A DNA stretch of 64,000 nucleotides. It comes from an uncultured Candidatus Saccharibacteria bacterium (GTDB lineage Bacteria; Patescibacteriota; Minisyncoccia; Phycocordibacterales; UBA12088). Each line of letters begins with the position of its first letter. Positions within the stretch are counted from its first letter, which is position 1. Made by a program: the position numbers and the translations under genes. Shown one piece after another: positions 1-64,000 of the stretch. Location: positions 395,723 through 459,722 of the forward strand of contig CAZMLK010000001.1 of NCBI GenBank assembly GCA_964567265.1. The letters run 5' to 3'. Below the pieces are notes generated by a model. It did not search any database. It was not told where the DNA came from and saw only the letters and a program-made list of their open reading frames with translations.

Positions 1-1
1 C

Positions 2-538
2 ATCTTCAATATCGACCGCCTCAATTGGTACAATCGCGAATACTTGAAACGGCTTCCGGAAGATGAGCGGCGGCGGTCGGTACTTGAGACGCTCGCGGAC
101 ATGCCGGCACTCGCAGAAGTGTTCGGGCGGAGTCCCTCGCTGGTTTCAGACGCCCTCGGCCGGGTGAATACCATTCTTGAGATCCGGTCACTTGCCGAAA
201 GCGGTGAATTCTCTTACTGCACCGAAAAGCCAAGCATAGAGAAGGAGAAGCTGCCTTGGAAGGGAGCGGATGCAGGGGACACCCGCCTTCACCTCACGGA
301 GGTGTGCACACGCATTGAATCGATTCCCGAAGATTCATTCAGTGCGGAGGCGGTAAAGACCGCAGTCATGCCGTATGCTGAAATGCAATTAGAAGGGAAG
401 GGGAAGGGGCTTGTCCTCTGGCCCATGCGCTATGCCCTTTCCGGACGAGACCGCTCCCCTGATCCATTTACGTTGTCAGAGGCGCTTGGAAGAAATGAGA
501 CACTTGCACGTCTTCAATCAGCAGTGGAACAACTATAG
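2..538 (+). CDS. gltX: glutamyl-tRNA synthetase, C-terminal part (5' end outside window)
   Basis: Frame is open from the window edge. IFNIDRLNWYNREYLK ... GLVLWPMRYALSGRDRSPDPF ... LGRNETLARL resembles the GluRS anticodon-binding C-terminus. Same frame as track ORF 44..538. Confidence 0.8.
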   Translation: MFNIDRLNWYNREYLKRLPEDERRRSVLETLADMPALAEVFGRSPSLVSDALGRVNTILEIRSLAESGEFSYCTEKPSIEKEKLPWKGADAGDTRLHLTEVCTRIESIPEDSFSAEAVKTAVMPYAEMQLEGKGKGLVLWPMRYALSGRDRSPDPFTLSEALGRNETLARLQSAVEQL

Positions 539-544
539 GCATCC

Positions 545-1882
545 ATGGGTGATCTCCGAATATACATATCAATCTGGGTTCTTTCGATGGGCCTTTTCCT
601 GATTCCAGCCACAGGCAAAATCTTTGCAGAGACGGTCGACGAGCTCAAGACTCGCATTGACGACCGTGCGTCGAAGATTGCGGAGCTGGAGGCGGACATT
701 AAGAAATACCAGGAACAGCTGCAGGAAGTCGGCAAGCAGAAACAGACACTCCAACAGGCTGTACAGACCATCGACATTTCCAGGAAAAAAATCTCTACGG
801 ACATCAAGATCACCGAGAACCGCATCCAGACCACGGCGGATCAGATTGCCGAGCTTTCATACCAGATCGGAGACAAGGAGACCACCATCTCGAAAGATAT
901 TTCAGCAGTCAAGGAGGCGCTTCGGAGCGTCGAGCTCCAAGAATCGAACTCCAATCTCGAGACATTCCTCGCGCACGACTCACTTTCTGATTATTGGGAT
1001 TCGCTCGAATCTCTCGAAGCCTTCCAGGGCGCGCTCCGGAGCGATATCGTCAGGCTCGTGACCAAGAAAGAGGAACTCGAAGGCGCGAAGAAAAGCACGG
1101 AAGAAAAGAAGCAGACGCTGACGAGCCTCCAGAACCAGCTCGGCGGACAAAAGTCCCTGCTCGATAACAACCGCCGCGAGAAGGATGCGCTCCTGGCGCA
1201 GACAAAGAACCAGGAATCGAATTATCAAAAAACGCTTGCAGAAAAAAAGAAGGCCAAGGAGCAATTTGAAAAGGAGCTTGCAGACTACGAGTCCAAGCTG
1301 AAGTTTGCACTCGACCCCTCCTCCATTCCAAAGGTCGGAGCGGGCGTGCTGTCCTGGCCGTTTGAAACGACCTACATGCAAGGGTGTACTGCTTTCCAAG
1401 GCGCGCTCGGCAACGCAAATTGCGTCACGCAGATGTTCGGCAATACCGCATTTGCCAAGGCCGGTGCCTACAGCGGCAAGGGTCATAATGGCATCGACTT
1501 CCGCGCCCCGACCGGCACCAAGATCCTTGCCGTCCTCTCAGGAACGGTCATCGGGACAGGGAATACGGATGAGGTCCGCGGATGCTATTCCTACGGGAAA
1601 TGGGTCCTAGTCCGCCATGGGAACGGCTTGACCTCCCTGTATGCCCATTTGTCCTATATCGGCGTCTCAGAGGGCCAGGCGGTCTCTACAGGCGATTCCT
1701 TGGGCTTCAGTGGGGCTACCGGCTATGCCACGGGCCCGCACCTTCATTTCGGCCTCTATGCGAGCCCTGGGGTAAAAATCATCCGCCTCACGGAATTCAC
1801 CGGCAAATCGACCCCATGCGGCAACGTGAAGCTTCCGGTTGCAGGGCTTGAAGCGTACCTGAACCCGCTCCTGTATCTCTAA
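545..1882 (+). CDS. M23 family metallopeptidase with N-terminal signal/anchor and long coiled coil (EnvC-like murein endopeptidase)
   Basis: C-terminus GHNGIDFRAPTGTKILAV ... YAHLSYIGV ... GPHLHFGLY matches the M23 signature. The N-terminal ~250 aa are heptad-like and K/E/Q-rich. Confidence 0.85.
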   Translation: MGDLRIYISIWVLSMGLFLIPATGKIFAETVDELKTRIDDRASKIAELEADIKKYQEQLQEVGKQKQTLQQAVQTIDISRKKISTDIKITENRIQTTADQIAELSYQIGDKETTISKDISAVKEALRSVELQESNSNLETFLAHDSLSDYWDSLESLEAFQGALRSDIVRLVTKKEELEGAKKSTEEKKQTLTSLQNQLGGQKSLLDNNRREKDALLAQTKNQESNYQKTLAEKKKAKEQFEKELADYESKLKFALDPSSIPKVGAGVLSWPFETTYMQGCTAFQGALGNANCVTQMFGNTAFAKAGAYSGKGHNGIDFRAPTGTKILAVLSGTVIGTGNTDEVRGCYSYGKWVLVRHGNGLTSLYAHLSYIGVSEGQAVSTGDSLGFSGATGYATGPHLHFGLYASPGVKIIRLTEFTGKSTPCGNVKLPVAGLEAYLNPLLYL

Positions 1883-2076
1883 AAATTTATACTGTTCGTT
1901 AAGAAATTCCCGAGGAATATCCCCGGGATTTTTTATTTTGCAGCAGGGAACATGAGGCGGATTTTTACGCTGACTTATCCACATACTGATTGCCGCCCAC
2001 GTAACCGGCTGCCGCATCGTTCTATACTTAGCCTGAGCCTGTCGGGCTCGCTTATAAGAAATTTCATATCGGTAAC

Positions 2077-2316
2077 ATGCACTCGAAGCTTCACATGGTG
2101 ACTTTTATTCTTCTCATCATCGGCGGACTCAACTGGCTGTTGTACGCGCTCGGCTACAATCTCGTCGGCATGGTATTCGGAGGATTCCTGAGTGGGATGC
2201 TTGAGGACCTTATCTACATACTCGTCGGCCTCTCAGCGATCTATGAAGCGGCGACGCACAAGAAAAATTGTCGCATGTGCGACCCAGGCGGAGATAAGCA
2301 GGCACCGGCAGCGTAA
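2077..2316 (+). CDS. DUF378-like small membrane protein
   Basis: IIGGLNWLLYALGYNLVGMVFG ... LIYILVGLSAIYE, a two-TM pattern typical of DUF378. Followed by a terminator hairpin. Confidence 0.65.
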   Translation: MHSKLHMVTFILLIIGGLNWLLYALGYNLVGMVFGGFLSGMLEDLIYILVGLSAIYEAATHKKNCRMCDPGGDKQAPAA

Positions 2317-2340
2317 GATTCTCTAAGCTAAAATGAAGCA

Positions 2341-2371
2341 ATGACCGGCAACTTGCCGGTCATTGCTTTTT
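2341..2371 (+). terminator. rho-independent terminator
   Basis: ATGACCGGC-aactt-GCCGGTCAT followed by TGCTTTTT. Confidence 0.7.
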
Positions 2372-2758
2372 AGCTCAGAATACGTGTGGAAAATCATTCG
2401 AAGCGGCTTTCAACGAAATGGAACAGATGCTGTGTCGAAGAATCGCAAGAATAGCAAGCCTACACCCGCACAACCCGATCTCGTCAACGCCCTCTGCGAA
2501 GTCTTATCCAACCGACACGACAAGAAGCGCGGACGCACCGTGACACCTCTTCTGGTCTATCTCGATGCATATGGATGGTATCGCATCGAAGATGCTGAGA
2601 ATAGAAAAGACTTGCGTTGCCGGATCAAGCTCGAGGTCAAAGAATATTCACTGACGGGGAATATTCCAGAAATAGTTTCAGAATTCTGTGCGCGCCAACT
2701 CAGATATTATTCGGGGAAGGGCGCGATCTACACTTCGAATAACGGACGGAAGGCCTAG
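2363..2758 (+). CDS. hypothetical protein (start uncertain)
   Basis: 131-aa ORF ending inside a strong hairpin terminator. No recognised motif. The TTG start overlaps the upstream terminator, so the true start may be downstream (GTG near 2384). Confidence 0.4.
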   Translation: MLFSSEYVWKIIRSGFQRNGTDAVSKNRKNSKPTPAQPDLVNALCEVLSNRHDKKRGRTVTPLLVYLDAYGWYRIEDAENRKDLRCRIKLEVKEYSLTGNIPEIVSEFCARQLRYYSGKGAIYTSNNGRKA

Positions 2759-2788
2759 CTGCAGCGCATGCAGACTAGGCCTTTATTT
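2751..2788 (+). terminator. rho-independent terminator
   Basis: AGGCCTAG ... CTAGGCCT with an inner CTGCA/TGCAG stem, then TTATTTC. Confidence 0.65.
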
Positions 2789-3078
2789 CACGCCCAATGG
2801 GTCGCAAAAGATATATTGTGCGACGCTTATGATTCTTCTTCCCTCGGGAGAAATACAGCCAAGAATTTCGTATTTCGACTTTTTGCATGCCCTGCTCTAC
2901 TTGAATGATTTGTCTGATTTTTTTGCGCGCATTATCATTGCGAAGATTCTTTTGCAGTTTTTTATTTTTTTAGAAATAAAAACTTCCCCTTTTTTGGGAA
3001 GTCCTTTTGGAATTCAGCGGGGAATACCCCTGGCATATTTTCATCACTTCCCCTTCCCTGTTATTCAAAATCGGGAAG

Positions 3079-3534
3079 TTAGGACTCCATCGAGATTATT
3101 TTTTTGAAGTGCTTTTCTGATACGGGCTGTACCGACAGCCGTGATCCCTGCGCGGTAACCGGCATCGTATTGAAGAACGGATCTGCCTTCAGCCGTACGA
3201 GCGCGATCGGCTGCTTGAATTTCCGTACGAATGCGATATCGACATTTTCCCAGATTGGCTTTTGGACTGACGCCTTCGCGTCATAGTGGCTGTCACTCCG
3301 ATCAAACTGCGTTGCGTCTAAATATGCAGTCCGTGCGACCTTGGCAACACCGACGATCGAGGGCTCGCCAGTGCTGGAATGGTAGAACAATACGCCGTCG
3401 TCTTTCTGCATCGCACGCATGAAATTCCTGGCTTGATAATTTCGAACGCCGCTCCATGCGGTTTTTTTATCGCGCCTGAGATCATCGATCGAGTAGCTGC
3501 CGGGTTCAGTCTTTACGAGCCAGTAGGTTGCCAT
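3079..3534 (-). CDS. EVE domain protein
   Basis: MATYWLVKTEPGSYSIDDL ... WSGVRNYQARNFMRAM..GD.VLFYHS is the classic EVE/PUA-like N-terminus. Start moved to the internal ATG of track ORF 3079..3672. Confidence 0.8.
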   Translation of the reverse strand: MATYWLVKTEPGSYSIDDLRRDKKTAWSGVRNYQARNFMRAMQKDDGVLFYHSSTGEPSIVGVAKVARTAYLDATQFDRSDSHYDAKASVQKPIWENVDIAFVRKFKQPIALVRLKADPFFNTMPVTAQGSRLSVQPVSEKHFKKIISMES

Positions 3535-3572
3535 AGAGAGAGGTGTTTGGTCAGTATATCGAATCCGCAAAT

Positions 3573-3610
3573 AACAAACCACCCGCCGAATACTCGGCGG
3601 GTGGTTTGTT
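3573..3610 (-). terminator. hairpin terminator of the lysozyme-like gene
   Basis: Perfect 16-bp inverted repeat AACAAACCACCCGCCG-aatact-CGGCGGGTGGTTTGTT just downstream of the stop at 3618. Confidence 0.7.
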
Positions 3611-3617
3611 ATGCGTC

Positions 3618-4016
3618 TTATTTCAGCGAAATCTGTACGGACGCTTCTACGGGCTGGCTTTTCTTCCAGCACTTCGCGGATGCATTCCAGGGCTTGGTAC
3701 CCTCGCGCTCATAGAGATAGCGAGCGTAGACCATGTTCCCTTCGAGGGTGTGGAGGTCGAGACCAAGCTTCTTTGCGGTCTCCAGATGGTAGCGCTCATT
3801 GATCTGCATGACGCCGACATCGGCCGGCACCACTTCGCCCCGGAAGACCTGCCCATCGAGGGTGGTCTGGCGGAAATGCGATTCACAGCGCGCGATTTCT
3901 TTCATGACCGGAATGTCTGCAAAGTACAGGGAGACTTTCTCCTCGACCGTATACGAATCAGAATTGAGGGTCGAACTCATGCCTTCAGTTGCGGTGAGCG
4001 CAACCGGGCGGGCCAT
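3618..4016 (-). CDS. lysozyme-like / lytic transglycosylase (SLT-type) domain protein, N-terminus uncertain
   Basis: IARCESHFRQ ... VGVMQINERYH is an SLT-like catalytic Glu-Ser and MQIN motif. See the finding on the signal-peptide-like sequence upstream of the ATG. Confidence 0.65.
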   Translation of the reverse strand: MARPVALTATEGMSSTLNSDSYTVEEKVSLYFADIPVMKEIARCESHFRQTTLDGQVFRGEVVPADVGVMQINERYHLETAKKLGLDLHTLEGNMVYARYLYEREGTKPWNASAKCWKKSQPVEASVQISLK

Positions 4017-4331
4017 AGAGGACGCGAATGCGATTGCAATGAATGCAAGAATGATAAGCCTTTTCCTATGTTGGTAGCAATAAAAAATCCCGGGCCGACA
4101 CCCGAGATATCCATAAGGCTACGCGCGCTGCCAAGAGGGGTCAATACAAGGCTATTGACAGCATTCGATTTTGGGTGAATATGGCTTATATTAAGGATAT
4201 TCTGACTTTTTTCTGTGCAATGATTTTTGAGAAAGTCTGAAAAGATTATGAGCATTGCGTCAGAAAATACTATTCGCCTGCCCTTTTCCCGATTATGGCG
4301 CTATAAATCGAAAATATGCTTATAGAGAGCC

Positions 4332-4359
4332 AAAAAATACCCTAGTGAGGGTATTTTTT
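4332..4359. terminator. bidirectional terminator
   Basis: AAAAA-ATACCCT-agtg-AGGGTAT-TTTTT, just downstream of the LOG gene stop. Confidence 0.7.
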
Positions 4360-4392
4360 GGCTGGCACGGCCCGGCAAGCTTTTTATCGATT

Positions 4393-5130
4393 TCAGTTAC
4401 AGAGACGCTGTACTGCCAGCTCGTAAGCTTCTTCGACCGTATCAACGACAGTGAAGAGCTCGAGGTCGGCCGCGTCAATCGTATGACGCTTTTCGGCCAG
4501 CTCGATCCGCATCCAATCAACGAGCGGTGTCCAAAAGTCCTTGCCGATCAGATACATCGGGACAGACTTGGTCTTCTTGGTCTGGACCAGCGTCAGGAGC
4601 TCGAAAAATTCATCGAGGGTGCCGATACCCCCTGGCATGTAGAAATACGCCTCTGACGCGAACATGAGCATCAGCTTCCGAACAAAGAAGTAGTGGAAAT
4701 GGGATGAATCCGTGACATAGGGATTCAGGATCTGCTCATGCGGGAGCTCGATATTGAGCCCGACCGAATTGCCGCCGGCTTCCTTGGCACCGCGCGCGGC
4801 GCCCTCCATGATTCCTCTCCCGCCGCCAGAAATGACGGTGAAGCCTGCGCCGACCAAGAGCGCTGCCAGCTTCCGCGCCGCTGCATAGTCTGGATGATCC
4901 TCCGGGATCCGTGCTGAGCCGAATATCGTCGCCGCGAGGCTGTATTTCTTCAAGACCTCGAAACCTTCCACGAATTCTGACATCATCTTGAGGATGCGCC
5001 AGGAGTTGATATCAGCTTTCTCGCCGCGAAGAAGATCCGTGTCGACGCGACAGAGATGCGCATCATCGATGCTGGGCTTTGGTTCCGATGGAATGGTCGG
5101 TGTGGATTCTGTGTCGGATGCTGGGTTCAT
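4393..5130 (-). CDS. LOG family (TIGR00730-type) Rossmann-fold nucleotide-binding protein
   Basis: VISGGGRGIMEGAARGAKEAGG.SVGLNIELPHEQ ... PGGIGTLDEFFE are the LOG family hallmarks. Confidence 0.85.
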   Translation of the reverse strand: MNPASDTESTPTIPSEPKPSIDDAHLCRVDTDLLRGEKADINSWRILKMMSEFVEGFEVLKKYSLAATIFGSARIPEDHPDYAAARKLAALLVGAGFTVISGGGRGIMEGAARGAKEAGGNSVGLNIELPHEQILNPYVTDSSHFHYFFVRKLMLMFASEAYFYMPGGIGTLDEFFELLTLVQTKKTKSVPMYLIGKDFWTPLVDWMRIELAEKRHTIDAADLELFTVVDTVEEAYELAVQRLCN

Positions 5131-5163
5131 ATGAATTTCAGTTATGGAGACAGTATAACATTC

Positions 5164-6462
5164 CTACAGCGACTTCTCCGGCACCCGGCCGCGGTCCCGC
5201 AGAGCCTCGGCAAGCCGCTCGACTCCGCGGAGAAATGCAGCATCACGGAGCGGGATGTTCCGGTTGGTATGGAGCTGCCATACGCCTTCAAAGGCGTCTT
5301 TCATGATCGGTTCCAATTTCGCCGCGATGTCTGCGCGCGACCAATAAAAGTGGGATCTATTCTGCACCCATTCGAAGTAGGATACGGTCACGCCGCCCGC
5401 ATTCGCAAGGATATCCGGTATGACGATGCATCCATTCTTCTCGAGGATCGCATCAGCTTCCGGCGTGGTAGGCCCATTTGCAAGCTCGAGAATGATTCCC
5501 GCCCGGACCTTCCCCGCATTCCCCGCATGGATCTGACCATCCAGGGCCGCAGGGATGAGGACGTCGCACGCAGCCTCGAGAAGCTCATCATTTGAAATAA
5601 AACGGACGTCCGTTCCCTTCAGGTCGCCGAAGCCATTTTTTGAAAGCTTCTCGAATGAGCCTGCTTTCTCTTTTTCCCCCGCGATCGCGATGGGATCGAA
5701 GCCCTTCTCGCACCAGAGTGCTCCGCTGCTGTCCGAAAGCCCGACGATGCGCGCGCCCTTCTCGTGCAGCAAGCGTGCCGCGTGGAATCCTGCGTTTCCA
5801 AAACCTTGGACTGCGACACAGAGCCCTTCGAAGGAGCGCTCCACTGACTCCAGGAGCGCTTCAAGTACATAGACACCTCCCTGTGCCGTGGCAGTATCCC
5901 TGCCACGGCTTCCGCCCACAGAAAGCGGCTTGCCGGTAATCATTCCTGGCTCGCTTTTTCCGACTACTTTTTCATATTCATCGAGCATGACCGCCATGAT
6001 GTGCGCGTTTGTGTAGACATCGGGCGCGGGAATATCGGTATCGACTCCGATATAGGGCGCAAATGCCCGAGCAAATGCCCGAGCGACGTTATTGATCTCG
6101 TCCGGAGTTGCTGATTTGGGATCGAACGCCACACCCCCTTTCGCGCCGCCAAGTGGAATTCCTACGACTGCGCATTTCATCGCCATCGCGGCAGCAAGCG
6201 CGGACACCTCATCCAGATCCGCTGCGGGATGGAACCGGATGCCACCCTTATAGGGACCGCGCGCGTTATTGAATTGTACGCGATATGCCTGGAGCTCCCG
6301 CGGCTCGCCGCCAATGATCACTGAAAGCGTTGCCGTCCGAACTGCATCGGGCTTCGAAAGAATATCTGCATATGCATTTCCCAAGCCAAGCGCTGCAAGC
6401 GCTTGCTCGAGACGGGTCAGATATTGCTCGAAAGCATTCTTGGAAACGGGAATTTCATCCAT
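5164..6462 (-). CDS. gdh: Glu/Leu/Phe/Val dehydrogenase family, probable glutamate dehydrogenase
   Basis: GPYKGGIRFHP, GIPLGGAKGGV and AVQGFGNAG (the NAD(P) fold). Confidence 0.9.
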   Translation of the reverse strand: MDEIPVSKNAFEQYLTRLEQALAALGLGNAYADILSKPDAVRTATLSVIIGGEPRELQAYRVQFNNARGPYKGGIRFHPAADLDEVSALAAAMAMKCAVVGIPLGGAKGGVAFDPKSATPDEINNVARAFARAFAPYIGVDTDIPAPDVYTNAHIMAVMLDEYEKVVGKSEPGMITGKPLSVGGSRGRDTATAQGGVYVLEALLESVERSFEGLCVAVQGFGNAGFHAARLLHEKGARIVGLSDSSGALWCEKGFDPIAIAGEKEKAGSFEKLSKNGFGDLKGTDVRFISNDELLEAACDVLIPAALDGQIHAGNAGKVRAGIILELANGPTTPEADAILEKNGCIVIPDILANAGGVTVSYFEWVQNRSHFYWSRADIAAKLEPIMKDAFEGVWQLHTNRNIPLRDAAFLRGVERLAEALRDRGRVPEKSL

Positions 6463-6497
6463 GGGAATATATTGAAGAAAATGCGTATAAGCGAAGT

Positions 6498-8090
6498 TTA
6501 CGAAACGCGCGCCTCATCCTCCTTCTCTTTCAGGAAATTAAAAAATGCGTCGATGGTCCCGAGCACTTTCTTGAACGGCGTTTCCACCAGTGTATCAAGA
6601 ATCAGGACGAAAAGATTCAGGCGCGAGAACCTGAGAGAAAGCGCTCTGCCGATGCGGACCAGCGGAAGCACGAAAAGCGCCCGGAGCGCCCCTCCCCTCC
6701 CCTCTGTGCCGGAGAATACGTACCAGCGCGTGGCAATGACATTCAGTCGGAATCCGAAGTATGCGACCAGCGTGAGGAATGAGAGGAAGAGGAGGATGCC
6801 GACGATATCGAACTGAAGGAGCCTGAGCCCAGAGATAATGAGCCCGATACTGAAGAGGAAGAGCGCCAGGTACAACGCGCCGATGAAGAGAGGGGTGCTG
6901 CCTTCCGTCGATTTGAGTCGAAGCGGCACAGGCTCCTCATCAAAAAGCGCGGCCGCGACGCCGCGGACGATTTCCTTCGTATTCCGGGCGCCTGGCTGCT
7001 TGAACGTTTGCGTGATTCCAAGGAGCAGAAGGGGGTGGAAAAGCGCGTTCGTCGCGAGCGGCAGGTACTGCGGTTTCCCGTACACGAGCTGCTCGAACGG
7101 GAATTCGATGACGCCCGTCAGGATGATCTTCGTACAGAGGAGATAGACAACCGCGCGTGCGCCACCCTGTTTCGCGCGTGCGTATTCGAGGGCATAGTGC
7201 TGCTTCGCAAGCGTTTCGACCTCGGCCGCAAGCAGCGCCTGATCGCGGAACACGCGCTCGACATCGAGCCCATACCGCCTGAGGAGATCGATGATGATGG
7301 AATAAAAAATGCAGTCGTTGTGCAGCCGACCAGCGATACGCCCGTGGAGCGCGTCCGCAAGCATCGTATCAATGCTGTCGAGGAGGCGGATCAGCGCCTG
7401 CCCTTTCGGCACGTCGAGGTCTTCACTCCGTTCGAAGCCTGTCGCGAATTTCGTGAAGAGCGCATAGCGGAGCGCCATGGCGTCCTCACGCAGGAGCGAT
7501 TCCCGTACCCCGATATAGAGCTGGATATCGAATGGGATCTCCTTCCCGGCAGGCTCCTCGTCTATGAGCATGCTTCCCTGGCGTTCATGATAGAGCGATT
7601 CTGCGGCGGCCTCCCCTTCAGGAAACGGGGTGAAGAAGCGGTCGAGCTCGCAGGCTGCGAGATCAAGCATCGCGTCTTCTGCGCGTTTCCACACACGCGC
7701 GGCCTTTGGCGCGTAGAACAGGAGCGCGAGGTATTTCGAAAGGACGCTGGAGACGTAGCCTGCGGCGCTTTCGGGAACGGTGCGATTCGGGAGATAGCCG
7801 CCGCTGATGAGTTCGCGGACAAGATGCTTCCCCGCTTTTTGGAGATCCATATCCGCATCGAAATGGCGCTTGAGGATGCGGCGGAGCGCATGGCGGCGGA
7901 TCAGGTGATCATCCTTGTAATCGAGCGCGTAGCGCAGGCGCTCATACATGACGCCTGTGCGCTCCGTAACGGAATGGACCTCAATGGTCGCTTCCCTCCC
8001 CCATTCTTCGCTACCTCGAAGAGCCGCGACACTGGCAAGCTGTCGTTCGTATTCGAATAGGAGATAGGAAAAAGGTGCGGATCGCTCCAT
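6498..8090 (-). CDS. hypothetical membrane protein (large soluble N-domain, C-terminal TM bundle)
   Basis: 530-aa ORF. The C-terminal ~200 aa contain several hydrophobic helices (FIGALYLALFLFSIGLIISGL, VGILLFLSFLTLVAYFGF). No family assigned with confidence. Confidence 0.6.
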   Translation of the reverse strand: MERSAPFSYLLFEYERQLASVAALRGSEEWGREATIEVHSVTERTGVMYERLRYALDYKDDHLIRRHALRRILKRHFDADMDLQKAGKHLVRELISGGYLPNRTVPESAAGYVSSVLSKYLALLFYAPKAARVWKRAEDAMLDLAACELDRFFTPFPEGEAAAESLYHERQGSMLIDEEPAGKEIPFDIQLYIGVRESLLREDAMALRYALFTKFATGFERSEDLDVPKGQALIRLLDSIDTMLADALHGRIAGRLHNDCIFYSIIIDLLRRYGLDVERVFRDQALLAAEVETLAKQHYALEYARAKQGGARAVVYLLCTKIILTGVIEFPFEQLVYGKPQYLPLATNALFHPLLLLGITQTFKQPGARNTKEIVRGVAAALFDEEPVPLRLKSTEGSTPLFIGALYLALFLFSIGLIISGLRLLQFDIVGILLFLSFLTLVAYFGFRLNVIATRWYVFSGTEGRGGALRALFVLPLVRIGRALSLRFSRLNLFVLILDTLVETPFKKVLGTIDAFFNFLKEKEDEARVS

Positions 8091-8093
8091 AGA

Positions 8094-8681
8094 TTACAGC
8101 CAGGGAATGTCGAATTGATCGAATTCCGGCAGGAGCTTCCGGTCATAGAGGAGGCGAGAGATCACTTCTGCATGTGAGAGCGCGCCTGTGAGCGCATTGT
8201 GCGGTTCCGGCTCGCTGGGGACACCGACGTAATTGAGAATCGCATCGAGATCGAGCGCTGAACGATTGTGCGCAAGGGGTGGCGTCTGTCCGCGTTTCAC
8301 CATGTGCATGTAGGCGAGGGTGTGGGTGTCGAGCGTGCGGTACGCGAGCGTCCAGTTCTCATGGACGCGAAGCGCTGCTGCTTTTAGGAAATCGCGATCG
8401 AAGGAGACGTTCTGGCCCGCGAGCGTGTGATCCTCGATCGGCTCCTTCCACGCGAGGAATTCACGGATCAAATCCCCTTCCGTCTCCTTGGTCGGGTCGG
8501 TGATCTCATCTTCCGAGAAGCCGTTGACGCGCATCGCATCCTCCATGACATGGGCACCCTCCCAGATGCGGCATTCGCGGTAAAAGCGATTCTCGGGATG
8601 GTGAAAATCAAGCGCACCCACGGAGACGATGGAATGCTTGTCGTAATTGGTGCCTGAGGCTTCGACGTCGACGACTATCAT
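8094..8681 (-). CDS. DEDDh-type 3'-5' exonuclease (DnaQ/RNase T-like)
   Basis: VVDVEASG (ExoI), AGQNVSFDRDFL (ExoII), HNALTGALSHAEV (ExoIII, H-x4-D-like). Confidence 0.8.
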   Translation of the reverse strand: MIVVDVEASGTNYDKHSIVSVGALDFHHPENRFYRECRIWEGAHVMEDAMRVNGFSEDEITDPTKETEGDLIREFLAWKEPIEDHTLAGQNVSFDRDFLKAAALRVHENWTLAYRTLDTHTLAYMHMVKRGQTPPLAHNRSALDLDAILNYVGVPSEPEPHNALTGALSHAEVISRLLYDRKLLPEFDQFDIPWL

Positions 8682-8699
8682 TGCCCTAGTATACGTGGA

Positions 8700-8981
8700 T
8701 TATTTGGATTCGTCCTTCCCTTCTTTTTCATCCCCTGGAAAGAGGCCGTCGGCTCCGAGCCGTTCCTCGATCTTGTCGAGGAAGGTGTCCAGGTGGCGAT
8801 GCTTCCCGCGGTAGGTGCGCATCCAGGTACGGAACTTCGGTGAGAATTTGGCGAGAAGGTACACGCCGATGATGAGGAAGAAAATACCTTGGAGGAAGGG
8901 CAAGAACAGCCCCACGACCCCGAGCGCTACGAAGAACCAGCCTGCTGCGAGCGCCAAAAGTCGTATCAGAAGCGGTGCCAT
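8700..8981 (-). CDS. small membrane protein (YbaN/DUF454-like)
   Basis: Two TM helices, GWFFVALGVVGLFLPFLQGIFFLIIGVYLLAKFSPKF. The family call is tentative. Confidence 0.5.
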   Translation of the reverse strand: MAPLLIRLLALAAGWFFVALGVVGLFLPFLQGIFFLIIGVYLLAKFSPKFRTWMRTYRGKHRHLDTFLDKIEERLGADGLFPGDEKEGKDESK

Positions 8982-8989
8982 TGCCGCTA

Positions 8990-9448
8990 TTATAACCCGG
9001 GACAGTTTGCAGCCTTGTGATACCCTGCGCTTTCAGCGGCAGCACTTGAGCTGAACCAGATCTTATTCTCATCCTTGATTCGTTTCGCACCGCTGCAACT
9101 CTCAAGATAGTAGGCACTCCCGTTCTTAGAGGCGACGTACCTCCCTCCTCCGGTTCGGAGAGTAGTTGCGCCCTGCGGGAGGGAATCTTTCTTCTCAGCT
9201 ATTGCTGCTTCCGGAAGGCTCCGGACTACGGCCGCTTCCTGGCTTTTTTGGTAGATTTTGACTGGTTCTTTCGGAGGCTTCATGGAGAGTCGCCCGAGCC
9301 CAAAGGAGGCTAATCCCACCAATACGACTATCAGGGCTATGAAAAAATCCCCTGAGAGGGCCGATTTGGCCATATTCTTGCCTTTCTGGACCATTTCTTG
9401 TATAGTCATGGGACAAAAGTATTTGACCAATAGTATAGCTTTAAACAA
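8990..9448 (-). CDS. membrane-anchored protein with small C-terminal Cys-containing domain
   Basis: One TM helix ([17 protein letters not shown]). C-terminus [28 protein letters not shown]...AESAGY.KAANC is a recurrent small Y..C...F.S...A...GY...C domain. Start uncertain. Confidence 0.5.
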
Positions 9449-9453
9449 GACTT

Positions 9454-9726
9454 ATGGCACATCGTAAAGCAGGAGGCACCGCGAGAAACCTACGCGATTC
9501 AAACCCGAAATACCTCGGTGTGAAGCTGTATGCCGGCGAGACTGCCAAGGTCGGATCCGTCATCCTTCGTCAGCGAGGTACCCGCTATGAGCCGGGAGCA
9601 AACGTCGGTCTCGGCAAGGACCATACCCTGTTCGCCCTCAAGCCAGGCGTCGTCTCCTTCCGCACAAAGCGTAAGACACGCTTCAACGGCCAGGTGGTCC
9701 GAAAGCAGGTCGTGGACGTGAAATAA
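9454..9726 (+). CDS. rpmA: 50S ribosomal protein L27
   Basis: [24 protein letters not shown] ... ILRQRGT ... [14 protein letters not shown]. Confidence 0.95.
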
Positions 9727-9748
9727 TCCTCAAATTTGAACAAAAAAA

Positions 9749-9774
9749 CCGCAGGCTCTCGCCTGCGGTTTTTT
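9749..9774 (+). terminator. rho-independent terminator of rpmA
   Basis: CCGCAGGC-tctc-GCCTGCGG followed by TTTTTT. Confidence 0.85.
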
Positions 9775-9846
9775 GCATATGCTTATCAAAAGGAAACCCC
9801 GTCGCGGCATGGCCGCGATGGGGTCTTGAGACCTCCTAGGAGGTCT

Positions 9847-10179
9847 TTAATGGCTCACGGATCGATCAGGAGAACGTGGAGTGGTGTCGAGAAGGATGCT
9901 GCAGTATTCCTCCGAAGTGACATACCTCTCGAGCGTTGTTCCCGGTCGTAGTTTCTGGAGCACAGACAGATGAGCAACGACATCATTTGCCAGTGCGATA
10001 CGGGACTCGCTGTTGTCCGGACGAAGAAGCCTATAGGTCCTCCACTTCTGGATTACTGTCTTAAGCCCGCGTTCTGCTTTGATTGCAGGCATCTCGACGG
10101 GCGGTGAGGCTAGCCTCCGCTCGCAGATTCTACCGACGAGTGCAGGGATGACGAACAGCATGACCGAAATCCTTTTCAT
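9847..10179 (-). CDS. hypothetical protein with N-terminal signal-like segment
   Basis: MKRISVMLFVIPALVGRI hydrophobic N-terminus. Hairpins lie downstream of the stop. No recognised motif. Confidence 0.45.
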   Translation of the reverse strand: MKRISVMLFVIPALVGRICERRLASPPVEMPAIKAERGLKTVIQKWRTYRLLRPDNSESRIALANDVVAHLSVLQKLRPGTTLERYVTSEEYCSILLDTTPRSPDRSVSH

Positions 10180-10240
10180 AGGAACGATTCATTGAAATAT
10201 AAACACGTATATACAGCAGTGTCAATGTATCAATTTTTGA

Positions 10241-10273
10241 CGAAATAAGAAACCGTGGCTTTGTCTGCCACGG
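10241..10273 (-). terminator. rho-independent terminator
   Basis: On the minus strand, CCGTGGC-agacaaa-GCCACGG followed by TTTCTTATTT. Confidence 0.7.
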
Positions 10274-10282
10274 CGCTTCTCG

Positions 10283-10609
10283 TCAGCTCTTCGATTGTTC
10301 GTGTATCCGGTGCAGCTCATCGAACGAGTCGGCCCATGTTTGGAGCGCAGCTCGTTTTATGGGATCCGGAACGACCTCTTCGAGCTTTTGCTCCTTCTCG
10401 ATACAGAGCGCGACGACAAGTGCTGCGGCTCGTGCTATTTCAAGCGGGCTCGGCTCTTCTTCCCTTCCCCGATACTTGGCGAGGCTCGCAAGAATGAGAT
10501 TGTAGGCCTTCAATGCCTCACGCGGAGTGGTCGGCTGTTTCTTTGCCAAGAAGCGGTACTCCGATGTTCGTGGCAGATTTGCCACAGGTGCCTGCACAGA
10601 TACAAACAT
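10283..10609 (-). CDS. hypothetical protein
   Basis: 108-aa ORF followed by a good terminator. No recognised motif. Confidence 0.45.
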   Translation of the reverse strand: MFVSVQAPVANLPRTSEYRFLAKKQPTTPREALKAYNLILASLAKYRGREEEPSPLEIARAAALVVALCIEKEQKLEEVVPDPIKRAALQTWADSFDELHRIHEQSKS

Positions 10610-10658
10610 CTTGAAGCACGACCGTCAATCGAGCTGTTCGAGAACTGTAGATGCCTTG

Positions 10659-11102
10659 TTACGCCTTTTGAATAGAAATGGTGAAGACTGCCGAACGCTT
10701 CTCGTACCACGCTTCAAGAGTATGGTCGCCGGTCGTCTTGAGTGGCGCGGCCAACTTGAGCGCGTCGCTTGGAAGCTTGATCTTGTATTCTGACTCGATC
10801 GCTTTCAGGATCTGATCCTTCTTGATGCCCTCGAAGAGATGGCCTTTTTCATTCGCTTTCGCTGCAATGATGACCTTGGCGCCGCGGAGCGCATCGATGT
10901 TCTGCATGAAGTACGCGCGGGTCGCCGCCTCGGCCTGAAGCGCCTGGTCCTTCTCGGCTTTTGCCGCGGCAATCTTCCCCGGCGTGGCCACTTCCGCTAC
11001 GCGCTTGGGAAAAAGGAAGTTATGGGCGTAGCCCTCAGAGACTTCCTTCACCTCATGCTTCCTGCCGACACCGCGCACGTCCTGGAGCAGAATTACTTTC
11101 AT
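10659..11102 (-). CDS. rplI: 50S ribosomal protein L9
   Basis: MKVILLQDVRGVGRKHEVKEVSEGYAHNFLFPKRVA. Start moved to the internal ATG of track ORF 10659..11144. Confidence 0.85.
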   Translation of the reverse strand: MKVILLQDVRGVGRKHEVKEVSEGYAHNFLFPKRVAEVATPGKIAAAKAEKDQALQAEAATRAYFMQNIDALRGAKVIIAAKANEKGHLFEGIKKDQILKAIESEYKIKLPSDALKLAAPLKTTGDHTLEAWYEKRSAVFTISIQKA

Positions 11103-11167
11103 ATGTGGTGATTGTATAGAACAGAGCCCCCGGATGCAACGCATCCGGGGGCTCTGTGTGGATCTGC

Positions 11168-12439
11168 CTAATTTCCAGTCTTCAGGTAGACTGCAGCGCG
11201 TTCGAGCTGGGTGTCGCGACCGAGCTTGAGATCGTCCTCAGTGAATGTGACCGGGATATCAGGCGTGAGGCCTCCGGCTGAGATGGAACGGCCATTCGGA
11301 GTGAGCCACTGCGCGACGGTCACCTTGAGCGAGGTTTCCGGAGTCACGTTGATGAGCTCCTGTACCGATCCCTTTCCAAAGCTGCGCTCGCCGATCAGCT
11401 TCGCTACTCCCTGCTCCTGGAGCGCGCCTGCGAGGATTTCTGATGCCGATGCGGAACCCTGGTTGATGAGGACCGCGACCTTGAAGTTGTTATTCCCGTA
11501 GATGTTGTAGCCCTTGCTGCGGTATGTGCGGTTCTCCTGTCCGCCTCCGAAGTGCTCCTCAACGACCACCTTTCCGGTCGGGAGGAACCATCCGGCCATA
11601 TCGACAGCAGCCTCGAGGAATCCTCCCGGATTACCGCGGAGGTCTATGACGAGCTTGTCGGACTTACTCTCGAGGAACTTGCGGATCGCGTCGCGGAAAT
11701 CATTCGCTGACGTGGCACCGAAGCTATAGAGGTGGATCACGTAGACATTGTCAGGACGGAGTTCCTGCGCGATCGTCGGGACCTTGATGGTATCGCGGAC
11801 GATGGTGACTTCGATCGGCTTGTCGGAGCCCTTGCGGATGAGCGTGAGCGTGACCTTGGTCCCGATCTTGCCGCGGATCTTCTTGACTGCTTCTTCGACA
11901 GAAAGGCCTTCCGTCGTGACGCCGTCAACCTTCGCGACGAGGTCTCCTGCCTTCACGCCGACCTTCTCCGCCGGTGAATCCTTGAGCGGAGTCACGACCG
12001 TGACAATGTCATTGCGGAGGCCGATCTCCATACCTACGCCACCGAAGCTGCCATTAATGTCATCGTTGAACTGCTGGTTCTTGACCGGTGGGAAGAAGAC
12101 CGTATACGGATCGCCCAGCGATTTCGCGAGCCCTTCGATGGCGCCCCAGACTTTGTCCTGGTCGTCGATGCGCGCTTCGAGCGCGGAGCTCGTAGATGTC
12201 GTCGCGGATGTCGCAGGAACGTAGCGCTGGTTGATTATCGCCCACGCCTTGTAGAGCGGCGCGAAATCGACTCCTTCTGGCGGCGCAGTATAATCGCTAC
12301 CGACGATGGTCATGGTACTCGCACGCGTCTCTTGGTAGTCGCCGATTGCGAGGCCTGCGAAGAATGCGACGGATACTAACACGAGGATAAACGAGTAACC
12401 GACGCCGCTCTTTCGGATATGCGCGAGTATTGTATTCAT
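11168..12439 (-). CDS. ctpA: S41 family C-terminal processing peptidase with PDZ domain
   Basis: GGVGMEIG, PDZ segment (SPAEKVGVKAGD), LINQGSASASEILAGAL, FGKGSVQ. Start set at the second Met (MNTILAHIRK) because a TTGACG-N17-GATACT promoter lies 8 nt upstream. Confidence 0.9.
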   Translation of the reverse strand: MNTILAHIRKSGVGYSFILVLVSVAFFAGLAIGDYQETRASTMTIVGSDYTAPPEGVDFAPLYKAWAIINQRYVPATSATTSTSSALEARIDDQDKVWGAIEGLAKSLGDPYTVFFPPVKNQQFNDDINGSFGGVGMEIGLRNDIVTVVTPLKDSPAEKVGVKAGDLVAKVDGVTTEGLSVEEAVKKIRGKIGTKVTLTLIRKGSDKPIEVTIVRDTIKVPTIAQELRPDNVYVIHLYSFGATSANDFRDAIRKFLESKSDKLVIDLRGNPGGFLEAAVDMAGWFLPTGKVVVEEHFGGGQENRTYRSKGYNIYGNNNFKVAVLINQGSASASEILAGALQEQGVAKLIGERSFGKGSVQELINVTPETSLKVTVAQWLTPNGRSISAGGLTPDIPVTFTEDDLKLGRDTQLERAAVYLKTGN

Positions 12440-12447
12440 TACTAGAC

Positions 12448-12476
12448 AGTATCGCAAAGGCGAACACTCTCGTCAA
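12448..12476 (-). promoter_or_regulatory. sigma70-like promoter of ctpA (leaderless-type)
   Basis: Minus strand: TTGACG-17 nt-GATACT-8 nt-ATG. Confidence 0.5.
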
Positions 12477-12550
12477 TTTGCGTGGAGTCGGGAAAACGCG
12501 TTGTCCTTCGATTTTGAATCACGCTATACTGAAGTTCTAATGAATTCGAA

Positions 12551-13465
12551 ATGATCACGAGGAACACGTACAAGAAGCTGTTGTGGATCGATCTCGAATC
12601 GCCGACTGCGGAGGAAGTGAAGGAAGTGATGGGGGAATTCTCGCTCGATCCCATGATCGCGGACGAGCTTCTCTTCCCCAGCCTGAAACCGAAAGTCGAG
12701 ATCGGAGGTGACTACCTGTATCTCGTGCTCCATTTCCCTGCTCTCAAGCACAGCCATAAGAGCGGGACTGCGCAGGAGATCGATTTCATCGTCGGCGAAT
12801 CATTCGTGATCACGACCCATTACGACACCATCGACCCCCTCCACAAGTTCGCGAAGATCTTCGAGGTGAATTCGATACTCGACCGGAGCGACATCGGCAC
12901 GAATGCCGGATATCTCTTCTACTACATGCTCAAGAAGCTGTACCAGTCCTTGGACCACGAGCTTGAATACATTTATGATGCGCTTCTTACTGCCGAGGCA
13001 GGCATATTCGAAGGACAGGAGAAACAGATGGTCCGGAAGCTCTCGCTCGTGAGCCGTGACCTCCTCAATATGCGCCAGGCGCTCGTGGGACACGCAGACA
13101 TCCTCCGCTCGCTCGAGCAGAGCGCGCCCGAGATATTCGGGAAGTCCATCACGAAGCGTATCCGCGACATCTCGACCGAGTATTACCGGATCGAGAATAC
13201 GATGAAATCCCACTCCGCGCTCCTCCTCGAACTCAGGGAAACGAACAACTCGCTGGTCTCGACGAAGCAGAACGAAGTCATGAAGACCTTCACCATCATG
13301 GCGTTCACGACGCTGCCGCTTTCCCTGATTGCAGCGGTGTTCGGCATGAACACGCAGTATACGCCGGTCTCCGGGCATCCATTTGACTTTTGGATCATCG
13401 TCGCCATGATGGTGGTAACGGCGCTTGCCTTCTTCGGATACTTCCGGCACAAGGGCTGGCTCTAA
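12551..13465 (+). CDS. corA: CorA family magnesium/cobalt transporter
   Basis: C-terminal two TM helices with FGMNTQY (GMN motif). Length is typical. Confidence 0.9.
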   Translation: MITRNTYKKLLWIDLESPTAEEVKEVMGEFSLDPMIADELLFPSLKPKVEIGGDYLYLVLHFPALKHSHKSGTAQEIDFIVGESFVITTHYDTIDPLHKFAKIFEVNSILDRSDIGTNAGYLFYYMLKKLYQSLDHELEYIYDALLTAEAGIFEGQEKQMVRKLSLVSRDLLNMRQALVGHADILRSLEQSAPEIFGKSITKRIRDISTEYYRIENTMKSHSALLLELRETNNSLVSTKQNEVMKTFTIMAFTTLPLSLIAAVFGMNTQYTPVSGHPFDFWIIVAMMVVTALAFFGYFRHKGWL

Positions 13466-13497
13466 GCCGGACCTGTAGGCGCTGACCCACCCTCCCG

Positions 13498-14970
13498 ATG
13501 TTTTTCCTATCACTCGACAAGCAAACGCCCCCGCCACCCCCTCCGAAACCGCCCCTGCGGCTCTGGAACACCCTTTCGGCTGCCAAGGAGATCTTCGTCC
13601 CGATCCGCGGCCCCAAGGTCACGATGTACAACTGCGGCCCCACGGTGTACGACCATCAGCACATAGGCAACCTGAAACCGTATGTCTTCGCGGATGTGCT
13701 CCGGCGCACGCTCGAATACAACGACTTCGAGGTGAAGCAGGTCATCAACATCACGGATGTAGGGCATCTCGTTTCCGACGCTGACGACGGCGAGGACAAG
13801 CTCGAGAAAGGCGCGAAGAAATTCGGGCTCACCGCGCAGGCGCTCGCGAAGCAGATCACTGTTGAATATAAGGACGACCTCGAGAAGGTCGATATCAAGA
13901 CGAAAAAAATTCAATTCACGAAGGCCACCGATTATATCGGTGAGCAGATCGCGCTCGTGCAGACGCTTGAAGAAAAAGGCTACACGTACCGCACCGACGA
14001 CGGCATCTATTTCGACACCTCCCGCTTCCCTTCGTACGGCAAGCTTGGCAATATCCACATCGAGGGTTTGAAGCCGGGTGCGCGCGTCGCTGGAGGCGAG
14101 AAGCGGCATCCGACCGATTTCGCGCTCTGGAAATTCTCAGCGAAAGGCGAGAAGCGTCAACAGGAATGGAAATCGCCATGGGGCATCGGCTTCCCGGGTT
14201 GGCACCTCGAATGCACCGCGATGATCTTCGCCGAGCTCGGCCGCCAGATCGATATTCATACCGGCGGCATCGACCACATACCGGTCCACCACAACAACGA
14301 GATCGCGCAAGCGGAGGCGGCGACCGGCAAGCAGTACGTGAAGTACTGGCTCCACAACGCATTCATCACGATCGAGGGCAAGAAGATCTCGAAGTCTCTC
14401 GGGAACACCATCCTTCTCCGCAATATCACTGACCGCGGCCTGAATCCGCTCGCCTATCGCATGTGGCTCCTCGGCGGGCACTACCGTTCGCCGATGAATT
14501 TCACTTGGGAAGCCGTGGAGGGTGCGAATACCGCGCTGTTGAAGCTGCATCGGTATTTCGTTGACGAGCTTCCCTCCCGCGCTGGCGGCAGCGTTGACGC
14601 TTCATACCAACTGCGGTTTCAGGAGGCTGTCAATGACGATCTTGATACGCCGAAAGCGCTCGCACTCTTGTTTGAGCTCGTGAAGGACGATTCCGTCACG
14701 GAAGCCGACAAGCGGGCGACTATCCTCGACTTCGACCGCGTGCTCGGCATCGGATTCATCGAGGGAAGGAAGAAAATGAAGGATGCCCTTTCGATCAACG
14801 TCCTCAGAGAAGGCGACATCCCGAAAGATATTCAGGGACTCATCACTGAGCGTGAAGCGGCACGTGCCGCAAAGAACTGGATGGAAGCCGATCGCCTCCG
14901 CGACCAGCTCGAACGGAAAGGATACACCGTCACGGACACGCCGAAAGGTTCCATGGTCGAGAGGGCTTGA
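13498..14970 (+). CDS. cysS: cysteinyl-tRNA synthetase (start uncertain)
   Basis: MYNCGPTVYDHQHIGN (HIGH), KISKSLGN (KMSKS), and WHLECTAM for zinc/cysteine binding. A ~20-aa Pro-rich N-terminal extension is unusual. Confidence 0.9.
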   Translation: MFFLSLDKQTPPPPPPKPPLRLWNTLSAAKEIFVPIRGPKVTMYNCGPTVYDHQHIGNLKPYVFADVLRRTLEYNDFEVKQVINITDVGHLVSDADDGEDKLEKGAKKFGLTAQALAKQITVEYKDDLEKVDIKTKKIQFTKATDYIGEQIALVQTLEEKGYTYRTDDGIYFDTSRFPSYGKLGNIHIEGLKPGARVAGGEKRHPTDFALWKFSAKGEKRQQEWKSPWGIGFPGWHLECTAMIFAELGRQIDIHTGGIDHIPVHHNNEIAQAEAATGKQYVKYWLHNAFITIEGKKISKSLGNTILLRNITDRGLNPLAYRMWLLGGHYRSPMNFTWEAVEGANTALLKLHRYFVDELPSRAGGSVDASYQLRFQEAVNDDLDTPKALALLFELVKDDSVTEADKRATILDFDRVLGIGFIEGRKKMKDALSINVLREGDIPKDIQGLITEREAARAAKNWMEADRLRDQLERKGYTVTDTPKGSMVERA

Positions 14971-15180
14971 GCCGGCATCTTTCCTGCCGTATGGTGCGAG
15001 GGCAGGAATCCGAACGAACAAGCGTACTTTGTCGCTTGGACTTCCCAATGTTCTGCCGAGGTCGTTTCCTGCGCAACGGTCACGTACGCTTCAGAGGACT
15101 CCTGCACTCCTCCCGTCTGCATGCATGCAGCGAGTTTTTTGTTTGAAATTCTTGACAGGTTCCACGGATTCCGGCATGGT

Positions 15181-15305
15181 TGGTAGCGGAGGGTGCGGTT
15201 ACATTCTTGACGCAGGTTTTTGAATGTTGCACTACCGCACCTTCCATATCGATCTTGTTGGCGTTTCCTCCCGACTTCGCCCGGCGCTTCGCGCCGGGCT
15301 TTTAT
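15181..15305 (+). ncRNA. candidate small structured RNA (unassigned)
   Basis: No credible ORF. 12-bp helix GGAGGGTGCGGT / ACCGCACCTTCC encloses an ACATTC/GAATGT hairpin, and a strong terminator sits at the 3' end. The TTGACA-N17-CATGGT promoter match upstream is weak. Confidence 0.2.
15279..15305 (+). terminator. rho-independent terminator
   Basis: GCCCGGCGC-ttc-GCGCCGGGC followed by TTTTATATT. Confidence 0.75.
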
Positions 15306-15390
15306 ATTCCTCGGACCTCCATTTTCTATACACACCTTAGGAACACGAAATCCCTATTTGGGGACTTCCCTGCCCCCAAACCCGACGTGC

Positions 15391-15396
15391 TAGAAT
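15391..15396 (+). promoter_or_regulatory. -10 box of dnaB (leaderless-type)
   Basis: TAGAAT-9 nt-ATG, with no Shine-Dalgarno sequence. Confidence 0.45.
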
Positions 15397-15405
15397 TGCC
15401 CTACC

Positions 15406-16788
15406 ATGGCAACCGCACCCGTACGCTCCCTTCGTATTCCTCCCCACAATCTCGATTCCGAGAAGGCGCTTCTTGGGGCGCTTATGTTGAAGCCGGATTC
15501 GCTCCACGACATCAGCGATCTCGTATCGCCGGAATCGTTCTACGCAGAGAAGCATCGCATGATCATGGTCGCGATCATGGAACTGTTCTCGAAGAGCGAA
15601 GGCATTGACCTCCTGACCGTTTCCTCCAAGCTCCGTGACCAGAAGCGGCTCGAGCAGATCGGCGGCGGAAGCTACCTTTCCGAGCTCATGAATACGGTTC
15701 CTGCGGCAGCAAACGCGAAGTTCTATGCCGAGATGGTCCAGAAGACGGCACTGCTTCGCGGCGTCATCGCAGCCGCCGAAGATATCGGCGAGATGGGCTA
15801 TGACCAGAATACTGCCGTAGACGAGATCCTCGATCGCGCTGAGAAGCGCATGTACCAGGTCGCGCACGCGACGTCTACCCGCAAATTCATTGCGCTCCGC
15901 GACGGGCTTGATGATGCATGGAACCGTCTCGACGCGCTCCATAACGCTAATGGCGCGACCCGCGGCGTCCCGACCGGATACAAGGATCTCGACAACCTCC
16001 TTTCCGGATTCCAGCCATCCGACCTCATCATCCTCGCAGCCCGTCCCTCGATCGGTAAGACCTCATTTGCCCTTGATATCGCGCGTCAGGCCGCGACCAT
16101 GCACAACGTGCCGGTCGGCATCTTCTCGCTTGAAATGAGCTCGCAGCAGCTCGTAGACCGCCTGCTCTCGGCCGAAGCACGCGTCGACGCCTGGAAGCTT
16201 CGAACGGGGAAGCTCTCGACCGACCAGGAGTTCGAGCAGATTCGCGGCGCGCTCGACCGCCTCGCCTCGGCGCCGATCTACATCGATGACCAGCCGTCCG
16301 CGAGCATCCTCACCATGCGCTCGGTCGCGCGCCGCCTCATGCGCGAGCATGGGCTCGGGCTCATCATCATCGACTACCTCCAGCTCATGGTCCCGACCAA
16401 CTCGCGCGCGACGGACAACCTCGTGCAGCAGGTCACCGAGATCTCACGCTCGCTGAAAGGCATGGCGCGCGAGCTCAACGTGCCTGTGCTCGCGCTCTCG
16501 CAGCTCTCGCGCGCCGTCGAGGCGCGCGGCGGCAAGCCGCGCCTCTCCGACCTCCGCGACTCCGGCTCGATCGAGCAGGACGCCGATGTCGTTATGTTCA
16601 TTCACCGCGATGACAAGATCAATCCGAACTCCGATCAGCCGAATATCGCCGAGATCATGATCGAGAAGCACCGCAACGGCCCGACCGGCAGCGTCAAGCT
16701 GTTCTTCGACAGCGCGAAGACCTCGTTCCTCCCGATCGAGAAGAGCGATTTCGGATCCTTCGAGACCGCGGTTGCCGACGACTTCTAA
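15406..16788 (+). CDS. dnaB: replicative DNA helicase DnaB
   Basis: PPHNLDSEKALLGALM, ARPSIGKTSFALD (Walker A), IIIDYLQLM, SQLSR, RDSGSIEQDADVV. Confidence 0.95.
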   Translation: MATAPVRSLRIPPHNLDSEKALLGALMLKPDSLHDISDLVSPESFYAEKHRMIMVAIMELFSKSEGIDLLTVSSKLRDQKRLEQIGGGSYLSELMNTVPAAANAKFYAEMVQKTALLRGVIAAAEDIGEMGYDQNTAVDEILDRAEKRMYQVAHATSTRKFIALRDGLDDAWNRLDALHNANGATRGVPTGYKDLDNLLSGFQPSDLIILAARPSIGKTSFALDIARQAATMHNVPVGIFSLEMSSQQLVDRLLSAEARVDAWKLRTGKLSTDQEFEQIRGALDRLASAPIYIDDQPSASILTMRSVARRLMREHGLGLIIIDYLQLMVPTNSRATDNLVQQVTEISRSLKGMARELNVPVLALSQLSRAVEARGGKPRLSDLRDSGSIEQDADVVMFIHRDDKINPNSDQPNIAEIMIEKHRNGPTGSVKLFFDSAKTSFLPIEKSDFGSFETAVADDF

Positions 16789-16798
16789 CCTCTTTCCC

Positions 16799-17419
16799 AT
16801 GAATACCATCGCCAAGCTCGCGGAGCTTTTTAACGAATTCCCTGGAATAGGGCCGCGCCAAGCGAAGCGGTTCGTGTATTTCCTCTTGACCAAGCATCCC
16901 CGATTCCTCGAGGAGCTCGCAGAGGCGCTGAAGACGCTCCAGCGGAGCGTCGCGATCTGCCCGTCCTGCTATCGCTACTTCACCCGGAATGGATCGCCCG
17001 AACCGCGTTGCGGAACCTGCGCTGACTCCTCGCGCTCGGAAGCCACCCTCATGATCGTTGAGAAGGATGTTGATTTCGAGAATATCGAGAAAAGCCGCGT
17101 CTATGACGGCAAGTATTTCATCCTCGGCGGGACCATCTCCTTGCTTGATAAGGAGCCGGAGACGAAGGTCCATTCACGGGAGCTCGCGCGGATCGTAGAC
17201 GAGCGCGGCAAGTCTGGAATATTGAAAGAGATTATCCTCGCGCTCTCAGCGAACGCAGATGGCGAAGAAACTGGAGATTATGTACGCGAAATACTGACTC
17301 CTGCAATCGAAGGGTATGGAATCAAGGTCTCACTTTTTGGCCGCGGACTCTCGACCGGCAGCGAGCTTGAGTATGCAGATTCGGAGACCATCAAGAATGC
17401 GTTCGCAAACCGAAAGTGA
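16799..17419 (+). CDS. recR: recombination protein RecR
   Basis: LAELFNEFPGIGPRQAKRF (HhH), C-x2-C ... C-x2-C zinc finger, and a Toprim-like segment. Start at the internal ATG just after the dnaB stop. Confidence 0.9.
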   Translation: MNTIAKLAELFNEFPGIGPRQAKRFVYFLLTKHPRFLEELAEALKTLQRSVAICPSCYRYFTRNGSPEPRCGTCADSSRSEATLMIVEKDVDFENIEKSRVYDGKYFILGGTISLLDKEPETKVHSRELARIVDERGKSGILKEIILALSANADGEETGDYVREILTPAIEGYGIKVSLFGRGLSTGSELEYADSETIKNAFANRK

Positions 17420-17442
17420 TTTTGGCCCAACCATGCATATGA

Positions 17443-17478
17443 AATGGAGACAGTTGTGGACGCAACTGTCTCCATTTT
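17443..17478. terminator. bidirectional terminator (recR / 17487 gene)
   Basis: 14-bp stem AATGGAGACAGTTG-tggacg-CAACTGTCTCCATT followed by TT. Confidence 0.75.
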
Positions 17479-17486
17479 CAATCCGC

Positions 17487-17852
17487 TCATTGCTTATACA
17501 CGAGCGGGAGGTTATTAGAAAGAGCGTATAGACAGGTGATGAGGAGATCCTTTCGATTGCCAACGGCCTCATCCTCCGGAGTACCGGCGGCGATCCTGAT
17601 GTAGTGCTCCCCTTCGTACTCTATAATCTGTACCCCCCAAACTGGAAGACGGAGGTGCTTCCCGTCCTCGAGGGCCGCCAATAGCATTCTCTGATGCTTT
17701 TTGGGGAGCGGCGAAAGGATGCGCAGCAATTGGAGCGACGATATCGGAGAGTATAAATAACGCCGGCCATCATCGTCTGCGATTCCGACGACTTGCTGAA
17801 GCCTCTCGAGCTCGAGGTGATAGTCCACATTCCTATCCATCACGGGCATCAC
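17487..17852 (-). CDS. hypothetical protein
   Basis: 121-aa ORF between two terminators. No recognised motif. Confidence 0.45.
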   Translation of the reverse strand: MMPVMDRNVDYHLELERLQQVVGIADDDGRRYLYSPISSLQLLRILSPLPKKHQRMLLAALEDGKHLRLPVWGVQIIEYEGEHYIRIAAGTPEDEAVGNRKDLLITCLYALSNNLPLVYKQ

Positions 17853-17941
17853 TCACTCGTTGGGTTACCTACCGTAGTTATAACAAGCGAGGGGCGAAAT
17901 GCAATCCGGCCCCGCGAGAGCGGGGCCGGTTGTTTAGGGAC

Positions 17942-18250
17942 TTAGTCGATGGTGACCTTGAGGAAAGGCTGGCGATGGCCGCGGTTCTTGAAGTAGCGGG
18001 CCTTCGGCTTGTACTTGATGACCGCGATCTTCTTGTGGCGTCCGACTTCTTTGATCGTGCCGACGACCTTGCCGCCGGAGACTGATGGGAGGCCGAGCTT
18101 GGTAGCCTTGCCGTCGTCCGTGAGGAGGACCTCCTCGAAGGTGACCTTGTCGCCCACCTTCAAATCACCCTTCATCTGCTCGATAGAAATGGTATCGCCC
18201 GAGGCGACCACGTACTGCTTTCCGCCTGTTTTGATTACTGAAAAATCCAT
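17942..18250 (-). CDS. rplU: 50S ribosomal protein L21
   Basis: FSVIKTGGKQYVV..GD.I..E ... KIAVIKYKPKARYFKNRGHRQPF. Confidence 0.9.
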   Translation of the reverse strand: MDFSVIKTGGKQYVVASGDTISIEQMKGDLKVGDKVTFEEVLLTDDGKATKLGLPSVSGGKVVGTIKEVGRHKKIAVIKYKPKARYFKNRGHRQPFLKVTID

Positions 18251-18313
18251 ATGTCGTATATAAGTCCGATAAATATAGCCTATTTCCTAGAAAATACAAG
18301 GGGGTATGGAAAT

Positions 18314-18339
18314 GGCCGCCCGCGAAGGTGCGGGCGGCC
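18314..18339 (-). terminator. GC-rich hairpin downstream of the 18368 gene
   Basis: GGCCGCCCGC-gaaggt-GCGGGCGGCC. The T-tract is weak. Confidence 0.5.
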
Positions 18340-18367
18340 AAGATTCAGAAGGAGCACAGTCTCAGGT

Positions 18368-18556
18368 CTAGAAAAGCTGCAAATTCCTCCGGTCTTTCTC
18401 CGCCCAGTACAGGGAGCGTTGTTCAGGAGTCATTTCTTGAACGATACGCCGCTCTTGCTCCGCGGAGCGGTCGAGCGCATCACCCAGATCTGACCAGAAG
18501 GCGCGACAGGACTCCTGGAAGCTCCGGAGGAGCTGTCGAATCCATTTGAAAGGCAT
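18368..18556 (-). CDS. hypothetical small protein (62 aa)
   Basis: Preceded by a TTGACA-N17-TATTAC promoter and a GAGGAGG RBS, and followed by a hairpin. Confidence 0.5.
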   Translation of the reverse strand: MPFKWIRQLLRSFQESCRAFWSDLGDALDRSAEQERRIVQEMTPEQRSLYWAEKDRRNLQLF

Positions 18557-18591
18557 GGTACCCTACCTCCTCTACAGACTTACTTTTTACA

Positions 18592-18620
18592 GTAATACAT
18601 ATTTAATTGCCATTTGTCAA
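18592..18620 (-). promoter_or_regulatory. sigma70-like promoter
   Basis: Minus strand: TTGACA-17 nt-TATTAC, then GAGGAGG about 9 nt before the ATG at 18556. Confidence 0.55.
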
Positions 18621-18681
18621 GTATCGAATGTGGAAAAGAGAACCGCCCCGAGGGGCGGTAAATGCTTTGTTTTTTGGCGCT

Positions 18682-18942
18682 TCAGAGTGCCCGGCGATAC
18701 TTTCTCAGCTTCTTCTCTTCTGGACTCTCCTGTTGTGGTGGGGATGGAGGTGCGCTCCACTTGTGAGATGGAGGCAACGCTCTCGGTACGAGTTGCAGCA
18801 TGTAGCGCCAATACGCAACGACGGTTCTGTAGTTGGCGTGCCACTGCAAAAGACAACGGGGTTGAAATTGGCCGAATGTCATTTGAACCACCCTTCTACG
18901 TAAAGCTGACCTTGTTGTAGGCCGATTTTTGAATGGTGTCAA
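18682..18942 (-). CDS. hypothetical small protein
   Basis: 86-aa ORF followed by hairpin ACCGCCCC/GGGGCGGT plus TCTCTTTTCC. No recognised motif. Confidence 0.35.
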   Translation of the reverse strand: MTPFKNRPTTRSALRRRVVQMTFGQFQPRCLLQWHANYRTVVAYWRYMLQLVPRALPPSHKWSAPPSPPQQESPEEKKLRKYRRAL

Positions 18943-18948
18943 TGCCAG

Positions 18949-20013
18949 CTATTCGTCGAGGTCAGGCTTTTCGAGCACGAGCACGCTCGCGGCGAGTCCT
19001 GCCGACTCACCAGTGATCCGGAGCACATCTTTGTCTATCTTCTTGAATTCCTTGCCGCTCGCCATGTAGTGATTCACCACCGTCGAGAGCGACACGCCCA
19101 GTTTCGCATGATAGTCGCCATACGCGCCGAGATGCTTCGAGAGCTCGGCGACGCGCTTGATGATGTCCTTTGCCGTTTCCTCGATCTGCATGGCCTTGAG
19201 CCCTTGGAGCACCGTCTGGAGGTACGCCAAGAATGAGGTCGGCGAGACGATGATGACTTTGTACTTCCCTGCCGCGCGCTGGATCAGGTTCTCGGTGTCG
19301 TCGGTGACCGCGCCGATCTTGTTGATGAGGAGATCATAATAGATCGCCTCATGCGGGATGAACATGAATGCGAATTCCATCGTCCCTTCTTCGGGACGGA
19401 TGTATTTCGACGTCTCCTGGATGCGGAGCTTGAGGTCGTTCGTGAACAGCTTCTCGAGCCGGTCCTTCTCTGAAGGATCCTTCGCTTCGATGAGACGGTT
19501 GTAGTTCTCGAGCGAGAATTTCGAGTCGATCGGGATGATCTTGTCCTTCACGAAAACGGCAGCGTCCACGATCTCGCCACTCTTGAACATGTACTGCATC
19601 TGGAAATTGCCGGGCGGCAGGACGTTCTGGAGGAGCGTCTCCAGGTAATACTCGCCGAGGATGCCGCGCTGCTTCGGGTTCTTGAGAATATCTTGGAGGG
19701 ATTGGAGCTGCTCCGCGAACCCTTGCGTCTGCCGGCCGATTTCCTTCACCGACGTGATCTCCTCGGTGATCTCACGGATCAAGCGCGACGATTCGCCGAG
19801 TTGGACGCGCATAGTCTCGTGGATCTGCGTATTCGACTCCCCCATGCGGCGGTCGAGCGTGGTGGAGAGCGACTGGAGTTCCTTCTGGAGGAGCAGCAAG
19901 CCTTCCATCTTGTCATCCTTCCCGTCGTCTTTCCGACGGAGGAGAAACCACACCAACCCTCCATTGAAGGCCGCGAACACGACGAAAAATATGATGAGTA
20001 TCCAGATCTCCAT
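18949..20013 (-). CDS. rmuC: DNA recombination protein RmuC
   Basis: N-terminal TM helix, coiled coil, then KQRGILGEYYLETLL ... FMFIPHEAIYY ... VIIVSPTSFLAYL, typical of the RmuC family. Confidence 0.85.
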   Translation of the reverse strand: MEIWILIIFFVVFAAFNGGLVWFLLRRKDDGKDDKMEGLLLLQKELQSLSTTLDRRMGESNTQIHETMRVQLGESSRLIREITEEITSVKEIGRQTQGFAEQLQSLQDILKNPKQRGILGEYYLETLLQNVLPPGNFQMQYMFKSGEIVDAAVFVKDKIIPIDSKFSLENYNRLIEAKDPSEKDRLEKLFTNDLKLRIQETSKYIRPEEGTMEFAFMFIPHEAIYYDLLINKIGAVTDDTENLIQRAAGKYKVIIVSPTSFLAYLQTVLQGLKAMQIEETAKDIIKRVAELSKHLGAYGDYHAKLGVSLSTVVNHYMASGKEFKKIDKDVLRITGESAGLAASVLVLEKPDLDE

Positions 20014-20022
20014 AGGGCTATC

Positions 20023-22734
20023 TTACGCTTCCGTAGCCTTTCTGCCAAAAAAAAGCAATTTTGTCGTCTCGATCGTCGCAAGGTTGAAAAACCCGATGCC
20101 AGCAAGGATGAGCACATCCGAATGCGAGAGCGGCACGAGATGGAGGAGGTGCGAAAGCGCGGGGATATTGAGGGCGCCGAGGAGCGCAGCGAAGCTCGCG
20201 GCGAGCGCCAGGAGAAGGAATCTATTCGAGAATATATTGATACGCCAGAGTGGCTGGCTGAGGCTCTTCATCGAGAACGCGAAGAAGATGGAATCGAGCG
20301 AGAGCGATATGAACATGATGGTCCGGATCTCCTCCTCCGGCATGCCTGTGAGCACGAGATAGATGTAGAGCGCGACCAGGAAGCTGCCGGAAATGAGGCT
20401 CGCGAGGATGATGAGCTTTTTCAAAGCAGGCGTCACGAGCGCGTTCTTAGAACGGGATCGCGGCTTGCGGCGCATGATTCCCTTCTCAGCCGGCTCGAAT
20501 GCGAATGCGAAATTCATAAGCCCTCCTTCGATGATATTGGTCCAGAGGAGCTGGGTCGGCAGGATCGGCAGCGGCGCCGCGAGCACCAAGGATCCCGTAA
20601 TGAGGAAGATGCTGCTGAAATTCGTCGCCAGCATGTAGGCAAAGATCTTGCGGAGGTTGTCGACGATACGGCGCCCTTCTTCGATCGCCGCGACCATGAT
20701 CGAGAAGCTGTTATCGAGGAGGATGAGATCGGATGCCTCTTTCGCGACTTCCGTACCGCTCCCGACCGCGACGCCGATGTCGGCGCTCCGGAGCGCAGGC
20801 GCGTCGTTGATGCCGTCTCCCGTCATCGCGACCACCTCGCCGGCATTCTTGAGGATGCGCACGATGCGGAGTTTCTGTTCTGGCGTCACGCGCGCGAACA
20901 CCTGCGCTTCACGGAGCGCGCGGAGGAGCGCCTCATCATCCATCTCCTCGAGCTTGGTGCCGGTGTACGATGAGAATTCCCCCTCCGCGACGCCCGCGTC
21001 GCGCGCGATCGCGCGAGCGGTCTCCTCGTTGTCGCCCGTGAGCATGATCACCGTCGCCCCCGCGCCCTTCACGGTCTTGATCGCTTCCGGCACGTCCTTG
21101 CGGATCGGATCGTGGAACGCCAGGAGGCCGACGAACGTGCTCCCATTGGTCAGCTTGTGATGCTCCTCGTCATCCTTTTCCGGAATCTTGTGCCAGGACA
21201 CTTCCTTGTACGCGACCGCGATGAAGCGCATGCCTTCGCGGCTGAGCGAGAGCTGTACCTGCTCGAATTGCCCGCGATCGTCACCCGTCATCGGGACCGC
21301 CTTTCCCTCGCGGTACACGTATTCAGCCCGCTCGAGGAATGCCTCCGGCGCACCGGTCATGATGAGCCGGCGCTCCTTTCCTTTCTGCTCATTGAGCGAC
21401 GCGCCGAACCGCCTCGAAGATTCGAAATGGAGGAAGTCTACTCGCTTCTGCTCGGCATGGAGGCCAGGCTGGGTGATTCCCTCCTTGAGGCCCGCATGCA
21501 ATATCGCTTTCTCGATGGGCCGGCCGTGGATGATGAATTTCGCTTCCCCTTCCTTCGCCTCGATGCCTGGATTCTCGAACTCCTCGATGAACGCGTCAGA
21601 TCCGAGGACTGCCATTCGGAGAAGATCCTTTGCATCTTCTTCCCACGCTTCGCCCGGGGCATGCGCGCGTGATTCGAGCGTGTAGACGGATGCCAGATCC
21701 ATGCGGGCTTCAGTCAGCGTGCCGGTCTTGTCAGTAAGGATCACCGTCGTCGCGCCGAGCGTCTCTGCCGCGAGCATGTTCCTCACTAATCCGCCGCGGC
21801 GGAGGATCGCTTCCATGCCGATCGCGAGCACTGCCGTGACTGCAGCAGGAAGGCCCTCGGGCACGACGGCAACAGCAATCGCGATCGCGATGAAGAGCAT
21901 CTCGATGAGCGGCTCGCCGCGCAGCAGCCCGAGGATGAAGATGACGGCGATGAGCACGACGACCAGGGATACGAGCATCGAAGCGATATGGTGGAGATTT
22001 TCCTGGAGCGGCGTCCGGCGCGTATCCGCGGACCCGAGCTCGCGCGCAATCGCGCCGACTTCCGTCTGCATGCCGACCGCGACCGCGACACCGAGGCCGG
22101 AACCGCCGACCACGAGCGTATTCGCGTATGCCATGTTGAGGCGTTCGGCGAGCGGCAGAGTATTCTCAAGCACTGCCGGATCCTTGGAGACCGGCAGCCA
22201 TTCGCCCGAGAGCGAAGCTTCGTTGACGGAGAGCGTGTGCACTTCAATCAACCGTACATCAGCGGGCACCGTATATCCGGCTTCCAAAACAACGATATCC
22301 CCGACGACCACTTCTTCAGAAGGAATGGTGACCTTCTCGCCATCGCGAATGACGATGGCGCGTTTGATCTCGGATGAACTGAGGAGCTGGAAGGCGCGGC
22401 TCGCCCGTCCCTCCTGGAAGAGCCCGATGCCGACATTGAGGATGAGCGCCGCGAAGATGACCGCACTGTCGGAAGTCTCATGGAGAAGGAGCGTCGCGAA
22501 GCCGGCAACCAGGAGCACTGCCGCGAGCGGATTCTCGAGCTGGCGGAGCACGCGATGGCCAGCGGTATCGGTATTCGTCGAGGTAAGGACGTTCCTCCCG
22601 AACGCTTCACGGAGCGTGGCGACCTGTGCATCGCTCTGGCCGGTCTCCGGGCTCACCTTGAAACGCGACAGCAGCGCGTCAACCGGCTCCGCGTGAGCAG
22701 GCGCTCCTTCCAGTGCATCTGTGCCTTTCGACAT
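20023..22734 (-). CDS. cation-transporting P-type ATPase (P2/Ca2+-Mg2+ type)
   Basis: DKTGTLT, TGDN, MTGDGINDAPAL, and about 10 TM helices. 903 aa. Confidence 0.9.
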   Translation of the reverse strand: MSKGTDALEGAPAHAEPVDALLSRFKVSPETGQSDAQVATLREAFGRNVLTSTNTDTAGHRVLRQLENPLAAVLLVAGFATLLLHETSDSAVIFAALILNVGIGLFQEGRASRAFQLLSSSEIKRAIVIRDGEKVTIPSEEVVVGDIVVLEAGYTVPADVRLIEVHTLSVNEASLSGEWLPVSKDPAVLENTLPLAERLNMAYANTLVVGGSGLGVAVAVGMQTEVGAIARELGSADTRRTPLQENLHHIASMLVSLVVVLIAVIFILGLLRGEPLIEMLFIAIAIAVAVVPEGLPAAVTAVLAIGMEAILRRGGLVRNMLAAETLGATTVILTDKTGTLTEARMDLASVYTLESRAHAPGEAWEEDAKDLLRMAVLGSDAFIEEFENPGIEAKEGEAKFIIHGRPIEKAILHAGLKEGITQPGLHAEQKRVDFLHFESSRRFGASLNEQKGKERRLIMTGAPEAFLERAEYVYREGKAVPMTGDDRGQFEQVQLSLSREGMRFIAVAYKEVSWHKIPEKDDEEHHKLTNGSTFVGLLAFHDPIRKDVPEAIKTVKGAGATVIMLTGDNEETARAIARDAGVAEGEFSSYTGTKLEEMDDEALLRALREAQVFARVTPEQKLRIVRILKNAGEVVAMTGDGINDAPALRSADIGVAVGSGTEVAKEASDLILLDNSFSIMVAAIEEGRRIVDNLRKIFAYMLATNFSSIFLITGSLVLAAPLPILPTQLLWTNIIEGGLMNFAFAFEPAEKGIMRRKPRSRSKNALVTPALKKLIILASLISGSFLVALYIYLVLTGMPEEEIRTIMFISLSLDSIFFAFSMKSLSQPLWRINIFSNRFLLLALAASFAALLGALNIPALSHLLHLVPLSHSDVLILAGIGFFNLATIETTKLLFFGRKATEA

Positions 22735-22743
22735 ATAGCTCTG

Positions 22744-22749
22744 AGTATA
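22744..22749 (-). promoter_or_regulatory. -10 box of the P-type ATPase gene (leaderless-type)
   Basis: Minus strand: TATACT-9 nt-ATG. Confidence 0.45.
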
Positions 22750-22788
22750 GCAAAGGGTCCCGTACTTTCAGAGGCATTTTTCATTTGG

Positions 22789-22794
22789 TATACT
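22789..22794 (+). promoter_or_regulatory. extended -10 box of the yqeY-like gene (leaderless-type)
   Basis: TGgTATACT-6 nt-ATG at 22801. Confidence 0.5.
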
Positions 22795-22800
22795 GCTCCC

Positions 22801-23250
22801 ATGATACAAACCCACATCCGCGAAGAGCTCTTGAAAGCCATGAAATCCAAGGAGGAACCGAAGCGGACGGTGCTTCGCGGCATCATCAGCGCCTTCACGA
22901 ACGAGCTCATCACCCTGAAGCGCTCTCCACAAGGAGAACTTACCGACCAGGAGGCCCTCGCCGTCATCCGCCGCGCCGTGAAGCAGCGCCGCGATTCGAT
23001 CGATCAGTTCCGGAAGGGTCATCGCGACGACCTCGCGCTTGCTGAGTCTGAGGAGCTCATGGTGCTCGAAGCATACGTGCCGCAGATGATGTCGAAAGAG
23101 GAGATCGTGCAGCATGCGCTCGCGAAGAAGGCGGAGCTCGGACTGACGGAGAAAGCGCAGGTCGGCCTCCTCATGGCGTCCTTGATGAAGGAACTCCACG
23201 GCAAGGCGGACGGCGCGGATGTAAAGGAAGTGGTTACTTCCCTATTCTAA
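22801..23250 (+). CDS. yqeY: GatB/YqeY domain protein
   Basis: IREELLKAMKSKE..R..LRGIISA ... AVIRRAVKQRRDSI..F ... E.E..VLEAYVP. Start at the internal ATG of track ORF 22480..23250. Confidence 0.8.
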   Translation: MIQTHIREELLKAMKSKEEPKRTVLRGIISAFTNELITLKRSPQGELTDQEALAVIRRAVKQRRDSIDQFRKGHRDDLALAESEELMVLEAYVPQMMSKEEIVQHALAKKAELGLTEKAQVGLLMASLMKELHGKADGADVKEVVTSLF

Positions 23251-23276
23251 GGAAGCGGGAGGTTCTAAAAGAAAAA

Positions 23277-23306
23277 GCCCCCGCGCCTTCGGCGCGGGGG
23301 CTTTTT
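23277..23306. terminator. bidirectional terminator
   Basis: AAAAA-GCCCCCGCGCC-ttc-GGCGCGGGGGC-TTTTT. Confidence 0.85.
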
Positions 23307-23324
23307 CTAATTCTCTTTCAAACG

Positions 23325-25730
23325 CTATGGAGTCGAAACTGCCCTGAGCATCGGCTCGATGCGGTCAGCAACCCGTGCATACCCGCTGGCATTCGGATGC
23401 ACCAAGTCGCTGCTCGTGAGGAACGGATTTCCCAGGACTCCTTTCAGGATATTCTCGACATACGCCGACTGCGTATCTCGTGCCACGTCCTTATACCGAT
23501 CATTGAGCGACGGGTTGAGGATGCCTCCGCCGAGACCGACCACGAGTACAACTGCTCCCTTCGCCTGGATGCGCTCCACAATGGTCTGCAGGTTCGAGAA
23601 TGTCTCAGCCCGTGAGACCGCGGGCACGCTGAGATTCGCGCCGATGCGGACAAGGATCAAGCGTATGCGTTCAGCAAAAGCCTTGTCGCCAATCGCGAGC
23701 GCTTCCTCATACATCCGGTGAAGCTCATCGTTCGCTCCGAGGAAGACAATGACGACTTTCGGATTCTTGGAAAGGACATCAGCGTCGAGGCGCGCGAGCG
23801 CCATCGAGGTATCGTTGCCGGACACGCCTGCATTCTGGATCGGCTTGCCGAGACGCTGCGAGAGCACGCTTACGTAGTCCTTTCCGGCAGGAGCACCGAC
23901 ACCGGAGGTCAGGCTGTCTCCGAGCGCGATAATATTCTGACCTTTTGATGGGTAGTTCTTGACCGGCCAGGGATTGCCTCCCGGATTCCCGCCGGTACCA
24001 CCCGTGGTTCCCCCGGTAGTACCGGTCGTTCCAGTAGTCCCTGTGGTGCCGGTCGTGCCTGTAGTTCCTGTAGTGCCCGTTGTCCCCGTGCTTCCGCCGC
24101 CGCCAACACGAATGCTGCCAGGACTCGCTCCAACTCGAGTGAACCCATCGTTGATGAATACGCGTGCCTCATAGATGCCATCAGCAAGTGAAGGAAAGGT
24201 CATCGATCCGGATGTTCCACCAGCTGGGATGTACTGCCATGCCGTGTACGAACGATCACCCTGCCCTGCTGCATAGATTCCCACCCAGTCTTTCGCATTG
24301 CGGCTCTGAGGTGCCTGCCAGTTCACGGTCACCGCGCCTCCAGACGGAACGGTTGCTGCTGCAAAGGCGACGGCATATCCGCCGGTACCGCCCGTCGTTC
24401 CTCCTGTGGTCCCTCCGGTCGTACCTGTGGTTCCCGTAGTACCGGTAGTTCCTGTCGTGCCTGTGGTTCCGGTAGTGCCCGTCGTTCCTGTGGTGCCAGT
24501 TGTCCCGCCCGTGGTGCCTCCCGTTCCTCCCATCGTAAATGCATTCGAGACCGCGACATGCGCACCCCCGCTGGTCACAAAATATCGTGCCTCATACACG
24601 CCCGGCTGGAAGCTTGTGAAATCAACGGCACCATCAGCAGATCCGATCGGAACATACTGCCACTTCCAATAGCCGCCATCGCTTCCAGAATTCGGCGTAT
24701 AGATGCCGATCCAGTCATGCGCTCCGACTGCAGGCGTGTGATAGGTCACATGCGCAACGCTGCCATTCACAGTAACTGAGAGCGAATATGAACCTCCGCC
24801 GCCGGTCGTTCCTCCTGTAGAGCCGCCCGTCGTACCTGTGGTTCCCGTAGTGCCCGTTGTCCCTGTCGTGCCAGTGGTCCCCGTCGTTCCAGTAGTACCA
24901 GTTGTGCCGGTTGTGCCCGTTCCGCCACCACCGCCAACACTGACAGAGCCAGGACTGGTCGCTGCACGCGTATATCCATTATTCAAATACAACCGCGCTT
25001 CATACTGGCCGTTCGCAAGTCCCGGAAAGCTGAGCGTTCCAGATGTCGCACCGCCGATGTACTGCCATGCCGTATACGAGCGATCTCCCTGGCCAGTCGC
25101 GTAAATGCCGACCCAATCTTGCGTACCGCGACTTGCGGGCGCCTGCCAGTTGACCACGACAGCACCTCCAGTCGGGACCGAAGCAGATGCGAACGAGACC
25201 GCATATCCTCCGGTACCGCCGGTGGTCCCGCCGGTAGTACCTCCCGTGGTCCCAGTTGTGCCGGTCGTTCCAGTCGTCCCCGTGGTACCGGTCGTGCCTG
25301 TTGTCCCAGATGTACCCGTCGTCCCAGTGGTTCCCGTAGTGCCTCCGGTTGTTCCCGTCCCTCCTCCGCCACCGTACGTGACCGAATTCGAGACTGCGAC
25401 ATGGCTATAGCCATTGGCGACAAGATACCGTGCTTCGTATGTGCCCGGATTGACGTTTAAGAAATCAATCGCTCCGTCTACCGCACCAGCCGGAACGTAC
25501 TGGTACAGGATGAATCCATGGTTGTCTGCTCCCACCGGAAAGAGTCCAATCCAATCCTGGTTGCCGGCCGTCGGCGCATGGTAGGTAACATGAATAATCC
25601 CGCCGGTGACAGTTGCATTCAACGTATAGCTTCCAACCTGCGCGTCAGCCCTTTCCACGGCTCCAAACCCAATGAGGGCGATCGCGGCTGAAAGAAGGAT
25701 TGTTGCCCTGATGGTGGTATGCATGGTCAT
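23325..25730 (-). CDS. secreted multidomain protein: 4 copies of a ~90-aa repeat (A-B-A-B) separated by Thr/Gly linkers, plus a C-terminal SGNH/GDSL hydrolase
   Basis: N-terminal signal-like ILLSAAIALIGFGAVERADA. The repeats carry DW[IV]G[IL][YF] and YEAR motifs. The C-terminal IIALGDSLTSG, SGND, FLGANDE and DLVHPN correspond to SGNH blocks I, II, III and V. Confidence 0.8.
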   Translation of the reverse strand: MTMHTTIRATILLSAAIALIGFGAVERADAQVGSYTLNATVTGGIIHVTYHAPTAGNQDWIGLFPVGADNHGFILYQYVPAGAVDGAIDFLNVNPGTYEARYLVANGYSHVAVSNSVTYGGGGGTGTTGGTTGTTGTTGTSGTTGTTGTTGTTGTTGTTGTTGGTTGGTTGGTGGYAVSFASASVPTGGAVVVNWQAPASRGTQDWVGIYATGQGDRSYTAWQYIGGATSGTLSFPGLANGQYEARLYLNNGYTRAATSPGSVSVGGGGGTGTTGTTGTTGTTGTTGTTGTTGTTGTTGTTGGSTGGTTGGGGSYSLSVTVNGSVAHVTYHTPAVGAHDWIGIYTPNSGSDGGYWKWQYVPIGSADGAVDFTSFQPGVYEARYFVTSGGAHVAVSNAFTMGGTGGTTGGTTGTTGTTGTTGTTGTTGTTGTTGTTGTTGGTTGGTTGGTGGYAVAFAAATVPSGGAVTVNWQAPQSRNAKDWVGIYAAGQGDRSYTAWQYIPAGGTSGSMTFPSLADGIYEARVFINDGFTRVGASPGSIRVGGGGSTGTTGTTGTTGTTGTTGTTGTTGTTGGTTGGTGGNPGGNPWPVKNYPSKGQNIIALGDSLTSGVGAPAGKDYVSVLSQRLGKPIQNAGVSGNDTSMALARLDADVLSKNPKVVIVFLGANDELHRMYEEALAIGDKAFAERIRLILVRIGANLSVPAVSRAETFSNLQTIVERIQAKGAVVLVVGLGGGILNPSLNDRYKDVARDTQSAYVENILKGVLGNPFLTSSDLVHPNASGYARVADRIEPMLRAVSTP
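23976..24104 (-). repeat. coding Thr/Gly (TTG)n linker 4, imperfect 9-bp periodic repeat
   Basis: Encodes GGGGSTGTTGTTGTTG... The antisense frame reads (VVP)n. Confidence 0.85.
24378..24530 (-). repeat. coding Thr/Gly (TTG)n linker 3
   Basis: Encodes GGTGGTTGGTTGTTGTTG...GGTTGGTGG. Confidence 0.85.
24792..24935 (-). repeat. coding Thr/Gly (TTG)n linker 2
   Basis: Encodes GGGGGTGTTGTTGTTG...GGSTGGTTGGGG. Confidence 0.85.
25206..25373 (-). repeat. coding Thr/Gly (TTG)n linker 1
   Basis: Encodes GGGGGTGTTGGTTGTTGTTGTSGTTG...GGTTGGTGG. Confidence 0.85.
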
Positions 25731-25862
25731 GATAGTGATGACTCGTATGATAACGGATTCTTTCTAAAGGGATTATGAAGACAGAAGTGGGTTACCCCGG
25801 CCGAGCTGCCTGATTTTTGCTCGGGCACACAATACAACGTTTTTGAGGGATTGCATAGGAAA

Positions 25863-25891
25863 AGAGGCCGCGCGAAGCGCGGCCTCTTTTT
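25863..25891. terminator. bidirectional terminator downstream of the beta-helix gene
   Basis: AGAGGCCGCGC-gaa-GCGCGGCCTCT flanked by A and T runs. Confidence 0.8.
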
Positions 25892-25911
25892 GCTACATCG
25901 CACCAATCCAA

Positions 25912-28848
25912 TTATCGCATCACTCCCCGCGTCAGCGTCCCAAAATAGCCAGTACCCGCAGAGAGTCCTGCTGGTTCGAGGATATCTGCGACATGCGCGT
26001 TCTGAAAGAGGATGAGGGCTGCCTTAGTAGCAGGTCCGAAGAAATCAGTCTCGAATCCTGGCGACCCTGCTCCTACAGCGGACACTGTAAATCCATGTAC
26101 ATTCAAGTACATCTGAAGCTGACGGACATCTTCCCCGCGAGATCTGACTCTGAGATTGCGCGGGAAAGTCACTGACGTCATGGCAGGCGTCGTTGTTGAT
26201 ACCGAAAGATTTCCAAACACTTCATTGAGTTTCGCCAGCGTCAGCGGGCCGACGACACCATAGCCGGTCGTGCTCGGTGTGCCCGTGGTGACGATACCGT
26301 ACTTCGCTTGGAATCGTCGTACTGCGGCTTCCGTCAGCGCACCATAGAATCCGTTGACAATGGCTTCCGGGTACAGGGCAGCGTCTGAGGCAAAGAGTTG
26401 TTGCAAGGTGCGGACGTCTGGGCCCTGCATGCCGGGGAAGAGCGCGTTCGTGAAGATTGGACTCCTGCCTGTCGACGGCATCAACGGGGCAGGTTGTTGA
26501 TTGGAAGTACCAGGAATGGTCACCGCAGCTGAACAGACTGAGAAGGCGTTGCAGTATTTCACATAGAGCGTGCTTGTAGTATCAGGCCATGGGAGCGAAC
26601 TGGTTGCATTCACGTAGGTTGCAGTAGCGAACGAAGGGTCCGTGGAAATGGCAATCTTCGTGATATCCGTTCCGAATGAGAATGTGAGGATCCGTCCTGA
26701 CGGGATTGGCGTCGTTGACGTGGCAGCAAATCCTCCAGATGGACCCGTAGGGACTGGTGCACTTCCACCTCCTCCGCCCGAGGGTGGCAGGACGATATTC
26801 ACCGTTCGCGTTGACACCGCACTGTTCCCTGCCGTATCGGTTGCCGTGTAGGTAATGCGGTATGTTCCGACCGTGCCCACCGTCACTGTGTCCCCACCTG
26901 TGGTGACCGACACTGTTCCATCGACATCATCGGTCGCCGATGCGCCCGGGTCCGCAAAGCCCTGGCCGATGGTTTGAGTGATGGAGGCAGCTCCCGAAAG
27001 CGTAATGGTCGGCGCGACCGAGTCGGTATATTCGTACGCACCGATATCGCAGACACCCTGACGACTGACACCATTTTTGTCTGTCGTTGGGCACAGAGAA
27101 TCCGTGCCCGCATTGATGGCTGGGGAAGATGCGAGGAGGCGGTAATCACCCCCTGACACATCAGCCAATACGGGATCACTAGTCAAAGAATGCGACCCTA
27201 GAGAAAATCCCGACCCAGAGACTGACGCCGTTGCCGTATGTGCAATGAGGCTATAGTCTTCACTCACACTCGTCGCACCGGTTGTTTTCGAGATACCCGT
27301 CGCAAATCCATATATCAAATTGTTACGCAACGTAACGTTCCCTGTTGATTGGAGCGACATCGCTACGCCTGACTGCGACGGATTGATGAGGGTGTTGTTA
27401 TAGAACGAGAGCGCGGCCGCATCAAGCAACGTTACCAGTGCATTTGTTCCTGCGACTGTGGTGTATCCGAATACGTTTCCATACGCGATAATTGACGAGT
27501 TTTCAATATTTGTGACTGCACTTTTTTTATTGCCCCAAGCATACGAATTGGTAAGCCTGCCCCCTGACGTCTCGTGCCATGAGAATCCGTCACCATCGGA
27601 ACCAGATCCATCGACTCCATTGTTTGTAGATGTAGCATGATCGATGTTGATTGTGGGTCCATTATGAAATCCAAATCCATCATTCGTGTTGCTATCTGCG
27701 GTTGAATTTAAAATCGTTACGGTACCGCCAGTACCCGCGACAGCAACCCCGTTGGAACCAGTGACCGTGCCATTACTGTTGAATGTCGAACCGGACAATG
27801 TAAGGGTGTCACTTGATCCTCCCATGGTGACATTGATGCCAGCAAGACCGTTTGAACCCACGGTGAGATTTGAAAATCTTGACCCAGTTGACCCTGCCAG
27901 CATCAATATGCCGTCAGACGTATTGTTGGAGACCGTCGTCGTAGCAATGATTGCATTTGTTGGCTTCGAATCGAATCGGATTCCACGAGCAGTATTCCCA
28001 GTAACGGTCGAGTTTTTAATCGAAATTCCACTTGCGGTATTCAATATATATATTCCGTTCGAGCCGCAGCCCTGAATGGTAACTCCATCAATGACTGCTG
28101 TGGTGACATTATTCAAGATGAGGCAATCTCCTGAACCGCCTGTGATCGTAGAGGAGGTAATGGTGATATTTGAGCCAGCAGCCACAGAACTTCCAAACTT
28201 CATGCCGCTTGTTGAGGCGGTGATCGTGAGGTTTGAAAAAGTATCTCCTTGCGACTTGGTACCATTCAAGTTTATGCCGGTTGTAAAACCACTGACCGTA
28301 ATGTTGTCATATGTGCTCGCGGTACTGGTAGCATTGGTACTGATGACGATGGCCTGCGTTGTTGTGCCGCTAATTGAGAGATGGTTGAAATTAAGTCCGG
28401 TAAACGTACCTGAAAATACAAAGATGCCTGATTCGGACGGACTTCGTAAGACAAGATTTTGAATCGTCAGATACGATGCGCTGTTGCGAATATCGAATAT
28501 CCTATTCTGGCTTCCGGCATTCAGAATGGGATTGGCACCAGTGCCGTATGCATCAAAAACAATTGGATTTCCAGATGTACCCGAATCGTCAAACAGCGTT
28601 ATCTTTATATTTGAGAACGTTTCACCTTTCTTGAATAAAATCTGGTCTCCTGCCACGAAAGTGCGCGCGTTGATTGGTGTAGCCGACTGCCACGGCGTTC
28701 CACTGCTCGTACCATTATTCGAATCGCTGCCAAGAGTGGCGTCCACATAGTATGTCGCCGCGCTTGCCAGCGACGGCACTGCAGTCACAGCAAACAACGC
28801 TATTGCTGCAAATACAAACGCGATGTTTTTTGGGTAATTTTGAGGCAT
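25912..28848 (-). CDS. secreted right-handed parallel beta-helix protein with Ig-like (DUF5011-type) domain and two C-terminal peptidoglycan-binding (PG_binding_1-like) repeats
   Basis: Signal-like N-terminus, then TYYVDATLGSDSNNGTS..PW. Many N.(T/S)I..(N/S) beta-helix rungs. GVCDIGAYEY (choice-of-anchor-Q-like). DVDGTVSVT...GTYRITYTATDTAGN (Ig-like). GPDVRTLQQLF...FYGALTEAAVRRFQ and GEDVRQLQMYL...FGPATKAALILFQ (PG-binding). Confidence 0.85.
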   Translation of the reverse strand: MPQNYPKNIAFVFAAIALFAVTAVPSLASAATYYVDATLGSDSNNGTSSGTPWQSATPINARTFVAGDQILFKKGETFSNIKITLFDDSGTSGNPIVFDAYGTGANPILNAGSQNRIFDIRNSASYLTIQNLVLRSPSESGIFVFSGTFTGLNFNHLSISGTTTQAIVISTNATSTASTYDNITVSGFTTGINLNGTKSQGDTFSNLTITASTSGMKFGSSVAAGSNITITSSTITGGSGDCLILNNVTTAVIDGVTIQGCGSNGIYILNTASGISIKNSTVTGNTARGIRFDSKPTNAIIATTTVSNNTSDGILMLAGSTGSRFSNLTVGSNGLAGINVTMGGSSDTLTLSGSTFNSNGTVTGSNGVAVAGTGGTVTILNSTADSNTNDGFGFHNGPTINIDHATSTNNGVDGSGSDGDGFSWHETSGGRLTNSYAWGNKKSAVTNIENSSIIAYGNVFGYTTVAGTNALVTLLDAAALSFYNNTLINPSQSGVAMSLQSTGNVTLRNNLIYGFATGISKTTGATSVSEDYSLIAHTATASVSGSGFSLGSHSLTSDPVLADVSGGDYRLLASSPAINAGTDSLCPTTDKNGVSRQGVCDIGAYEYTDSVAPTITLSGAASITQTIGQGFADPGASATDDVDGTVSVTTGGDTVTVGTVGTYRITYTATDTAGNSAVSTRTVNIVLPPSGGGGGSAPVPTGPSGGFAATSTTPIPSGRILTFSFGTDITKIAISTDPSFATATYVNATSSLPWPDTTSTLYVKYCNAFSVCSAAVTIPGTSNQQPAPLMPSTGRSPIFTNALFPGMQGPDVRTLQQLFASDAALYPEAIVNGFYGALTEAAVRRFQAKYGIVTTGTPSTTGYGVVGPLTLAKLNEVFGNLSVSTTTPAMTSVTFPRNLRVRSRGEDVRQLQMYLNVHGFTVSAVGAGSPGFETDFFGPATKAALILFQNAHVADILEPAGLSAGTGYFGTLTRGVMR

Positions 28849-28982
28849 GTAACAAATTCAATGAGTAAGCGTTTTGTATTCTCGAAGACGGATTTGAAAC
28901 GTAGTCATTGCCACTGATTCACTATACCAGCTGCATTACGACAGAGGTATTCCGAATGGGGATTACGGCGGAAAAAACGGAA

Positions 28983-29013
28983 AAAGGCGGCCGCGCTTCG
29001 CGCGGCCGCCTTT
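28983..29013 (-). terminator. rho-independent terminator of the 29023 gene
   Basis: Minus strand: AAAGGCGGCCGCG-cgaa-GCGCGGCCGCCTTT followed by TTCCGTTTTTT. Confidence 0.8.
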
Positions 29014-29022
29014 CGCCTCCAC

Positions 29023-30603
29023 CTACATCGTTATCTGCACCGCATTCCCCGCCTGATCGTATCCATTCGCCTTGAAGTAACGGATCTCGTAGCTGCCGGG
29101 AGTGACATTCTGGAATGTGTAGGTGCCCGATGGGCCGGTCGCATACGACCATGCAAGATACGAGCGGTTGCCTGCCCCGGTCGCATAGAGCCCGATCCAG
29201 TCGGTCGTCGTGAACGCAGTACTTGGGCCCACCCAGCTCGCGATGATTGTATTTCCAGATCTCGATGCGGAGAGTGAATATCCGGCTGCGGCAGAAAGAT
29301 CAGCTCGTGCGACTGCCGCCTTCGCCTGTACGGTGATTTCCGGAGTAACTGCAACTGATGTGTATTTATTATTCTTCAGATACCGGATCTCGAAGGTGCC
29401 GGTGCGGTCGAGCGTGAATGTCATGTCGCCGCTCGCAGCATCCCCGGTGTATTTCCAGGTCCCGTAGCTCCGGTTCGACGCGCCCTTCTCATAGATCGCG
29501 ATCCAGTCCTGCGTATTCGACGAGCCTCCTGGCGTCTGCCAGTGCACGGTCACGGTATCACTAACTCGCGGGGTCTGAGAGGAAATCGTGAGCGAGTATC
29601 CGGCTGCCGCTGCAGCGGAGCCCAGTGTATAGGTCGCTGAGGTCGCACGCCGGGTGTAGCCGTTGTTCTCGAAGGTACGCGCCTCATATGCGCCGGGCTC
29701 GAGCGAGTCTGTATTGAAACTGAGCGTTCCCGAATTGCCGGATGGAAGATACTGCCACAGAAGATAGGAGGAATCAGCAGCGCCGACCGGATAGAGCCCG
29801 ACCCAATCCCGCGAACTGCGGCCGGTCGGCGCCTCGAACCGCACCGAGAGCGTATTCCCGGAAATGCCATTGATGGCGAGTGCGTAGTTCCCTACGGGTG
29901 CAGCCGCAGCGCTTCCGGTCGTACCGGTGGTTCCGTCTTCTGTTCCCGTCCCGCCACCACCAGTCACGATCTCGCGCCACGGACCGCTGGGCACATTGCC
30001 CGCGTCCACGAACCGCCAAGACACCAGCATCTGGTCGCCGCCGTTCAAGCAGTCGCGCATGGCGGGAGAGAGATCGATGCCGATTGATTGGCGCGGTCCC
30101 GCGCTTCCGAATACGTACGCAATATCATCCTCACCGTATGGTCCGACATCTTCCCACTGGCCGTAGCAGGTCGCACCGTTCGAGGTGACCGCCACCCAAT
30201 GATTCTTGAGCTGCGAAACGCTCTTGCTCGCGCCGGATTGATACCACGGGATCTGGCTCGCGTTCGATTTCTGGGATCCGTTATTGCCGATGTCGTTATA
30301 CGGAAGCGCGATATAGAACGGATTCTCCTTCGGAGTGAACGCGCACGGGCGGTAGCCGCATCGATTGTCGGGATCGTCTTCCCCGCCGTAATGAGTTGCC
30401 CAGAGCTCGTCCCATGCGCTCGGGACGTTCGAGATGAAGCCGTTGTCTGAGGTCGCGCCTTCGCCTACCCAGAAGACAGTCGCGTTGACCGTTTTCGGGT
30501 TCGTTTCGGTCGCGGTGATGGCTGCTGCCGGGTATGGATAGGCTGCTCCGAGTAGAAGGAGGAATACGGCTAGCGATGCGGCTCTAATGCCCTTCCGATT
30601 CAT
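29023..30603 (-). CDS. secreted protein: N-terminal conserved module (possibly DPBB/barwin-like) plus 3 copies of the same ~90-aa repeat found in 23325..25730
   Basis: Signal-like LAVFLLLLGAAYPYPAAA. N-terminal module has VFWVGEGATSDN, ENPFYIALPYND and GIDLSPAMRD. The repeats carry DWVGLY...YEARTF, DWIAIY...FEIRYL and DWIGLY...YEIRYF. Confidence 0.75.
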   Translation of the reverse strand: MNRKGIRAASLAVFLLLLGAAYPYPAAAITATETNPKTVNATVFWVGEGATSDNGFISNVPSAWDELWATHYGGEDDPDNRCGYRPCAFTPKENPFYIALPYNDIGNNGSQKSNASQIPWYQSGASKSVSQLKNHWVAVTSNGATCYGQWEDVGPYGEDDIAYVFGSAGPRQSIGIDLSPAMRDCLNGGDQMLVSWRFVDAGNVPSGPWREIVTGGGGTGTEDGTTGTTGSAAAAPVGNYALAINGISGNTLSVRFEAPTGRSSRDWVGLYPVGAADSSYLLWQYLPSGNSGTLSFNTDSLEPGAYEARTFENNGYTRRATSATYTLGSAAAAAGYSLTISSQTPRVSDTVTVHWQTPGGSSNTQDWIAIYEKGASNRSYGTWKYTGDAASGDMTFTLDRTGTFEIRYLKNNKYTSVAVTPEITVQAKAAVARADLSAAAGYSLSASRSGNTIIASWVGPSTAFTTTDWIGLYATGAGNRSYLAWSYATGPSGTYTFQNVTPGSYEIRYFKANGYDQAGNAVQITM

Positions 30604-30612
30604 GAAGGGGTT

Positions 30613-30618
30613 ACTTTA
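30613..30618 (-). promoter_or_regulatory. extended -10 box of the 29023..30603 gene (leaderless-type)
   Basis: Minus strand: TGTAAAGT-9 nt-ATG. Confidence 0.4.
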
Positions 30619-30674
30619 CAATTTTTCGGGGGTGGGGGCAAGGGAGAAATACAAAATCACAGTACCTTGAAGCA

Positions 30675-31538
30675 TCACTGATTTCCAGCTTCAAGCTGTG
30701 GATCGAGATCGTCCATGATGTACCGCATGAATTGTTTTCCCAGTTCAGTGAGAACCTGTTGATCATCGTTGAATGGAGACTTGAGCGTCTTAGCTTGGGG
30801 ACCGGCTTTCTTTTTTGCGACTCTTCGTCGCCACTGCCCATCCGCATCCGATTCTCGAGGTTGGCGCATAACGTCAGCCATTTGGAGTTCGTGGAAAAGG
30901 AACTTGAACAAATCGGCCTTCGCCGAGTCATCCCTTGGTATCTCACCGAATATCTCCGTTGCGATATCGTAAGAAGATATACCCGGATTCTGGTACACCA
31001 GCCTGAGTATCTGGAAATGAAGCTCGTGGAATCGCTCCATAAATTCCACAAAGAGGCGGACCACATCGTCATCCACAACGCGCATGCCAGCGGCGTTAGT
31101 GATGAGTTTTCGCAAACTCTCCCTTTTCTCGGTGGTATCGGCGCCGTCCCAGACGCGGAAAGTCTTACGCACAAGATTCAGATATTCTGTCGACTCTATT
31201 CGCTCTTCCGTCTGAATTCCAAATATCTCCAAACGCTCAAAGACACGACGCATATCCGCTAGTAACTCGCGAAGCTTCAACTCGTGCTCTTGTACCCACA
31301 AGAAAAGGAGCTTGTTCGTTATGCCTTGCTCCTTCTCGGCTGATAGAGTGGCAGCAGCACTTAAGACGCTTCCAACCCACGGAATACCACTCAACGCCGC
31401 CATTGCAACGCGTCCGTATTTCTTCCAATTTCCACCCGTTAGTTGCTCAAGAATAGCCCGCTCTTTTTCATTCAATACAACTGCTTCGATGCGTTCCGGG
31501 AGTTTGTGGTCTGCCATGGGAATCAGTCTACTCCTCAT
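30675..31538 (-). CDS. hypothetical protein (orphan, AT-richer than its neighbours)
   Basis: 287-aa ORF, alternative start at 31517 (MADHKLPERI). No recognised motif. Visibly lower GC than the flanking genes. Confidence 0.55.
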   Translation of the reverse strand: MRSRLIPMADHKLPERIEAVVLNEKERAILEQLTGGNWKKYGRVAMAALSGIPWVGSVLSAAATLSAEKEQGITNKLLFLWVQEHELKLRELLADMRRVFERLEIFGIQTEERIESTEYLNLVRKTFRVWDGADTTEKRESLRKLITNAAGMRVVDDDVVRLFVEFMERFHELHFQILRLVYQNPGISSYDIATEIFGEIPRDDSAKADLFKFLFHELQMADVMRQPRESDADGQWRRRVAKKKAGPQAKTLKSPFNDDQQVLTELGKQFMRYIMDDLDPQLEAGNQ

Positions 31539-31634
31539 ATATTTATCAGCAAATTTCTCGTAACATGTAACGAAATATGATTTTGTGCCCCCGTCTAGCT
31601 TCAGTGTGGTCGTCGGTCCTTACAGGACCAGTAT

Positions 31635-31726
31635 CCCGATTGGATTTTTTAGTGCGGCCATAAATGGCCGACAAAAAATGCTCAATCGGGCTTCGACTCC
31701 CGGACGAAGTCTCCCCCGGAGACTTC
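31635..31726. other. structured intergenic element: long imperfect hairpin, inverted tRNA T-arm fragment and 9-bp hairpin
   Basis: CCCGATTG (31635) pairs with CAATCGGG (31683), enclosing T6/A6 and CGGCCA/TGGCCG stems. CGGGCTTCGACTCCCGG (31687-31703) is the reverse complement of the tRNA-Glu T-arm with 1 insertion. GAAGTCTCC-ccc-GGAGACTTC at 31706-31726. Confidence 0.5.
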
Positions 31727-31758
31727 TTAGGGTCCCAACTTTCGCTACGCTCAATTTG

Positions 31759-31830
31759 TGACCCTACCGGGAGTCGAACCCGGCTTTAGAGCTTGAGAAG
31801 CTCTCGTCCTAACCGATAGACGATAGGGCC
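31759..31830 (-). tRNA. tRNA-Glu (anticodon CUC)
   Basis: Hand-folded 72-nt cloverleaf: acceptor GGCCCTA/TAGGGTC, D-arm GTCT-ATCGGTTA-GGAC, anticodon arm AGAGC-TTCTCAA-GCTCT, 4-nt variable loop, T-arm CCGGG-TTCGACT-CCCGG. CCA is not encoded. Confidence 0.9.
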
Positions 31831-31861
31831 AATGTACACCGAAAGTACCACAGTTTCCCGA

Positions 31862-31898
31862 TTTTAAAAAGGTGAGGCCGCCCAAGACATGGGCGGCC
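31862..31898 (-). terminator. rho-independent terminator of the 31903 gene
   Basis: Minus strand: GGCCGCCCA-tgtct-TGGGCGGCC followed by TCACCTTTTTAAAAT. Confidence 0.75.
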
Positions 31899-31902
31899 CA
31901 CT

Positions 31903-32205
31903 TCATTGCTTTGCTGGTTCGACAAGCTCAAGCGCGTCTGGGTGATACGTCTTATCTCGGCCTGACAAATGTACCTGTCCGCGCGCGTCTACCGACTTTA
32001 CCTGGTACTCCTCCCATCCGCGCGCATCTACCAGGCGGACGATATCTCCCTTCTTGAACGTAACCACGACCTTGTTGGCTTTTTGGCCGTCAGCACGCGT
32101 CCGCTGGCGTTTTCTTGTGTCGCGCAAAATGTCAGAGATCGTCTCATTAATGATTCTCTGATGTACCGCTCCTGGCCGCCGCCTGTCTCCGCTGGCGATG
32201 TCCAT
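31903..32205 (-). CDS. hypothetical small protein (100 aa; basic N-terminus, beta-rich C-terminus)
   Basis: Own promoter, GGAGG RBS and terminator. Start moved to MDIASGD within track ORF 31903..32283. No recognised motif. Confidence 0.5.
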   Translation of the reverse strand: MDIASGDRRRPGAVHQRIINETISDILRDTRKRQRTRADGQKANKVVVTFKKGDIVRLVDARGWEEYQVKSVDARGQVHLSGRDKTYHPDALELVEPAKQ

Positions 32206-32231
32206 CGAACCTCCATTCGTTGATGCTTTCG

Positions 32232-32262
32232 ATATTAAGATGCATATATTGAGATGTGTCAA
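32232..32262 (-). promoter_or_regulatory. sigma70-like promoter of the 31903 gene
   Basis: Minus strand: TTGACA followed 17-19 nt later by CTTAAT/TAATAT. Confidence 0.45.
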
Positions 32263-32301
32263 ATATAAGACCCCCGCGCGCACCTCGGTGCGGCGGGGGT
32301 C
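32263..32301 (-). terminator. rho-independent terminator of the 32309 gene
   Basis: Minus strand: GACCCCCGC..GCAC-cgag-GTGC..GCGGGGGTC followed by TTATATTTG. Confidence 0.7.
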
Positions 32302-32308
32302 GGACGGC

Positions 32309-32635
32309 CTAGGCCATCTGCGGCCAGACGAGACCTCTCATGAGCGAGCTGAGATCAGGCGTCGGGACTAGTTGGGAGATGCTGTGGAGCAGGCGGCGTA
32401 CTTTCCGCCCGCCCCGGACAGCGTCAGTCTGGATCGGCGTGACGTGGGCCATTAGGAGGCCAGTCCCCGTAAGAAACACTCGGCAAATGCGCACTATGAT
32501 GCGTCGTTTGCCGTCGATCAGATATGCCGTAAGCGCGGCGCCGCTTTTCAGTTGCTCCTTGAAAAATCGAAGGAGCGGATTTGTTGCCCGAGCCCGGGTA
32601 CGGCGGCCGCTATTCGTGCAAATCTTCAACGTCAT
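32309..32635 (-). CDS. hypothetical small protein (108 aa)
   Basis: GGAGG RBS 7 nt before the ATG, with its own terminator. No recognised motif. Confidence 0.5.
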   Translation of the reverse strand: MTLKICTNSGRRTRARATNPLLRFFKEQLKSGAALTAYLIDGKRRIIVRICRVFLTGTGLLMAHVTPIQTDAVRGGRKVRRLLHSISQLVPTPDLSSLMRGLVWPQMA

Positions 32636-32721
32636 CTACAAACCTCCGCTGGTTTCAGAGAACAAATGCCCTCCCTGGGCACCTGAAGATAGTACCGAAA
32701 AATTGACTTTTTGAAAAGGTG

Positions 32722-32751
32722 GGTTGAAAAATACCCGGGCGTGAGCCCGGG
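32722..32751 (-). terminator. rho-independent terminator of the 32775 gene
   Basis: Minus strand: CCCGGGC-tcac-GCCCGGG followed by TATTTTTC. Confidence 0.75.
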
Positions 32752-32774
32752 CATTGGTCGGATGAAAATTCTCT

Positions 32775-33185
32775 TCAGGCAGGCACGACGCCCGCGATTT
32801 CGAGGAAGCGCTCACGAAGCCACGCAGGCGGTCGTGGTGTTTCCTCGCTTCCATCTGCTGCAATGATCACGTGCTGGCAGTTTGTGTCCGACATACCGAG
32901 CACATGTTCCCCAAGCGAACGCGCATACGCATCCATATATTGTCTCACGTGTCTTGCAGCGTCGCGTCGCCTCCGCGTACTGAGCGAGAGCGCCTTCCGC
33001 CAGAGATGCGAGGGCTTGAACCAGTCGCGTGTTTCAACATACAGGCAGACAACCGAGATCGGGCAAATGCCGTCTCGGTAAGACGGAGGCACGAATCGTA
33101 GGTGCGTACCATGTATGAGAACGGGGGTATAGCTTCCGTTGCAGATTGCTGTTTTAAGCGTTGAAAGGAATGTTTCGATATCCAC
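32775..33185 (-). CDS. hypothetical protein (136 aa, GTG start)
   Basis: Own TTGACT-N17-TATAAA promoter, GGGGAG RBS and terminator. No recognised motif. Confidence 0.5.
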   Translation of the reverse strand: MDIETFLSTLKTAICNGSYTPVLIHGTHLRFVPPSYRDGICPISVVCLYVETRDWFKPSHLWRKALSLSTRRRRDAARHVRQYMDAYARSLGEHVLGMSDTNCQHVIIAADGSEETPRPPAWLRERFLEIAGVVPA

Positions 33186-33220
33186 GAGTCTTCACTCCCC
33201 TAGTACTATTGACTGGAAAT

Positions 33221-33249
33221 TTTATACATTACGGAAACATTAAAGTCAA
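33221..33249 (-). promoter_or_regulatory. sigma70-like promoter of the 32775 gene
   Basis: Minus strand: TTGACT-17 nt-TATAAA, immediately after the murF stop. Confidence 0.55.
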
Positions 33250-33253
33250 GTTC

Positions 33254-34546
33254 CTACCTCCGGAGCCACTCTGCGTCCTGGCGGGCGAGAAGCTCTTCCT
33301 TGATCTGCGGATTCGCCATGAACTGCTCGATACAGCGCTCCATGCGGATGGACTGCGAGCCTTTGACGAAAATGACATCCCCTTCCTCCATCATGGACTC
33401 GATCATCTGTCCTGCCTCTTCCGCATCCCTGCATTCGAAAATAGTCTTCTTCTTCATGCCGGCTGCGTGCGCGCTCTTGGCTGAGAAATGCGCCCGCACA
33501 CCGACGGTGAGGAGTATATCCGCGACTTCCGCGAGCTGCTTCCCCGCGATCTTATGCGCTTCGATCGAGTACGAGCCGAGCTCGAGCATGTCGCCGAAGG
33601 CGACGATAGTGCGCCGGTGCGTGGTGAGGCTCTTCAGCGTGGCGACCGCTTCTTCGACCGCAACCGGTGAGGCATTGTAGGAATCATCAACGATCATCGT
33701 CCCCTTCTCTCCCTTCAAAATGCGCATACGGCCCGGCGACGGGATATGGTTCTGGAACGCGTCGCGGAGTTCAGAAAGCGTGACGCCTTCGAGCGTTCCC
33801 ATCGCGGTCGCGGCAAGAAGCGGGTATGCATGCTGGGCGCCAAGAACGCCCGGCAGCGTGAAGTTCGCCGTTTCTCCCCCCGCGTTCACGATGAGCGTGA
33901 TGCCGGAGGTGAGGACATCATTGGTGAGCACGTTCTGGAGCCCGCGACCTTGTATTTCGGAGCCTTCGTGGAATCCATAGGTCACCATCCTTCCTTTCCA
34001 TCCTGCTGCACGCTTCAGGATGTTGTGATCGTCCTTGTTGATGATGAGCGTGCCGTTCTCGGTGAGCGCATGCACGATCTTGAAATCCTCGTCGTTGACG
34101 GCGTCTGGCGAATCGAAATATTCCACATGAACCGGCAGGTCAGGAAAGCGCGTGAGGATGACGGCATCCACAGAGAGCCACTTTGCGAGTGCTTCGATAT
34201 CGCCCGGATGATCCGAACCGACTTCGAGCACCAGCCATTCCGGATACTGCTCCTTCACGAAAATAAGCACGAGCCCCGCGACAATGTTCTTCGTCCACAG
34301 GAACGGATTGTTCCATGCATTCGGCCGCCCGAGGATGGTGAGCGGCACGCCGATCTCGCTGTTGAAGCTCTTCTGGCTTTTCCGCACGAAGTATTTCTCG
34401 GAAAGCGCGACATACACGGCGTCCTTGGTGGACGTCTTTCCGACACTGCCAGAAACCGCGACGATGCGCGGTTTGTATTTCTTAAGGATCAGCCTGGCTT
34501 CGAAGGTCAGTATTGCAACCAGGATGCTGCGAAGAATGTGTTTCAT
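33254..34546 (-). CDS. murF: UDP-N-acetylmuramoyl-tripeptide--D-alanyl-D-alanine ligase
   Basis: Mur ligase P-loop VAVSGSVGKTSTKD and central/C-terminal Mur ligase domains (DDSYNASP). Sits in the division/cell-wall cluster. Confidence 0.9.
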   Translation of the reverse strand: MKHILRSILVAILTFEARLILKKYKPRIVAVSGSVGKTSTKDAVYVALSEKYFVRKSQKSFNSEIGVPLTILGRPNAWNNPFLWTKNIVAGLVLIFVKEQYPEWLVLEVGSDHPGDIEALAKWLSVDAVILTRFPDLPVHVEYFDSPDAVNDEDFKIVHALTENGTLIINKDDHNILKRAAGWKGRMVTYGFHEGSEIQGRGLQNVLTNDVLTSGITLIVNAGGETANFTLPGVLGAQHAYPLLAATAMGTLEGVTLSELRDAFQNHIPSPGRMRILKGEKGTMIVDDSYNASPVAVEEAVATLKSLTTHRRTIVAFGDMLELGSYSIEAHKIAGKQLAEVADILLTVGVRAHFSAKSAHAAGMKKKTIFECRDAEEAGQMIESMMEEGDVIFVKGSQSIRMERCIEQFMANPQIKEELLARQDAEWLRR

Positions 34547-34620
34547 TGTCGAGGAAGCTTAGCATCGGCCGGCAGATCGAAAGCCAGGGCGACGAAGCTT
34601 GGATGGAAGAGTTCAGCTGC

Positions 34621-36333
34621 TTAGCGGTCCGGCGGGAGGTCGTAGTAGTTGATGAGGAAGTCGGTCAGCTCCATGAACGGCTCGGTGAGCGTATGGGATG
34701 CGTATTCCACGCCCTTTGGTTCGACAGTGTAGAGGAAGATGATGAACTTGGGATCGTAGGCCGGAAAGTACCCGAAGAATGAGTGGAGGTACCTGTCATC
34801 ATAATAGCCTCGCGCGCCCTCCTTCGCAATCTGCGCGGTACCGGTTTTCGCGGCGATCGTGTAATGCTCATGCTTGTATTGGCCTCCGAGCAATGACTTA
34901 TCCACAACCTCGACGAGCATGCGCGTGATTTCCTCGGAGGTCTCCTTCTTGAGGACCGGTCCCTCCGGCGGATACACCAGCGCCTTCGAGACGCCTGACG
35001 AGAGCTCGATCTCTTTCCCAAGATGCGGGGTCGGGAGCATGCCGCCGTTCCCGAGGGACGCGAGCGCGCGGATGGTCTCGACCGGCGAGAGCGCGATTCC
35101 CTGTCCGAACGATGCAGTCGCGTATTCGACAGCACGCGGGCTTTCGAGGTTCGTTATGAGGCCTGCGGCTTCGTTCGGAAGGTCGATGCCGGTTTCCTTG
35201 CCGAGATCATAGGCACGCATGTATTTTGCAAAATCATTCCGGCCCATCTTGTCGACGACGAACGCAACGCCGGTATTCAGCGACTGGTTGAGGACTTCCT
35301 GCATCGAGACGACGCCGCGCGCCTTGTGGTCGTAATTCGAGATGGTGTATCCGTCGAGCGTGATATGCCCCATGTCGTTGTATGTCGTCGTTCGCTTCAC
35401 GGCGCCGGAATCGAGGCCAGCCGCCATGGTAAGCGGCTTGATGATCGAGCCCATTTCATACACGTGCTCGACGAGCGGCTGCGCGAAGACCGTGGCATCT
35501 TCTACCTGCTTGAAATTATTGAGATCGAAGGTCGGATTGACCGCGAGCGCGTAAATCGACCCGTCCTTCGGATTCATGATGATGCCACCCGTAAGACGCG
35601 AAGAGTATTTCTGCTCAACACCCTTCAGGATTCCTTCGAGATATTGCTGGACCGACGGCTCGAGCGTGGTTACCACGTCACCAGCCTGACGCTTGCCCGT
35701 CTCGAAGACCGCGCTCCCGATCGTCGAGAACACTTCCGCGAAGAAGTTCACGTCGACGTTCTCAGTGTCGCGCGCAAGAACATCGTTGTAGTACCGCTCG
35801 AGGCCGACGATACCGGTCTCCGTGTCGCCCTGGAATCCGACGAAGCCGAGCGTCTGCGCCCCCAGCATTCCTCCCGGATAGAACCGCCAGCGCTCGCGAT
35901 AGGCGTGCACGCCCGGGAGGTCGAGCCCGTCGATCTTGATTGCCGCATCTTCAGGGACATGATCGGCAATCTCCTCATAGGGATCCTCCTTCTTCGCGGC
36001 GTGCGCCATGAATTCAGCTCGATCGAGCGGCGTGAGCGCATTCAAGGCGGCGTACACCTTTTCAGGGTCGCTGATAAGCCGCGGGTCGATCGCGATTGTG
36101 AAGCCAGAGGCGAGCGTCGCGCCCGAGACCTTCTTCCCATCCTTCGTCTCGAAGAAGATGGTGCCGCGATCGTAAAGATCCTGGTTCGGCCGGACATATT
36201 GCCGGTTGCCCCGCTCCGAATAGACATCGCCATGGACGATTTGTATGAAATACAGCCGGCCGATGAGGACCAGGCCGAACAGCAGTATGAATCCGGCGAT
36301 GAGGCGGATCCGGAGTGTGAAGGCGTGTCGCAT
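34621..36333 (-). CDS. ftsI: penicillin-binding protein (FtsI/PBP3-type transpeptidase)
   Basis: N-terminal TM helix, then GSIIKP (SxxK) and KTGTAQ (KTG). Located between the ftsL-like gene and murF. Confidence 0.9.
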   Translation of the reverse strand: MRHAFTLRIRLIAGFILLFGLVLIGRLYFIQIVHGDVYSERGNRQYVRPNQDLYDRGTIFFETKDGKKVSGATLASGFTIAIDPRLISDPEKVYAALNALTPLDRAEFMAHAAKKEDPYEEIADHVPEDAAIKIDGLDLPGVHAYRERWRFYPGGMLGAQTLGFVGFQGDTETGIVGLERYYNDVLARDTENVDVNFFAEVFSTIGSAVFETGKRQAGDVVTTLEPSVQQYLEGILKGVEQKYSSRLTGGIIMNPKDGSIYALAVNPTFDLNNFKQVEDATVFAQPLVEHVYEMGSIIKPLTMAAGLDSGAVKRTTTYNDMGHITLDGYTISNYDHKARGVVSMQEVLNQSLNTGVAFVVDKMGRNDFAKYMRAYDLGKETGIDLPNEAAGLITNLESPRAVEYATASFGQGIALSPVETIRALASLGNGGMLPTPHLGKEIELSSGVSKALVYPPEGPVLKKETSEEITRMLVEVVDKSLLGGQYKHEHYTIAAKTGTAQIAKEGARGYYDDRYLHSFFGYFPAYDPKFIIFLYTVEPKGVEYASHTLTEPFMELTDFLINYYDLPPDR

Positions 36334-36352
36334 GCGTCGGTTGGCCTTATGC

Positions 36353-36667
36353 CTAGCGGCTCACTGACAACGAGAGTCCCTGACGGGTCACGAATTCCTT
36401 ATCCTTTACCGGCGCGAATCCCGACGCTTCCGCGCGTGCGAAATCGATCGCATCTTTTTTCTGCAAATATATGGCTTCGAGCGTCGCCACCTGGCTGTGC
36501 GTCTGTGCAACCTTTCGGTCCAACTCCTCGCGGAGGACGACGTTCACGATCGACATGCTGATGCCGTACATGTAGACGGCAATCGAAAATCCCCCAACGG
36601 CTATCAAAAGCCAGAAGAGGCGGTAGGGCGCGTTATGAAGGACTAGGGCTCGGACGTGCGATTTCAT
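36353..36667 (-). CDS. ftsL: FtsL-like small bitopic division protein
   Basis: 104 aa with a single TM helix (LFWLLIAVGGFSIAVYMYGI) followed by a helical segment. Positioned between rsmH and ftsI. Confidence 0.55.
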   Translation of the reverse strand: MKSHVRALVLHNAPYRLFWLLIAVGGFSIAVYMYGISMSIVNVVLREELDRKVAQTHSQVATLEAIYLQKKDAIDFARAEASGFAPVKDKEFVTRQGLSLSVSR

Positions 36668-36678
36668 AAGATGTGGAG

Positions 36679-37584
36679 CTAGTGTTTTTGGAAAATGCGG
36701 AGCTTCGCGCTGCGGGATGGCGGATTCGCCTTGAGCTCCTCGGGCGATGCGGTTATCGGCCGCTTCGGTATCAAGGAACCTACTCCCTCGCGTTCTGCAT
36801 CCTTGAACATCGTCTTCACGATACGGTCTTCGATGCTATGGAAGCTGATGATTGCGATGCGACCGTTTGGCGGAAGGATCTTGACCGCTTTCTCGATCGT
36901 CTCGCGCAGGGCTCCCAACTCATCGTTGGTGGCGATACGAAGCGCCTGGAAGGTCTTTGTGGCTGGATGGATGCGTCGTCTGCGGTACCATGCCGGCACG
37001 GCAGCTTCGATGATGGCGACGAGCTTTCCGGTCGTGTCGATCGGTGATTCCTCGCGCGCTTCGACGATGGCCTTCGCGATGCGCCTGGCGAACTGCTCCT
37101 CTCCGTAGCCGAAGATGATGTCCGCGATCGTCGCCTCGCTCCACTCGTTCACGATCATCGCTGCGGTGAAATCGGAATCGCCTGGTGTCTCTTGGTAGGT
37201 CATCAGGAGTGGCTCATCCTTTTGGAACGAGAACCCCCTTCCGACCTCTCCTTCGACTCCATCTATCTGATTCCGGCTCCACCCGAGGTCGAGGAGGAGC
37301 TTGTTCGGAGCACTGATGCCAAATCTCTGGGCTATCGCATCAAAGTTCCGAAAGTTGTCCTCAACCAGGTGTATGGCGGGCTTCGCGCCCTCCAGCCGCT
37401 TCTTGGTCTTCTCAAGCGCGCTTCTATCGAGATCGATCCCGATCAAGACGCCGCCGGTGCCAAGCTTCGAGGCGATCAGCTCGCTGTGCCCCCCTCCGTT
37501 CGCGGTGCCGTCGATGACGACGTCGTTCTCAGTGAGGGCCAGTCCGTCGATCGATTCGTTCAGAAGTACGGTGTAGTGGGACAT
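36679..37584 (-). CDS. rsmH: 16S rRNA (cytosine1402-N4)-methyltransferase RsmH/MraW
   Basis: HYTVLLNESIDGL ... DGTANGGGHS ... DLGWS..Q ... SFHSIEDRIVK. Start at the internal ATG abutting the mraZ stop. Confidence 0.9.
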   Translation of the reverse strand: MSHYTVLLNESIDGLALTENDVVIDGTANGGGHSELIASKLGTGGVLIGIDLDRSALEKTKKRLEGAKPAIHLVEDNFRNFDAIAQRFGISAPNKLLLDLGWSRNQIDGVEGEVGRGFSFQKDEPLLMTYQETPGDSDFTAAMIVNEWSEATIADIIFGYGEEQFARRIAKAIVEAREESPIDTTGKLVAIIEAAVPAWYRRRRIHPATKTFQALRIATNDELGALRETIEKAVKILPPNGRIAIISFHSIEDRIVKTMFKDAEREGVGSLIPKRPITASPEELKANPPSRSAKLRIFQKH

Positions 37585-37585
37585 G

Positions 37586-38020
37586 TTAGATGATTCCCAC
37601 TTCCCCGAGCTTCTCTGCCATCGAATCTGCCTGCTTCTCGATCCGCTTCTTGTAGTCCTGCCAGGTATCCACGTCCCAGACTTCGACTCGGGTCTCCACT
37701 CCAGCGAGTACGACTTTGTCTTTGAGCGCAGCAAACTCCTTGAGGAAGTCCGGGACGAGCATCCTGCCCACCTGGTCTACCTCGACCTCGACTGCTCCCG
37801 AAAAGAGGAAGCGGCTGAAGCCTCGAGTGTCGGCCTGACCCATGGGAAGGTTGCGGACCTTCTCGGTAATCGTCTTCCATTCCTTCAGCGAGTACACGAA
37901 GAGGCAGGCATCGAGGCCTTTGGTCATGATGACCGTCCGGCCCAGTTCTTTGCGGAATTTCGCCGGCAAAGACAAGCGCTTCTTCGGGTCCAATGTGTGG
38001 GTGTACTCGCCTATCAGCAT
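37586..38020 (-). CDS. mraZ: transcriptional regulator MraZ
   Basis: MLIGEYTHTLDPKKRLSLPAKFR and a second DxxxR-type repeat (VEVDQVGRMLVP). Confidence 0.9.
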   Translation of the reverse strand: MLIGEYTHTLDPKKRLSLPAKFRKELGRTVIMTKGLDACLFVYSLKEWKTITEKVRNLPMGQADTRGFSRFLFSGAVEVEVDQVGRMLVPDFLKEFAALKDKVVLAGVETRVEVWDVDTWQDYKKRIEKQADSMAEKLGEVGII

Positions 38021-38031
38021 GTAGCCAATTT

Positions 38032-38100
38032 ACCACTTCTTCCCACTTAGTCACAAGTGTATAACACTTCATCCCACCCGCCTACACCTGGGTTATCCAC
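38032..38100 (-). promoter_or_regulatory. putative MraZ operator boxes / mraZ promoter region
   Basis: Minus strand GTGG(G/T/A) boxes at 38032, 38042 (10-bp spacing), 38073 and 38096. AAGTGT-ata-ACACTT inverted repeat lies between them. Confidence 0.3.
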
Positions 38101-38115
38101 AGAAATGCGAAAAAC

Positions 38116-38144
38116 TTGACAGATTAATACCAATGATTTATGGT
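38116..38144 (+). promoter_or_regulatory. sigma70-like promoter, divergent from mraZ
   Basis: TTGACA-17 nt-TATGGT. Confidence 0.45.
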
Positions 38145-38150
38145 TTCGAA

Positions 38151-38340
38151 GTTGTGTTTTACAATACTGTTCCTTCGTCGAGGATGTACCTCACCCAGAA
38201 TTCCGAATGACGTGCTCACGACCGCAGTGCGTAGACTTCTTTTCGGGAAACTAGACTTCTACCGCTGTAGCATTCGTCAAACAAATCCGCGCAAGCGGTA
38301 GCCTGCCAAACGCGATAGCGTACGGCAGGCTTCTTTTTTA
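38151..38340 (+). ncRNA. candidate ~190-nt non-coding RNA (unassigned)
   Basis: Bounded by the promoter above and the terminator GCCTGCC...GGCAGGC-TTCTTTTTT. Only 8- and 15-codon ORFs lacking an RBS. Contains the GNRA hairpin CCGC-GCAA-GCGG and a TAGACTTCT direct repeat. Confidence 0.3.
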
Positions 38341-38361
38341 TTCGAGTATGAAAAATGGAAA

Positions 38362-38393
38362 GGCCCGGAATTTCCTGTCGGAAATTCCGGGCC
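38362..38393 (-). terminator. rho-independent terminator of the 38401 gene
   Basis: 14-bp stem GGCCCGGAATTTCC-tgtc-GGAAATTCCGGGCC, followed on the minus strand by TTTCCATTTTTC. Confidence 0.8.
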
Positions 38394-38400
38394 GTGTGCG

Positions 38401-38805
38401 CTACGAGGACCTTCGCGGCCCCGTGGATCGAAAATCAACTGCCATAGTGCCTGCGACTTTTCGTGATGCATGTACCCCGGCCACGCGTGCCGCCTTGCCC
38501 GATCGTGCAATGATTTCAATCGGACGCGTAAGCCGAGTCGGCTTCCCGTCCAAACCATCGAGCTTCACTGTCAGTCGAATACGGGGATTCGGAGAATCCG
38601 AGCCGCCTCCAGTTTGATATTCGACGTCCCCGACCGTGATCCCCGCAAGAAGGACTGCCTCTGATTCTGATCGGCAGAGATCAACAAGCGCCTGGCGCGT
38701 TGCCCGTTTCTTTTCTTCAAGGCTTCCGCGCGTTGTGCGAAAAATCGTAATCGCAACACCATCGATGCGGGCCAGTTGCGCCTTACGCTTCGGCACTTCG
38801 ACCAT
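38401..38805 (-). CDS. hypothetical protein (134 aa)
   Basis: GGAGG RBS 6 nt before the ATG and a strong terminator. No recognised motif. Confidence 0.5.
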   Translation of the reverse strand: MVEVPKRKAQLARIDGVAITIFRTTRGSLEEKKRATRQALVDLCRSESEAVLLAGITVGDVEYQTGGGSDSPNPRIRLTVKLDGLDGKPTRLTRPIEIIARSGKAARVAGVHASRKVAGTMAVDFRSTGPRRSS

Positions 38806-38865
38806 CGATCACCTCCATCTGTGATTTGGAATTCTCAGTGGAGAATACAACAACAAGATCATTCG

Positions 38866-40455
38866 TCAAGCAGAGACTTCACGGAGACGCGCCACAAGGA
38901 AGTCTCGGTCCAGGACAGAGAGGAACCAGCCTGCCTTCGGACCGGAATCCTTGCCGAGGAATGACTGATAGAGCGCGCCGAAGAATGCCTTTGCATCAAG
39001 TCCGCTTTCCTTCCGAATCTCGTGGAGCGCGGTGTGAAGTCCTTCCCCAGTGAGAACTTCATTTGATTCGACATATGCAAGCACCTTCCCGAGCGCCGCC
39101 TTCTGCTCGCCTGAAATATTCTTCGCGTCCTCAGGAACGTCGCCTGTCTGGAGCTCGAACTTGAAGTCATCGTCTGCGTACTTGTCGAGCCAGAAGCGCG
39201 CATATTTTGCACGGAGGGCGGCTTCTGCGCGATCGTCTTCGGTGAGCGGACTTCCTTTCATGCGTTCGACTTCCTGGTACAGATCCATGTGCGGCATCTG
39301 CACGATGAACGCGACCTGCGAGAATCGCGGCAAGAAATGCTCGGGGATCATTTCACGCTCCTCAGGGAAATGGATGAAGCGGAAGAGACGCGTATCATCG
39401 TCTTCAACGCCGCTCCACGCCTTCTCCGCGAGCTTGTCGAATTGGTCGAAGAGTATCGGGATCGTATCACCTGCTGGATCGACATTCACTTGCTGGTTGA
39501 TGTCCTTGCCGAGAAGCGCGAGGCGGAAGATATGGGGCGGCAGAAGATCAGCGACATCGCGTGCAGCAGACGCATTCCCTTTCGAAGAAGACATCTTCTT
39601 GCCGCCGATCAGGAAGAACTCGTACGGCACGTTGAATGGCGGCTCGTGGCCAAAGACTTGCTTCGAGATAGCGTTCGCGACCTCGCGTGAGCCACCTTTC
39701 GTGGAGTGGTCCTTCCCCGCACCTTCGATCGCGACATTCATGACTTTGAATTTCGCCGCCCACTCTACTTTCCACGGAAGCTTCGCGCGGCCGTCGAACG
39801 GCGAGACGCTTCCTTCATGCGCGCACCCTTCCGCCCACTTCACCATGTTCGGCATGCAGACATACGAAACCCTTTCACCATCAAATCCGGTGACCTTGGT
39901 GGTGCCGATCTTGCCGCAGTTCTCGCAGATGACCTGGAGCGGATACCAGTCGTCAGGCTTCACTGAGTTTGAAATTTCCTTGTAGAGACGGCGAATGACG
40001 TCTGCGTGTTCAAGCGCGAGGCGGATGACGTCGTTGAATTCGCCCGCGCGATACTTGTCGCTGAGGCGATAGTAGCTTGGGTGGAACCCGGCTTCCTCGA
40101 TGACACCGGTGAACTCGAGTCCGTAGTACTCGGCGAAATTCTTCGCGTTGCCGACGGGAGATGGGATCGTAAAGAGCGGCTGGCCCATGTACTTGCGATA
40201 GACGGCCTCATCGAGGTACGCCGGCATGCCGTCCATCGGGTCCATGTCGTTGATCTCATAGAAAAACTCGTTGTCGACGCCCGCTTCCGTAAGCGCCTCA
40301 GAAATGACTCCGTGGATGGCTGCGCCGCGCATCGAGCCCACGTGTACCCGACCAGAGGCAGTCTTCTCATCGCGTATGACGAGTTTCTCTCCCGCTTTGA
40401 TGCGGGTTGCCAGCTTTTCTTGTATGTCGCCCGTAAGGCGGTCTAGCCAGAACAT
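38866..40455 (-). CDS. lysK: lysyl-tRNA synthetase, class I
   Basis: ASGRVHVGSMRGAAIHG (HIGH-like) and GGKKMSSSKGN (KMSKS). The 529-aa architecture fits class I LysRS. Confidence 0.9.
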   Translation of the reverse strand: MFWLDRLTGDIQEKLATRIKAGEKLVIRDEKTASGRVHVGSMRGAAIHGVISEALTEAGVDNEFFYEINDMDPMDGMPAYLDEAVYRKYMGQPLFTIPSPVGNAKNFAEYYGLEFTGVIEEAGFHPSYYRLSDKYRAGEFNDVIRLALEHADVIRRLYKEISNSVKPDDWYPLQVICENCGKIGTTKVTGFDGERVSYVCMPNMVKWAEGCAHEGSVSPFDGRAKLPWKVEWAAKFKVMNVAIEGAGKDHSTKGGSREVANAISKQVFGHEPPFNVPYEFFLIGGKKMSSSKGNASAARDVADLLPPHIFRLALLGKDINQQVNVDPAGDTIPILFDQFDKLAEKAWSGVEDDDTRLFRFIHFPEEREMIPEHFLPRFSQVAFIVQMPHMDLYQEVERMKGSPLTEDDRAEAALRAKYARFWLDKYADDDFKFELQTGDVPEDAKNISGEQKAALGKVLAYVESNEVLTGEGLHTALHEIRKESGLDAKAFFGALYQSFLGKDSGPKAGWFLSVLDRDFLVARLREVSA

Positions 40456-40531
40456 TTCCCTATCCTAGCGATAATTGACTGAATAGTAAAATGATGGTTT
40501 TCTGTGTCGGGCAATCATACGGAGGTTCAGA

Positions 40532-40879
40532 ATGGCGACCAAGATGACGGTAAGCGCAGTCCTCGCTGAGGCGGCGGATGAACTCCAAGCTGAATTTTCC
40601 ACTGGGAATGCGATTCTGATCCGAATGCTTTGCACGGATCTGAGAGACATCCCAATAGAGCGAGGGCAAGATACACTCCTTAAGAAGATGGCGAAGGGCA
40701 TGCCCCGGTCGAGTTCGGATTCGGAAGTCAACTTGTATATGTATCTGATGATCCTGCGCCTATTCGCACAGTCCTTCAGGGTAGCAGCAGCGAGCCAGAG
40801 AATGGCAGAGCTCGAACAACGTGTCGGCGAGCTCGACAATCGGACTATGGGTGATTTTCGCGTCGGCAATGTCGGCTAG
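40532..40879 (+). CDS. hypothetical protein (115 aa)
   Basis: ACGGAGG RBS and a strong terminator downstream. No recognised motif. Confidence 0.5.
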   Translation: MATKMTVSAVLAEAADELQAEFSTGNAILIRMLCTDLRDIPIERGQDTLLKKMAKGMPRSSSDSEVNLYMYLMILRLFAQSFRVAAASQRMAELEQRVGELDNRTMGDFRVGNVG

Positions 40880-40888
40880 TGGCGTGTG

Positions 40889-40925
40889 GCGGAGTCCTTT
40901 CGGGACTCCGCTGCTTTCTTTTTTA
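40889..40925 (+). terminator. rho-independent terminator
   Basis: GCGGAGTCC-tttcg-GGACTCCGC followed by TGCTTTCTTTTTT. Confidence 0.8.
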
Positions 40926-40988
40926 CTTTGACAGTTTTTTCTGGAAGTGGTTTAAGAAAGCAAGACCCCGAGAAAGGAGTACGAGTGG

Positions 40989-41372
40989 ATGCATGGAGGA
41001 ACTATTTCTGTCAGGGACCTGCTTCGAGATATTGGAGACCCGGAGAAGCATTGGCATCGGGACGACAAGACGCGTGCTGAGCGTTTAGCACGGCTCGGCG
41101 AGGCACTCGACGAATCGGGCAGTCGTATGCTCTCCCCATACCAAGAAGGCGTCATCCGCGAGCAGTGTCGCTCGCTTTGGTTCGGCCCATCTCCTCGGGA
41201 AGCCGAAATTATCTTTCCAGCGATCGCAAGCATGATTGCCGCGTTCATATCGATGAACGGACACAGAATCCCCACGCGCATGTTGCGCGCCGCCAAAGGA
41301 CCGTCAGCCAATGGCTCGACACCCCATGTGAACCAGGACACTCGAGACGCTGCACGTCCTCCATTTATCTGA
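40989..41372 (+). CDS. hypothetical protein (127 aa)
   Basis: TTGACA-N17-TTTAAG promoter and AAAGGAG RBS upstream, hairpin downstream. No recognised motif. Confidence 0.5.
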   Translation: MHGGTISVRDLLRDIGDPEKHWHRDDKTRAERLARLGEALDESGSRMLSPYQEGVIREQCRSLWFGPSPREAEIIFPAIASMIAAFISMNGHRIPTRMLRAAKGPSANGSTPHVNQDTRDAARPPFI

Positions 41373-41393
41373 CGAGTTGCTGCGTTTGTCGCG

Positions 41394-41428
41394 TCGCCGC
41401 GAAGCCCCCGAGGGCTTCGCGGCGATTT
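41394..41428 (+). terminator. hairpin terminator
   Basis: 14-bp stem TCGCCGCGAAGCCC-ccga-GGGCTTCGCGGCGA followed by TTTGC. Confidence 0.65.
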
Positions 41429-41488
41429 GCATAAAAAAGCCCGCGCATCTCACGAGGAGAATGGCGGGCTAGGTCGAGCGAACTCTGG

Positions 41489-41611
41489 CTACTGGATTAG
41501 GTGCGCGAACACGGGTGCTCCGGCAAGGAGGAGAAGAATGATCAATCCGAGAAACTTATAGGATCTCGGCTTCCGGCACGGCAGGCCGATGACTTCATCC
41601 ATGATGGCCAT
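41489..41611 (-). CDS. possible 40-aa membrane micro-protein
   Basis: Translated by hand: MAIMDEVIGLPCRKPRSYKFLGLIILLLLAGAPVFAHLIQ. GAAGG lies adjacent to the ATG. Hairpin AGCCCGC...GCGGGCT plus TTTTTT lies downstream. Confidence 0.35.
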   Translation of the reverse strand: MAIMDEVIGLPCRKPRSYKFLGLIILLLLAGAPVFAHLIQ

Positions 41612-41675
41612 CCTTCACGAAAAGAACATGATACTACTGAACATGCTCTTTTGGAGAGGATATGTCAATTGTGGA

Positions 41676-41716
41676 AAACGAAACCGCGCGGTCAAAGCCC
41701 GCGCGGTTTCGTTTTA
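41676..41716. terminator. bidirectional terminator downstream of greA
   Basis: AAAAC-GAAACCGCGCGG-tcaaagc-CCGCGCGGTTTC-GTTTT. Confidence 0.8.
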
Positions 41717-41731
41717 GTACATTCAGTGAAC

Positions 41732-42202
41732 CTACTCGACCTCCGAGATCTTGTAGTACTGCTTGCCGTTCGGAGTCTCGAATGAAAACTTCTCCCCCTT
41801 CTTCTTCCCCATCATCGCCTCGCCAAGCGGTGAGAGATGCGAGATTTTCCGTTCAATCATGTTGGCCTCCTCGCTGCCCACGATCTCGTACTTGTGGAGA
41901 TCCTTGTCGCCTTCTTTTTGGATAGAGACGTGCGAGCCGATGGTCACCGCATCACCCTTCTTCGGAGAGACGATCTTCGCGGTCTGGAGGATGGTCTCGA
42001 GCTTCTTGATGCGCTCTTCAGTCGCGGCCTGGAGATCACGCGCTTCTTGATATTCCGCGTTCTCAGAGAGGTCGCCGAGCGAACGGGCATACTCAAGGCT
42101 CTCCGCGATCTCCTTGCGGCGCGTGGTTTTTAAATAATCGAGCTCTTTCTTGAGCTCTTCAAACTTCTCCTGCGATAGGTACTCGGTGTTGTTCTCAGTC
42201 AT
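41732..42202 (-). CDS. greA: transcription elongation factor GreA
   Basis: LKKELDYLKTTRRKEIAESLEYARSLGDLSENAEYQEARD and the C-terminal FKBP-like domain. Confidence 0.9.
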   Translation of the reverse strand: MTENNTEYLSQEKFEELKKELDYLKTTRRKEIAESLEYARSLGDLSENAEYQEARDLQAATEERIKKLETILQTAKIVSPKKGDAVTIGSHVSIQKEGDKDLHKYEIVGSEEANMIERKISHLSPLGEAMMGKKKGEKFSFETPNGKQYYKISEVE

Positions 42203-42258
42203 GAATATTTGTTGTTTTGAATGGGCATATTCTACACGAAATCGCCCGATTGTCGAGG

Positions 42259-43944
42259 CTAGCCTTCAAGGTATTCGGGGGTGTGGACAGCCATCCAATC
42301 GAGCAGTTGGCGCATCACGTAGACGCCGCCGAGCGTGTTCGTGACTGGCCCTCGCTCCATGAGGACGATGAAGGCGTAGCGTGGATGCTCATATGGGAAA
42401 AAACCGGTTGCCCATGAGTTCACGTGCTGCTTGTCGCGTCCGAGCTGCGCGGTTCCGGTCTTCGAGGCGACATGGATGCTGTCCTTGTTGAGCCCGACGC
42501 CGGTGCCCATGAGCACTCCTTGCCGCATACCCTCCTGCACCACCTTGAAATCCTCTGCCGGTATGTCCACCTTCGTGCCGGTTTGCGTGGTCGAGGCGAT
42601 CAACGAGGGCGTGAGGAGCGTGCCTCCGTTCGCGATCGATGCGATTGCGCGGAGCATCTGGATCGGTGTCACCTGGAACCCATACTGCCCGATGACCGTG
42701 TTGTACGTGTCACCGACGCGCCAGTCTTCCCCGTCGAACATCTTCTTCTTCCATTCCGGATTCGGGATCGTTCCCGATTCCTCGCCCGGAAGCTGGATGC
42801 CGGTCGGCGACGCGATACCGAAGAGACGCGCGTACTTCTCAACGTTCGCGATGCCCATGCCCTGCTGGCCCGGGAAGCCGCCGCCGATCTCATAGAAATA
42901 CACATCCGAGGAGACGGCGATCGCATCTCGCATATCCACCCAGCCATGCGCCTTCCAGTCATTGAACCGGGAGGGCCTCGAAGGATCGTATGGATTCGGG
43001 ACCGTGATGTAGCCCGCCGAGTAGATCTGCTTCTCAGGCGAGATGACGCCCTCCTGGAGCGCCCCGAGCGCCATGAAGGGCTTCACGATAGATCCCGGCG
43101 TGTAGAGGCCGGAGACCATCCGGTCGAGGAAGGGCTTCCGGGTATCGCTCATGTATTCCTGGACCGCAGCACGGTCGTCAGCGCTCGACATGACGCTCGG
43201 CCGGTACTCAGGATAGCTCGTGAGCGCGATCAGCTCGCCTGTGCGGACATCCATGATGGCACCTGCGCCTCCTGTGAATGGCACCTGGTCGGCAAGCCCC
43301 TTGATGAATCCATAGAAGGCTTCTTCCACGCGCGCATCGATCGAGAGCGTTACATTGCCGCCGTCCCTGGGCGGCGTCAGCACGCTCTCGGAGTGGACCG
43401 CACCATGCGCGTCCACCTCGATCATGCGCTTGCCATTCTCTCCGGAAAGCTGGTCATTGAAGGAGCGTTCAGTGCCGGCTACACCCTTGTACTCGACTTC
43501 ATAGAATTTGCCGGATGAATCCTTCTTAGGAAGCGTGATGTATCCGAGGATATGGCCGAATCCGGCTGCATCGATATATGAGCGGCTCGCGAACGGCTCC
43601 GGCGTATCGCGCGTATTCCATGCGAGCTCCGTCCCACGCCGATCGTAGAGGACGCCACGGCGCGCGAACACTGTCGATTCCTCGAGCCGGTTCTGCTCGC
43701 TCCGTTCCTTGTACGTGCTTCCCTCGGCTATCTGGAGGATAGAGAGCCGGCCCACGAGCGCGAGGAGGATGAGGACGGCGCCGCTTCCGACGATGAGGAA
43801 CGCCTGCTTGCGGATCGGCGTCTCGAGCCGTCCTTCCATCTGGGCAGTATTGAATTCGGGAAGATTGCGGGAATCAAGAAAAATCTCGTCGGGATCGATC
43901 TCGACGACGCGCGTTCGTTTCTTGCTGAAGAATGGGATGCGCAT
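42259..43944 (-). CDS. mrdA: penicillin-binding protein 2 (elongation transpeptidase)
   Basis: N-terminal TM helix, then GSIVKP (SxxK), SSD (SxN-like) and KTGTAQ. Directly downstream of mreBCD. Confidence 0.9.
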   Translation of the reverse strand: MRIPFFSKKRTRVVEIDPDEIFLDSRNLPEFNTAQMEGRLETPIRKQAFLIVGSGAVLILLALVGRLSILQIAEGSTYKERSEQNRLEESTVFARRGVLYDRRGTELAWNTRDTPEPFASRSYIDAAGFGHILGYITLPKKDSSGKFYEVEYKGVAGTERSFNDQLSGENGKRMIEVDAHGAVHSESVLTPPRDGGNVTLSIDARVEEAFYGFIKGLADQVPFTGGAGAIMDVRTGELIALTSYPEYRPSVMSSADDRAAVQEYMSDTRKPFLDRMVSGLYTPGSIVKPFMALGALQEGVISPEKQIYSAGYITVPNPYDPSRPSRFNDWKAHGWVDMRDAIAVSSDVYFYEIGGGFPGQQGMGIANVEKYARLFGIASPTGIQLPGEESGTIPNPEWKKKMFDGEDWRVGDTYNTVIGQYGFQVTPIQMLRAIASIANGGTLLTPSLIASTTQTGTKVDIPAEDFKVVQEGMRQGVLMGTGVGLNKDSIHVASKTGTAQLGRDKQHVNSWATGFFPYEHPRYAFIVLMERGPVTNTLGGVYVMRQLLDWMAVHTPEYLEG

Positions 43945-43950
43945 ATGGAT

Positions 43951-44253
43951 TTAGTTCCTGCCGATCTGGAGATACCGTCTCGAAAGCGGCACGAGGGAAG
44001 CGGCGAGGAGCGCGAGCGTCGTCATCAAAAAATGCGTCTCGATGCCCACGACCATGGTCCCGCCGTAGAGCACGTCCGCAACGACGGCAACGGCGATGAG
44101 CTCGTACCAGCCGAAGTATACCAGCGTTCCCAACGTCGCGGGGATCGCGAGCCACCACGGCGCCAGGAACGCGGCAGCGAAGAGCAGCGCATCAATGCCG
44201 ACTCTTCTTGGCAAACCGGAATCCTTTTTTTGCGGACGACGTCGTTCAAGCAT
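43951..44253 (-). CDS. mreD: MreD-like membrane protein
   Basis: 100-aa polytopic membrane ORF between mreC and mrdA. The call is positional. Confidence 0.55.
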   Translation of the reverse strand: MLERRRPQKKDSGLPRRVGIDALLFAAAFLAPWWLAIPATLGTLVYFGWYELIAVAVVADVLYGGTMVVGIETHFLMTTLALLAASLVPLSRRYLQIGRN

Positions 44254-44271
44254 GAGAAAACGGATGCTGCA

Positions 44272-45090
44272 TTACTGCGCGCTTGTCGAGGTCGCACCCG
44301 CGGGCGCGATTTCGACCGTACGGAGCTCGCGGATGTTGACGGGACTTTTCGCGAGCGCGGTCTCGAACGAATCAGCAGCCTTCGAGCGCAGCGCGCCGAC
44401 GAGCGCGACCAAGGAGCTCGTGATTCCAGGAAGCGCGATCGGAGAATTGGTAGCAGCGATCGTACCCCGCGGAAGCTGCACGATGAAATTCCCGCCGCCC
44501 TGCCCGATCAAGGAGACGGACACCGAGGTCGTCGCCTGGAGGATATCCGCGCTGGTGCTGACTCCGGGAGACGAATACAGCGTGACCCGCGCACGGCTCG
44601 GCCCCACCTCTTCGACCGTGCCGAGCGCGAGCGCGCCGTAGGCGTACACCTTGTCCCCTTTCCGGATGCCACTCTCCTGCCCCGCGTCGATGACGAGCGA
44701 ATCATACGGAATCTCGGGCGGCCGGAGCAGGATGCCCGCGCGGATGCGCGCCCTCTCGGGATTGCGTCCCGCGAATGCGCGCAGGGACTCGTTTTCAGCC
44801 TCAAGAAGTGTCATCGCGACGCTTTTCGCGTTTGCATCGCGGAGTTCCTGCTTCAGCGCGGCATTCTCGTCAACGAGCGCGCGCTTGGAGCGGAGGAGCT
44901 CGATGACGGTACCCGATGACGCGACCGTGCCCGATTCTATCGATGCGACCGGGCGGAGCACGCCGAACACGAGGTTCTCGAGGAACGCCGGCGGCTTCGC
45001 GAAGAAGAAAAGCGCAACGACCAAAAGCGCTCCCATCACTGCGAGCTTGTAGCGGCTGAATGCTGTTTTACGTTCCTGGAGAGAGCGCAT
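44272..45090 (-). CDS. mreC: rod shape-determining protein MreC
   Basis: N-terminal TM helix, coiled coil (LKQELRDANAK), and beta-barrel repeats (GIRKGD.V, GLIGQ-like). Position after mreB. Confidence 0.85.
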   Translation of the reverse strand: MRSLQERKTAFSRYKLAVMGALLVVALFFFAKPPAFLENLVFGVLRPVASIESGTVASSGTVIELLRSKRALVDENAALKQELRDANAKSVAMTLLEAENESLRAFAGRNPERARIRAGILLRPPEIPYDSLVIDAGQESGIRKGDKVYAYGALALGTVEEVGPSRARVTLYSSPGVSTSADILQATTSVSVSLIGQGGGNFIVQLPRGTIAATNSPIALPGITSSLVALVGALRSKAADSFETALAKSPVNIRELRTVEIAPAGATSTSAQ

Positions 45091-46141
45091 CTTCGCTTTC
45101 TATGAGCACGTCCGTATGCTGGTCGAGGGTTTCAATGATAACACCGGTTCCGCGCACGACGGAGGTCAACGGATCGTTCGAGCGGTACACCGGGATCTTG
45201 AGGATCGCCGTCAAAAATTCGGGCATGCCGCGGATGAGCGCGCCGCCGCCGACCAAGTGGATGCCGCGCTGCATCACGTCCGCCAGGACTTCAGGCGGCG
45301 TGGTCTCGAGGACCTCGCGGACGGATTCGACCAAGGTATCGATGGAATGGGAAATCGCTTCGCGGATATCGGCGTCTGTAATGACGACCTCACGCGGGAG
45401 GCCGGTCACGAGATCGCGGCCGCGTACGGTCGCTTCGATCGGCGCATCGCCCGGAGATACGGAACAAGCAGCAATCTTGAGCTCCTCCGAGGTCTTCTCG
45501 CCGATCAATATCTTGAATTCGCTCCGGATGTAGGAGGCGATGTCGGCATTCAGCTTGTCGCCCGCGACGCGGAGATTCTTCGCGCGCACGATGCCGGAAA
45601 GCGAGATGACGGCGATATCGGTCGTGCCGCCGCCGATGTCTATGATCATGCTGCCGATCGGCGCATGGATCGGCAGCTTGATGCCGATCGCGGCAGCCAT
45701 CGGCTCCTCGACGATGTAGACCTCGCGGGCGCCGGCATTCTTCGCTGCATCGCGGACCGCCCGCGTCTCGACGTTCGTGATGCCAGACGGCACGCCGATG
45801 ACGACGCGCGGGCCGAAGATCGTGCGGCGTCCTTCCTGCGCTTTGTTGAGGAGGTATGAAAGCATCTCTTCGGTGACCTCGAAGTCCGAGATCACGCCAT
45901 CAACGAGAGGGCGGACGGCCGTGATGTGGGTCGGCGTGCGGCCGAGCATGTCCTTCGCCTGCGCTCCGACGGCGACCACCTGGCCCGTCTTCTGGTTGAT
46001 GGCGACGACGGAGGGCTCATTGAGGACGATGCCCTTGCCGCGAACATACACGAGCGTGTTCGCCGTGCCGAGATCGATGCCGATGTCATTCGAGAAGAGG
46101 TGCGAGAACCTCCCGAACATTTTTTTGAGTCTTTCTACCAT
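45068..46141 (-). CDS. mreB: rod shape-determining protein MreB
   Basis: IGIDLGTANTLVYVRGKGIVLNEPSVVA, DIGGGTTD and GGGALIRG, the actin/MreB fold motifs. Confidence 0.95.
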   Translation of the reverse strand: MVERLKKMFGRFSHLFSNDIGIDLGTANTLVYVRGKGIVLNEPSVVAINQKTGQVVAVGAQAKDMLGRTPTHITAVRPLVDGVISDFEVTEEMLSYLLNKAQEGRRTIFGPRVVIGVPSGITNVETRAVRDAAKNAGAREVYIVEEPMAAAIGIKLPIHAPIGSMIIDIGGGTTDIAVISLSGIVRAKNLRVAGDKLNADIASYIRSEFKILIGEKTSEELKIAACSVSPGDAPIEATVRGRDLVTGLPREVVITDADIREAISHSIDTLVESVREVLETTPPEVLADVMQRGIHLVGGGALIRGMPEFLTAILKIPVYRSNDPLTSVVRGTGVIIETLDQHTDVLIESEDALSPGT

Positions 46142-46231
46142 GGTGGTGTGTATGGGGGGATCGGTGAGGTGATGGGCGCAAAGGGTCGATCCGTCGTTCC
46201 GAGGATAGGAAAAGGCGGCAGCGGTACGAAT

Positions 46232-47482
46232 TTATCTCTGAACGAACGACGCGAGCTCCTCGAGGGTCACTTTTGAGATTTCTCCTGTCGCGCGCTCGAC
46301 GACTTCGATCTTCCCGTCGGCGATGGTCTTCGCGGATACGACGGCACGGAACGGCATGCCGAGGAGATCGCTGTCGGCGAACTTCTCGCCTGCACGGAGA
46401 TCGCGATCGTCGTAGAGCACCTCGATGCCGCTCGCGGAAAGCGCTGCGTACAACTCCTCAGCCGCCTTCACCACCGCCTCGTCATTGCCGAGCTGCACCA
46501 CATGGATCTTGAACGGCGCGACTTCGAGGGGCCAGACGATGCCGTTCTCATCTGAAAGCGTTTCAACAATCGTACCCATGACGCGGGAGGGCCCGAGGCC
46601 ATAGCATCCCATCACGACCGGCACGTCCTCCCCTTCCTCATTCTTGTAGAGGAGGCCGAGTGCCTCCGAGAAACGAGTTCCGAGCGTGAAAATATTTCCC
46701 GTTTCAATCGCCTTCCGCTCGACCAGCTTCGCTTTGTCGAGCCCGAGATCTGCGATGACTTCGTCCGTATAGACTTCCTTGTTGAGCGCGATTCCGCGCT
46801 CCTCGTCGACATAAATCAAATCTTCGCCTGCATCAGACACCGTCTGGAATTCCTCGCTGTATTTCGAGAAGATGCCGCCCGCCGCGAACGTGACGAAGGT
46901 CCGATCGCCGAGACCTATGCGCTCAAAGATTTTCTTGTATGCGCGCTTAATCTTTTCGTAGAGTTCTTTGTGTTCCTCATCAGAGCGCGCGAACGAATAC
47001 ATATCCTTCATAAAAAATTCGCGTCCGCGCATGATGCCCGATTTCGCACGCGTTTCATTGCGGAACTTCTCCTGGACCTGGTAGGCCATGACTGGAAGAT
47101 CGCGATAGGAATGGATGAAGTCGGTCATGATGCGCGTCACCGGCTCCTCGTGCGTGATGCCGAGCCCGACGGTCCCGCCCACCTTGAGTTCAGTCTTGAA
47201 CCAATTGTCGACTTTTGCATCGTCCCACCGATCCGTCTTCTCCCAGAGCGTCTTATCCTGGAACACGGTCATGAGCAACTCCTGGCCGCCGATAGCGTCC
47301 ATTTCTTCTCGCACGATGCGGCAGATATTATTGAAAGTGCGGAGGCCGAGCGGCAGAAGCGTGTAGACGCCGGCCATCTCCTTATGGATGTAACCGCCGC
47401 GGATCAGGAGTTCTGCATTCTTGGCGACCTCGTCTTTCGGCGCTTCCTTGCGGGTTTTGGTGAAAAGTGCGGATTGGCGCAT
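46232..47482 (-). CDS. proS: prolyl-tRNA synthetase (short form without insertion/editing domain)
   Basis: MRQSALFTKTRKEAPKDEVAKNAELLIRGGYI ... FRNE.R...G..R.REF.MKD (class II motifs). Start set at the Met preceded by the TTGACC-N16-TACAAT promoter. Track ORF extends to 47833. Confidence 0.9.
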   Translation of the reverse strand: MRQSALFTKTRKEAPKDEVAKNAELLIRGGYIHKEMAGVYTLLPLGLRTFNNICRIVREEMDAIGGQELLMTVFQDKTLWEKTDRWDDAKVDNWFKTELKVGGTVGLGITHEEPVTRIMTDFIHSYRDLPVMAYQVQEKFRNETRAKSGIMRGREFFMKDMYSFARSDEEHKELYEKIKRAYKKIFERIGLGDRTFVTFAAGGIFSKYSEEFQTVSDAGEDLIYVDEERGIALNKEVYTDEVIADLGLDKAKLVERKAIETGNIFTLGTRFSEALGLLYKNEEGEDVPVVMGCYGLGPSRVMGTIVETLSDENGIVWPLEVAPFKIHVVQLGNDEAVVKAAEELYAALSASGIEVLYDDRDLRAGEKFADSDLLGMPFRAVVSAKTIADGKIEVVERATGEISKVTLEELASFVQR

Positions 47483-47833
47483 ATGTAGAGGCAATTGTAC
47501 AGGAAAAGGGTGCCTGGTCAAAAAGGAAAATGGCCGCTCTCCTTCGGGGAGCGGCCAGCTTGAAACGGGTGTCGGCAGGGTATGCCCGCCATCAGGAGGC
47601 ATCGGGGCGAGGTCGATGGTCGCCTCAAGAAGTATTTCTGCGATCGTGAAGAGTACGACAAGCGACCAGAGAAGCATGAACAGCGTCGCGAAGACGATGA
47701 GACGGAATTGAGTATCAACCGCGATGATGTAAATCGTTGGCGCGCAGAGAATAGTTGCGGCAACGAAACAGACACAGACGATGAGCTGGGTGTCACGCGA
47801 AAGCCCGGACATGGCTAATCTCCATGAAATCAC
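47483..47833 (-). CDS. possible small 2-TM membrane protein ORF with no stop codon of its own (in frame with proS)
   Basis: LIVCVCFVAATILCAPTIYIIAV and LIVFATLFMLLWSLVVLFTIAEILL. The frame runs through a terminator and a promoter into the proS ATG. Confidence 0.3.
47494..47521 (-). promoter_or_regulatory. sigma70-like promoter of proS
   Basis: Minus strand: TTGACC-16 nt-TACAAT-11 nt-ATG (47482). Confidence 0.6.
47522..47556 (-). terminator. rho-independent terminator inside the extended proS ORF
   Basis: Minus strand: GGCCGCTCCC-cgaa-GGAGAGCGGCC followed by ATTTTCCTTTTT. Confidence 0.7.
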
Positions 47834-47893
47834 TCTGTTCTTGTCTCAAAATAGGCGCTCCCTGGATGCGTGTCAAACGGACGCACCGAATGT

Positions 47894-48196
47894 CTAGTGG
47901 AGCGACCGGTCACGAATCACCTCGAGGTCTTCCATGATCTCGGCGAGATCTTCTGGGGTATAGACTTGCTTCTCTGAATGATCCTCTGTCCACAACCTGA
48001 ACGCTTCCGCCATGCCGCTTTCAATCCACTCCGCCATCGCGTCACGAGCGGTTGCGGTGCCATCCTTTGAGAGCTCAGGATGCTCTTCGGCAAAATACAT
48101 GATGAGCTGCTTCTGAAGACCCATCTGCTCGCGAAAATTCTCAGGATGGAATTCCTGCCCGCCGTCGCTCTCTTTCGGCCATTCACTTGGACTCAT
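47894..48196 (-). CDS. hypothetical acidic protein (100 aa)
   Basis: Start set at MSPSEWPK to avoid overlap with rseP. No recognised motif. Confidence 0.45.
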   Translation of the reverse strand: MSPSEWPKESDGGQEFHPENFREQMGLQKQLIMYFAEEHPELSKDGTATARDAMAEWIESGMAEAFRLWTEDHSEKQVYTPEDLAEIMEDLEVIRDRSLH

Positions 48197-48206
48197 GCCG
48201 TGATTC

Positions 48207-49316
48207 TTAGAATAACCGGACGATATCCTGGTACGTAATAGCGGCCATGAGGACAAGAAGAAGGATAAGGCCGCCTGCATTGAGAAAGTTCGCAATCTTA
48301 GGGGAAATCGGAGTTCCTTTCACCGCCTCGATGAGGACGAAGAGGAGCCGGCCGCCGTCCAAAGCCGGGAATGGGAGCACGTTGATCACGGCCAGGTTCA
48401 GCGAGATGAATGCGGTGAAAGTGATCAGATAGACGAGGCCGAGGCGGGACGCATCGCCGACGAGCCCGACGATGCCGACGGGGCCGGTCACCTGCGAGAG
48501 ATCGGCCTTGAGGACGAATGCACTCTTGAAGAAGGTCACGAGGCCTGCCGCGACTTCATACGTCTTCTGTCCCGTCATGATCGCGCCTTCATAGAGCGCG
48601 CGCACCGGATTGTATTTCAAGGTTGCCGTGAGCGCCATCACGATACCGGCAGCGGCACGATCAGGCTCATCCTTGATGATGCCTTTTACCGGAGTCACGG
48701 TCAGGATTCCCGATTCATTGGCGCGTTCGTACGAAACGACCAACGGCAGGTTACCGTGGCTCGCGATGAAACGGAGGACGGAATCGGGACTAAGCGCGTT
48801 CCCTTCAAGCGACTCGGCGGAACCTGCCTCTATTTTTGAAATCACGTCACCCGGCTTGAGGCCTGCCTCGGATCCCGGCGCATCCGGAACGACTGCGACG
48901 ATCTCTACCTTCGCATCCGGAACGGTGTCACGGTCTTCAGGTGCGAGCGAGGTCGGCATGCCGATCATGAACCCGAGCGAAAATAGGAGCCACGCGAAGA
49001 GGATGTTGCCGATGATGCCTGCGAGGAGGATCAGCGCCTGGACCCATTTCGGCTTGTTCGGAAAACTCCGCGCGCTGTCGGGCCCGGCAAGTGACGCATC
49101 GTCAGGATCCTCGCCGAAGATCTTCACGTAGCCGCCGATCGGGAGGAGGTTGAGGACGTAGCGCGTCTCGCCCCGCTTGATACTCGCGACCTTCGGCGGG
49201 AAACCGAGCGCGAATTCATCGACGCGGACGCCGAGCTTCTTGGCGGTGATGAAATGCCCGAACTCGTGGACAAAGACCAGGGTGCCGAGCACGAGGAGGA
49301 AGAGGACTATGGACAT
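48207..49316 (-). CDS. rseP: RIP metalloprotease RseP (M50 site-2 protease) with PDZ domain
   Basis: VHEFGHFITAKK (HExxH), PDZ segment (GLKPGDVI), and NVLPFPALDGG. Confidence 0.9.
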   Translation of the reverse strand: MSIVLFLLVLGTLVFVHEFGHFITAKKLGVRVDEFALGFPPKVASIKRGETRYVLNLLPIGGYVKIFGEDPDDASLAGPDSARSFPNKPKWVQALILLAGIIGNILFAWLLFSLGFMIGMPTSLAPEDRDTVPDAKVEIVAVVPDAPGSEAGLKPGDVISKIEAGSAESLEGNALSPDSVLRFIASHGNLPLVVSYERANESGILTVTPVKGIIKDEPDRAAAGIVMALTATLKYNPVRALYEGAIMTGQKTYEVAAGLVTFFKSAFVLKADLSQVTGPVGIVGLVGDASRLGLVYLITFTAFISLNLAVINVLPFPALDGGRLLFVLIEAVKGTPISPKIANFLNAGGLILLLVLMAAITYQDIVRLF

Positions 49317-49319
49317 GTG

Positions 49320-49871
49320 TTATTCGCTTATTTCTGCGTCCTTCTTTTCGGCCAGGAGTTCGAGCGCCTGATTGCCCTTATCGATGAGTTTTTGCATATC
49401 TTCTTTCGCGCGGAACTTCTCGTCCTCGCTCATCTCGCCCGCCTTCTCTTTTTTCTGGATGTCGTTCCATGCCTCGTCACGGCCCGAGCGGAGCGCGATC
49501 CGCGCTTCCTCAAGCTTCCCTTTCGAGAGCTTCACGAGCATGCCGCGGCGCTCTGAGGTCAGCTCTGGGAATGAGACGCGGACACCGCGATCGTCGGCGC
49601 CGACGGAGACGCCCATGTCTGCGGCAGTAATCGCCTTCTCGATCTCCTTCGCTTGCGACATATCCCACGGAGAGATGCGGATGGTGCGCGCATCCTCGAC
49701 GGAAATATTCCCGACCTGATTCAGCGGGACCTTCGAGCCGTACGAATCGACGCGGATATTGTCGAGCAGCTGCGGGGTCGCGCGGCCAGTCCTGATGCCC
49801 GAATATTCCCGCTTCAGCCAGTCTTCTGTTTCTGCGATTTTCTTCTTGAGTGGTGTGAAATCGTATGCCAT
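49320..49871 (-). CDS. frr: ribosome recycling factor
   Basis: LKREYSGIRTGRATPQLLD.I.VD.YG...PL.Q ... SE..R.....IQK. Start at the internal ATG of track ORF 49320..50069, with TAGAAT 8 nt upstream. Confidence 0.9.
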   Translation of the reverse strand: MAYDFTPLKKKIAETEDWLKREYSGIRTGRATPQLLDNIRVDSYGSKVPLNQVGNISVEDARTIRISPWDMSQAKEIEKAITAADMGVSVGADDRGVRVSFPELTSERRGMLVKLSKGKLEEARIALRSGRDEAWNDIQKKEKAGEMSEDEKFRAKEDMQKLIDKGNQALELLAEKKDAEISE

Positions 49872-49914
49872 ATGGGGCCATTCTAACGTAGATTCCGCTT
49901 CCTGTGTATGGAAA

Positions 49915-50227
49915 ACAAAAACGCTCCGACATGGGAGTCGAAGACGTTGGTTGGGATGGAGGGGTTGCGCATGGGCAACCGCCTCCTCCCTGATCTGTAT
50001 GGATATGCTCGGGCCTGAACACGGTATGAGCGTCTCAGGAAGTCCGATGATTCCAAGGGTGACACACACCCTTTCATAAGGCCTGACCGGATGTATAACC
50101 CGGCAACGGGGTCCAGAGATTCTACTTCATGGCACATCTCCTCGGCTGCGTCCGGCCTGAGACCGGTTGTAGCGCTTGGTGTTGCAGTCGTGGCTGGTTT
50201 GGCCTTCCTCCTATATTTGCTGGAAAA
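49915..50227 (-). ncRNA. candidate ~300-nt structured RNA (unassigned)
   Basis: Part of a 440-nt interval with no credible ORF. Minus-strand TTGACA-N17-TATCTT promoter at 50228-50256 and a T-run (GAGCGTTTTTGTTTTCC) near 49915. Contains a 15-bp hairpin at about 49953-49990 and several shorter hairpins. Confidence 0.3.
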
Positions 50228-50256
50228 AAGATATCACGTGATTGACTTATTGTCAA
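50228..50256 (-). promoter_or_regulatory. sigma70-like promoter of the candidate RNA
   Basis: Minus strand: TTGACA-17 nt-TATCTT. It overlaps a plus-strand TTGACT as a face-to-face -35 palindrome, TTGACTTATTGTCAA. Confidence 0.45.
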
Positions 50257-50312
50257 GCTCATTTTCTATTGTGGGATTTGGGGCAGATGAGTCATACATA
50301 GAGCCGTTTTTT

Positions 50313-51023
50313 CTACTGTTCAAAAAACGGACAGATGAGCGCGACATATTCGAGGAGGATCTTCGGCGAGGCGCCCGGGTCGGAGATGTGGCGCTTCGCG
50401 AGCATGACGGCTTCCAGCGTTTCCTGGAGCGCTTGGCTCGGGACCCCCCCGCTCGCCGCGAGGCGGATCCTCGCGGCGAGCGCCTGCTCAAGTCCGCCGA
50501 GGAAATCGACTGCGTGCGATCGGTCCTTCGTATCCGAAATCGTACCGAGGAGCTTCTTCAACTTGTCGAGGCGATTTGCAGGAGTGAGTGCAAGAAATTG
50601 CATTGCCGCTTCCGTGTCGCTGACATGCGGCATCGAAATGATCTGCATGCGCGAGCGGATGGTCGGGAGGACAAGGTCGGCGTTCGGGACGAGGAGAAAA
50701 AAATGAAGGCCCTGTGGCGGCTCTTCGAGGATCTTGAGGAGCGCGTTCTGCGCCTGCGCCGTCAGGATCTTCGCGCCGATCACGAACACGCGCCGCGCTC
50801 CGAGGGGGCGAATATATGCATCTTCCTTGAGTTCCCTGCTTTCTTCAACGCTCAGGGTCTCGAACATGCGGCCATAGTAATCGGGATTTCCAATGACAGA
50901 GCCCTTCAGGACCTCCTCGACGAAGGAAATGACGAGGGGCTCGTTGACCATAAGATCGCCCGGCACCAAGTACGCATGATGCAAGCTGCCTGTTTCCCGA
51001 TACTGCTTTCGAAGCTGCTCCAT
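50313..51023 (-). CDS. holB: DNA polymerase III delta-prime subunit-like (clamp loader AAA+ without intact P-loop)
   Basis: GSLHHAYLV.G ... NALLKILEEPP.G..FFLL ... LPTIRSR. Start at MEQLRKQ, with TATGCT 9 nt upstream. Confidence 0.7.
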   Translation of the reverse strand: MEQLRKQYRETGSLHHAYLVPGDLMVNEPLVISFVEEVLKGSVIGNPDYYGRMFETLSVEESRELKEDAYIRPLGARRVFVIGAKILTAQAQNALLKILEEPPQGLHFFLLVPNADLVLPTIRSRMQIISMPHVSDTEAAMQFLALTPANRLDKLKKLLGTISDTKDRSHAVDFLGGLEQALAARIRLAASGGVPSQALQETLEAVMLAKRHISDPGASPKILLEYVALICPFFEQ

Positions 51024-51118
51024 TACCGCTCCAGCATACTGGAGATATGCACTTTGCTGAAATTGACACACTTCATGAAAGTTGTATGTTGAAGAGAGCA
51101 CATGAAAGGAGTTGCGAC

Positions 51119-51256
51119 ATGTCCGCAGCTACGAGTCATCAGATCGGGGTCCCCGTTGGACAGCCGATCGCGAGTTCCGTGAACGACCTGGCAGTATTTC
51201 TCGTCGTCGCGGGTATAGTCGGCAGCATTGCACTCCTGTTCTTCGGCGTCAAATAA
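51119..51256 (+). CDS. 45-aa tail-anchored membrane micro-protein
   Basis: AAAGGAG RBS 7 nt before the ATG. MSAATSHQIGVPVGQPIASSVNDLAVFLVVAGIVGSIALLFFGVK. A 15-bp hairpin follows. Confidence 0.5.
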   Translation: MSAATSHQIGVPVGQPIASSVNDLAVFLVVAGIVGSIALLFFGVK

Positions 51257-51267
51257 CGACGCAGTAT

Positions 51268-51300
51268 TCGGCACGGATTCCCTTCGGGAATCCGTGCCGA
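51268..51300 (+). terminator. hairpin terminator
   Basis: 15-bp stem TCGGCACGGATTCCC-ttc-GGGAATCCGTGCCGA. The T-tract is weak. Confidence 0.6.
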
Positions 51301-51398
51301 AATTATTATCGCGGAACTCTCGCCATGCGCGCGCATTTACAAAAATGAATTTTAAGCATCTAATGTCAGCAGAACATCGCTCTTGAGAGGGGCCGTTG

Positions 51399-51938
51399 AT
51401 GCCGCATACCCCGGTGAATGCAAGCGTTCCTGCAATCTATTACGGCGAGCAGTATGCAATTGAAAGGATCGTGGATGCACGCAAAGTCGAGCGTGACATT
51501 TTCAGGAGGCGTGTGGGCGGGATGATCGTCGAACCTACGGACGGGACCCTGTTCCAGTTGCTCACTCCGAATGCCGCATGGCAACATCCGGAGCGTCCTT
51601 TTTCGCTTCGGGAGTGCCTGACATTCCGGAGCGTGCCCGCATGGGACCCCTCTGATCCAGGGGGCAACCCGATCCGAGGCTTCGTTCGAGCCAATAGAAC
51701 GGAGTGGGAAGATCATATCTCTTCAGGGGCCATCCCGCTCGGGCATTTCTTGGGCGCGATCGTAGTGCCGATCCTCCCCGCCAAAGCTGGCGGAACGCCT
51801 GACCTGCTCACGACGCCTTCGATTCCCCAAAAAACAAGGAATGCCGGCGTCGACCCGGCATGGAGGGCTAGAGTCGGGTGCGCGATCATCGTCGCACTCC
51901 TTCTCTTTTACCTACTGAACCTCTTGCCCAAAAGTTAA
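51399..51938 (+). CDS. hypothetical protein with C-terminal TM anchor (179 aa)
   Basis: GAGAGGGG RBS 6 nt before the ATG. C-terminal VGCAIIVALLLFYLLNLL. Terminator downstream. No recognised motif. Confidence 0.5.
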   Translation: MPHTPVNASVPAIYYGEQYAIERIVDARKVERDIFRRRVGGMIVEPTDGTLFQLLTPNAAWQHPERPFSLRECLTFRSVPAWDPSDPGGNPIRGFVRANRTEWEDHISSGAIPLGHFLGAIVVPILPAKAGGTPDLLTTPSIPQKTRNAGVDPAWRARVGCAIIVALLLFYLLNLLPKS

Positions 51939-51968
51939 ACCCCGCACATCCATGCGGGGTTCTTTCTT
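51939..51968 (+). terminator. rho-independent terminator
   Basis: ACCCCGCA-catcca-TGCGGGGT followed by TCTTTCTTAT. Confidence 0.75.
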
Positions 51969-54777
51969 ATATGATTTTCGGAGGCGATACTGGAAGCGTC
52001 GACTCCTTGCGGTAGCGCGCGAGGATATCTTCCTCCACGAGCGAGCGCGCCTTTCCATATTTGAGATATGAGAGCTGCTTCAGCGCTTCCGCATTCTCAG
52101 GATTCCCCGCCTTCGGTGCCATTGTCCTGATATTGAACGGCTTTGCCGGCCTCCCTTCAGCGAGAATCTTGAGGTACGCGTTCCGGTTGTCGATATTCAT
52201 GATGTCGCTCGCAGCGAAGGTCGGCGCGAACTGCGGCTCGAAGAATTTCGCATCCTCGGCGCCGACGCGGAACACCGCCATCGATCCGACGTTGCCGAAG
52301 ATCGAATCCCGGATGCCCTCCTGGAGCTGCGCGATGAACTGGTGCGCCACCGTGAGCCCGAGCTTGTACTTGCGCGCTTCGGAAAGGATGGTCGAGATGG
52401 AATCGGTGGTGACATTCTGGAATTCGTCGATATAGAGATAGAACGGCGGCATCTCCTTCCCACTGCCGAACGCGTCCACGCGCGAGAGCGCTGCCATGAG
52501 GATCTTGCCGACCAGGATGAGGCCGAGGAGATTCGCGTTGATGTCGCCGAGCCGGCCCTTCGAGAGGTTCACGAGGAGGATCTTCTTCGAATCCATCACC
52601 TCGCGGAAATTGAACGCGGATTTTTCCTGCGCGATGATCGGGCGCATGTACTCGTTCGCGGTGAAGACATCGAACTTGTTCGTGATATACGGCACGATGT
52701 TCGCGAGCGATGCTTCCCCCTGTGCCTTCGTGGCGATCTCCTGCCAGAACTGGAGGACGACCGGGTTCTTGCAGTGTGAGAGCTTGAGCGCGCGATACTT
52801 CGCGTCCGCGAGGACGCGGGACACATCGAGCAAGGTCATGCCGCTCTCGGGGTGCTCGAGGACGAGCAGCGTCGCGTTGCGGAAATACTGCTCGAATGCA
52901 GGGCCCATCGACTCGGGAGAGCCGGCGTACAACTTCTTGAAGATGCTGAAAAGCTCATTGACCACGAAGGTCTTCTGTTCCGGGAACCGGGGATCGTATT
53001 CGAGCATGTTGAGGCCCATCACGCGCTCCATGTATGCGGGATCGAAGTAGATGACGTCTTCCGCGCGCTCGGGCGGGATCGCGGCGAGGATATCCTGCAC
53101 ATCGCTACCATGCGGATCGATGAAACAGACGCCTGCGCCCTCCTCTATGTCCTGGATGATCATGTTCTTGAGGAGCGTCGTCTTACCGGTACCCGTCTGC
53201 CCGATCACGTAGAAATGTCGGAGGCGATCCTCTGGCGCGAGATACGCTTTCGTTTCCGCATTACGGAATGAATTGATGCCGAGAAGCGTCCCCGTTGCTG
53301 AGAGCCCGAGCGGCGGCGGCGCGTCAGCGGATTTCGACTGCCGGAATTCGGGCGAGGATTTCACGACGCCTGTCGGGAAGTGGAGCACAGTCGCAAGCTC
53401 GCGGAGCGAAAACGGGAACGATTCGGCGGCGCCGAAATCACGGAAGGTGAAGCGTGTCAGGAGCGCACGAAGCGCGCCGCCCGTCGCCCGTACGAATTCG
53501 AAGCGATTGCCATCCGCATGATGGAATTGATGGAAGCTCGATTCGATGTCGCGAAGGATGCCTTCAGCGCGCGCCTGGTCAGTCGCGGATACCACGATGC
53601 GGACATTGACCGGCACAATGAAGGATTCCCTCTTTTTCCTGATCGCTTCAAGGGCGACCTTGTCGACAATCTTTTCCTCAGGCGCCTCTTTTGCTTCAGC
53701 CGGCTTCGAGGAGAGGAGTGCGCCTTTGAGCGCGCCGCCGATCGCGAATGCGGCACTTCCGAGAAGGCTCGATTCGACTTCGCGATACACGATCTTTGGC
53801 TTCTCACCCTTCTCGATACGCTTCTCGATGCGGAGGTAGCGCCCGAGATAATCGTCACGGCCAGGTCGGATCACGAACTGGATCGACGCACCTGCTCCCT
53901 CCTTCTCGATTTTCGAGAACGCATTCAAAAGCACTGAGAGCGGATCGACATCAAATGCATCGTAGGTTTTTATCGGATAGATCGGGAGTTCTGCAAGGCG
54001 CGCGGTCGAAGCCAGTGTCACGCCGTTCTCTACGAAGATGTTGTAGTCGCCTTTTTCCTCGCGGAGATGCGCATGCGGGAAGAGCGACAAGAGCTGCTTC
54101 TCGAACAGCTCTGCCTTGGTGGTCGGCACCGATACATAGAAGACGATTTCCTGGCTTGCTGATGAAACGGCGACTTCGAAGACGAAGACCTCGCCGGTGT
54201 CATTCTCGCGAGATCCCGTGCCGAAGAGTCCCGAATAGAATTGTTCCATCACAGAGACCAGCTCCTTGATGGTCTTCCGCTTCGCGCTTCCGGCATCCTC
54301 ATCCTGATTGATGGAAGGCAGTGTCACTTCGTACAAGGTCATGTTGAGCTCGCGCCAGACCGGCTCATTTTCCTTCACCCCCGGCACTGGATATCCGGCA
54401 TGGATGTATTGCACGAGGACGCGGTGGAAATCGTCGGCGATATGCGGGCTATCCATGCGGTCAGCGACCGTGAGCGCATTCTTGAGTCCCTTGTCGCGCA
54501 TGACGCCAAGAAGCTCGCCCATGATGGCGTCGTCCTTCTCAGGCGGCAGGTCGAGGATGATGTCATCCACTTGCTCGGCAGTGAGGATGCGTTCCTGTGG
54601 GAGCACTGATTCCGAAAGCGCGCGTCGGTATTCCTCGATATGCGCGCTTGTTGCCGCTTCCTTGGAGACCGGATAGCCGATTTCTGCCATGGCACGCTCC
54701 TTCTCCGCGATCTGGCCGCGCAGATACTGAATCTCCTCCTCAGGAGAGGAGAATTTCTCGTTCACTGGGAATTCCAT
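51967..54777 (-). CDS. VirD4/TraD-like (type IV coupling protein family) P-loop NTPase with a ~480-aa soluble N-terminal domain and no TM segments
   Basis: HFYVIGQTGTGKTTLL (Walker A), CFIDPHGSD, FYLYIDEFQNV (Walker B), RKYKLGLTVAHQFIAQL. These resemble the TrwB/TraD/VirD4 ATPase core. The N-terminal half has no motif I recognise. Confidence 0.75.
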   Translation of the reverse strand: MEFPVNEKFSSPEEEIQYLRGQIAEKERAMAEIGYPVSKEAATSAHIEEYRRALSESVLPQERILTAEQVDDIILDLPPEKDDAIMGELLGVMRDKGLKNALTVADRMDSPHIADDFHRVLVQYIHAGYPVPGVKENEPVWRELNMTLYEVTLPSINQDEDAGSAKRKTIKELVSVMEQFYSGLFGTGSRENDTGEVFVFEVAVSSASQEIVFYVSVPTTKAELFEKQLLSLFPHAHLREEKGDYNIFVENGVTLASTARLAELPIYPIKTYDAFDVDPLSVLLNAFSKIEKEGAGASIQFVIRPGRDDYLGRYLRIEKRIEKGEKPKIVYREVESSLLGSAAFAIGGALKGALLSSKPAEAKEAPEEKIVDKVALEAIRKKRESFIVPVNVRIVVSATDQARAEGILRDIESSFHQFHHADGNRFEFVRATGGALRALLTRFTFRDFGAAESFPFSLRELATVLHFPTGVVKSSPEFRQSKSADAPPPLGLSATGTLLGINSFRNAETKAYLAPEDRLRHFYVIGQTGTGKTTLLKNMIIQDIEEGAGVCFIDPHGSDVQDILAAIPPERAEDVIYFDPAYMERVMGLNMLEYDPRFPEQKTFVVNELFSIFKKLYAGSPESMGPAFEQYFRNATLLVLEHPESGMTLLDVSRVLADAKYRALKLSHCKNPVVLQFWQEIATKAQGEASLANIVPYITNKFDVFTANEYMRPIIAQEKSAFNFREVMDSKKILLVNLSKGRLGDINANLLGLILVGKILMAALSRVDAFGSGKEMPPFYLYIDEFQNVTTDSISTILSEARKYKLGLTVAHQFIAQLQEGIRDSIFGNVGSMAVFRVGAEDAKFFEPQFAPTFAASDIMNIDNRNAYLKILAEGRPAKPFNIRTMAPKAGNPENAEALKQLSYLKYGKARSLVEEDILARYRKESTLPVSPPKII

Positions 54778-54785
54778 GTGCGTCT

Positions 54786-54791
54786 ATTATA
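54786..54791 (-). promoter_or_regulatory. -10 box of the VirD4-like ATPase gene (leaderless-type)
   Basis: Minus strand: TATAAT-8 nt-ATG. Confidence 0.5.
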
Positions 54792-54825
54792 GTACGCCGC
54801 GCGCCGTCGGCGCGCGGCGGTTTGT

Positions 54826-54876
54826 GAATAGCAAGAAAGAAGCGGCCGGCATTCGCCAAAAAGGCGAATGCCGGCC
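54826..54876 (-). terminator. rho-independent terminator of the 54884 gene
   Basis: Minus strand: 14-bp stem GGCCGGCATTCGCC-ttttt-GGCGAATGCCGGCC followed by GCTTCTTTCTT. Confidence 0.75.
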
Positions 54877-54883
54877 AGAGCTG

Positions 54884-55519
54884 CTAGCGATGTCTGTCGA
54901 AGCGCGCGTCGCCAGTATCATGCGCGATAAAGAATGCGGTGTGGTTGCCGAAGAGGCATTCGCCCAACTCTCCCAGCTCCGGAATGCGCGGACGCTGGAT
55001 TGTGTAGAAGGGATCGATACCATACCGATGACGAGTCACCTTCCCTCCCGTTACCTCAAGCGCTCGCGCTACCGCATCCCATACGTGCTGCGGCACGCCC
55101 GGGTCAAGATAGTTGAGTGCCGGTACCGCTTCAGCTCTCCACCAATCGGGCCCATGTTTCGTATCGGGATGGAAAATCATCAGCTGTCGGTTGTAGATCT
55201 GGAACCCGACGAAACTGACGCACACAACCCCCACCCATCCTACGGCCGTCATGGCCGGACCCCAGGATGCGAAGATAAGGAACAGCGATGCAAGCATCAG
55301 CCACGCGAGTACTGGCCGATTGAGGTGCGCGCGGAGCAGAAATGCACCATATCGACTTTGCATCTTCGAGTACATGAAGCCCCGGCAGCAGTCACCGCGC
55401 ATGACATTGAGGCCCTGTGCCGATATGCAGGCATCGAATGCACTTCGCGTAAATAGCGAAAAGGATGGAAACCGAGGAATTGAGTCTCCGAGCAGTCTAG
55501 TGGCGATGGCGGCGGTCAT
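54884..55519 (-). CDS. hypothetical membrane protein (2 TM helices plus a ~110-aa C-terminal domain)
   Basis: GGGAGGG RBS 7 nt before MTAAIATRLL. TM helices VLAWLMLASLFLIFASW and AVGWVGVVCVSFVGFQIY. No recognised motif. Confidence 0.5.
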   Translation of the reverse strand: MTAAIATRLLGDSIPRFPSFSLFTRSAFDACISAQGLNVMRGDCCRGFMYSKMQSRYGAFLLRAHLNRPVLAWLMLASLFLIFASWGPAMTAVGWVGVVCVSFVGFQIYNRQLMIFHPDTKHGPDWWRAEAVPALNYLDPGVPQHVWDAVARALEVTGGKVTRHRYGIDPFYTIQRPRIPELGELGECLFGNHTAFFIAHDTGDARFDRHR

Positions 55520-55618
55520 GAATAGACCCTCCCAACGTGTCGAAGGCGTCTGCCTTCGATTCCATATATAAAAATGAGGCACGAGGTGCCCTGAGTCAAG
55601 CAACGCGCAGCCTATGAG

Positions 55619-56632
55619 CTACCGCTTCGCGATGATGCTCTTCTTGTAGACGTCGAGATGGTTGAGCGCGATGCCGGTCCCCTTCACCACGCAATACGGG
55701 GCCTCTTTCGCAAGAACCGCCTTCACGCCCGTGCGACGGAGCACGAGTTCCGGGAAATTGCGAAGCTGCGAGGTGCCGCCGGTCATGATGATGCCCTTGT
55801 CGATGATGTCGGAGGCAAGCTCGGGCGGCGTCTCCTGGAGCACATCCTTGATCGCCTTGATCATTTCCCGCAAGTCGCGCGCGGTCGCTTTCACGATCTC
55901 ATTCGTCTTCACTTCTGCAGTGCGCGGAAGGCCGGTCAAGAGATCCCGGCCGCGGATCGACATGATGAGTTCCTCTTCAAGAGGGACGGCCGAGCCGACC
56001 TCGATCTTTATGCGCTCAGCGGTCTTGTCGCCGATCGCGAGATTGAAGGTCTTCTTCACATAATCGGTGATCGCATGATCGAGGCGGTTCCCGGCGCATT
56101 TCACGGACGTCGAGGCGACGATGCCGCCGAGCGAGATCACGGCGACGTCGATCGTGCCGCCGCCGATGTCGACGATCATATGCCCACGCGGCTCATGGAT
56201 CGGAATGCCGGCGCCGATTGCCGCAAGAATCGGTTCCTTGACCACGTACGCATTCTTCGCACCCGCGTTCACTGCGGCTTCGACGACGGCGCGGCGCTCG
56301 GTCGAAGTGACGCCCGCTGGAACCGAGATCATCACGTCCGGGCGGAACAGCGTCCACTTCCCCATCGATTTGCGGATATAGTAGCGGAGCATCGCTTCGG
56401 TGACGCGATAATCGGCGATGACGCCATCTTTCATCGGGCGGTACGCGATGATCGATTCCGGAGTGCGTCCGATCATCTCCTTCGCGTCGTTGCCGACCGC
56501 GAGGATCTTGTTGTCGCTGACGGAGACGGCGACCACCGACGGCTCATTGAGCACGATGCCCGCGCCCGGCACGAAGACGAGTGTCGTCGTGGTCCCGAGG
56601 TCGATCCCGATTTTCTTGGTGAAAAATGACAT
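55619..56632 (-). CDS. second MreB-like actin-family protein (paralog)
   Basis: KIGIDLGTTTTLVFVPGAGIVLNEPSVVAV, DIGGGTID and MTGGTSQLRN. Start at the internal ATG of track ORF 55619..56719. Confidence 0.85.
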   Translation of the reverse strand: MSFFTKKIGIDLGTTTTLVFVPGAGIVLNEPSVVAVSVSDNKILAVGNDAKEMIGRTPESIIAYRPMKDGVIADYRVTEAMLRYYIRKSMGKWTLFRPDVMISVPAGVTSTERRAVVEAAVNAGAKNAYVVKEPILAAIGAGIPIHEPRGHMIVDIGGGTIDVAVISLGGIVASTSVKCAGNRLDHAITDYVKKTFNLAIGDKTAERIKIEVGSAVPLEEELIMSIRGRDLLTGLPRTAEVKTNEIVKATARDLREMIKAIKDVLQETPPELASDIIDKGIIMTGGTSQLRNFPELVLRRTGVKAVLAKEAPYCVVKGTGIALNHLDVYKKSIIAKR

Positions 56633-56677
56633 GGTGTCGCCTAGGCAGTATACCTGCTTGCGCTTTGCTGGTCGTTG

Positions 56678-56706
56678 TTGACATATTGGACTTAATATGT
56701 TTTTAT
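56678..56706 (+). promoter_or_regulatory. sigma70-like promoter of the 56737 gene
   Basis: TTGACA-17 nt-TTTTAT, then AGGAGG 7 nt before the TTG start. Confidence 0.4.
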
Positions 56707-56736
56707 ATCTCTCAGACAAACACAGGAGGACCTCCC

Positions 56737-57033
56737 TTGCCTAGAAATCTTGTTGCGTACATAGCAATAATCGGGGATCCGGCTCGCAAAACCGTTCGGA
56801 AGCATCAATTACCAGATACAGATACCTACTATGCTGAGGATCTCGTCGGAGAGATATTCCGTATCCCTCTTACGACCGCTGAATATGTAGTCAGTGTTGG
56901 TAATGCGCAGATGAACTATTGGCAATCCAGTCTTCACAAGACTGGAGAATTATGTTCAGGCATCCCGTGGGATATTATTGCGAGGGAAATTCTTTTGTTT
57001 CGCGACCCGAAAAATAGACCCGAGCGCCTATAA
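56737..57033 (+). CDS. hypothetical small protein (98 aa, TTG start)
   Basis: AGGAGG RBS and a terminator homologous to that of the next gene. AT-richer. No recognised motif. Confidence 0.45.
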   Translation: MPRNLVAYIAIIGDPARKTVRKHQLPDTDTYYAEDLVGEIFRIPLTTAEYVVSVGNAQMNYWQSSLHKTGELCSGIPWDIIAREILLFRDPKNRPERL

Positions 57034-57076
57034 CTCCGACGGAAGCTCCGGCTTTCGGTCGGGGTTTCTGTTTTTG
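57034..57076 (+). terminator. rho-independent terminator (repeat family copy 1)
   Basis: TAACTCCGACGGAAGCTCCGGCTTTCGGTCGGGGTTTCTGTTTTT. Confidence 0.7.
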
Positions 57077-57146
57077 GCGGCACATCCTTGACTTTATATT
57101 TGCGGATTGTACTGTTCTTTTAGAAATCCTTGGAGAGGAGAATGTC

Positions 57147-57680
57147 TTGAGACCACGTCTGCAAATAGTAGATATAGGGAATCGGACGCACGCGACGATC
57201 ATAGCGGAAGCACGACGATTGTCGGTAGGCGTGGAGATGCGCGGCAAGGAGCGGACAGCATTTGTTGGCATCGAATTCGATCTCGGAACGCTTACGATGC
57301 TTTCTCCCTTGTTCCGGCACATGGACACTCTCGGGGACGAGCCGAGAGTTTATGTCTTCAATGAGCACCTTGAAGCACCAGATCTCTGCGTCATTTTTTT
57401 GACGCACACGACTGGCACCAAACTCTTAGAGGAGATCATGGGTCGAAACGACCTTGCAGGGTTTCAATCACCCCCAGATACGACAATCTTTGCGACCGCG
57501 GAGGCAAACATCCCGATGGCGGGGTCACTTGATGACTTCCTCGCAATCTATGCTGGCAGAGGATTTGCGAAAGTACTGATCCTCGAATCACTTGATCGGG
57601 TGTCCGAGCGCGTACCCTTCTACACGTTCCCTACAGCGCCCGTATCCAGACGCAACCCCCTGGATGAAATGAAAACCTAA
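57147..57680 (+). CDS. hypothetical protein (177 aa, TTG start)
   Basis: GGAGAGGAG RBS and a terminator. No recognised motif. Confidence 0.5.
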   Translation: MRPRLQIVDIGNRTHATIIAEARRLSVGVEMRGKERTAFVGIEFDLGTLTMLSPLFRHMDTLGDEPRVYVFNEHLEAPDLCVIFLTHTTGTKLLEEIMGRNDLAGFQSPPDTTIFATAEANIPMAGSLDDFLAIYAGRGFAKVLILESLDRVSERVPFYTFPTAPVSRRNPLDEMKT

Positions 57681-57719
57681 CCCCGACGAAGCCCCGGCTT
57701 CGTCGGGGTTTCTCTTTTC
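57681..57719. terminator. bidirectional terminator (repeat family copy 2)
   Basis: CCCCGACGAAGC-cccg-GCTTCGTCGGGG followed by TTTCTCTTTT. Confidence 0.8.
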
Positions 57720-57724
57720 AAGAG

Positions 57725-58000
57725 CTATTCAATCGGGTCGACCGTGTCCACAAGCGCGGCTTCAAGGCTTACGATGCGCTCCCACGCATCCTTGTTACTC
57801 GCGGAGAGCGCGAGCATCTTCGCGGCGAAGGTCGCCTGGATGAACGGGATCACCCATGGATCCTTCTCGAACAGGTCCTTGAGGTGATCGAGCGTCTCGG
57901 CATCCTGTCCTGATTTGATCAACTCGAAGAGCATCTCCTTCTCATCCTCAAGGAGCGGGGATGTATCAATTGATTTCTTGATAGAGTCCAGCGTTTTCAT
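57725..58000 (-). CDS. hypothetical helical protein, module gene B copy 1 (91 aa)
   Basis: Paralog of 58746..59015. Shared motifs are IKKSID.S.LL..EKE, a central PW, and AAK.LA. Confidence 0.5.
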   Translation of the reverse strand: MKTLDSIKKSIDTSPLLEDEKEMLFELIKSGQDAETLDHLKDLFEKDPWVIPFIQATFAAKMLALSASNKDAWERIVSLEAALVDTVDPIE

Positions 58001-58006
58001 ACAGTG

Positions 58007-58336
58007 CTATTGGAAATCAGCCGCGTTGATTTCGAGAGATTGCTCGCCTCCGAGCTTGGCAGCGACGAGCGATACCGGGTTCCCGTCCGCGTCGACGACG
58101 TAAGTAATCGTGACTTCGCGCCCCCCGTACGTGACGACACGCTCCGCGGTCTCTCTGCCGAACTCGAATCCACTGCTCCGCTCTGCTGCAGGAGCCGTGA
58201 GCGCCCGAAGGAGCGAGGTGAGTGCTGCGCGTTCAGGCTCGCCTTCATGCAACCCGAGCACTTCTGCTTCCGCGACCTCAAGCATGGCGGGGTCGAATTC
58301 GTTTGAATATGGGATTCCCTCTTTCATAGCGGACAT
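58007..58336 (-). CDS. hypothetical protein, module gene A copy 1 (109 aa)
   Basis: Paralog of 59029..59508. Shares the N-terminal M.EGIP and a C-terminal V..T......D..G...V......L....AA.F pattern. Preceded by a TTGCAG-N17-TAGTAT promoter. Confidence 0.5.
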   Translation of the reverse strand: MSAMKEGIPYSNEFDPAMLEVAEAEVLGLHEGEPERAALTSLLRALTAPAAERSSGFEFGRETAERVVTYGGREVTITYVVDADGNPVSLVAAKLGGEQSLEINAADFQ

Positions 58337-58353
58337 AGTACCAGTATCTCGGA

Positions 58354-58382
58354 ATACTAGCGAACCGGATTTTCACCTGCAA
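58354..58382 (-). promoter_or_regulatory. sigma70-like promoter of the A1-B1 module
   Basis: Minus strand: TTGCAG-17 nt-TAGTAT. Confidence 0.5.
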
Positions 58383-58407
58383 GGTTCATGAAAAAAGCGC
58401 GGCCGGA

Positions 58408-58436
58408 TTGACAGCACTCTTGAAAAACGTTTTTAT
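58408..58436 (+). promoter_or_regulatory. sigma70-like promoter of the 58469 gene
   Basis: TTGACA-17 nt-TTTTAT, then GGAGGAGG before the ATG. Confidence 0.45.
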
Positions 58437-58468
58437 CGCATATGGAACTTGTACGGAGGAGGTGTGTA

Positions 58469-58687
58469 ATGCGAATCCACGAACTGCCGGTGCCGACAAC
58501 TCCACATGTAGACACTATTCCCTCATCGGATTGTGGTCCTGGCGACGACGAAGGCTTGCTACGCCGGGATCCGAGCCAGTGCGATCATCTCTGGATACCA
58601 ACCACCGACGACGGCACGGAAGGCTGCCCGTTCTGCAGTTCTCAGAGGCGTGGAGAGCCGGTGATGGAAGTGCCCGACGAGAGATAG
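58469..58687 (+). CDS. hypothetical small Cys-rich (zinc-ribbon-like) protein (72 aa)
   Basis: GGAGGAGG RBS. Cysteines at SDCGPG, SQCDH and GCPFC. Terminator downstream. Confidence 0.45.
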   Translation: MRIHELPVPTTPHVDTIPSSDCGPGDDEGLLRRDPSQCDHLWIPTTDDGTEGCPFCSSQRRGEPVMEVPDER

Positions 58688-58706
58688 AGAGTATTCGAGG
58701 ACCATT

Positions 58707-58737
58707 CACCGCTCCCAGGGGGCGGTGTTTTCTTTTT
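58707..58737 (+). terminator. rho-independent terminator
   Basis: CACCGC-tcccagggg-GCGGTG followed by TTTTCTTTTT. Confidence 0.7.
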
Positions 58738-58745
58738 GGAAAATG

Positions 58746-59015
58746 TTATTCGATGCTCGCGACCAGGTTCCGCTCGAATTCGAGGATGCGCATGAGCGCG
58801 TCGGAGTTCTCGTTCTCGATCGCAAGCGACTTCGCGGCGAGCGTCATGAACAGGGTCGAGACCATCCACGGATGCGCTTCGAGAAGTGCGGCGAGATCGG
58901 CGAGATACGTCTCTTCCAAATCGCCTTCAGTGAGCGCGACCAGCAAGGCCTCCTTCTCGTGCGGCAGGAGCTGCGACTCGTCTATGCTTTTCTTGATGCG
59001 TGCCTTTGGTTCCAT
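58746..59015 (-). CDS. hypothetical helical protein, module gene B copy 2 (89 aa)
   Basis: MEPKARIKKSIDESQLLPHEKEALL ... HPWMV ... LAAKSLA. Start could instead be 59045. Confidence 0.5.
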   Translation of the reverse strand: MEPKARIKKSIDESQLLPHEKEALLVALTEGDLEETYLADLAALLEAHPWMVSTLFMTLAAKSLAIENENSDALMRILEFERNLVASIE

Positions 59016-59028
59016 GCAAATGTTGCCC

Positions 59029-59508
59029 TTAGACGAATGCAGCAAGATCGAGGACCATGTCCGGCATACCCACGCGCTTCACGACAATCTTCTCCGTCGC
59101 TTCGCCGCCGTCATCGGAAGCGAGCACGGTATGCTCGACCTGCGTTCCATCTTGATATTCCTGCTCGAGCGCGCTGTGGCGCTGATTGCCACCACCAAAC
59201 GCTTTCCTCAGTACGGGCGCGAGATTGATGCGGGTTGTCCTTCCGGGAATGTAATTCGGATTCTCCTTGTAATGCGTCACTGCTGGGCGGGATTCGAACG
59301 AGGATTTATATTCCACATGCATGCCGGTGCAGGCGCTGGTCATGAGCGCGAGCGCGCCAGCTGCCGCCAGCTTCAGCTTTGAATTGCCATGTTCCGCGAG
59401 ATTGGCCTCGCCTTCTGAAAAGTGCGCGAACGATTCCGTGAACGGACCTCTCTCGACATCAGACACTTCCGCTTCAATCGGTATTTCGTTTGGGATCCCT
59501 TCGTGCAT
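59029..59508 (-). CDS. hypothetical protein, module gene A copy 2 (159 aa) with an internal lipobox-like segment
   Basis: MHEGIPNEIP ... KLKLAAAGALALMTSAC ... VLDLAAFV. Starts 13 nt after the murA stop, with CATAAT overlapping that stop. Confidence 0.5.
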   Translation of the reverse strand: MHEGIPNEIPIEAEVSDVERGPFTESFAHFSEGEANLAEHGNSKLKLAAAGALALMTSACTGMHVEYKSSFESRPAVTHYKENPNYIPGRTTRINLAPVLRKAFGGGNQRHSALEQEYQDGTQVEHTVLASDDGGEATEKIVVKRVGMPDMVLDLAAFV

Positions 59509-59521
59509 GATGTGTTCTCAA

Positions 59522-60826
59522 TTATGCGCACATCCTCGTGCGTTCTATATGAACGCCGATCGATCGGAGGCGTGCCTCGATGTTCGCGTATCCTCGGTCG
59601 ATGAAGTACGCGTTATTAATAGTCGAATTCCCTTTCGCTATGATACCGGCGATCAGGAACGCGAGTCCAGCGCGGATGTCCGGGCCGTCGACTTCCCTTC
59701 CCTTAAGGAGCGTTGGGCCCTTCACGGTCGCGCGGTGCGCATCCCATACCTTTATGTCGGCGCCCATGTGGACCAGATCCTGCGCGTAGTTGAGGCGATT
59801 CTCGTAGATCGTCTCGAACACCAGCCCCTCGCCGCTCGACTGCGTGAGGAACACCGTCATCGGCGCCTGGAGGTCGGTCGGGAATCCCGGATACTCATGC
59901 GTTTTCAAATCGAAGGAAGTAAAGTCCGAATTCGCAATCTTCCCGTTCCCGCTAATCTGAATGAAGTCGGCACCAATCTCCATCGGGACGCTGGCACTCT
60001 GGAGTGTCCGAATCACGCTCCACGCGTGATTCGGATTGCAGTTCGAAATCCGAAGATTGTCGGCCGCAAGCGCACCGAGGACGAGGAAGCTCCCCAGCTC
60101 AATGCGATCAGGAATAATGCGGTACTGCTTTCCCTCCGATTTCAGAAGCGCGCCGCCTTCGATCTCGATGGTCGGCGAACCAGCGCCGGTGATCTTGGCG
60201 CCACAGGAGTTCAGAAATTCAGCGAGGTCGGCAATCTCCGGCTCCATCGCCGCATTCCGAAGCGTGGTCTTCCCTTCTGCGAGCACTGCGGCAAGCATGA
60301 GCGCTTCGGTTGCGGTTACGCTCATTACCGTAAAAAATATATCAGCTCCGCGGAGCTTGCCGTCTTTCGCGGCAATCTCGTAGTGAGAATCATGTGTGGT
60401 AATCGTCGCACCCATCGCTTTGTACGCGGACAGGAAGAGATCGATCGGCCGCGGACCGATGACACACCCGCCTGGATGTGGAAAAGAGACTTTGCCGAAG
60501 CGGCCAAGAAGGGGTCCGGTCAAGATCACAGAAGCGCGCATGCGCTTGGCGGCGTCCGCATCGATGACGGTCTCGAACAAATCCTCCGTTGCAACCTCGA
60601 TGGTATCTCCCGATTGCGTGGTTCCTGCGCCGAGCTTTTCAAGAATCTCTCCCATCCGCTTCACATCCTCGATTACGGGAACATTCGTGAGTGTGAGCGT
60701 GTCCGAAAAAACGATTGCTGAAGCGAGCGCCGGAAGTACCGAATTCTTTGCGCCGCCGATCACCACTTCACCGGATAGGGTCTTCTCACCACCGAGGCCA
60801 GTGATATGGAATGATTCTTTGTTCAT
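59522..60826 (-). CDS. murA: UDP-N-acetylglucosamine 1-carboxyvinyltransferase
   Basis: GGAKNSVLP, the catalytic-loop region (PGGCVIGPRPIDL), and DIRAGLAFLIAG. Start at the internal ATG (MNKESFHITG) of track ORF 59522..60922. Confidence 0.9.
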   Translation of the reverse strand: MNKESFHITGLGGEKTLSGEVVIGGAKNSVLPALASAIVFSDTLTLTNVPVIEDVKRMGEILEKLGAGTTQSGDTIEVATEDLFETVIDADAAKRMRASVILTGPLLGRFGKVSFPHPGGCVIGPRPIDLFLSAYKAMGATITTHDSHYEIAAKDGKLRGADIFFTVMSVTATEALMLAAVLAEGKTTLRNAAMEPEIADLAEFLNSCGAKITGAGSPTIEIEGGALLKSEGKQYRIIPDRIELGSFLVLGALAADNLRISNCNPNHAWSVIRTLQSASVPMEIGADFIQISGNGKIANSDFTSFDLKTHEYPGFPTDLQAPMTVFLTQSSGEGLVFETIYENRLNYAQDLVHMGADIKVWDAHRATVKGPTLLKGREVDGPDIRAGLAFLIAGIIAKGNSTINNAYFIDRGYANIEARLRSIGVHIERTRMCA

Positions 60827-61198
60827 GTCGGAACAATTGTACGGGCAGGCGAGACTTGGCACAAATCGCCCGCCGGTTGGGCCCTTGGCCCAACCGGCGG
60901 GCGTCCCTTGCACTATCCCCACACTTGTTGCCTAAACCGCTCTATGCTACATTGACGACGTAGCAGACAACGGAGGTATGCTCATTATGTTGAGCTTGCG
61001 GTCGACTTATCGTGCCGATACCCACCTCCCCTCGAAGGAGACCGATTTCGTCCAGGAAGCCCTGGATATTCCACCGAGAGACCCGCTCTTCGATCATCCA
61101 ATCGGCGATTAACGCTAATCGCCCCACGCCGACCCGCACTCGTGCGGGTCTCACCTAGAGGGTGAACGGGCTCTGTTTCTCCCCGTTCAAAGCCTTCG

Positions 61199-61239
61199 GC
61201 CCTGCTGACCCATTTTTGGTCAGCAGGGCTTTCTACTTT
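61199..61239 (+). terminator. rho-independent terminator upstream of priA
   Basis: 12-bp stem GCCCTGCTGACC-cattttt-GGTCAGCAGGGC followed by TTTCTACTTT. Confidence 0.75.
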
Positions 61240-61243
61240 CAGG

Positions 61244-61249
61244 TATGCT
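61244..61249 (+). promoter_or_regulatory. -10 box of the priA-like gene (leaderless-type)
   Basis: TATGCT-6 nt-ATG. The same GTATGCT motif precedes holB. Confidence 0.4.
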
Positions 61250-61255
61250 AGGAAG

Positions 61256-63154
61256 ATGCGCCTTTTGCACGTCTATCCCATCTCAAGGGGTATCGCCAAG
61301 GATGAACTGACCTATTTCACGTCAATCGAGGCGGCGCCCGGTTCGATTGTCTCTGTCCCGCTCCGCTCGAAGACCATCCCCGCGCTCATCATCTCCTCCG
61401 AGGACGTGAGCGACGCGCGCGCCGAGCTCCGGCAATCCGATTTCGCGCTCCGGAAGATCGCGGCCCGTTCAGCGCGCGCGCTCTTCTTCCCCGCCTACGT
61501 CGATGCGATCCTGAGGTCGGCTGAATACTATGCGGCCGCGCCCGGCGCGCTCTTCGCTGCGACCATCCCCTCGACCCTTTTCAAGGAACCCTTGAAGCTC
61601 TCGCTTCCCGAAAAAATCCTTGAGAGCAGGACGGGCGGCGTCATCGGCGAGAAGCTGATCTTCCAGGGCGGCCCGACCGAGCGCCTCGAGCATCATAAGA
61701 ATCTCGTACGGGAAGAATTCGCGCGGAACCGCTCCGTATTCATCCTCGTGCCGACCGTGCGCGACCTCGAGCGGCTGGATGTATTCCTTTCCCGCGGCAT
61801 TCCTGACTTCGTCTTCGCACTCCATGGCTCGCTTCCGGAAAAGGAAATGCGCGCGCGCTGGAACAAGGCGGTGACCCTCGACCATCCCGTCGTCATCATC
61901 GGGACGGGATCATTCCTCTCGATTCCCCGCTCTGACATCGGCACCATCATCGTCGAGCGCGAGAGCGCAGGCTCGTACAAAGCGATGTCGCGCCCGTTCA
62001 CCGACATGCGCGTCGTCGCTGAGCGTCTGGCAGAAGCCCTCCACGCACGGTTCATCCTTGCGGATCTGCCGCTCCGGGTCGAGAGCGTCCACCGCTTCCG
62101 CGTCGGCGATTTCGACGAGCGCACGCCGATCCGCACGCGCGCCGTGGCCACCGCCGAGGCGACGCTCGTCGACATGCGGGAGGAGAAATCACCAGACAAG
62201 AAGGAGAAGTTCGTCGTGCTCAGCCAGACACTGATCAATGGAATCAAGGAGACCCTCGCGGCAAAAGAGAATGTCTTCCTCTTCACGGTGCGCCGCGGCA
62301 TGTCCCCCCTCACCGTCTGCGAGGACTGCGGGAACACGGTGCTCTGCGACGTCACGAAGACGCCGGTCACGCTCCACAAGGGGCCGAAAGGAAATGTCTT
62401 CGTCTGCCATTCCTGCGGCGCGATCCGTCCGGGCGACGAGCGCTGCCGGTTCTGCAATTCGTGGCGCCTGCAGTCGCTGGGCATCGGGAGCCAATTCGTT
62501 GAAGAGTTGGTGCGGAAGACCTTTCCAGAAGCAGAACTTTTTGCAATCGACCGCGATCGCACGAAAACCCATCGCGAAGCGACGAAGGTGGGCGAGAAAT
62601 TTGCCGCCGCGGAAGGAGCGATTCTCCTTGGTACAGAGATGGCGCTTCCGTATCTCCCTGACACCGTGGCACTCGCCGGCGTCGTCTCCATCGATTCCCT
62701 GCTCTCGCTTCCCGAATGGAACGCGTTCGAGCGCGTGTTTGGCATCATCACGCGCCTCCGGAGCGCAGCATCGAAGAAGCTGATCCTCCAGAGCCGGAAG
62801 ACCGAAGCCGATGTGCTCGAGTTCGCGCTTCGCGGCAATACCAGCGATTTTTATAAGGGCGAGCTCGATGCGCGGAAACAGTTCGGCTATCCGCCGTTCA
62901 CGATGTTCATAAAGATCACTTGCGAGGGAACTGCGGCCAAGGCATCATCCGACATGAAAGACGTCGAGAACGCATTCGAGCCCTATGGTTTCAGCGGCCG
63001 TTCGCACCTCATGCATACCGGCAAAGGCCGCTACGTGGTCCACGGATTCCTCCGCATCCCCAAGAAGGACTGGCCGAATCCAGAAATTGTTTCACTGCTC
63101 CGCTCCCTTCCCCCGCATATCACGGTCACTGTTGACCCTGACAGTATTTTGTAG
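61256..63154 (+). CDS. priA: primosomal protein N' (PriA)-like with degenerate helicase motifs
   Basis: Cys-rich zinc region CEDCGN...C...CHSCG...CRFCNS, C-terminal GYPPF, and overall PriA colinearity. Walker A is replaced by QGGPTERLE and DExH by VERES. Confidence 0.8.
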   Translation: MRLLHVYPISRGIAKDELTYFTSIEAAPGSIVSVPLRSKTIPALIISSEDVSDARAELRQSDFALRKIAARSARALFFPAYVDAILRSAEYYAAAPGALFAATIPSTLFKEPLKLSLPEKILESRTGGVIGEKLIFQGGPTERLEHHKNLVREEFARNRSVFILVPTVRDLERLDVFLSRGIPDFVFALHGSLPEKEMRARWNKAVTLDHPVVIIGTGSFLSIPRSDIGTIIVERESAGSYKAMSRPFTDMRVVAERLAEALHARFILADLPLRVESVHRFRVGDFDERTPIRTRAVATAEATLVDMREEKSPDKKEKFVVLSQTLINGIKETLAAKENVFLFTVRRGMSPLTVCEDCGNTVLCDVTKTPVTLHKGPKGNVFVCHSCGAIRPGDERCRFCNSWRLQSLGIGSQFVEELVRKTFPEAELFAIDRDRTKTHREATKVGEKFAAAEGAILLGTEMALPYLPDTVALAGVVSIDSLLSLPEWNAFERVFGIITRLRSAASKKLILQSRKTEADVLEFALRGNTSDFYKGELDARKQFGYPPFTMFIKITCEGTAAKASSDMKDVENAFEPYGFSGRSHLMHTGKGRYVVHGFLRIPKKDWPNPEIVSLLRSLPPHITVTVDPDSIL

Positions 63155-63182
63155 GGCCATTCCCCGAATACGAAAAATTGGC

Positions 63183-63188
63183 TAGAAT
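63183..63188 (+). promoter_or_regulatory. -10 box of def (leaderless-type)
   Basis: TAGAAT-7 nt-ATG at 63196. Confidence 0.45.
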
Positions 63189-63195
63189 CCTCCAT

Positions 63196-63744
63196 ATGAC
63201 CCCAAAGATAGTCCAGAAGGGCGACCCCGTGCTCGGAAAGAAAGCAGCCGAGGTCCCCATTTCCGAGATCACCTCGAAAAAGATCAAGAAGATCGTCGCC
63301 GACATGAAGGCGGCGCTTTCGAAGGAAGCGGATGGCGCGGCGATCGCCGCGCCGCAGATCGGGCACTCGCTCCGCATTTTCGTTGTGTCCGGCCGCATCC
63401 TCGCGAAGGACGATGGCAGCGAGGGCGTCGCTCCCGACATCACCTTCATCAACCCCGTCATTACCAAGCTCTCGAAGACCAAGAAGCCGCTCGACGAGGG
63501 CTGCCTCTCGGTCCGCGGCTACTATGGCATCATCGAGCGCTCGACCAAGGCGACCGTGAAAGCCTATGACGAGTGGGGCAAATCGTTCATGCGCGGCGGC
63601 AGCGGCCTCTTGGCGCAGGTGTTCCAGCACGAATGCGACCACCTCGATGGAATCCTTTTTGTCGAGAAGGCGAAGGATTTCTGGCTCGTTCCTGCCGAAA
63701 CCAAGGGCGGTAAGACGAAGAAATCCGCCGAAAAAAAGAAATGA
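63196..63744 (+). CDS. def: peptide deformylase
   Basis: GAAIAAPQIG (motif 1), EGCLSVRG (motif 2), HECDHLDG (motif 3). Track ORF starts at TTG 63178. Confidence 0.9.
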   Translation: MTPKIVQKGDPVLGKKAAEVPISEITSKKIKKIVADMKAALSKEADGAAIAAPQIGHSLRIFVVSGRILAKDDGSEGVAPDITFINPVITKLSKTKKPLDEGCLSVRGYYGIIERSTKATVKAYDEWGKSFMRGGSGLLAQVFQHECDHLDGILFVEKAKDFWLVPAETKGGKTKKSAEKKK

Positions 63745-64000
63745 TGAAGAATCTCAAAATCGTCTTCTTCGGATCGCCGCCCCTTGCGCAGATTACGCTT
63801 AAAGAATTGAAAGAAGCCGGGATCCTTCCGGTACTCATCGTCACGATGCCGGACGCGAGCGAGGGGCGGCGCGGCGAAGCGCTTCCCGCTCCGATCCGCC
63901 TCTGGGCGGAAGCGGAAGGTATCGACCTCCTCCAGCCCACTGATATCAATGACGAAGCGCTCCAGGACGCGCTCCGGAATACAGAATGGGACCTCTTCGT
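63741..64000 (+). CDS. fmt: methionyl-tRNA formyltransferase, N-terminal part (3' end outside window)
   Basis: ATGA overlap with the def stop. KIVFFGSPPLAQITLKEL..AG..PVLIVT.PD is typical of the Fmt N-terminus. Confidence 0.85.
   Translation, partial: MMKNLKIVFFGSPPLAQITLKELKEAGILPVLIVTMPDASEGRRGEALPAPIRLWAEAEGIDLLQPTDINDEALQDALRNTEWDLF

Follow-up and report, generated by a model that had tools for sequence, protein, structure and literature searches.

Putatively secreted modular proteins with a SKICH-type repeat and an unannotated double-psi beta-barrel in a CPR bacterium

Three genes with export signals and their own terminators

A stretch of 64,000 nucleotides (the window) carries a trio of genes on the minus strand that encode proteins of 801, 978, and 526 residues by ORF calling, here named p801, p978, and p526. 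The best named matches to the DnaB protein, 65-69% identical, come from Candidatus Paceibacterota and place the organism, whose contig measures 622 kb, among the CPR bacteria. An initial annotation of the DNA had placed the three reading frames correctly, as it had all its coordinates. Gene structure and terminators were established as follows.

29023-30603, minus strand: p526 gene; signal peptide, double-psi beta-barrel (DPBB) domain, and three SKICH-like repeats (ORF, Pfam SKICH, orthologue)
30520-30603, minus strand: p526 Sec-type signal peptide, residues 1-28, MNRKGIRAASLAVFLLLLGAAYPYPAAA (read from the sequence)
28983-29013, minus strand: intrinsic terminator of p526, a perfect 14-bp hairpin with a 3-nt loop ahead of a T-run
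25912-28848, minus strand: p978 gene (ORF); no SKICH-like repeat
28759-28848, minus strand: p978 signal peptide
25860-25890, minus strand: intrinsic terminator of p978, a perfect 14-bp hairpin with a C(UUCG)G-type loop ahead of UUUU
23325-25730, minus strand: p801 gene; signal peptide, four SKICH-like repeats (A-B-A-B), and C-terminal SGNH esterase
25641-25730, minus strand: p801 signal peptide
23270-23308, no strand assigned: bidirectional terminator hairpin (18-bp stem) separating p801 from the convergent YqeY gene

By inspection, all three N-termini combine a basic n-region, a hydrophobic core of at least 12 residues, and an AxA-type site, with putative cleavage sites, placed by eye, at VERADA/QV in p801, PSLASA/AT in p978, and YPAAA/IT in p526. 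These are the Sec-type features expected from the signal-like N-termini first noticed, and the products of the trio all look secreted. A GC-rich perfect inverted repeat is likewise found 3' of each gene, as had been reported, its stem of 14-18 bp enclosing a 3-nt loop and leading into a T-run.

A SKICH-type repeat shared by p801 and p526

The motif DW[IV][GA][IL][YF] occurs seven times, four times in p801 and three times in p526, and is absent from p978; when every six-frame ORF of the window was searched with a repeat profile, no protein beyond p801 and p526 matched. The seven units align over ~88 residues, with invariant P, DW, Y, G, F, G, and E.R positions and pairwise identities of 28-69%. 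Homology between the repeat regions of the two proteins is evident by BLASTP (E = 4e-33). In p801, repeats 1 and 3 share 52% identity and repeats 2 and 4 share 69%, which confirms the A-B-A-B order; the copy number and alternation originally described both agree with these counts and identities.

25371-25640, minus strand: repeat 1, type A, p801 residues 31-120
24933-25202, minus strand: repeat 2, type B, p801 residues 177-266
24531-24800, minus strand: repeat 3, type A, p801 residues 311-400
24105-24374, minus strand: repeat 4, type B, p801 residues 453-542
29623-29892, minus strand: repeat 5, p526 residues 238-327; copy used for the structure model
29323-29592, minus strand: repeat 6, p526 residues 338-427
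29026-29286, minus strand: repeat 7, p526 residues 440-526, reaching the C-terminus
24012-25337, minus strand: Gly/Thr-rich linkers between p801 modules (from the translation), with linker DNA in tandem arrays of 9/18/27 nt at 24012-24095, 24414-24497, 24825-24921, and 25212-25337

A SKICH-type beta-sandwich is the best-supported assignment of the repeat. Over the whole proteins, the Pfam SKICH model (PF17751) scores 37.7 bits for p801 and 39.8 bits for p526 (gathering cut-off 23.4), in alignments that span only ~30 of 103 model positions; taken singly, the repeats give E values of 0.002 to 1, none reaching the cut-off. The A2 profile matched NDP52 SKICH chains (E = 6e-4 to 1e-3), HECW2 (0.038), and TAX1BP1 (0.042) in alignments across DWIGIF, the repeat motif pairing with KDWIGIF of NDP52 (HMMER). 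When the AF2 model of repeat 5 (pLDDT 97.3) was submitted to Foldseek, the top eight hits were all SKICH domains of NDP52/TAX1BP1, with TM scores of 0.63-0.75. The (K/R)DWIG[IL]F-type strand motif of SKICH is present, in its DW[IV][GA][IL][YF] form, in 7/7 copies. The initial annotation had left the repeat without a named family while voicing a hunch of a SKICH-type sandwich; the hunch is borne out by Pfam, profile, and structure comparisons alike, and that the repeat can be assigned is shown by the Pfam scores of both proteins and by relatives whose precomputed annotations already bear PF17751/PF16562.

The repeat family is large and mostly unnamed, with 9,026 matching cluster representatives (50%-identity clusters) and arrays of 4-13 copies among the matches listed. 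PF17751 matches 29 of 53 family representatives, at best with E = 7e-26; fn3_PAP (PF17808) gives weak matches in p801 and matches 8 of the 53 members, down to 1.7e-16.

SKICH (PF17751; NDP52/CALCOCO2, TAX1BP1, SKIP/PIPP) and HECW_N (PF16562) have the same seven-strand Fn3-like beta-sandwich as the repeat, and SKICH also shares the DWIG[IL][FY] strand motif, whereas overall identity between repeat and SKICH is ~15%. The repeat is bacterial, ~88 residues long, and arranged in tandem downstream of a signal peptide (3-4 copies here, up to 13 in relatives); eukaryotic SKICH, in contrast, is a single cytosolic domain of ~105-120 residues that serves as an adaptor binding NAP1/SINTBAD/FIP200 or in membrane targeting (SKIP/PIPP). 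Because a cytosolic adaptor function is incompatible with the signal peptide, tandem arrangement, and bacterial context, we treat the repeat as a member of a homologous or analogous fold family and not as a functional SKICH. We found no description of prokaryotic SKICH domains in the literature searched. An architectural parallel is offered by the Fn3-like N-terminal domain of PPD1-type purple acid phosphatases (PDB 3zk4), which is also an accessory beta-sandwich on a hydrolase, but the plant domain occurs once, on a metallophosphatase, and the repeat is bacterial and arrayed in several copies on an SGNH or DPBB head. The plant domain is reported to have a part in DNA selectivity and binding (PMC4062093). 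We read the repeat as a bacterial and extracytoplasmic offshoot of the Fn3-like beta-sandwiches, a family to which eukaryotic SKICH, HECW-N, and the PPD1-type N-terminal domain also belong.

Head domains of p801 and p526, and the p978 beta-helix protein

23358-23933, minus strand: SGNH/GDSL hydrolase domain (p801 residues 600-791); the four catalytic blocks are all present
29959-30495, minus strand: unannotated double-psi beta-barrel, p526 residues ~37-215 (RlpA/expansin/GH45 superfamily fold)
~27148-28758, minus strand: p978 right-handed beta-helix
27028-27147, minus strand: p978 choice-of-anchor Q
26794-27006, minus strand: p978 Ig-like domain, Bact_surface_Ig-like (PF16403)
within 25915-26451, minus strand: two PG_binding_1 in p978

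The C-terminal domain of p801 contains the blocks GDSLTSG, GVSGND, GANDE, and DLVHPN with a Ser-Asp-His triad, and residues 602-786 match the full Lipase_GDSL_2 model (positions 1-178; Pfam, 1.5e-22), so that the original SGNH/GDSL call stands. It appears closest to TesA/lysophospholipase L1-type esterases: it partially matches NCBIfam TesA (1.4e-9), and in the PDB it matches 9otv (1.9e-19) and TesA 4jgg (6.6e-12), whereas acetyl-xylan esterases match only at E >= 3.6e-4 over ~50 residues. The closest matches include no carbohydrate or peptidoglycan (Ape-type) O-acetyl-esterase, and the earlier view of a wall-directed esterase is not supported by them. The domain nevertheless differs from TesA in scoring 38 bits against an equivalog cut-off of 270, in a ~30-residue insertion after block III, and in being mounted on a 540-residue repeat stalk. 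To judge from its sequence, the p801 head would be a catalytically complete broad esterase or lysophospholipase.

The N-terminal barrel of p526 is the sole truly unannotated piece of the trio, and it is widespread, occurring in at least 597 genomes that include CPR, DPANN, and Thaumarchaeota; an orthologue, P0001, is 92% identical to p526. The domain has a double-psi beta-barrel fold and is marked by the motifs aTvFWvGE, NPFYiALPYND, YgQWEDVGP, and GiDLSPA. It shares the T-x-[FY]-W-x-G motif of the first loop with the barwin-like barrels of RlpA, expansin (EXLX1), loosenin, and GH45, and its second-half motif, D-x-GP / [IL]D[LV]SPA, lines up with NDRGP / ISLS of RlpA. Only 82-100 of its ~180 residues superpose on known barwin-like barrels, and about half of it is therefore a family-specific insertion; it also lacks the expansin domain 2 (CBM63) and the SPOR domain of RlpA. 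The DPBB_1 model (PF03330) gave no match for p526 and one among 36 homologues (E = 9e-4), and no PDB chain matched the barrel by sequence at E <= 10. An hhalign comparison with E. coli RlpA was not significant (E = 0.095, probability 0.6%); in it, WEDVGPYGEDD pairs with INDRGPYGNDR and IDLSPA with ISLSRA, and the invariant D123 (QWEDVGP) aligns with the Asp of RlpA NDRGP, which we take to be catalytic in P. aeruginosa RlpA. E19 and D148 of the barrel are likewise invariant. Elsewhere the barrel is fused to GH114, CE4, SLH, or PG_binding_1. Its presence in archaea without peptidoglycan (Thaumarchaeota and Pacearchaeota) and its fusions to GH114 and CE4 indicate that its general target is not peptidoglycan-specific. 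The p526 head may be a glycan-binding or glycan-cleaving module.

Domain searches upheld the beta-helix, Ig, and two PG_binding_1 calls on p978; PF16403 is presumably the former DUF5011. Its similarity to GH136 lacto-N-biosidases is confined to residues 26-113, which match the N-terminus of those enzymes. p978 alone provides direct evidence of peptidoglycan association, through its two PG_binding_1, and would be a beta-helix protein, unrelated to the other two, that this pair anchors non-covalently to peptidoglycan.

Possible roles of the repeat and of the trio

The conserved DW, W.Y, G...F, and G.YE.R positions of the repeat all map within predicted strands or to their margins. A majority of the repeat-family proteins inspected have signal peptides or lipoboxes, and their fusion heads are many and unrelated, among them Peptidase_S8 (subtilases), PPC, GEVED, MG2, AA9, RHS, and SGNH, with proteases the commonest partners. 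We infer that the repeat forms a rigid stalk or a scaffold for adhesion, in which tandem copies, joined in p801 by the Gly/Thr linkers, would keep the functional head at a distance from the cell and might adhere to a surface polymer. The repeat could quite possibly bind a specific partner instead of acting as a passive spacer, since p526 and p801 have no further recognisable wall anchor and DPBB homologues carry SLH or PG_binding_1 at the place of the p526 repeats.

The initial annotation had viewed the three proteins as a cell-wall toolkit; in the form considered here, a peptidoglycan or polysaccharide esterase, a polysaccharide-active beta-helix protein, and an RlpA-like cutter, with the repeat as wall binder, would allow an episymbiont to attack a host wall. 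This proposal can draw on the CPR affiliation of the organism, on the PG_binding_1 pair of p978, on the fold that the p526 head shares with RlpA and expansins and the motifs that pair in hhalign, and on the replacement of the repeats by SLH or PG_binding_1 in DPBB homologues. A MraZ-MraW-PBP-MurF cluster lies 2.6 kb from the trio, a Gracilibacteria DPBB gene lies 3 kb from murF, and the close relatives sampled retain 526-978-801 as their gene order. Those relatives, however, are all ~88-90% identical in nucleotide sequence, so the kept order is not independent evidence, and no other trio member was found within 10 kb of any of 80 genomic DPBB loci or 80 metagenomic p978-like loci. We also considered and rejected an operon, given perfect-stem terminators in both intergenic gaps and the absence of synteny at these 160 more distant loci; the three appear to be separately transcribed genes. 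The strong terminator after each gene, the TesA-like SGNH domain, the non-significant RlpA alignment, the DPBB family in peptidoglycan-free archaea with its fusions to the EPS enzymes GH114 and CE4, and a repeat family borne mainly by proteases and other non-wall heads all argue against a co-ordinated toolkit, the case for which is weak and which we consider unlikely. What endures of the earlier interpretation is secretion, the domain calls, and the SKICH hunch.

A very doubtful alternative is that the repeat is a carbohydrate-binding module for exopolysaccharide or S-layer glycan, with p526, by analogy with the family members fused to GH114 and CE4, processing EPS of the cell's own or a neighbour's matrix and not peptidoglycan: DPBB fusions to GH114 (Sulfurovum and other lineages) and CE4/DUF2334 (Thaumarchaeota), the AA9, CHB_HEX_C_1, pullulanase X25, or PL4 domain II of some repeat-family proteins, and weak Pfam echoes to the AMPK1_CBM and MalQ_N beta-sandwiches are consistent with it, but the repeat has no significant match to a CBM family, its conserved residues occupy strand or core positions without a loop or face cluster, and proteases predominate among its partners.

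The reading we favor, as probable, is that the trio comprises separately transcribed genes of a CPR cell, whose modular products are secreted to the surface or the extracellular space and are built from a SKICH-like scaffold repeat and TesA-type, DPBB, and beta-helix parts. CPR bacteria are described as lacking membrane lipid synthesis and as enriched in lysolipids (PMC7242380). In such a lipid-auxotrophic cell, p801 could act on lipids of the host or the environment, or on acylated surface polymers.

Gene arrangement and synteny

The initial annotation described three consecutive minus-strand genes, each with a signal-like N-terminus and each followed by a GC-rich hairpin terminator, and read their products as a cell-wall-directed toolkit. 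The arrangement itself is confirmed: the ORF listing agrees with it precisely, and every gene has behind it a perfect inverted repeat, closed by a loop of 3 nt, and then a T-run.

Features of the three-gene locus
23325-25730, minus strand, ORF of p801 (801 aa)
25912-28848, minus strand, ORF of p978 (978 aa)
29023-30603, minus strand, ORF of p526 (526 aa)
28983-29013, terminator hairpin of p526, perfect inverted repeat
25860-25890, terminator hairpin of p978, perfect inverted repeat
23270-23308, terminator hairpin of p801, perfect inverted repeat

Read from the sequence by eye, all three N-termini have a Sec n-h-c layout with an AxA-type site, and the putative cleavage sites, one per protein, fall between VERADA and Q, SLASA and A, and PAAA and I. 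The hairpins share a common design, with a GC-rich perfect stem of 14-18 bp ending in GCGC and a 3-nt TTC/GAA loop, and since A-runs and T-runs stand on both sides, all three could work bidirectionally.

The toolkit reading found little support. Strong terminators occupy both gaps between the genes and are evidence against a co-transcribed unit, and a conserved functional set finds little support. Of the co-occurrence in relatives, what stood is the order 526-978-801 on three contigs (L001-L003); these are collinear with the window at ~88-90% DNA identity and are therefore not independent evidence. The close relative is present in the SRR317574xx samples. Elsewhere the trio did not recur: a p978-like, SGNH or repeat gene lies within 10 kb of none of 80 genomic loci carrying the double-psi beta-barrel (DPBB) domain that heads p526, and among 80 metagenomic loci with p978-like sequence there is no case of a DPBB, repeat, SGNH or PG_binding partner. 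The p978-like sequences from metagenomes are partial relatives only, around choice-of-anchor Q, and carry no synteny information. On contig L085, from a relative further removed (DnaB 77% identical), a p801 orthologue with three repeats and an SGNH domain (the latter 68% identical) lies beside YqeY/RmuC, as in the window; the p526 and p978 genes are not assessable there because no more than 270 nt of contig remain upstream of the orthologue. A six-repeat SGNH protein, P0002, sits in a different context in another relative (L004:721-5467), where its neighbours are a VanY D,D-carboxypeptidase gene and a 337-aa gene that likewise has the repeat. Locus L004 is a second instance of neighbouring genes with a common SKICH-like module.

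A CPR (Patescibacteria) origin of the window is supported. The best named relatives of its DnaB are from Candidatus Paceibacterota/Pacebacteria (65-69% identity), and in NCBI its proteins lie on a contig of 621,860 bp. The window also encodes a VirD4-like coupling protein, a class-I LysRS and a dcw cluster. That the cell lives as an episymbiont is an assumption based on its CPR membership. The 936-aa ORF at 51967-54777 has VirD4/TraG/TrwB-type coupling-protein domains, which places type IV secretion-related machinery in this CPR genome; the Patescibacteria type IV secretion system is the topic of PMC12102498.

Several neighbouring segments vary among relatives. Between tRNA-Glu (31758-31830) and p526, positions 30645-31754 hold a 287-aa ORF (30675-31538) with no Pfam match, and in L001 (~89% identical) this segment is swapped for unrelated DNA (9040-9959) that holds an ORF of 160 aa; the tRNA-adjacent segment is thus a cassette that varies between strains. 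A further ~535 nt (32731-33265, with a 136-aa ORF at 32775-33185 that has no Pfam match) are missing in the otherwise collinear L001. The gene for a P-type cation ATPase of 903 aa (20023-22734), which RmuC and YqeY border in the window, is lacking in the syntenic part of L085, where a Pur_DNA_glyco gene instead adjoins the p801 orthologue. A phage or mobile-element origin of the trio, which the nearby tRNA-Glu and variable cassette might suggest, was rejected, the three genes being collinear with a relative and unremarkable in composition.

The repeat shared by p801 and p526

Seven copies of a repeat had been recognized, in A-B-A-B order within p801, and both the count and the order stand. The core motif DW[IV][GA][IL][YF] occurs four times in p801 (R1-R4), three times in p526 and not at all in p978, and the seven ~88-aa units align at 28-69% pairwise identity with invariant P, DW, Y, G, F, G and E.R. 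R1 resembles R3 (52% identity) and R2 resembles R4 (69%), with A/B pairs at ~30%. The repeat regions of the two proteins match by BLASTP at E = 4e-33, and a profile scan of every six-frame ORF of the 64-kb window confines the repeat to these two genes. Tandem arrays of 9/18/27 nt (24012-24095, 24414-24497, 24825-24921 and 25212-25337) encode the Gly/Thr-rich linkers of p801. The exact p801 sequence is absent from a collection of 15 billion proteins that does contain p978 and p526 from this genome, a hint of linker-length variation or assembly differences.

The earlier view that the repeat could be assigned to no named family was not borne out, and its accompanying hunch of a SKICH-type beta-sandwich proved correct. 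Pfam SKICH (PF17751) reaches 37.7 bits with p801 and 39.8 with p526, where the gathering score is 23.4; these values are sums of partial matches around the DWIG strand, and single copies attain only E = 0.002 to 1. When the alignment was extended to 38 copies with those taken from homologues (A2), its profile matched NDP52 SKICH chains (E = 6e-4 to 1e-3), HECW2-N (0.038) and TAX1BP1 (0.042). AlphaFold2 run on A2 predicted a 7-strand beta-sandwich (mean pLDDT 97.3), for which the first eight ranks of a Foldseek search of the PDB are eight SKICH structures (NDP52, TAX1BP1) and rank 10 is HECW2-N. Profile scores and the predicted structure thus place the repeat in the SKICH/HECW_N/fn3_PAP group of Fn3-like sandwiches, of which it is a bacterial, extracellular, tandem variant. 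Titin, matched at E = 1e-11, was rejected as an assignment: this value sums many weak Fn3 matches, each domain at E >= 0.065, and shows only the Fn3-like nature of the repeat. Weak single-copy echoes in Pfam (CarboxypepD_reg, SdrD_B, SpaA, Y_Y_Y and LisH) were set aside as generic beta-sandwich noise. In the literature searched, no paper describing prokaryotic SKICH-like domains was found.

The family is large. When 1.84 billion representatives of 50%-identity clusters were searched exhaustively by HMMER with the repeat profile, 9,026 proteins matched at E <= 1e-3, 4,955 at <= 1e-10 and 1,320 at <= 1e-30. The 7-copy profile matched nothing in a word-indexed homologue search but many proteins by plain HMMER, so the null result is an artefact of index sensitivity. 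The best 150 of the 9,026 matches are proteins of 358-2,188 aa with 4-13 matched copies each. Most members inspected begin with a signal peptide or lipobox, and the few that bear a name are labelled 'hypothetical' or, in a single instance, 'VWA domain-containing'. Among 53 family representatives, SKICH is matched by 29 (best 7e-26) and HECW_N by 23 (best 3e-40). Co-occurring domains are highly diverse (Peptidase_S8, PPC, GEVED, MG2, Big_13, AA9, RHS, RCC1 and SGNH), and the positions conserved family-wide (D-W, W.Y, G...F and G.YE.R) lie in or beside predicted strands. This combination of diverse heads and strand-associated conservation suggests a structural stalk or adhesion scaffold for varied heads rather than a dedicated ligand pocket; a role as a ligand-binding module is possible. 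P0091, a eukaryotic CUE-domain protein of 612 aa from EukProt, has three copies matching the bacterial profile (full-sequence E = 1e-30), and could be either a link between the bacterial family and eukaryotic SKICH or contamination.

The heads of the three proteins

The domains first recognized in p978 and p801 were all recovered. The domains matched in p978 are Beta_helix, choice-of-anchor Q, two PG_binding_1 stretches and Bact_surface_Ig-like (PF16403), which we take to be the former DUF5011. Resemblance of this beta-helix protein to GH136 lacto-N-biosidases is confined to residues 26-113, which are similar to the N-terminus of those enzymes, and its two PG_binding_1 domains are the sole direct link of the trio to peptidoglycan. 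In p801, Lipase_GDSL_2 is present over the whole model and all four SGNH blocks are readable. The closest matches of this domain are a 'lysophospholipase L1-like esterase' (9otv, 1.9e-19), TesA (4jgg, 6.6e-12) and other TesA-type enzymes; NCBIfam TesA matches in part, and acetyl-xylan esterases match only marginally. CPR bacteria are described in PMC7242380 as unable to synthesize membrane lipids, and lysolipids are reported there to be enriched in them. Together with the TesA-type similarity, this makes a lipid-directed role of p801 at least as plausible as wall de-O-acetylation.

Residues ~37-215 of p526, which carry VFWVGE, NPFYIALPYND, QWEDVGP and IDLSPA, have no sequence match in Pfam, NCBIfam or the PDB. 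Most matches in a p526 homologue search consist of this DPBB domain alone, C-terminal in ~300-aa secreted 'hypothetical' proteins. An alignment of 36 DPBB sequences (A3) has 26 invariant columns, including T13, F15, G18, E19, D123, G125, P126, D148, S150 and P151, with E19, D123 and D148 counted from the modelled segment (p526 residues 30-218); in full-length p526 they are E48, D152 and D177. Structural comparison of the domain gave RlpA/expansin-like barrels.

Structural comparison of the DPBB domain (value for each structure)
PA4485, 8.9
Streptomyces papain inhibitor, 8.7
Kiwellin, 8.4
Expansins, 8.2, 8.1, 7.9 and 7.6
Loosenin, 7.3
GH45 Cel45A, 7.1
Cerato-platanin, 7.0

Only 82-100 of the 189 residues could be superposed, leaving roughly half of the domain particular to this family. 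Comparison of the DPBB profile with E. coli RlpA by hhalign did not reach significance (E = 0.095). The alignment nevertheless pairs WEDVGPYGEDD with INDRGPYGNDR and IDLSPAMRDCL with ISLSRAAADRL, which would fit D123 standing where RlpA has its psi-loop Asp. The RlpA residue is presumably catalytic in P. aeruginosa RlpA; no relevant paper on RlpA D157N was found in the literature searched. A murF homologue ~3 kb upstream of the DPBB gene is found in the window (33254-34546) and in a Gracilibacteria genome (L005:5193-6416), and was not seen at the other 79 loci; E. coli rlpA likewise adjoins mrdAB/dacA.

In a scan of one genome per species, in which the loci listed do not include the window's own genome, the DPBB domain occurs in at least 597 loci. 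Among the loci listed, its bacterial carriers are Gracilibacteria, Saccharibacteria, Moraniibacteriota, Paceibacterota, Alphaproteobacteria, Campylobacterales, Verrucomicrobia, Planctomycetota and Actinomycetota; its archaeal carriers include Thaumarchaeota/Nitrosopumilales and Pacearchaeota. The domain is fused to GH114 (Sulfurovum and others), CE4 Polysacc_deac_1/DUF2334 (Thaumarchaeota), SLH (Gracilibacteria), PG_binding_1 and DUF4214 (for example L015:2614-4041, L047:9047-10582, L052, L005:9362-10582, P0025, P0023 and P0007), and its fusion to SKICH-like repeats was seen in the window's lineage only. Nothing relevant on GH114 with a double-psi barrel was found in the literature searched. 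Because the archaea that carry the domain are without peptidoglycan, and because it is fused to exopolysaccharide enzymes, we infer a general role in binding or loosening, or in cleaving, surface glycans, not one specific to peptidoglycan.

Implications for CPR surface proteins

The farthest-reaching interpretation would join a glycan-active DPBB enzyme family, used by CPR on host surfaces, to a prokaryotic origin of SKICH, and as a whole we think it improbable. The ~180-aa DPBB domain would represent a catalytic or wall-loosening double-psi family not described before, with Glu19, Asp123 and Asp148 invariant, whose target, cut or loosened by it, would be a surface glycan such as a GalN/GalNAc-type exopolysaccharide or else a wall polymer. 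Transfer would have spread it among CPR, DPANN, Thaumarchaeota, Verrucomicrobia, Campylobacterales and others. In the Paceibacterota lineage of the window, a SKICH-like stalk under the domain may give it reach to the host surface, and eukaryotic SKICH/HECW-N would derive from the large bacterial repeat family.

The findings contain nothing categorically new, and they make no open question directly testable; since no long-standing one is touched, the value is incremental. The most interesting by-product is the widespread, so far unannotated DPBB family. Two large families, the SKICH/HECW-N-like repeat and the RlpA/expansin-like barrel, are named poorly or not at all by current libraries, the bacterial extracellular repeat (~9,000 50%-identity clusters) being labelled only through weak matches to eukaryotic models. 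Dedicated models for both would better annotate many 'hypothetical' secreted proteins, and the barrel is a reasonable target for finding new glycan-active activity. CPR bacteria rely on other cells, and to our knowledge very little is known of the surface proteins behind their contact and nutrient capture; for these the locus supplies three concrete secreted candidates.

Follow-up and report, generated by a model that had tools for sequence, protein, structure and literature searches.

What explains the four genes that lie around a tRNA-Glu gene directly downstream of murF in a Patescibacteria (Paceibacteria-type) genome of ∼0.62 Mb? Patescibacteria have tiny genomes and, to our knowledge, very few recognized mobile elements, so that the gain and loss of accessory genes in this group is poorly understood. 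Here, we analyze the locus within a 64,000-nucleotide stretch of contig CAZMLK010000001.1 (the whole of it is called the window below) and propose that it is probably a hotspot for integrase-less gene cassettes at the tRNA-Glu 3′ end, with the DNA on both sides of the tRNA turning over between close strains.

The murF gene (33254 to 34546; Pfam Mur_ligase_M and Mur_ligase_C) is the last of an mraZ-rsmH-ftsL-ftsI-murF block on the minus strand, as are all genes and features given here. ftsI (34621 to 36333) also has Pfam support in the window, and mraZ and rsmH were named from Pfam matches of their counterparts on the contig of a relative, L172. As the original prediction stated, the cluster stops at murF without mraY or murD; Pfam scans of the window ORFs found no mraY/murD/ftsW/murG-type gene after it, so the canonical dcw continuation is absent. 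The 71 nt past the murF stop codon are unstructured (fold z = +1.47), leaving murF without a terminator of its own. Among murF loci from 80 relatives, tRNA-Glu lies at most 4 kb downstream of murF in 42, and on the same strand within ∼500 bp in 23. One ORF downstream of murF was tested from each of 10 relatives, and none was mraY, murD, or ftsW (Pfam); they were enolase, Thr synthase or dehydratase, or had no Pfam match. Since none of the 10 was a dcw gene, a block with murF as its last gene and tRNA-Glu(CUC) next looks like the usual order of the lineage, and the claim that an islet interrupts the division and cell wall cluster is not supported. A gene order conserved throughout the lineage was to count against the original prediction; such conservation extends to murF and tRNA-Glu and not to the inserted genes.

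The inserted genes vary. In the nearest relative, L172 (murF protein 96.8% identical), blastn found no counterpart of window positions 33265 to 32731 and 31754 to 30645. Identity stops 4 nt past the tRNA 3′ end and resumes at the promoter of the ORF p526 (blastn block limits and junction alignments), where the distal junction (30604 to 30674) carries a GGTACT −10-like box ∼40 to 60 bp upstream of the p526 start codon (30603). In place of the window's structured spacer and 287-amino-acid (aa) gene, L172 has a different variant of the spacer element and two small membrane-protein ORFs. It also lacks the ∼520-bp unit with the 136-aa ORF, of which only a remnant of the 3′ end is kept (junction alignments). 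A more distant relative, L001, has murF, 83 bp, tRNA-Glu, ∼350 bp, and a p801 homologue, with none of the four window genes. Presence/absence polymorphism with a junction at the tRNA 3′ end was found between the window and L172, and atypical composition was found for the 287-aa region (GC content and hexamer score). No integrase or recombinase domain occurred among 34 window ORFs scanned by Pfam, most of the larger ones included, which agrees with the predicted lack of an integrase, and positions 30611 to 33253 have no room for a recombinase gene. The proposal of a decayed integrative islet or accessory module therefore stands as far as tRNA-centered, accessory, compositionally atypical, integrase-less DNA is concerned; a single decayed island does not fit the three or more independently varying pieces. 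With one close relative available for the window's own lineage, each change may have been either a gain or a loss.

The conserved anchor of the locus is tRNA-Glu(CUC) (31758 to 31830), confirmed by ARAGORN and by Rfam RF00005 (56.9 bits versus a threshold of 29). Between it and the 287-aa gene lies a spacer (31585 to 31757), here element E, which is structured as predicted (fold z = −4.36). In order, E comprises GACCCTA (the acceptor 3′ strand of the tRNA, reverse complemented), AG, a hairpin (AAGTCTCC/GGAGACTT), CGT, CCGGGAGTCGAA (the T-stem and T-loop of the tRNA, reverse complemented), a long AU-rich hairpin, a hairpin GGTCC-TGTAA-GGACC, and a degenerate tRNA-3′-like end, TAGACGGGGGCAC. Its 5′ arm is thus an inverted copy of the 3′ end of the adjacent tRNA. 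In a seven-sequence alignment, compensatory changes were found at 15 of 29 pairs, and none of 500 shuffles attained the observed score; the anti-strand followed the tRNA of its own genome in 59 of 60 cells. A covariance model of E matched the window at 31585 to 31736 (100.1 bits); at E < 0.01, it gave 17 matches across murF loci totaling 1.27 Mb versus 0 across 0.65 Mb of control loci. Rfam gave no match to E in the window (E up to 1), in eight relatives (gathering thresholds), or in four relatives (E up to 5), and ARAGORN in tmRNA mode found nothing in 82 sequences. E is a conserved, covarying, and previously undescribed structured DNA or RNA element adjoining tRNA-Glu.

In relatives, the 3′ arm of E directly repeats the tRNA 3′ end; 14 relative loci have 10 to 12 of 12 matches to that end, 120 to 205 nt downstream. 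The arm has decayed in the window (8 of 12 matches), where the 22-nt tRNA 3′ end occurs only once even when up to three mismatches are allowed. Direct repeats of the tRNA 3′ end at the borders, the check attached to the original prediction, are accordingly a feature of the relatives and not of the window. E units repeat in relatives and bracket single-gene cassettes. Perfect 16-nt copies of the tRNA 3′ end recur in four loci (L008, L009, L013, and L067); in L008, 29-nt direct repeats of the E 3′ end flank a 99-aa gene, and the order in L067 is tRNA, A, B, PRAI gene, …CACTTGGGTCAC, A′, B′. Two loci, L024 and L025, share 93 to 96% DNA identity across most of their length and differ by cassette content, an inversion, and an E–E deletion. 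No recombinase was identified adjoining the cassette arrays or in the window.

Under the cassette hotspot reading, cassettes would be gained and lost through recombination at the very 3′ terminus of tRNA-Glu and at the copies of it borne by E. In relatives, units of E type and perfect copies of the tRNA 3′ end recur downstream of the tRNA and bracket single genes with their own promoter and terminator, a pattern that fits tandem accretion of integrase-less cassettes of the CIME kind. Mobilization might be provided in trans, or cassettes might be exchanged by homologous recombination after DNA uptake. Because the window has no second tRNA 3′ end and its E 3′ arm is degenerate, site-specific insertion of the 287-aa gene is inferred from the relatives; the three ORFs upstream of the tRNA lack E-type repeats and so may have arisen differently.

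The 287-aa gene (30675 to 31538) has no terminator before p526, and the database copy of its protein starts at an in-frame ATG at 31517 (280 aa). The region is AT-richer, as predicted (GC content, 0.47 to 0.51 versus about 0.55 to 0.60 in the flanks), and the gene has a hexamer score of 0.25 versus 0.63 for host genes. The protein has more than 212 homologues across phyla. Its N-terminal domain is all-helical and carries an AAL..PW.G motif that is invariant; its C terminus forms a MarR/PadR-like winged helix. Homologues in other phyla adjoin integrases, resolvases, prophage repressors, and Abi/defense genes. In Acidobacteriia, the order is tRNA-Ala, integrase, homologue, and then Abi_alpha; in Paceibacterota, a resolvase, P4_cII, and HigB lie near the homologue; and in two Patescibacteria prophage-like regions, an S24 repressor, a ∼215-aa partner, and the homologue are followed by HEPN_AbiU2 or a large serine recombinase. 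Immediate neighbors at 67 loci include AbiGi, KwaB, TIR, AbiJ, and integrases; an 80%-identical copy occurs in unrelated contexts, and adjacency to a tRNA is only occasional in the family. The family is therefore a widespread winged-helix protein traveling with prophages, integrases, and defense genes, as its distribution and fold show, and the 287-aa gene is cargo originating from a mobile element. Its product is a putative mobile-element-borne DNA-binding accessory or defense-associated protein, encoded here by a solo gene.

Among the immediate neighbors at the 67 loci, 8 match the PADLOC candidate defense model PDC-S54. Counted over about 80 loci, 8 to 10 have a gene immediately upstream of the 287-aa homologue, in many cases with an overlap, whose product matches the N-terminal half of this model (profile positions 4 to 199 of 410; E down to 1e−40). 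The 287-aa protein itself matches no defense model (PDC-S54, none at E up to 1), and the window has no partner gene. No paper in the literature searched mentions PDC-S54. With its PDC-S54-like partner, beside prophage repressors, the family is a candidate two-gene phage defense or exclusion module. Against MarR/PadR/HxlR regulators, the Pfam scores fall below threshold with no significant sequence match; these regulators have no counterpart to the conserved ∼160-residue helical N-terminal domain, and no operator or regulated gene is evident for the 287-aa protein.

Upstream of the tRNA, the 100-aa gene unit (31862 to 32262) has TTGACA (32262 to 32257), an 18-nt spacer, TTAATA (32238 to 32233), a GGAGG ribosome-binding site, the ORF (31903 to 32205), and a terminator (31875 to 31899; fold z = −5.24). 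The 108-aa gene unit (32262 to 32725) has a TACTAT −10-like box, a GGAGG ribosome-binding site, an ORF (32309 to 32635; hexamer score, 0.40) called as a gene in the source genome, and a terminator hairpin (32269 to 32301; fold z = −4.05). Both genes were found only in the window and in L172, where the 108-aa protein has an equal-length copy at 90% identity (dN/dS, 0.42; 5, 4, and 11 differences by codon position) and the 100-aa protein a copy at 88% identity (dN/dS, 0.28; 7, 5, and 15 differences). The ratio is 0.02 to 0.09 in four neighboring genes and 0.20 in rsmH. Given this weak purifying selection and the sharing with L172 only, the two genes look real but young and restricted to the lineage. 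Residues 51 to 95 of the 100-aa protein were modeled by AlphaFold2 at a pLDDT of ∼88, and Foldseek returned Tudor, KOW, and SH3-like barrels (E, ∼0.01 to 0.1); the predicted protein is a basic N-terminal helix followed by a C-terminal SH3/Tudor/KOW-like barrel.

The 136-aa cassette (32726 to 33253), adjoining murF, is of doubtful coding status. Its ORF (32775 to 33185) has a GTG start and a GGGGAG ribosome-binding site, and a terminator hairpin with a T-run follows (32733 to 32752; fold z = −4.45). The promoter predicted directly after the murF stop was confirmed as a motif, read by eye (TTGACT, 33249 to 33244; 17-nt spacer; TATAAA, 33226 to 33221). The ORF had no real homologue among 1.84 billion representative proteins, is missing from a 15-billion-protein collection in which its three neighbors from the same genome are present, and is not among the called proteins of the source genome. 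Its hexamer coding score of 0.00 is ambiguous (true genes, 0.63 ± 0.33; shadow ORFs, −0.56 ± 0.42), and we consider it doubtful as a gene. Of the claim that each small gene has its own promoter, ribosome-binding site, and terminator, the strong hairpin after each gene bears out the last; the promoters of the small ORFs are plausible by eye, without statistical support, a generic promoter scan having found one site versus 2.0 expected. The description of all four genes as orphans fails for the 287-aa gene with its many homologues.

Three other explanations were weighed. A single classical integrative island at tRNA-Glu, which lost its integrase and decayed to four remnant genes, would suit the tRNA-centered position, the AT-richer 287-aa gene, the homologues of that gene adjoining integrases at tRNA genes elsewhere, and the present absence of an integrase. 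However, the four genes flank the tRNA on both sides, and integration at a 3′ end cannot insert DNA between murF and the tRNA 5′ end. The pieces vary independently, L172 sharing the 108- and 100-aa genes but not the 136-aa and 287-aa units; moreover, no direct repeat of the tRNA end occurs in the window, and the tRNA-adjacent spacer is not island DNA but an ancient element found across the lineage. We regard such an island as very improbable. That nothing accessory lies upstream of the tRNA, the three small ORFs having arisen by chance within a long, structured leader or intergenic stretch (perhaps one of non-coding RNAs or of hairpins that regulate the tRNA), also seems quite unlikely to us. 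The 136-aa ORF, uncalled and without homologue, would fit, as would hexamer scores below the true-gene mean in all three ORFs, the chance-level promoter scan, and the dS of 0.11 in the 108-aa ORF versus ∼0.5 in murF and ftsI, which could reflect nucleotide-level constraint. The 108- and 100-aa frames are nevertheless intact and of equal length in two genomes ∼7% diverged in DNA, with differences mostly at third positions and dN/dS below 1; each has GGAGG 7 to 9 nt before its ATG and its own terminator, and the C-terminal half of the 100-aa protein confidently folds to a known barrel type.

The remaining alternative concerns E itself, which may be transcribed as a tRNA-like non-coding RNA that plays a role in the cell (e.g., as a substrate of tRNA maturation enzymes or by acting on tRNA-Glu), the nearby gene turnover being ordinary homologous recombination and deletion unrelated to E. 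Its internal helices covary strongly, one hairpin loop (UGUAA) is invariant, and E is single copy per locus in most genomes and kept across very deep divergence (murF only 42 to 47% identical). Its 5′ end can pair with its 3′ end into a minihelix of acceptor plus T-stem, CA follows the 3′ end (giving …CACCA) in L007, L054, and L070, and on the tRNA strand G-U pairs weakly outnumber A-C mismatches. Against a transcript, many relatives have a strong A-run/hairpin/T-run terminator between the tRNA and E, with no room for a promoter; repeated E units and copies of the tRNA 3′ end bracket cassettes, and two E copies have recombined together in L024 relative to L025. We hold an RNA role to be possible but rather unlikely.

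Returning to the cassette hotspot, near-identical strains differ by single small genes at a conserved chromosomal address, murF–tRNA-Glu, where a tRNA-tracking element recurs. If E is a recombination site, it would be a compact system for gene capture with no integrase nearby; as an RNA, it would represent a new tRNA-linked non-coding RNA family. Either reading would account for the piling up of “orphan” genes at the locus, and the E model could serve as a marker to find such hotspots in other genomes. A bolder proposal, speculative and in our view unlikely, is that E (130 to 220 nt) is a new kind of recombination site, with arms formed by an inverted and a direct copy of the last ∼19 nt of the tRNA, so that a single-strand fold rebuilds the double-stranded tRNA-Glu 3′ end. 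Integrase-less single-gene cassettes would then be captured at the tRNA in an integron- or CTX-like manner, perhaps by a host recombinase and from DNA that these naturally competent, ultra-small bacteria take up, and the islet in the window would be one instance of a Patescibacteria-wide system.

Attachment sites that act as folded single strands reportedly include the bottom strand of integron attC and the CTX phage attP, on which XerCD acts. The arms of E, when folded, would likewise present the rebuilt tRNA end as a hairpin stem, a likeness that is purely structural. Integron cassettes are bounded by attC sites, with R″/R′ boxes RYYYAAC/GTTRRRY, recombined by IntI, and CALINs are clusters of attC sites without an integrase. 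The arrays here resemble these in being single-gene units, mostly of unknown function, with no integrase adjoining the array, and in being separated by imperfect palindromes of ∼60 to 170 nt conserved in structure rather than sequence. Unlike in integrons, the ends of E, an imperfect palindrome (GACCCTA…TAGGGTC), do not read as R″/R′ boxes, no IntI-like gene was seen among the Pfam-scanned ORFs, the anchor is a tRNA gene and not attI, the cassettes carry their own promoters and terminators, and the palindrome arms are the tRNA's own 3′ sequence, covarying with the tRNA.

The third comparison is with CIMEs, integrase-less islands that accrete in tandem at the 3′ end of tRNA or tmRNA genes, as known from elements related to ICESt1 (PMC5704250); the ssrA islands of Dehalococcoides are an example of such accretion (PMC3146451). 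The units here are far smaller (∼0.15 kb empty and 0.4 to 1 kb with one gene), and each has a conserved structured element that includes an inverted copy of the target; no cognate integrase-bearing element was found, and the far border in the window has no repeat. As in CIMEs, a small RNA gene is targeted at its 3′ end, copies of this end recur downstream and bracket cargo (L008, L009, L013, L067, and L024), the units are without recombination genes, and near-identical genomes differ in their content.

The division and cell-wall block lies on the minus strand, with mraZ, rsmH and ftsL upstream of ftsI (34621-36333) and murF (33254-34546); ftsI and murF were supported by Pfam in the window, and mraZ and rsmH were named from Pfam matches of their counterparts on L172, the 24.8-kb contig of the nearest relative. 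Downstream of murF, on the same strand, are ORFs of 136 aa (32775-33185), 108 aa (32309-32635) and 100 aa (31903-32205), tRNA-Glu(CUC) (31758-31830), a 219-nt spacer, a 287-aa ORF (30675-31538) and three large surface-protein genes (p526, p978 and p801). The window proteins come from a 621,860-bp contig. What the original prediction observed here was largely correct, because the TTGACT-N17-TATAAA motif is present directly past the murF stop (33249-33221), a strong terminator-like hairpin follows each small ORF (z = -4.45, -4.05 and -5.24), the spacer folds far beyond shuffled sequence (z = -4.36), the 287-aa gene is AT-richer (GC 0.47-0.51 versus 0.55-0.60), and 0 recombinase domains were found by a Pfam scan of 34 window ORFs (most larger ones included), in keeping with the reported lack of an integrase. 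No comparable hairpin follows murF or the 287-aa gene, and a generic promoter scan of the region returned 1 site versus 2.0 expected, i.e., no excess over chance. A GTACTA, GTACTT or GTACTG hexamer, usually preceded by G or TG, stands at the expected -10 position of the 136-aa ORF (33197-33192), the 108-aa gene (32685-32680), the tRNA (31842-31837) and p526 (30664-30659; also in L172); a TACTNT-type -10 box, unscored by the standard scan, may be used in promoters of this lineage. Elsewhere, the window holds two full-length MreB paralogues about 10 kb apart (45068-46141 and 55619-56719) and two class-B penicillin-binding proteins (34621-36333 and 42259-43944), which is notable given so small a genome.

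Gene order was compared with the 80 nearest murF loci among GTDB species representatives, almost all labelled Patescibacteria (Paceibacteria, Kaiserbacteria, Nomurabacteria and similar; best murF, 68% identical). In 23/80 loci, a same-strand tRNA-Glu was no more than about 500 bp from the murF stop; in 9 further loci the distance was 0.6 to 2.6 kb, and in 10 the tRNA was nearby but inverted relative to murF; the anticodon was CUC except for two with UUC. Ten downstream ORFs from 10 relatives, tested by Pfam, included no mraY, murD or ftsW, and were enolase, threonine synthase or dehydratase, or without a Pfam match. Because tRNA-Glu frequently follows murF and none of these ORFs belongs to the division/cell-wall block, a block ending with murF and tRNA-Glu looks like the lineage's usual arrangement, and the proposed interruption of the cluster after murF was not upheld. 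Relative L001, for example, has murF, 83 bp, tRNA-Glu, about 350 bp and a p801 homologue. An inverted tRNA-Glu with its downstream element (E, described below) was seen 0.8 to 3.5 kb downstream of murF in L002, L004, L005, L007, L016, L017, L029, L045, L051 and L052, and the entire tRNA segment is flipped between the near-identical loci L024 and L025; the tRNA-Glu locus thus appears to undergo inversions. In three loci, the murF-tRNA-Glu gap holds a same-strand protein of 395 to 413 aa with no Pfam match (L066, 11456-12640; L068, 7425-8630; L074, 5005-6243).

The order in L172 is mraZ, rsmH, ftsL, ftsI, murF, 108-aa gene, 100-aa gene, tRNA-Glu, two small membrane-protein ORFs, p526 and p978. 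By blastn, two window segments lack a counterpart there. The first (33265-32731) is the 136-aa unit, of which L172 retains a 3'-end remnant missing the hairpin, so that loss in L172 would be slightly favoured. The second (31754-30645) comprises the spacer element and the 287-aa gene; its L172 equivalent is 920 bp of unrelated AT-rich DNA. Identity ends 4 nt past the tRNA and restarts at the GGTACT -10-like box of p526, and an accessory, tRNA-centred module had been correctly sensed. A single decayed island fits poorly, since the 136-aa unit and the spacer/287-aa segment differ from L172 and the 108- and 100-aa genes are shared. The block holding these two genes and the tRNA (31755-32730; L172, 9906-10881) is 93.4% identical, versus 87.5 to 90.6% for flanking core genes, and dS is 0.11 in the 108-aa gene, far lower than in murF and ftsI (0.50); because block similarity exceeds that of the flanks and this dS is low, recent exchange or nucleotide-level constraint is suggested.

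None of the four window ORFs had a tblastn match in any of the 80 loci, and protein searches with the 108- and 100-aa sequences returned the source genome and one close relative only (90% and 88% identity). Both frames are intact and of equal length in the window and L172, with differences by codon position of 5, 4 and 11 (108-aa) and 7, 5 and 15 (100-aa). Their dN/dS values (0.42 and 0.28, respectively) compare with 0.20 for rsmH and 0.02 to 0.09 for ftsL, ftsI, murF, p526 and p978; their hexamer scores (0.40 and 0.13) are above the shadow-ORF 95th percentile (0.08) and under the gene mean (0.63). In the 100-aa protein, AlphaFold2 confidently modelled the C-terminal part as a beta-barrel (pLDDT about 88), which resembles Tudor, KOW and SH3-like domains. 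We accept both ORFs as young, lineage-restricted, weakly constrained genes. For the 136-aa ORF, the hexamer coding score was 0.00, no homologue was found among 1.84 billion representatives (the sole match was a repeat artefact), no nucleotide or translated match occurred in any fetched sequence, and it is missing from the protein collection, where three neighbours of the same genome are present. It may be a protein-less transcript or an ORF of very recent origin; a duplication or gene fragment was rejected, with no blastn or tblastx match of the cassette to the window or any of 177 loci.

Four orphans had been predicted, a count that is wrong for the 287-aa protein, which has >212 homologues (about 280 to 295 aa) in Paceibacterota, Wolfebacteria, Acidobacteriia, Baltobacteraceae and many metagenomes; these proteins have no Pfam family and share 22 invariant positions. 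Scans of the four proteins against Pfam, PHROGs, PADLOC and NCBIfam gave nothing above threshold, the sole weak signals being Colicin_E5 (17.7 bits; cut-off, 25) and wHTH matches; exact-sequence look-up of the 287- and 280-aa forms returned no record, and a Foldseek comparison of the model with PDB yielded nothing that matched over the full length (E > 0.1). The window's gene has 80%-identical copies elsewhere, in unrelated contexts. In Acidobacteriia, the order is tRNA-Ala, tyrosine integrase, small ORF, 287-aa homologue, Abi_alpha and DUF6119; one Paceibacterota genome carries an RHS toxin, resolvase, P4_cII, Beta_protein, an M78/HTH protein and HigB around its homologue; and a large serine recombinase lies about 1.2 kb away in a Baltobacteraceae genome. 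Two Patescibacteria prophage-like regions, one with an upstream terminase and methylase and the other with a large serine recombinase, have an S24/LexA-type repressor, a roughly 215-aa partner, the 287-aa homologue and HEPN_AbiU2. Among 149 immediate neighbours at 67 loci were AbiGi, KwaB, TIR, AbiJ, integrases and S24 peptidases; 8/149 matched the N-terminal half of PDC-S54, a PADLOC candidate defence system on which no paper was found, and in about 10 loci such a partner lies immediately upstream of the homologue, frequently overlapping it. The window's gene is without this occasional partner. In prophage-like regions, the family forms a tight two-gene unit with the roughly 200- to 220-aa PDC-S54 N-half protein (L175, 4692-6849; L177, 4667-7490; L114, 2039-3516; L117, 7289-8756), with the S24/LexA-type repressor directly upstream and HEPN_AbiU2 downstream. 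Temperate phages carry exclusion genes at this position. In L090 (740-3012), one of the 80%-identical copies, with about 77% DNA identity, starts 100 bp past tRNA-Ser(GCU) and is split in two by an insertion with two opposite-strand ORFs (112 and 114 aa).

Because these neighbourhoods vary and are mobile, gene context marks the 287-aa protein as mobile-element cargo, and we infer a putative DNA-binding accessory or defence-associated protein. A viral origin was rejected: the family is not typically phage-borne in IMG/VR, given 1 relative only among 2.9 million contigs. Nor is tRNA adjacency a general family trait; among roughly 90 loci retrieved, many of which have short flanks, only about 8 distinct contexts place a tRNA within 2 kb, so there is no strong enrichment. 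Membership of the spacer in a 287-aa cassette was likewise rejected: DNA upstream of the 80%-identical copies is unrelated, and because its first 66 nt match the sequence following tRNA-Glu in the more distant relative L001, the spacer belongs with the tRNA. Rfam and ARAGORN (tmRNA mode) gave no match to a tmRNA, RNase P RNA, ribozyme or other Rfam family; a multicopy MITE was also rejected, the hairpins being unique in the 64-kb window and the spacer itself single-copy in most loci.

In the window and at least nine relatives, the tRNA is followed, often after an A-run/hairpin/T-run terminator, by inverted pieces of the tRNA end, in the order acceptor 3'-strand reverse complement, AG, a roughly 20-nt hairpin, CGU, and T-stem/T-loop reverse complement. 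Both pieces are complementary to each locus's own tRNA, at constant spacing (31 to 34 nt), and at six variable tRNA 3'-end positions the downstream copy compensates in 59/60 cells (permutation P < 5e-5). A direct copy of at least the tRNA's last 12 nt (10 to 12 of 12 matches) follows 120 to 205 nt downstream in 14 relatives, against a chance expectation, by our own estimate, of about 0.3 loci across 47; in 3/14 it is followed by CA (...CACCA). Between these arms, element E has a long AU-rich hairpin plus either a type A core (a hairpin whose UGUAA loop is invariant and whose stem covaries) or a type B core (GCCGGAG...CGAGGCGGGGUCGCGAG). In a 7-sequence alignment, 87% of cells pair, with compensatory changes in 15/29 pairs; 0/500 shuffles matched the observed covariation score, and slid controls reached at most 0.18 versus 0.42. 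Across murF loci totalling 1.27 Mb, a covariance model gave 17 matches at E < 0.01; in control loci (0.65 Mb), no match fell below E = 0.1. Eleven of the 17 immediately follow a tRNA-Glu(CUC) in the same orientation, a second copy farther downstream of that tRNA accounts for two more, and the remaining four have no close tRNA (three of these near contig ends). The window's E occupies 31585-31757; compared with the tRNA, its 5' arm is perfect (7/7 and 13/14 matches), and the 3' arm has degenerated into TAGACGGGGGCAC, similar to TAGGCGGGGTCAC in L001.

Repeats of the tRNA 3' end, which the original prediction had suggested seeking in relatives, were found as perfect 16-nt copies recurring downstream in L008, L009, L013 and L067. 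In L008, the 3' end of the element occurs as 29-nt direct repeats on either side of a 99-aa gene that has a promoter-like box and a ribosome-binding site of its own; in L067, the tRNA is followed by units A and B, a PRAI gene (238 aa), ...CACTTGGGTCAC, A' and B'. L024 and L025 share 93 to 96% DNA identity across most of both loci. In L024, tRNA and E1 precede a 121-aa gene that has a promoter and a terminator, followed by ...CACTTGGGTCGC and E2; in L025, the tRNA is followed by a type B E, a terminator and a second E that is split around a 98-aa membrane-protein gene, its 5' half before the gene and its 3' half after it. Since E2 of L024 equals the first E of L025 fused to the 3' half of the second, the two elements recombined. 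The CACTTG-GGTC(A/G)C junction is identical in two distant genomes, which would suggest site-specific crossover within the last 7 nt of the tRNA. The terminator between tRNA and E, together with the arrays, leans towards a DNA role for E; the invariant loop and deep conservation lean towards an RNA nature. No paper on tRNA-like RNA in the Candidate Phyla Radiation was found.

Further downstream, a very similar pair of palindromic, bidirectional terminator-like sequences flanks p978 (25859-25891 and 28982-29014; AAAAGAGGCCGCGC-GAA-GCGCGGCCTCTTTT and AAAGGCGGCCGCGC-TTC-GCGCGGCCGCCTTT). This 978-aa beta-helix/PG-binding gene may be a separate acquired unit, because relatives occur in 2/80 loci only and its 5' end is AT-richer. 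Runs of a 9-nt periodic repeat within p801 (23968-25361), with one stretch in p526 (29915-29962), come at intervals of roughly 400 nt between SKICH-like domains, where they encode Thr/Gly-rich linkers on the coding strand; both repetitive surface proteins could be prone to length variation.

We consider it rather probable that the conserved murF-tRNA-Glu junction anchors a cassette hotspot that varies between strains, at which integrase-less units would accrete in tandem at the tRNA 3' end. CIMEs (PMC5704250) and the Dehalococcoides ssrA islands (PMC3146451) are known examples of this accretion pattern. Unlike in those systems, each unit here consists of one gene, and a structured element containing both orientations of the tRNA target accompanies it.

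Follow-up and report, generated by a model that had tools for sequence, protein, structure and literature searches.

Why would the spacer behind a tRNA gene contain an inverted copy of part of that very tRNA? The question is raised by a spacer next to the only tRNA gene in the window, i.e. the whole 64-kb stretch of DNA analysed here. A first-pass annotation had described in this spacer an inverted copy of the tRNA-Glu T-arm including an exact 12-mer, a ~56-nt imperfect hairpin and a perfect 9-bp hairpin, all of which hold on recheck, and had offered an attachment-site scar, a tRNA pseudogene remnant or a processing/regulatory element as explanations. It overlooked a second inverted piece that copies the acceptor end and trailer, the fold of the tRNA-sense strand and the recurrence of the arrangement in related genomes. 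The reading that we favour, with confidence and doubt in about equal measure, is that the spacer is a palindromic attachment module, located at the tRNA-proximal end of a mini-island that has no integrase and resembles a cis-mobilizable element (CIME), and that it perhaps acts as a folded single strand.

The tRNA-Glu gene and its 3' flank

The sole tRNA of the window, tRNA-Glu(CTC), was located on the minus strand at 31758-31830 by both ARAGORN and Rfam, and positions 31560-31757 are therefore its 3' flank. The neighbouring genes are part of a cell-division/cell-wall cluster and encode, among others, FtsI (a penicillin-binding protein) and MurF (a Mur ligase). The exact 12-mer TTCGACTCCCGG is found at 31692-31703 (plus strand) and at 31767-31778 (minus strand), with no further exact copy in 64 kb; when up to one mismatch is allowed, the window contains 4 matches (0.65 expected). 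When extended, the inverted arms (31681-31703 and 31767-31789) each measure 23 nt; they are 83% complementary and separated by 63 nt. The second inverted piece, TAGGGTC at 31728-31734 of the plus strand together with about 6 additional nucleotides, is a copy of the tRNA acceptor 3' strand and trailer (14 nt, 86%). Taken together, the T-part (31692-31703) and the acceptor part (31728-31740) of the inverted copy mirror tRNA positions 54-73 plus the trailer, and are split by the 9-bp hairpin. The features of the locus, including those identified by comparison with the nearest reference genome (L001) and with a close strain (L109), are as follows.

31758-31830, minus strand: tRNA-Glu, anticodon CTC, with an intact cloverleaf (ARAGORN; Rfam RF00005, 56.9 bits); identical in L109; putative target of the insertion.
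31759-31778, minus strand: arm A of the fold-back, tRNA positions 54-73 (T-loop, T-stem 3' strand, acceptor 3' strand and discriminator), read from the sequence; pairs with arm B in the minimum free energy (MFE) fold and in the RNAalifold consensus.
31752-31757, minus strand: trailer CAAATT, the continuation of arm A, read from the sequence.
31742-31752, minus strand: fold-back loop with the mini-hairpin motif GAGCGTAGCGA (GNA triloop closed by C-G, with tandem G.A flanks), identified by motif scan.
31728-31740, minus strand: acceptor part of arm B, AGTTGGGACCCTA, complementary to the acceptor 3' strand and trailer (11/13 pairs), identified by inverted-repeat search; covaries with the tRNA in relatives.
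31706-31726, no strand assigned: hp2, the perfect 9-bp hairpin GAAGTCTCC-ccc-GGAGACTTC (stems 31706-31714 and 31718-31726), at the three-way junction, where it separates the T part of arm B from the acceptor part.
31692-31703, minus strand: T part of arm B, CCGGGAGTCGAA, complementary to the T-loop and 3' T-stem (12/12 pairs); the inverted T-arm of the first-pass annotation.
31635-31690, no strand assigned: long imperfect hairpin of ~56 nt, the body of the module ('class 1' body stem), with arms 31635-31661 and 31664-31690 of 27 nt each, 70% complementary.
31615-31629, minus strand: small hairpin GGTCC-TGTAA-GGACC; its loop, CTGTAAG, is the signature of the class 1 body and is conserved in relatives.
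31580-31598, minus strand: repeat C, a degenerate direct repeat, CTAGACGGGGGCACAAAAT, of the tRNA 3' end and trailer; a weak match in the window itself, supported by its counterpart in L001.
30675-31517, minus strand: 280-aa ORF with an RBS-like GAGGAG upstream, from the ORF list; cargo within the strain-variable segment, missing in both L001 and L109.
30655-31754, minus strand: strain-variable segment (module and cargo), from alignments with L109.

Neither strand of the window yielded a second tRNA, a tmRNA or another Rfam family, the only matches being to the tRNA (ARAGORN; Rfam 15 at the gathering threshold, and at E <= 10 over 31450-31950). At E <= 10, the mascRNA match is tRNA-Glu itself and that to YrlA, at 14 bits and E = 5, lacks significance; tmRNA, Y-RNA and the remaining Rfam families were set aside accordingly. 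At the gathering threshold, Rfam likewise returned only tRNA on eight related loci. The 280-aa ORF has no match in Pfam, PADLOC or PHROG. The long hairpin and the 9-bp hairpin are each unique in the 64-kb window, and a REP-like dispersed repeat was rejected for this reason. On the minus strand, no terminator-like site was detected between 31517 and 31758, nor is there a GC-rich hairpin with a T-run directly after the tRNA, where many relatives have one as their first hairpin. When the tRNA and the spacer were folded together as the tRNA-sense strand (291 nt), the predicted energy was −123.6 kcal/mol (z = −7.2), with the 3' half of the tRNA paired with the spacer.

A family of fold-back modules in Paceibacteria

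Exact look-ups of proteins from the window returned no record. Relatives were gathered through MurF similarity, which put the window in Patescibacteria, among Paceibacteria-like metagenome-assembled genomes; 80 Paceibacteria loci were fetched, and in 51 of these tRNA-Glu adjoins murF, in either orientation. A complement of tRNA positions T54-65 (at least 11 of 12 pairs, no more than 130 nt downstream) was identified in 12 of the 52 tRNA-Glu loci compared to 0 of 52 reversed-sequence controls, and in these 12 loci the inverted copy is located 40-80 nt downstream of tRNA-Glu. Each inverted copy fits the tRNA of its own genome, such that four T-stem/loop variants and three acceptor variants are all matched. 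Alignment across genomes, which the first-pass annotation had proposed as a check, yielded with RNAalifold (10 sequences) a three-way fold in which the tRNA 3' part pairs with the inverted arm next to a small hairpin. In this alignment, 93.8% of the cells are paired (at most 52% in slid controls), and 16 of the 31 predicted pairs show changes on both sides, compared to 6.5 ± 1.7 in shuffles, none of which (0/500) reached the observed value. Thus, the locus counts and the covariation statistics exclude chance, which had been named as the outcome that would undermine the T-arm match.

Comparison with L001 (MurF 68% identical), which has the same layout after tRNA-Glu, illustrates the covariation. 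The T-loop reads TTCGATT in L001 and TTCGACT in the window, and the inverted copy changes accordingly (CCGGGAATCGAA vs. CCGGGAGTCGAA), i.e. C/T is answered by G/A; the small hairpin of L001 has a different stem sequence, with the pairing kept. Similarly, hp2 is present at the same position in nine other genomes with differing stem sequences, and 7 of the 8 aligned pairs are altered on both sides. The multi-hairpin architecture persists across genomes in which MurF is only ~45-68% identical.

The modules have bodies of two classes. The class 1 body, a long hairpin followed by the small hairpin, is found in the window, L001, L005, L007, L024, L075 and L076; the loop CTGTAAG is conserved in all of these except L001, where it reads TTGTAAG, and the long hairpin of all six relatives occupies the equivalent position with unrelated sequence. 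The class 2 body consists of a hairpin with a GA internal loop (k-turn-like) and a GGTCGCGAG/CTTGTGACC stem with conserved G.U pairs. An HMM of this body detected 21 copies in 1.3 Mb of loci, none of them in the window; wherever the locus has a detected tRNA-Glu, all copies are co-oriented with it and lie within ~1.3 kb. The conserved motifs of loops and junctions, namely CTGTAAG, GA[AG]CGNAG[CT]GA and GCCGGAG...CGAGGCGGGGTCGCGAG, are strand-specific. With no match in Rfam, the fold-back modules make up a family that had not been described before; it is lineage-wide and located at an integration hot spot in tRNA-Glu.

Insertion into the tRNA gene and exchange of cargo

At least 14 loci contain, at +120 to +210, a direct copy of the tRNA 3' part (16-23 nt, from G57 to a few nucleotides beyond the gene end), and upstream controls were low. 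L068 and L026 have no module, and the native tRNA flank of both recurs in L067 past a third direct copy, at +285. At the sequence level, this comparison of an occupied (L067) with an empty (L068) site shows the modules to be insertions into the tRNA gene, and such insertions are common in Paceibacteria (Patescibacteria/CPR). Regeneration of the target with displacement of the original fragment is the defining signature of tDNA islands (PMC4383910). A regenerated tRNA gene and a distal direct repeat are present in the family; in the window, the distal repeat (31580-31598) is degenerate. The L001 counterpart of repeat C, CTAGGCGGGGTCACAGAT, agrees with the trailer of L001 itself; although the distal repeat has decayed in both genomes (CTAGRCGGGGKCAC, with the T-loop part lost), it follows the trailer of each. 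We read repeat C as the displaced original tRNA fragment that would mark the right end of the module. For the window, whose right-end repeat is weak, an insertion is suggested by homology to L001 and by the pattern of the family. Because repeat C in the window and L001 has no T-loop part, the tRNA itself is the only partner for the inverted T-part; arm B is still complementary to the tRNA at 12 of 12 positions and tracks the C/T change, and therefore the A:B fold-back is what is maintained. Among the explanations offered earlier, the attachment-site scar comes closest, given the direct repeats that bound the family members and the insertion seen in L067 vs. L068, but the module is conserved and structured, and its inverted arm follows changes in the tRNA, so that it is not a passive scar.

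The inserted DNA varies greatly between genomes. In L067, a PRAI gene lies between two near-identical modules; L009 has three dissimilar modules; in L008, a 99-aa ORF is flanked by 29-nt repeats, and in L013, a GIY-YIG nuclease gene lies between repeats. The genes directly downstream of tRNA-Glu have no families in common between genomes and occur in either orientation, and these findings led us to reject a leader or riboswitch that serves a single conserved gene downstream. Even L109 (MurF 97% identical, tRNA identical) has another type of module and other ORFs at the same site: its homology to the window ends directly after GGGTCACAAA and returns ~50 nt before a shared 526-aa gene, so that positions 30655-31754 of the window, comprising the module and the 280-aa ORF, are a strain-variable segment. 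Conversely, L001 has the module type of the window but not the 280-aa gene. The locus is a hot spot for the repeated exchange of short pieces of DNA.

Other arrangements were also observed. The locus is a hot spot of rearrangement with partial tRNA duplications. Class 2 bodies are located upstream of the tRNA in L048 and L056, and in tandem in L015 and L079; bodies in such positions, without clear repeats, are not predicted by a simple integration model.

No integrase or transposase Pfam family was found in two or more of the 143 ORFs within 6 kb of the tRNA, and a crude scan of all loci and the window for the tyrosine-recombinase box-II motif was negative. Viral contigs scanned for module motifs yielded no circular or attP form and no autonomous relative: CTTGTGACCGATTCC had 28 matches, attributable to chance and in coding DNA, the hp2 consensus had none, and a gapped class 2 pattern retrieved one IMG/VR contig with cellular-looking genes and tandem class 2-like modules, the arms of which fit a different T-loop, TTCAAATCCCT. 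Exact-match scans of genome and metagenome collections for the 72-nt tRNA, and of metagenomes for the lineage-specific pattern of arm B with hp2, returned nothing. Bridge RNAs of IS110, omega-RNAs of IS200/605, homing guides of CRISPR-associated transposons (CAST), retrons and type III antitoxin repeats were considered and rejected: no cognate protein was detected among the ORFs searched, and, to our knowledge, these mechanisms do not fit with direct repeats of 16-29 nt.

The attachment-module reading would connect these observations as follows. A small insertion without an integrase would have split the tRNA-Glu(CUC) gene at a point between T-loop and 3' end and brought along a new tRNA 3' part, arm A, which would now belong to the working tRNA. 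After arm A would come a short loop, arm B (the inverted copy, split by the small hairpin), a hairpin-rich body and repeat C. Arms A and B are predicted to pair as a long fold-back with a three-way junction, and this A:B palindrome would be the attachment site of the element. A recombinase encoded outside the element would act on it in folded, single-stranded form, as is the case for the attC sites of integrons or the attP hairpin of CTX phage. Here, we infer site-specific recombination, a single-stranded form and a recombinase acting in trans. Repeated recombination at this site would, on the same reading, account for modules in tandem, for small cargo genes and for the swaps between strains.

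Alternative readings and relation to known systems

The module could instead be a cis-acting RNA on the tRNA strand, i.e. the 3' trailer of pre-tRNA-Glu and, in the window, also the 5' leader of the 280-aa ORF, a reading that we regard as possible but doubtful. Arm B may then pair with the 3' half of the tRNA; in relatives, repeat C is an alternative partner, and the predicted B:C helix is a 12-17-bp minihelix similar to an acceptor/T-stem. Possible roles include tRNA processing or turnover, a tRNA-like small RNA or decoy, and control of read-through into the cargo. The sense strand folds better in 17 of the 18 elements, which agrees with an RNA, but the shuffle z-scores are similar for the two strands (−5.0 for sense and −4.4 for antisense), so that about half of the raw energy asymmetry is compositional, and less weight was therefore given to this asymmetry as evidence for an RNA on the sense strand. 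The mini-hairpin motif GA[AG]CGNAG[CT]GA has 30 matches in 1.30 Mb (~10 expected); 13 of these, including 31742-31752 in the window, are located within 330 nt downstream of tRNA-Glu, and all 13, with their GNA/GA mini-hairpin, are on the tRNA-sense strand. G.T (wobble) cells are more frequent than A.C cells (11 vs. 4), and the conserved G.U pairs and GA internal loop of class 2 are more typical of RNA. The compensatory changes, seen in all helices, are also in line with this reading. The folded strand is the tRNA-sense strand; this strand bias is compatible with RNA and with single-stranded DNA alike.

Transcription bears on the RNA reading in both directions. As there is no terminator between the tRNA and the module in the window, the module is probably transcribed there, judging from the sequence, and the MFE fold that includes the tRNA uses the A:B pairing; in relatives, a good terminator often follows repeat C, as would be expected at the end of an RNA gene. 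However, a strong terminator-like hairpin and a T-run lie between the tRNA and arm B in most relatives, where there is also no space for a promoter; the terminator-like hairpin argues against co-transcription as the point of arm B. The pairing of the spacer with the T-arm in a read-through transcript, as first suggested, is physically possible in the window, where no terminator-like site intervenes up to the next ORF; in most relatives, the hairpin separates the tRNA from the inverted copy. The proposal of a processing/regulatory element found no corresponding role. Furthermore, the tRNA is essential, and its cloverleaf would have to compete with the A:B pairing; Rfam gave no family match; and the unrelated downstream genes in either orientation speak against a leader for one particular gene. 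The exact identity of repeat C and the tRNA, which continues into the trailer, and the comparison with the empty site are better explained by DNA recombination than by convergent mimicry at the RNA level.

A neutral scar of an old integration or inverted duplication, functionless and with the complementarity of arm B kept by DNA mechanics alone (template-switching correction of quasi-palindromes or short-patch gene conversion), appears unlikely. Template switching can homogenise palindromes near strongly selected sequence, and such homogenisation beside the selected tRNA, the decay of repeat C in the window, the lack of a recombinase in the nearby ORFs searched, and the rearrangements and partial tRNA duplications at this hot spot would all fit a scar. 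Against this, the same architecture is found in genomes with only ~45-68% MurF identity, with stems that differ and yet pair; the loop and junction motifs are conserved and strand-specific; several divergent copies of the module, each with cargo, can share a locus; and a 21-24-nt hairpin interrupts arm B, which would make simple conversion tracts improbable.

Finally, a degenerate or unusual tRNA-like gene on the plus strand, convergent with tRNA-Glu, is highly improbable and largely refuted; the pseudogene remnant suggested earlier is likewise not supported. The plus strand does have, in tRNA order, GTGCCCC (similar to a 5' acceptor), a hairpin whose loop CTTACAG resembles an anticodon loop, the T-arm-like CGGG-CTTCGACT-CCCG, then an inserted hairpin and TAGGGTC followed by CCA, and the plus strand of the spacer alone folds with z = −3.2, but ARAGORN and Rfam are null even at E <= 10, the acceptor sequences pair poorly in the window, L001 lacks the T-stem, most relatives have ACA in place of CCA, and the wobble pairs, the mini-hairpin motif and the MFE favour the other strand.

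Under the attachment-module reading, the closest known systems are tDNA islands (Islander, PMC4383910), which share insertion in the 3' part of a tRNA gene, regeneration of the gene, a distal repeat of the 3' fragment, tandem accretion and hypervariable cargo. In contrast to these islands, the units described here either are non-coding and span ~120-220 nt or contain one small ORF and span ~0.4-1.1 kb; an integrase gene (tyrosine or serine type), which an island encodes next to its att site, was not found in or near them, and the modules carry an inverted att/tRNA copy as a long fold-back, which a classical attP does not. CIMEs are att-flanked derivatives of integrative elements that have lost the integrase (PMC5704250). 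Their excision or mobilisation depends on the integrase of an autonomous relative acting in trans; for the modules, the viral contigs scanned contained no such relative. They resemble the modules in being non-autonomous, in having attL/attR-like repeats at the 3' end of the target gene and in forming arrays by accretion, although the att role of the repeats here is putative; the repeats are present and, in the family search of the 143 ORFs, recombinase genes were absent. The modules are far smaller, and neither a conserved internal secondary structure nor strand-specific motifs are features of CIMEs. In Thermococcales, integrases drive inversions between tRNA genes or att copies (PMC5495485). 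Inverted tRNA-derived att copies as substrates of recombination would be a common feature, and among the relatives studied here tRNA-Glu flips relative to murF; however, the inverted copy lies only ~20-80 nt from its partner, such that inversion would flip the loop only, and the search for an integrase was negative.

A second group of similarities is with structured sites and RNAs. Integron attC and CTX-phage attP(+), the latter used by XerCD, are recombination sites that act as folded single strands. As in these sites, the modules are imperfect palindromes with structure conserved over sequence and strand specificity, they form arrays of small, promoter-poor single-gene cassettes, and the hairpin imitates a double-stranded target. 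Unlike attC, they lack the R''/L''/L'/R' boxes, the GTTRRRY core and IntI, and their repeats are tRNA-derived (GGTCACA/TGTGACC, GATTCCCCG); Rfam includes attC-type motifs, and neither an integron attC (Rfam search of the window and eight related loci) nor an IntI-like ORF (ORF family search at the same two-ORF threshold and crude motif scan) was detected. The target is a tRNA gene rather than attI or dif, and the single-stranded intermediate is one that we purely infer. REP/BIME palindromes, which have RAYT (HUH) transposases and are dispersed genome-wide, similarly combine short strand-specific hairpins, tandem arrays in alternating orientation and sites just after genes or terminators, whereas the modules were found only within ~1.3 kb of tRNA-Glu in 1.3 Mb of loci, with none elsewhere in the 64-kb window, and no RAYT was seen. 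With tRNA-like RNAs such as mascRNA/MALAT1 and bacterial YrlA, the modules would share, through the B:C pairing of the relatives, a minihelix of acceptor and T-stem that ends as tRNA-Glu does; this minihelix, predicted from sequence, has no T-loop.

A broader proposal, which we consider rather unlikely as a whole, is that Paceibacteria (CPR) possess a tRNA-anchored cassette system, in which small non-coding modules imitate the T-arm and acceptor end of tRNA-Glu as a fold-back single strand and an unlinked recombinase or nuclease, possibly a housekeeping Xer-like, HUH or GIY-YIG protein, inserts, stacks and exchanges single-gene cargo, or, alternatively, that the modules are a new class of structured RNAs that mimic tRNA-Glu.

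CPR/Patescibacteria have tiny genomes with few recognisable mobile elements, and the gain and loss of their accessory genes are poorly understood. The present locus is a recurrent, precisely placed exchange site at tRNA-Glu(CUC), the boundary of which is a conserved, structured non-coding module rather than an integrase gene. For annotation, this means that such spacers are better not labelled as tRNA pseudogenes and that the adjacent ORFs are best treated as strain-variable cargo. Should the fold-back function as RNA, it would represent a new element that mimics tRNA and whose pairing is in competition with the folding of a tRNA that is essential. If it is the attachment site of an unlinked enzyme, it would represent a new route of gene-cassette exchange, and tRNA-targeted integration without a resident integrase would become directly testable; if a cassette system is indeed involved, it would be, in functional terms, an integron-like platform built on a tRNA gene.

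Variable distance between murF and tRNA-Glu, with implied inversions or insertions

In the window and in L109, the related locus with a MurF 97% identical to that of the window, the gap between murF and tRNA-Glu is about 1.4 kb long and occupied by small ORFs; in the more distant L001 (68% identical MurF), it is merely about 80 nt. The window ORFs are:

31903-32205, minus strand, small ORF
32309-32635, minus strand, small ORF
32775-33185, minus strand, small ORF

Searches of these ORFs with PADLOC and PHROG gave no match. An extended ORF (31903-32283), which contains the 100-aa ORF, produced a below-threshold Pfam match to Colicin_E5, a tRNA anticodon nuclease, with a score of 17.7 bits where the cut-off is 25 (E = 0.004). 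In 18 related loci (L002, L004, L005, L007, L016, L017, L020, L024, L026, L029, L043-L045, L051-L053, L067 and L075), tRNA-Glu lies on the strand opposite to murF, 1-9 kb away and separated from it by variable genes, which implies that inversions or insertions recurred around this tRNA gene.

Permuted, tandem and repeated module elements

Modules resembling class 2, the body type with a GA internal-loop hairpin, are also found upstream of tRNA-Glu (L048 11396-11878; L056 6650-6790; L006 7560-7700), in the permuted order body, hairpin of the T-loop/3' T-stem strand, promoter-like stretch and tRNA. The hairpin consists of the T-loop/3' T-stem strand joined to its own complement, CGATTCCC-TCG-GGGAATCG. 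L048 carries a tandem duplication of about 330 nt, in which the tRNA is represented by its first 22 nt alone, and in L006, a truncated tRNA copy, broken off in the anticodon loop, directly precedes the intact gene.

Class 2 bodies also form tandem arrays of 2-4 units of about 95-146 nt each (L015 12580-12960; L079 1600-1990; L115 2860-3319). In L115, an IMG/VR contig whose genes look cellular (GalE, cytidine deaminase and GDSL lipase), the T-loop matched by the module arms is a different one, TTCAAATCCCT. Acidimicrobiales is the label of L079, yet this locus carries a Paceibacteria-like MurF and may therefore be mis-binned.

The mini-hairpin motif GA[AG]CGNAG[CT]GA, a strand-specific, C-G-closed GNA triloop with tandem G.A, occurs in the window (31742-31752, minus strand) and in 12 other modules in relatives; its overall enrichment is about 3-fold, and every copy in the 330 nt downstream of tRNA-Glu lies on the tRNA-sense strand. 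Two 13-nt stretches of the window, one in the module body (31629-31641; sense AATCGGGATACTG) and one directly upstream of the tRNA (31851-31863; AATCGGGAAACTG), form a direct repeat with 12 identical positions; it may reflect chance, or it may have been left behind by an upstream module or by a permuted junction.

Downstream genes and a nuclease within an insertion

Downstream of the variable segment of the window, two large, secreted-looking proteins are encoded:

29023-30603, minus strand, 526-aa protein with a SKICH-like repeat, conserved in L109 and L001
25912-28848, minus strand, 978-aa protein with beta-helix, Ig-like and peptidoglycan-binding domains, conserved in L109

Of the 143 ORFs scanned in related loci, eight, each lying no more than 6 kb downstream of tRNA-Glu in its locus, belong to the RmuC family. 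RmuC is tied to the limiting of inversions at short inverted repeats; here, this recurrent gene is probably just a conserved neighbor.

In L013, another related locus, an insertion of about 410 nt, with the 3' end of tRNA-Glu at one boundary and the direct repeat of that end at the other, contains a gene (11589-11855, plus strand) for an 88-aa GIY-YIG nuclease (Pfam E = 7e-15). Possibly, this nuclease is a homing-type agent for at least some of the insertions at the tRNA-Glu site.
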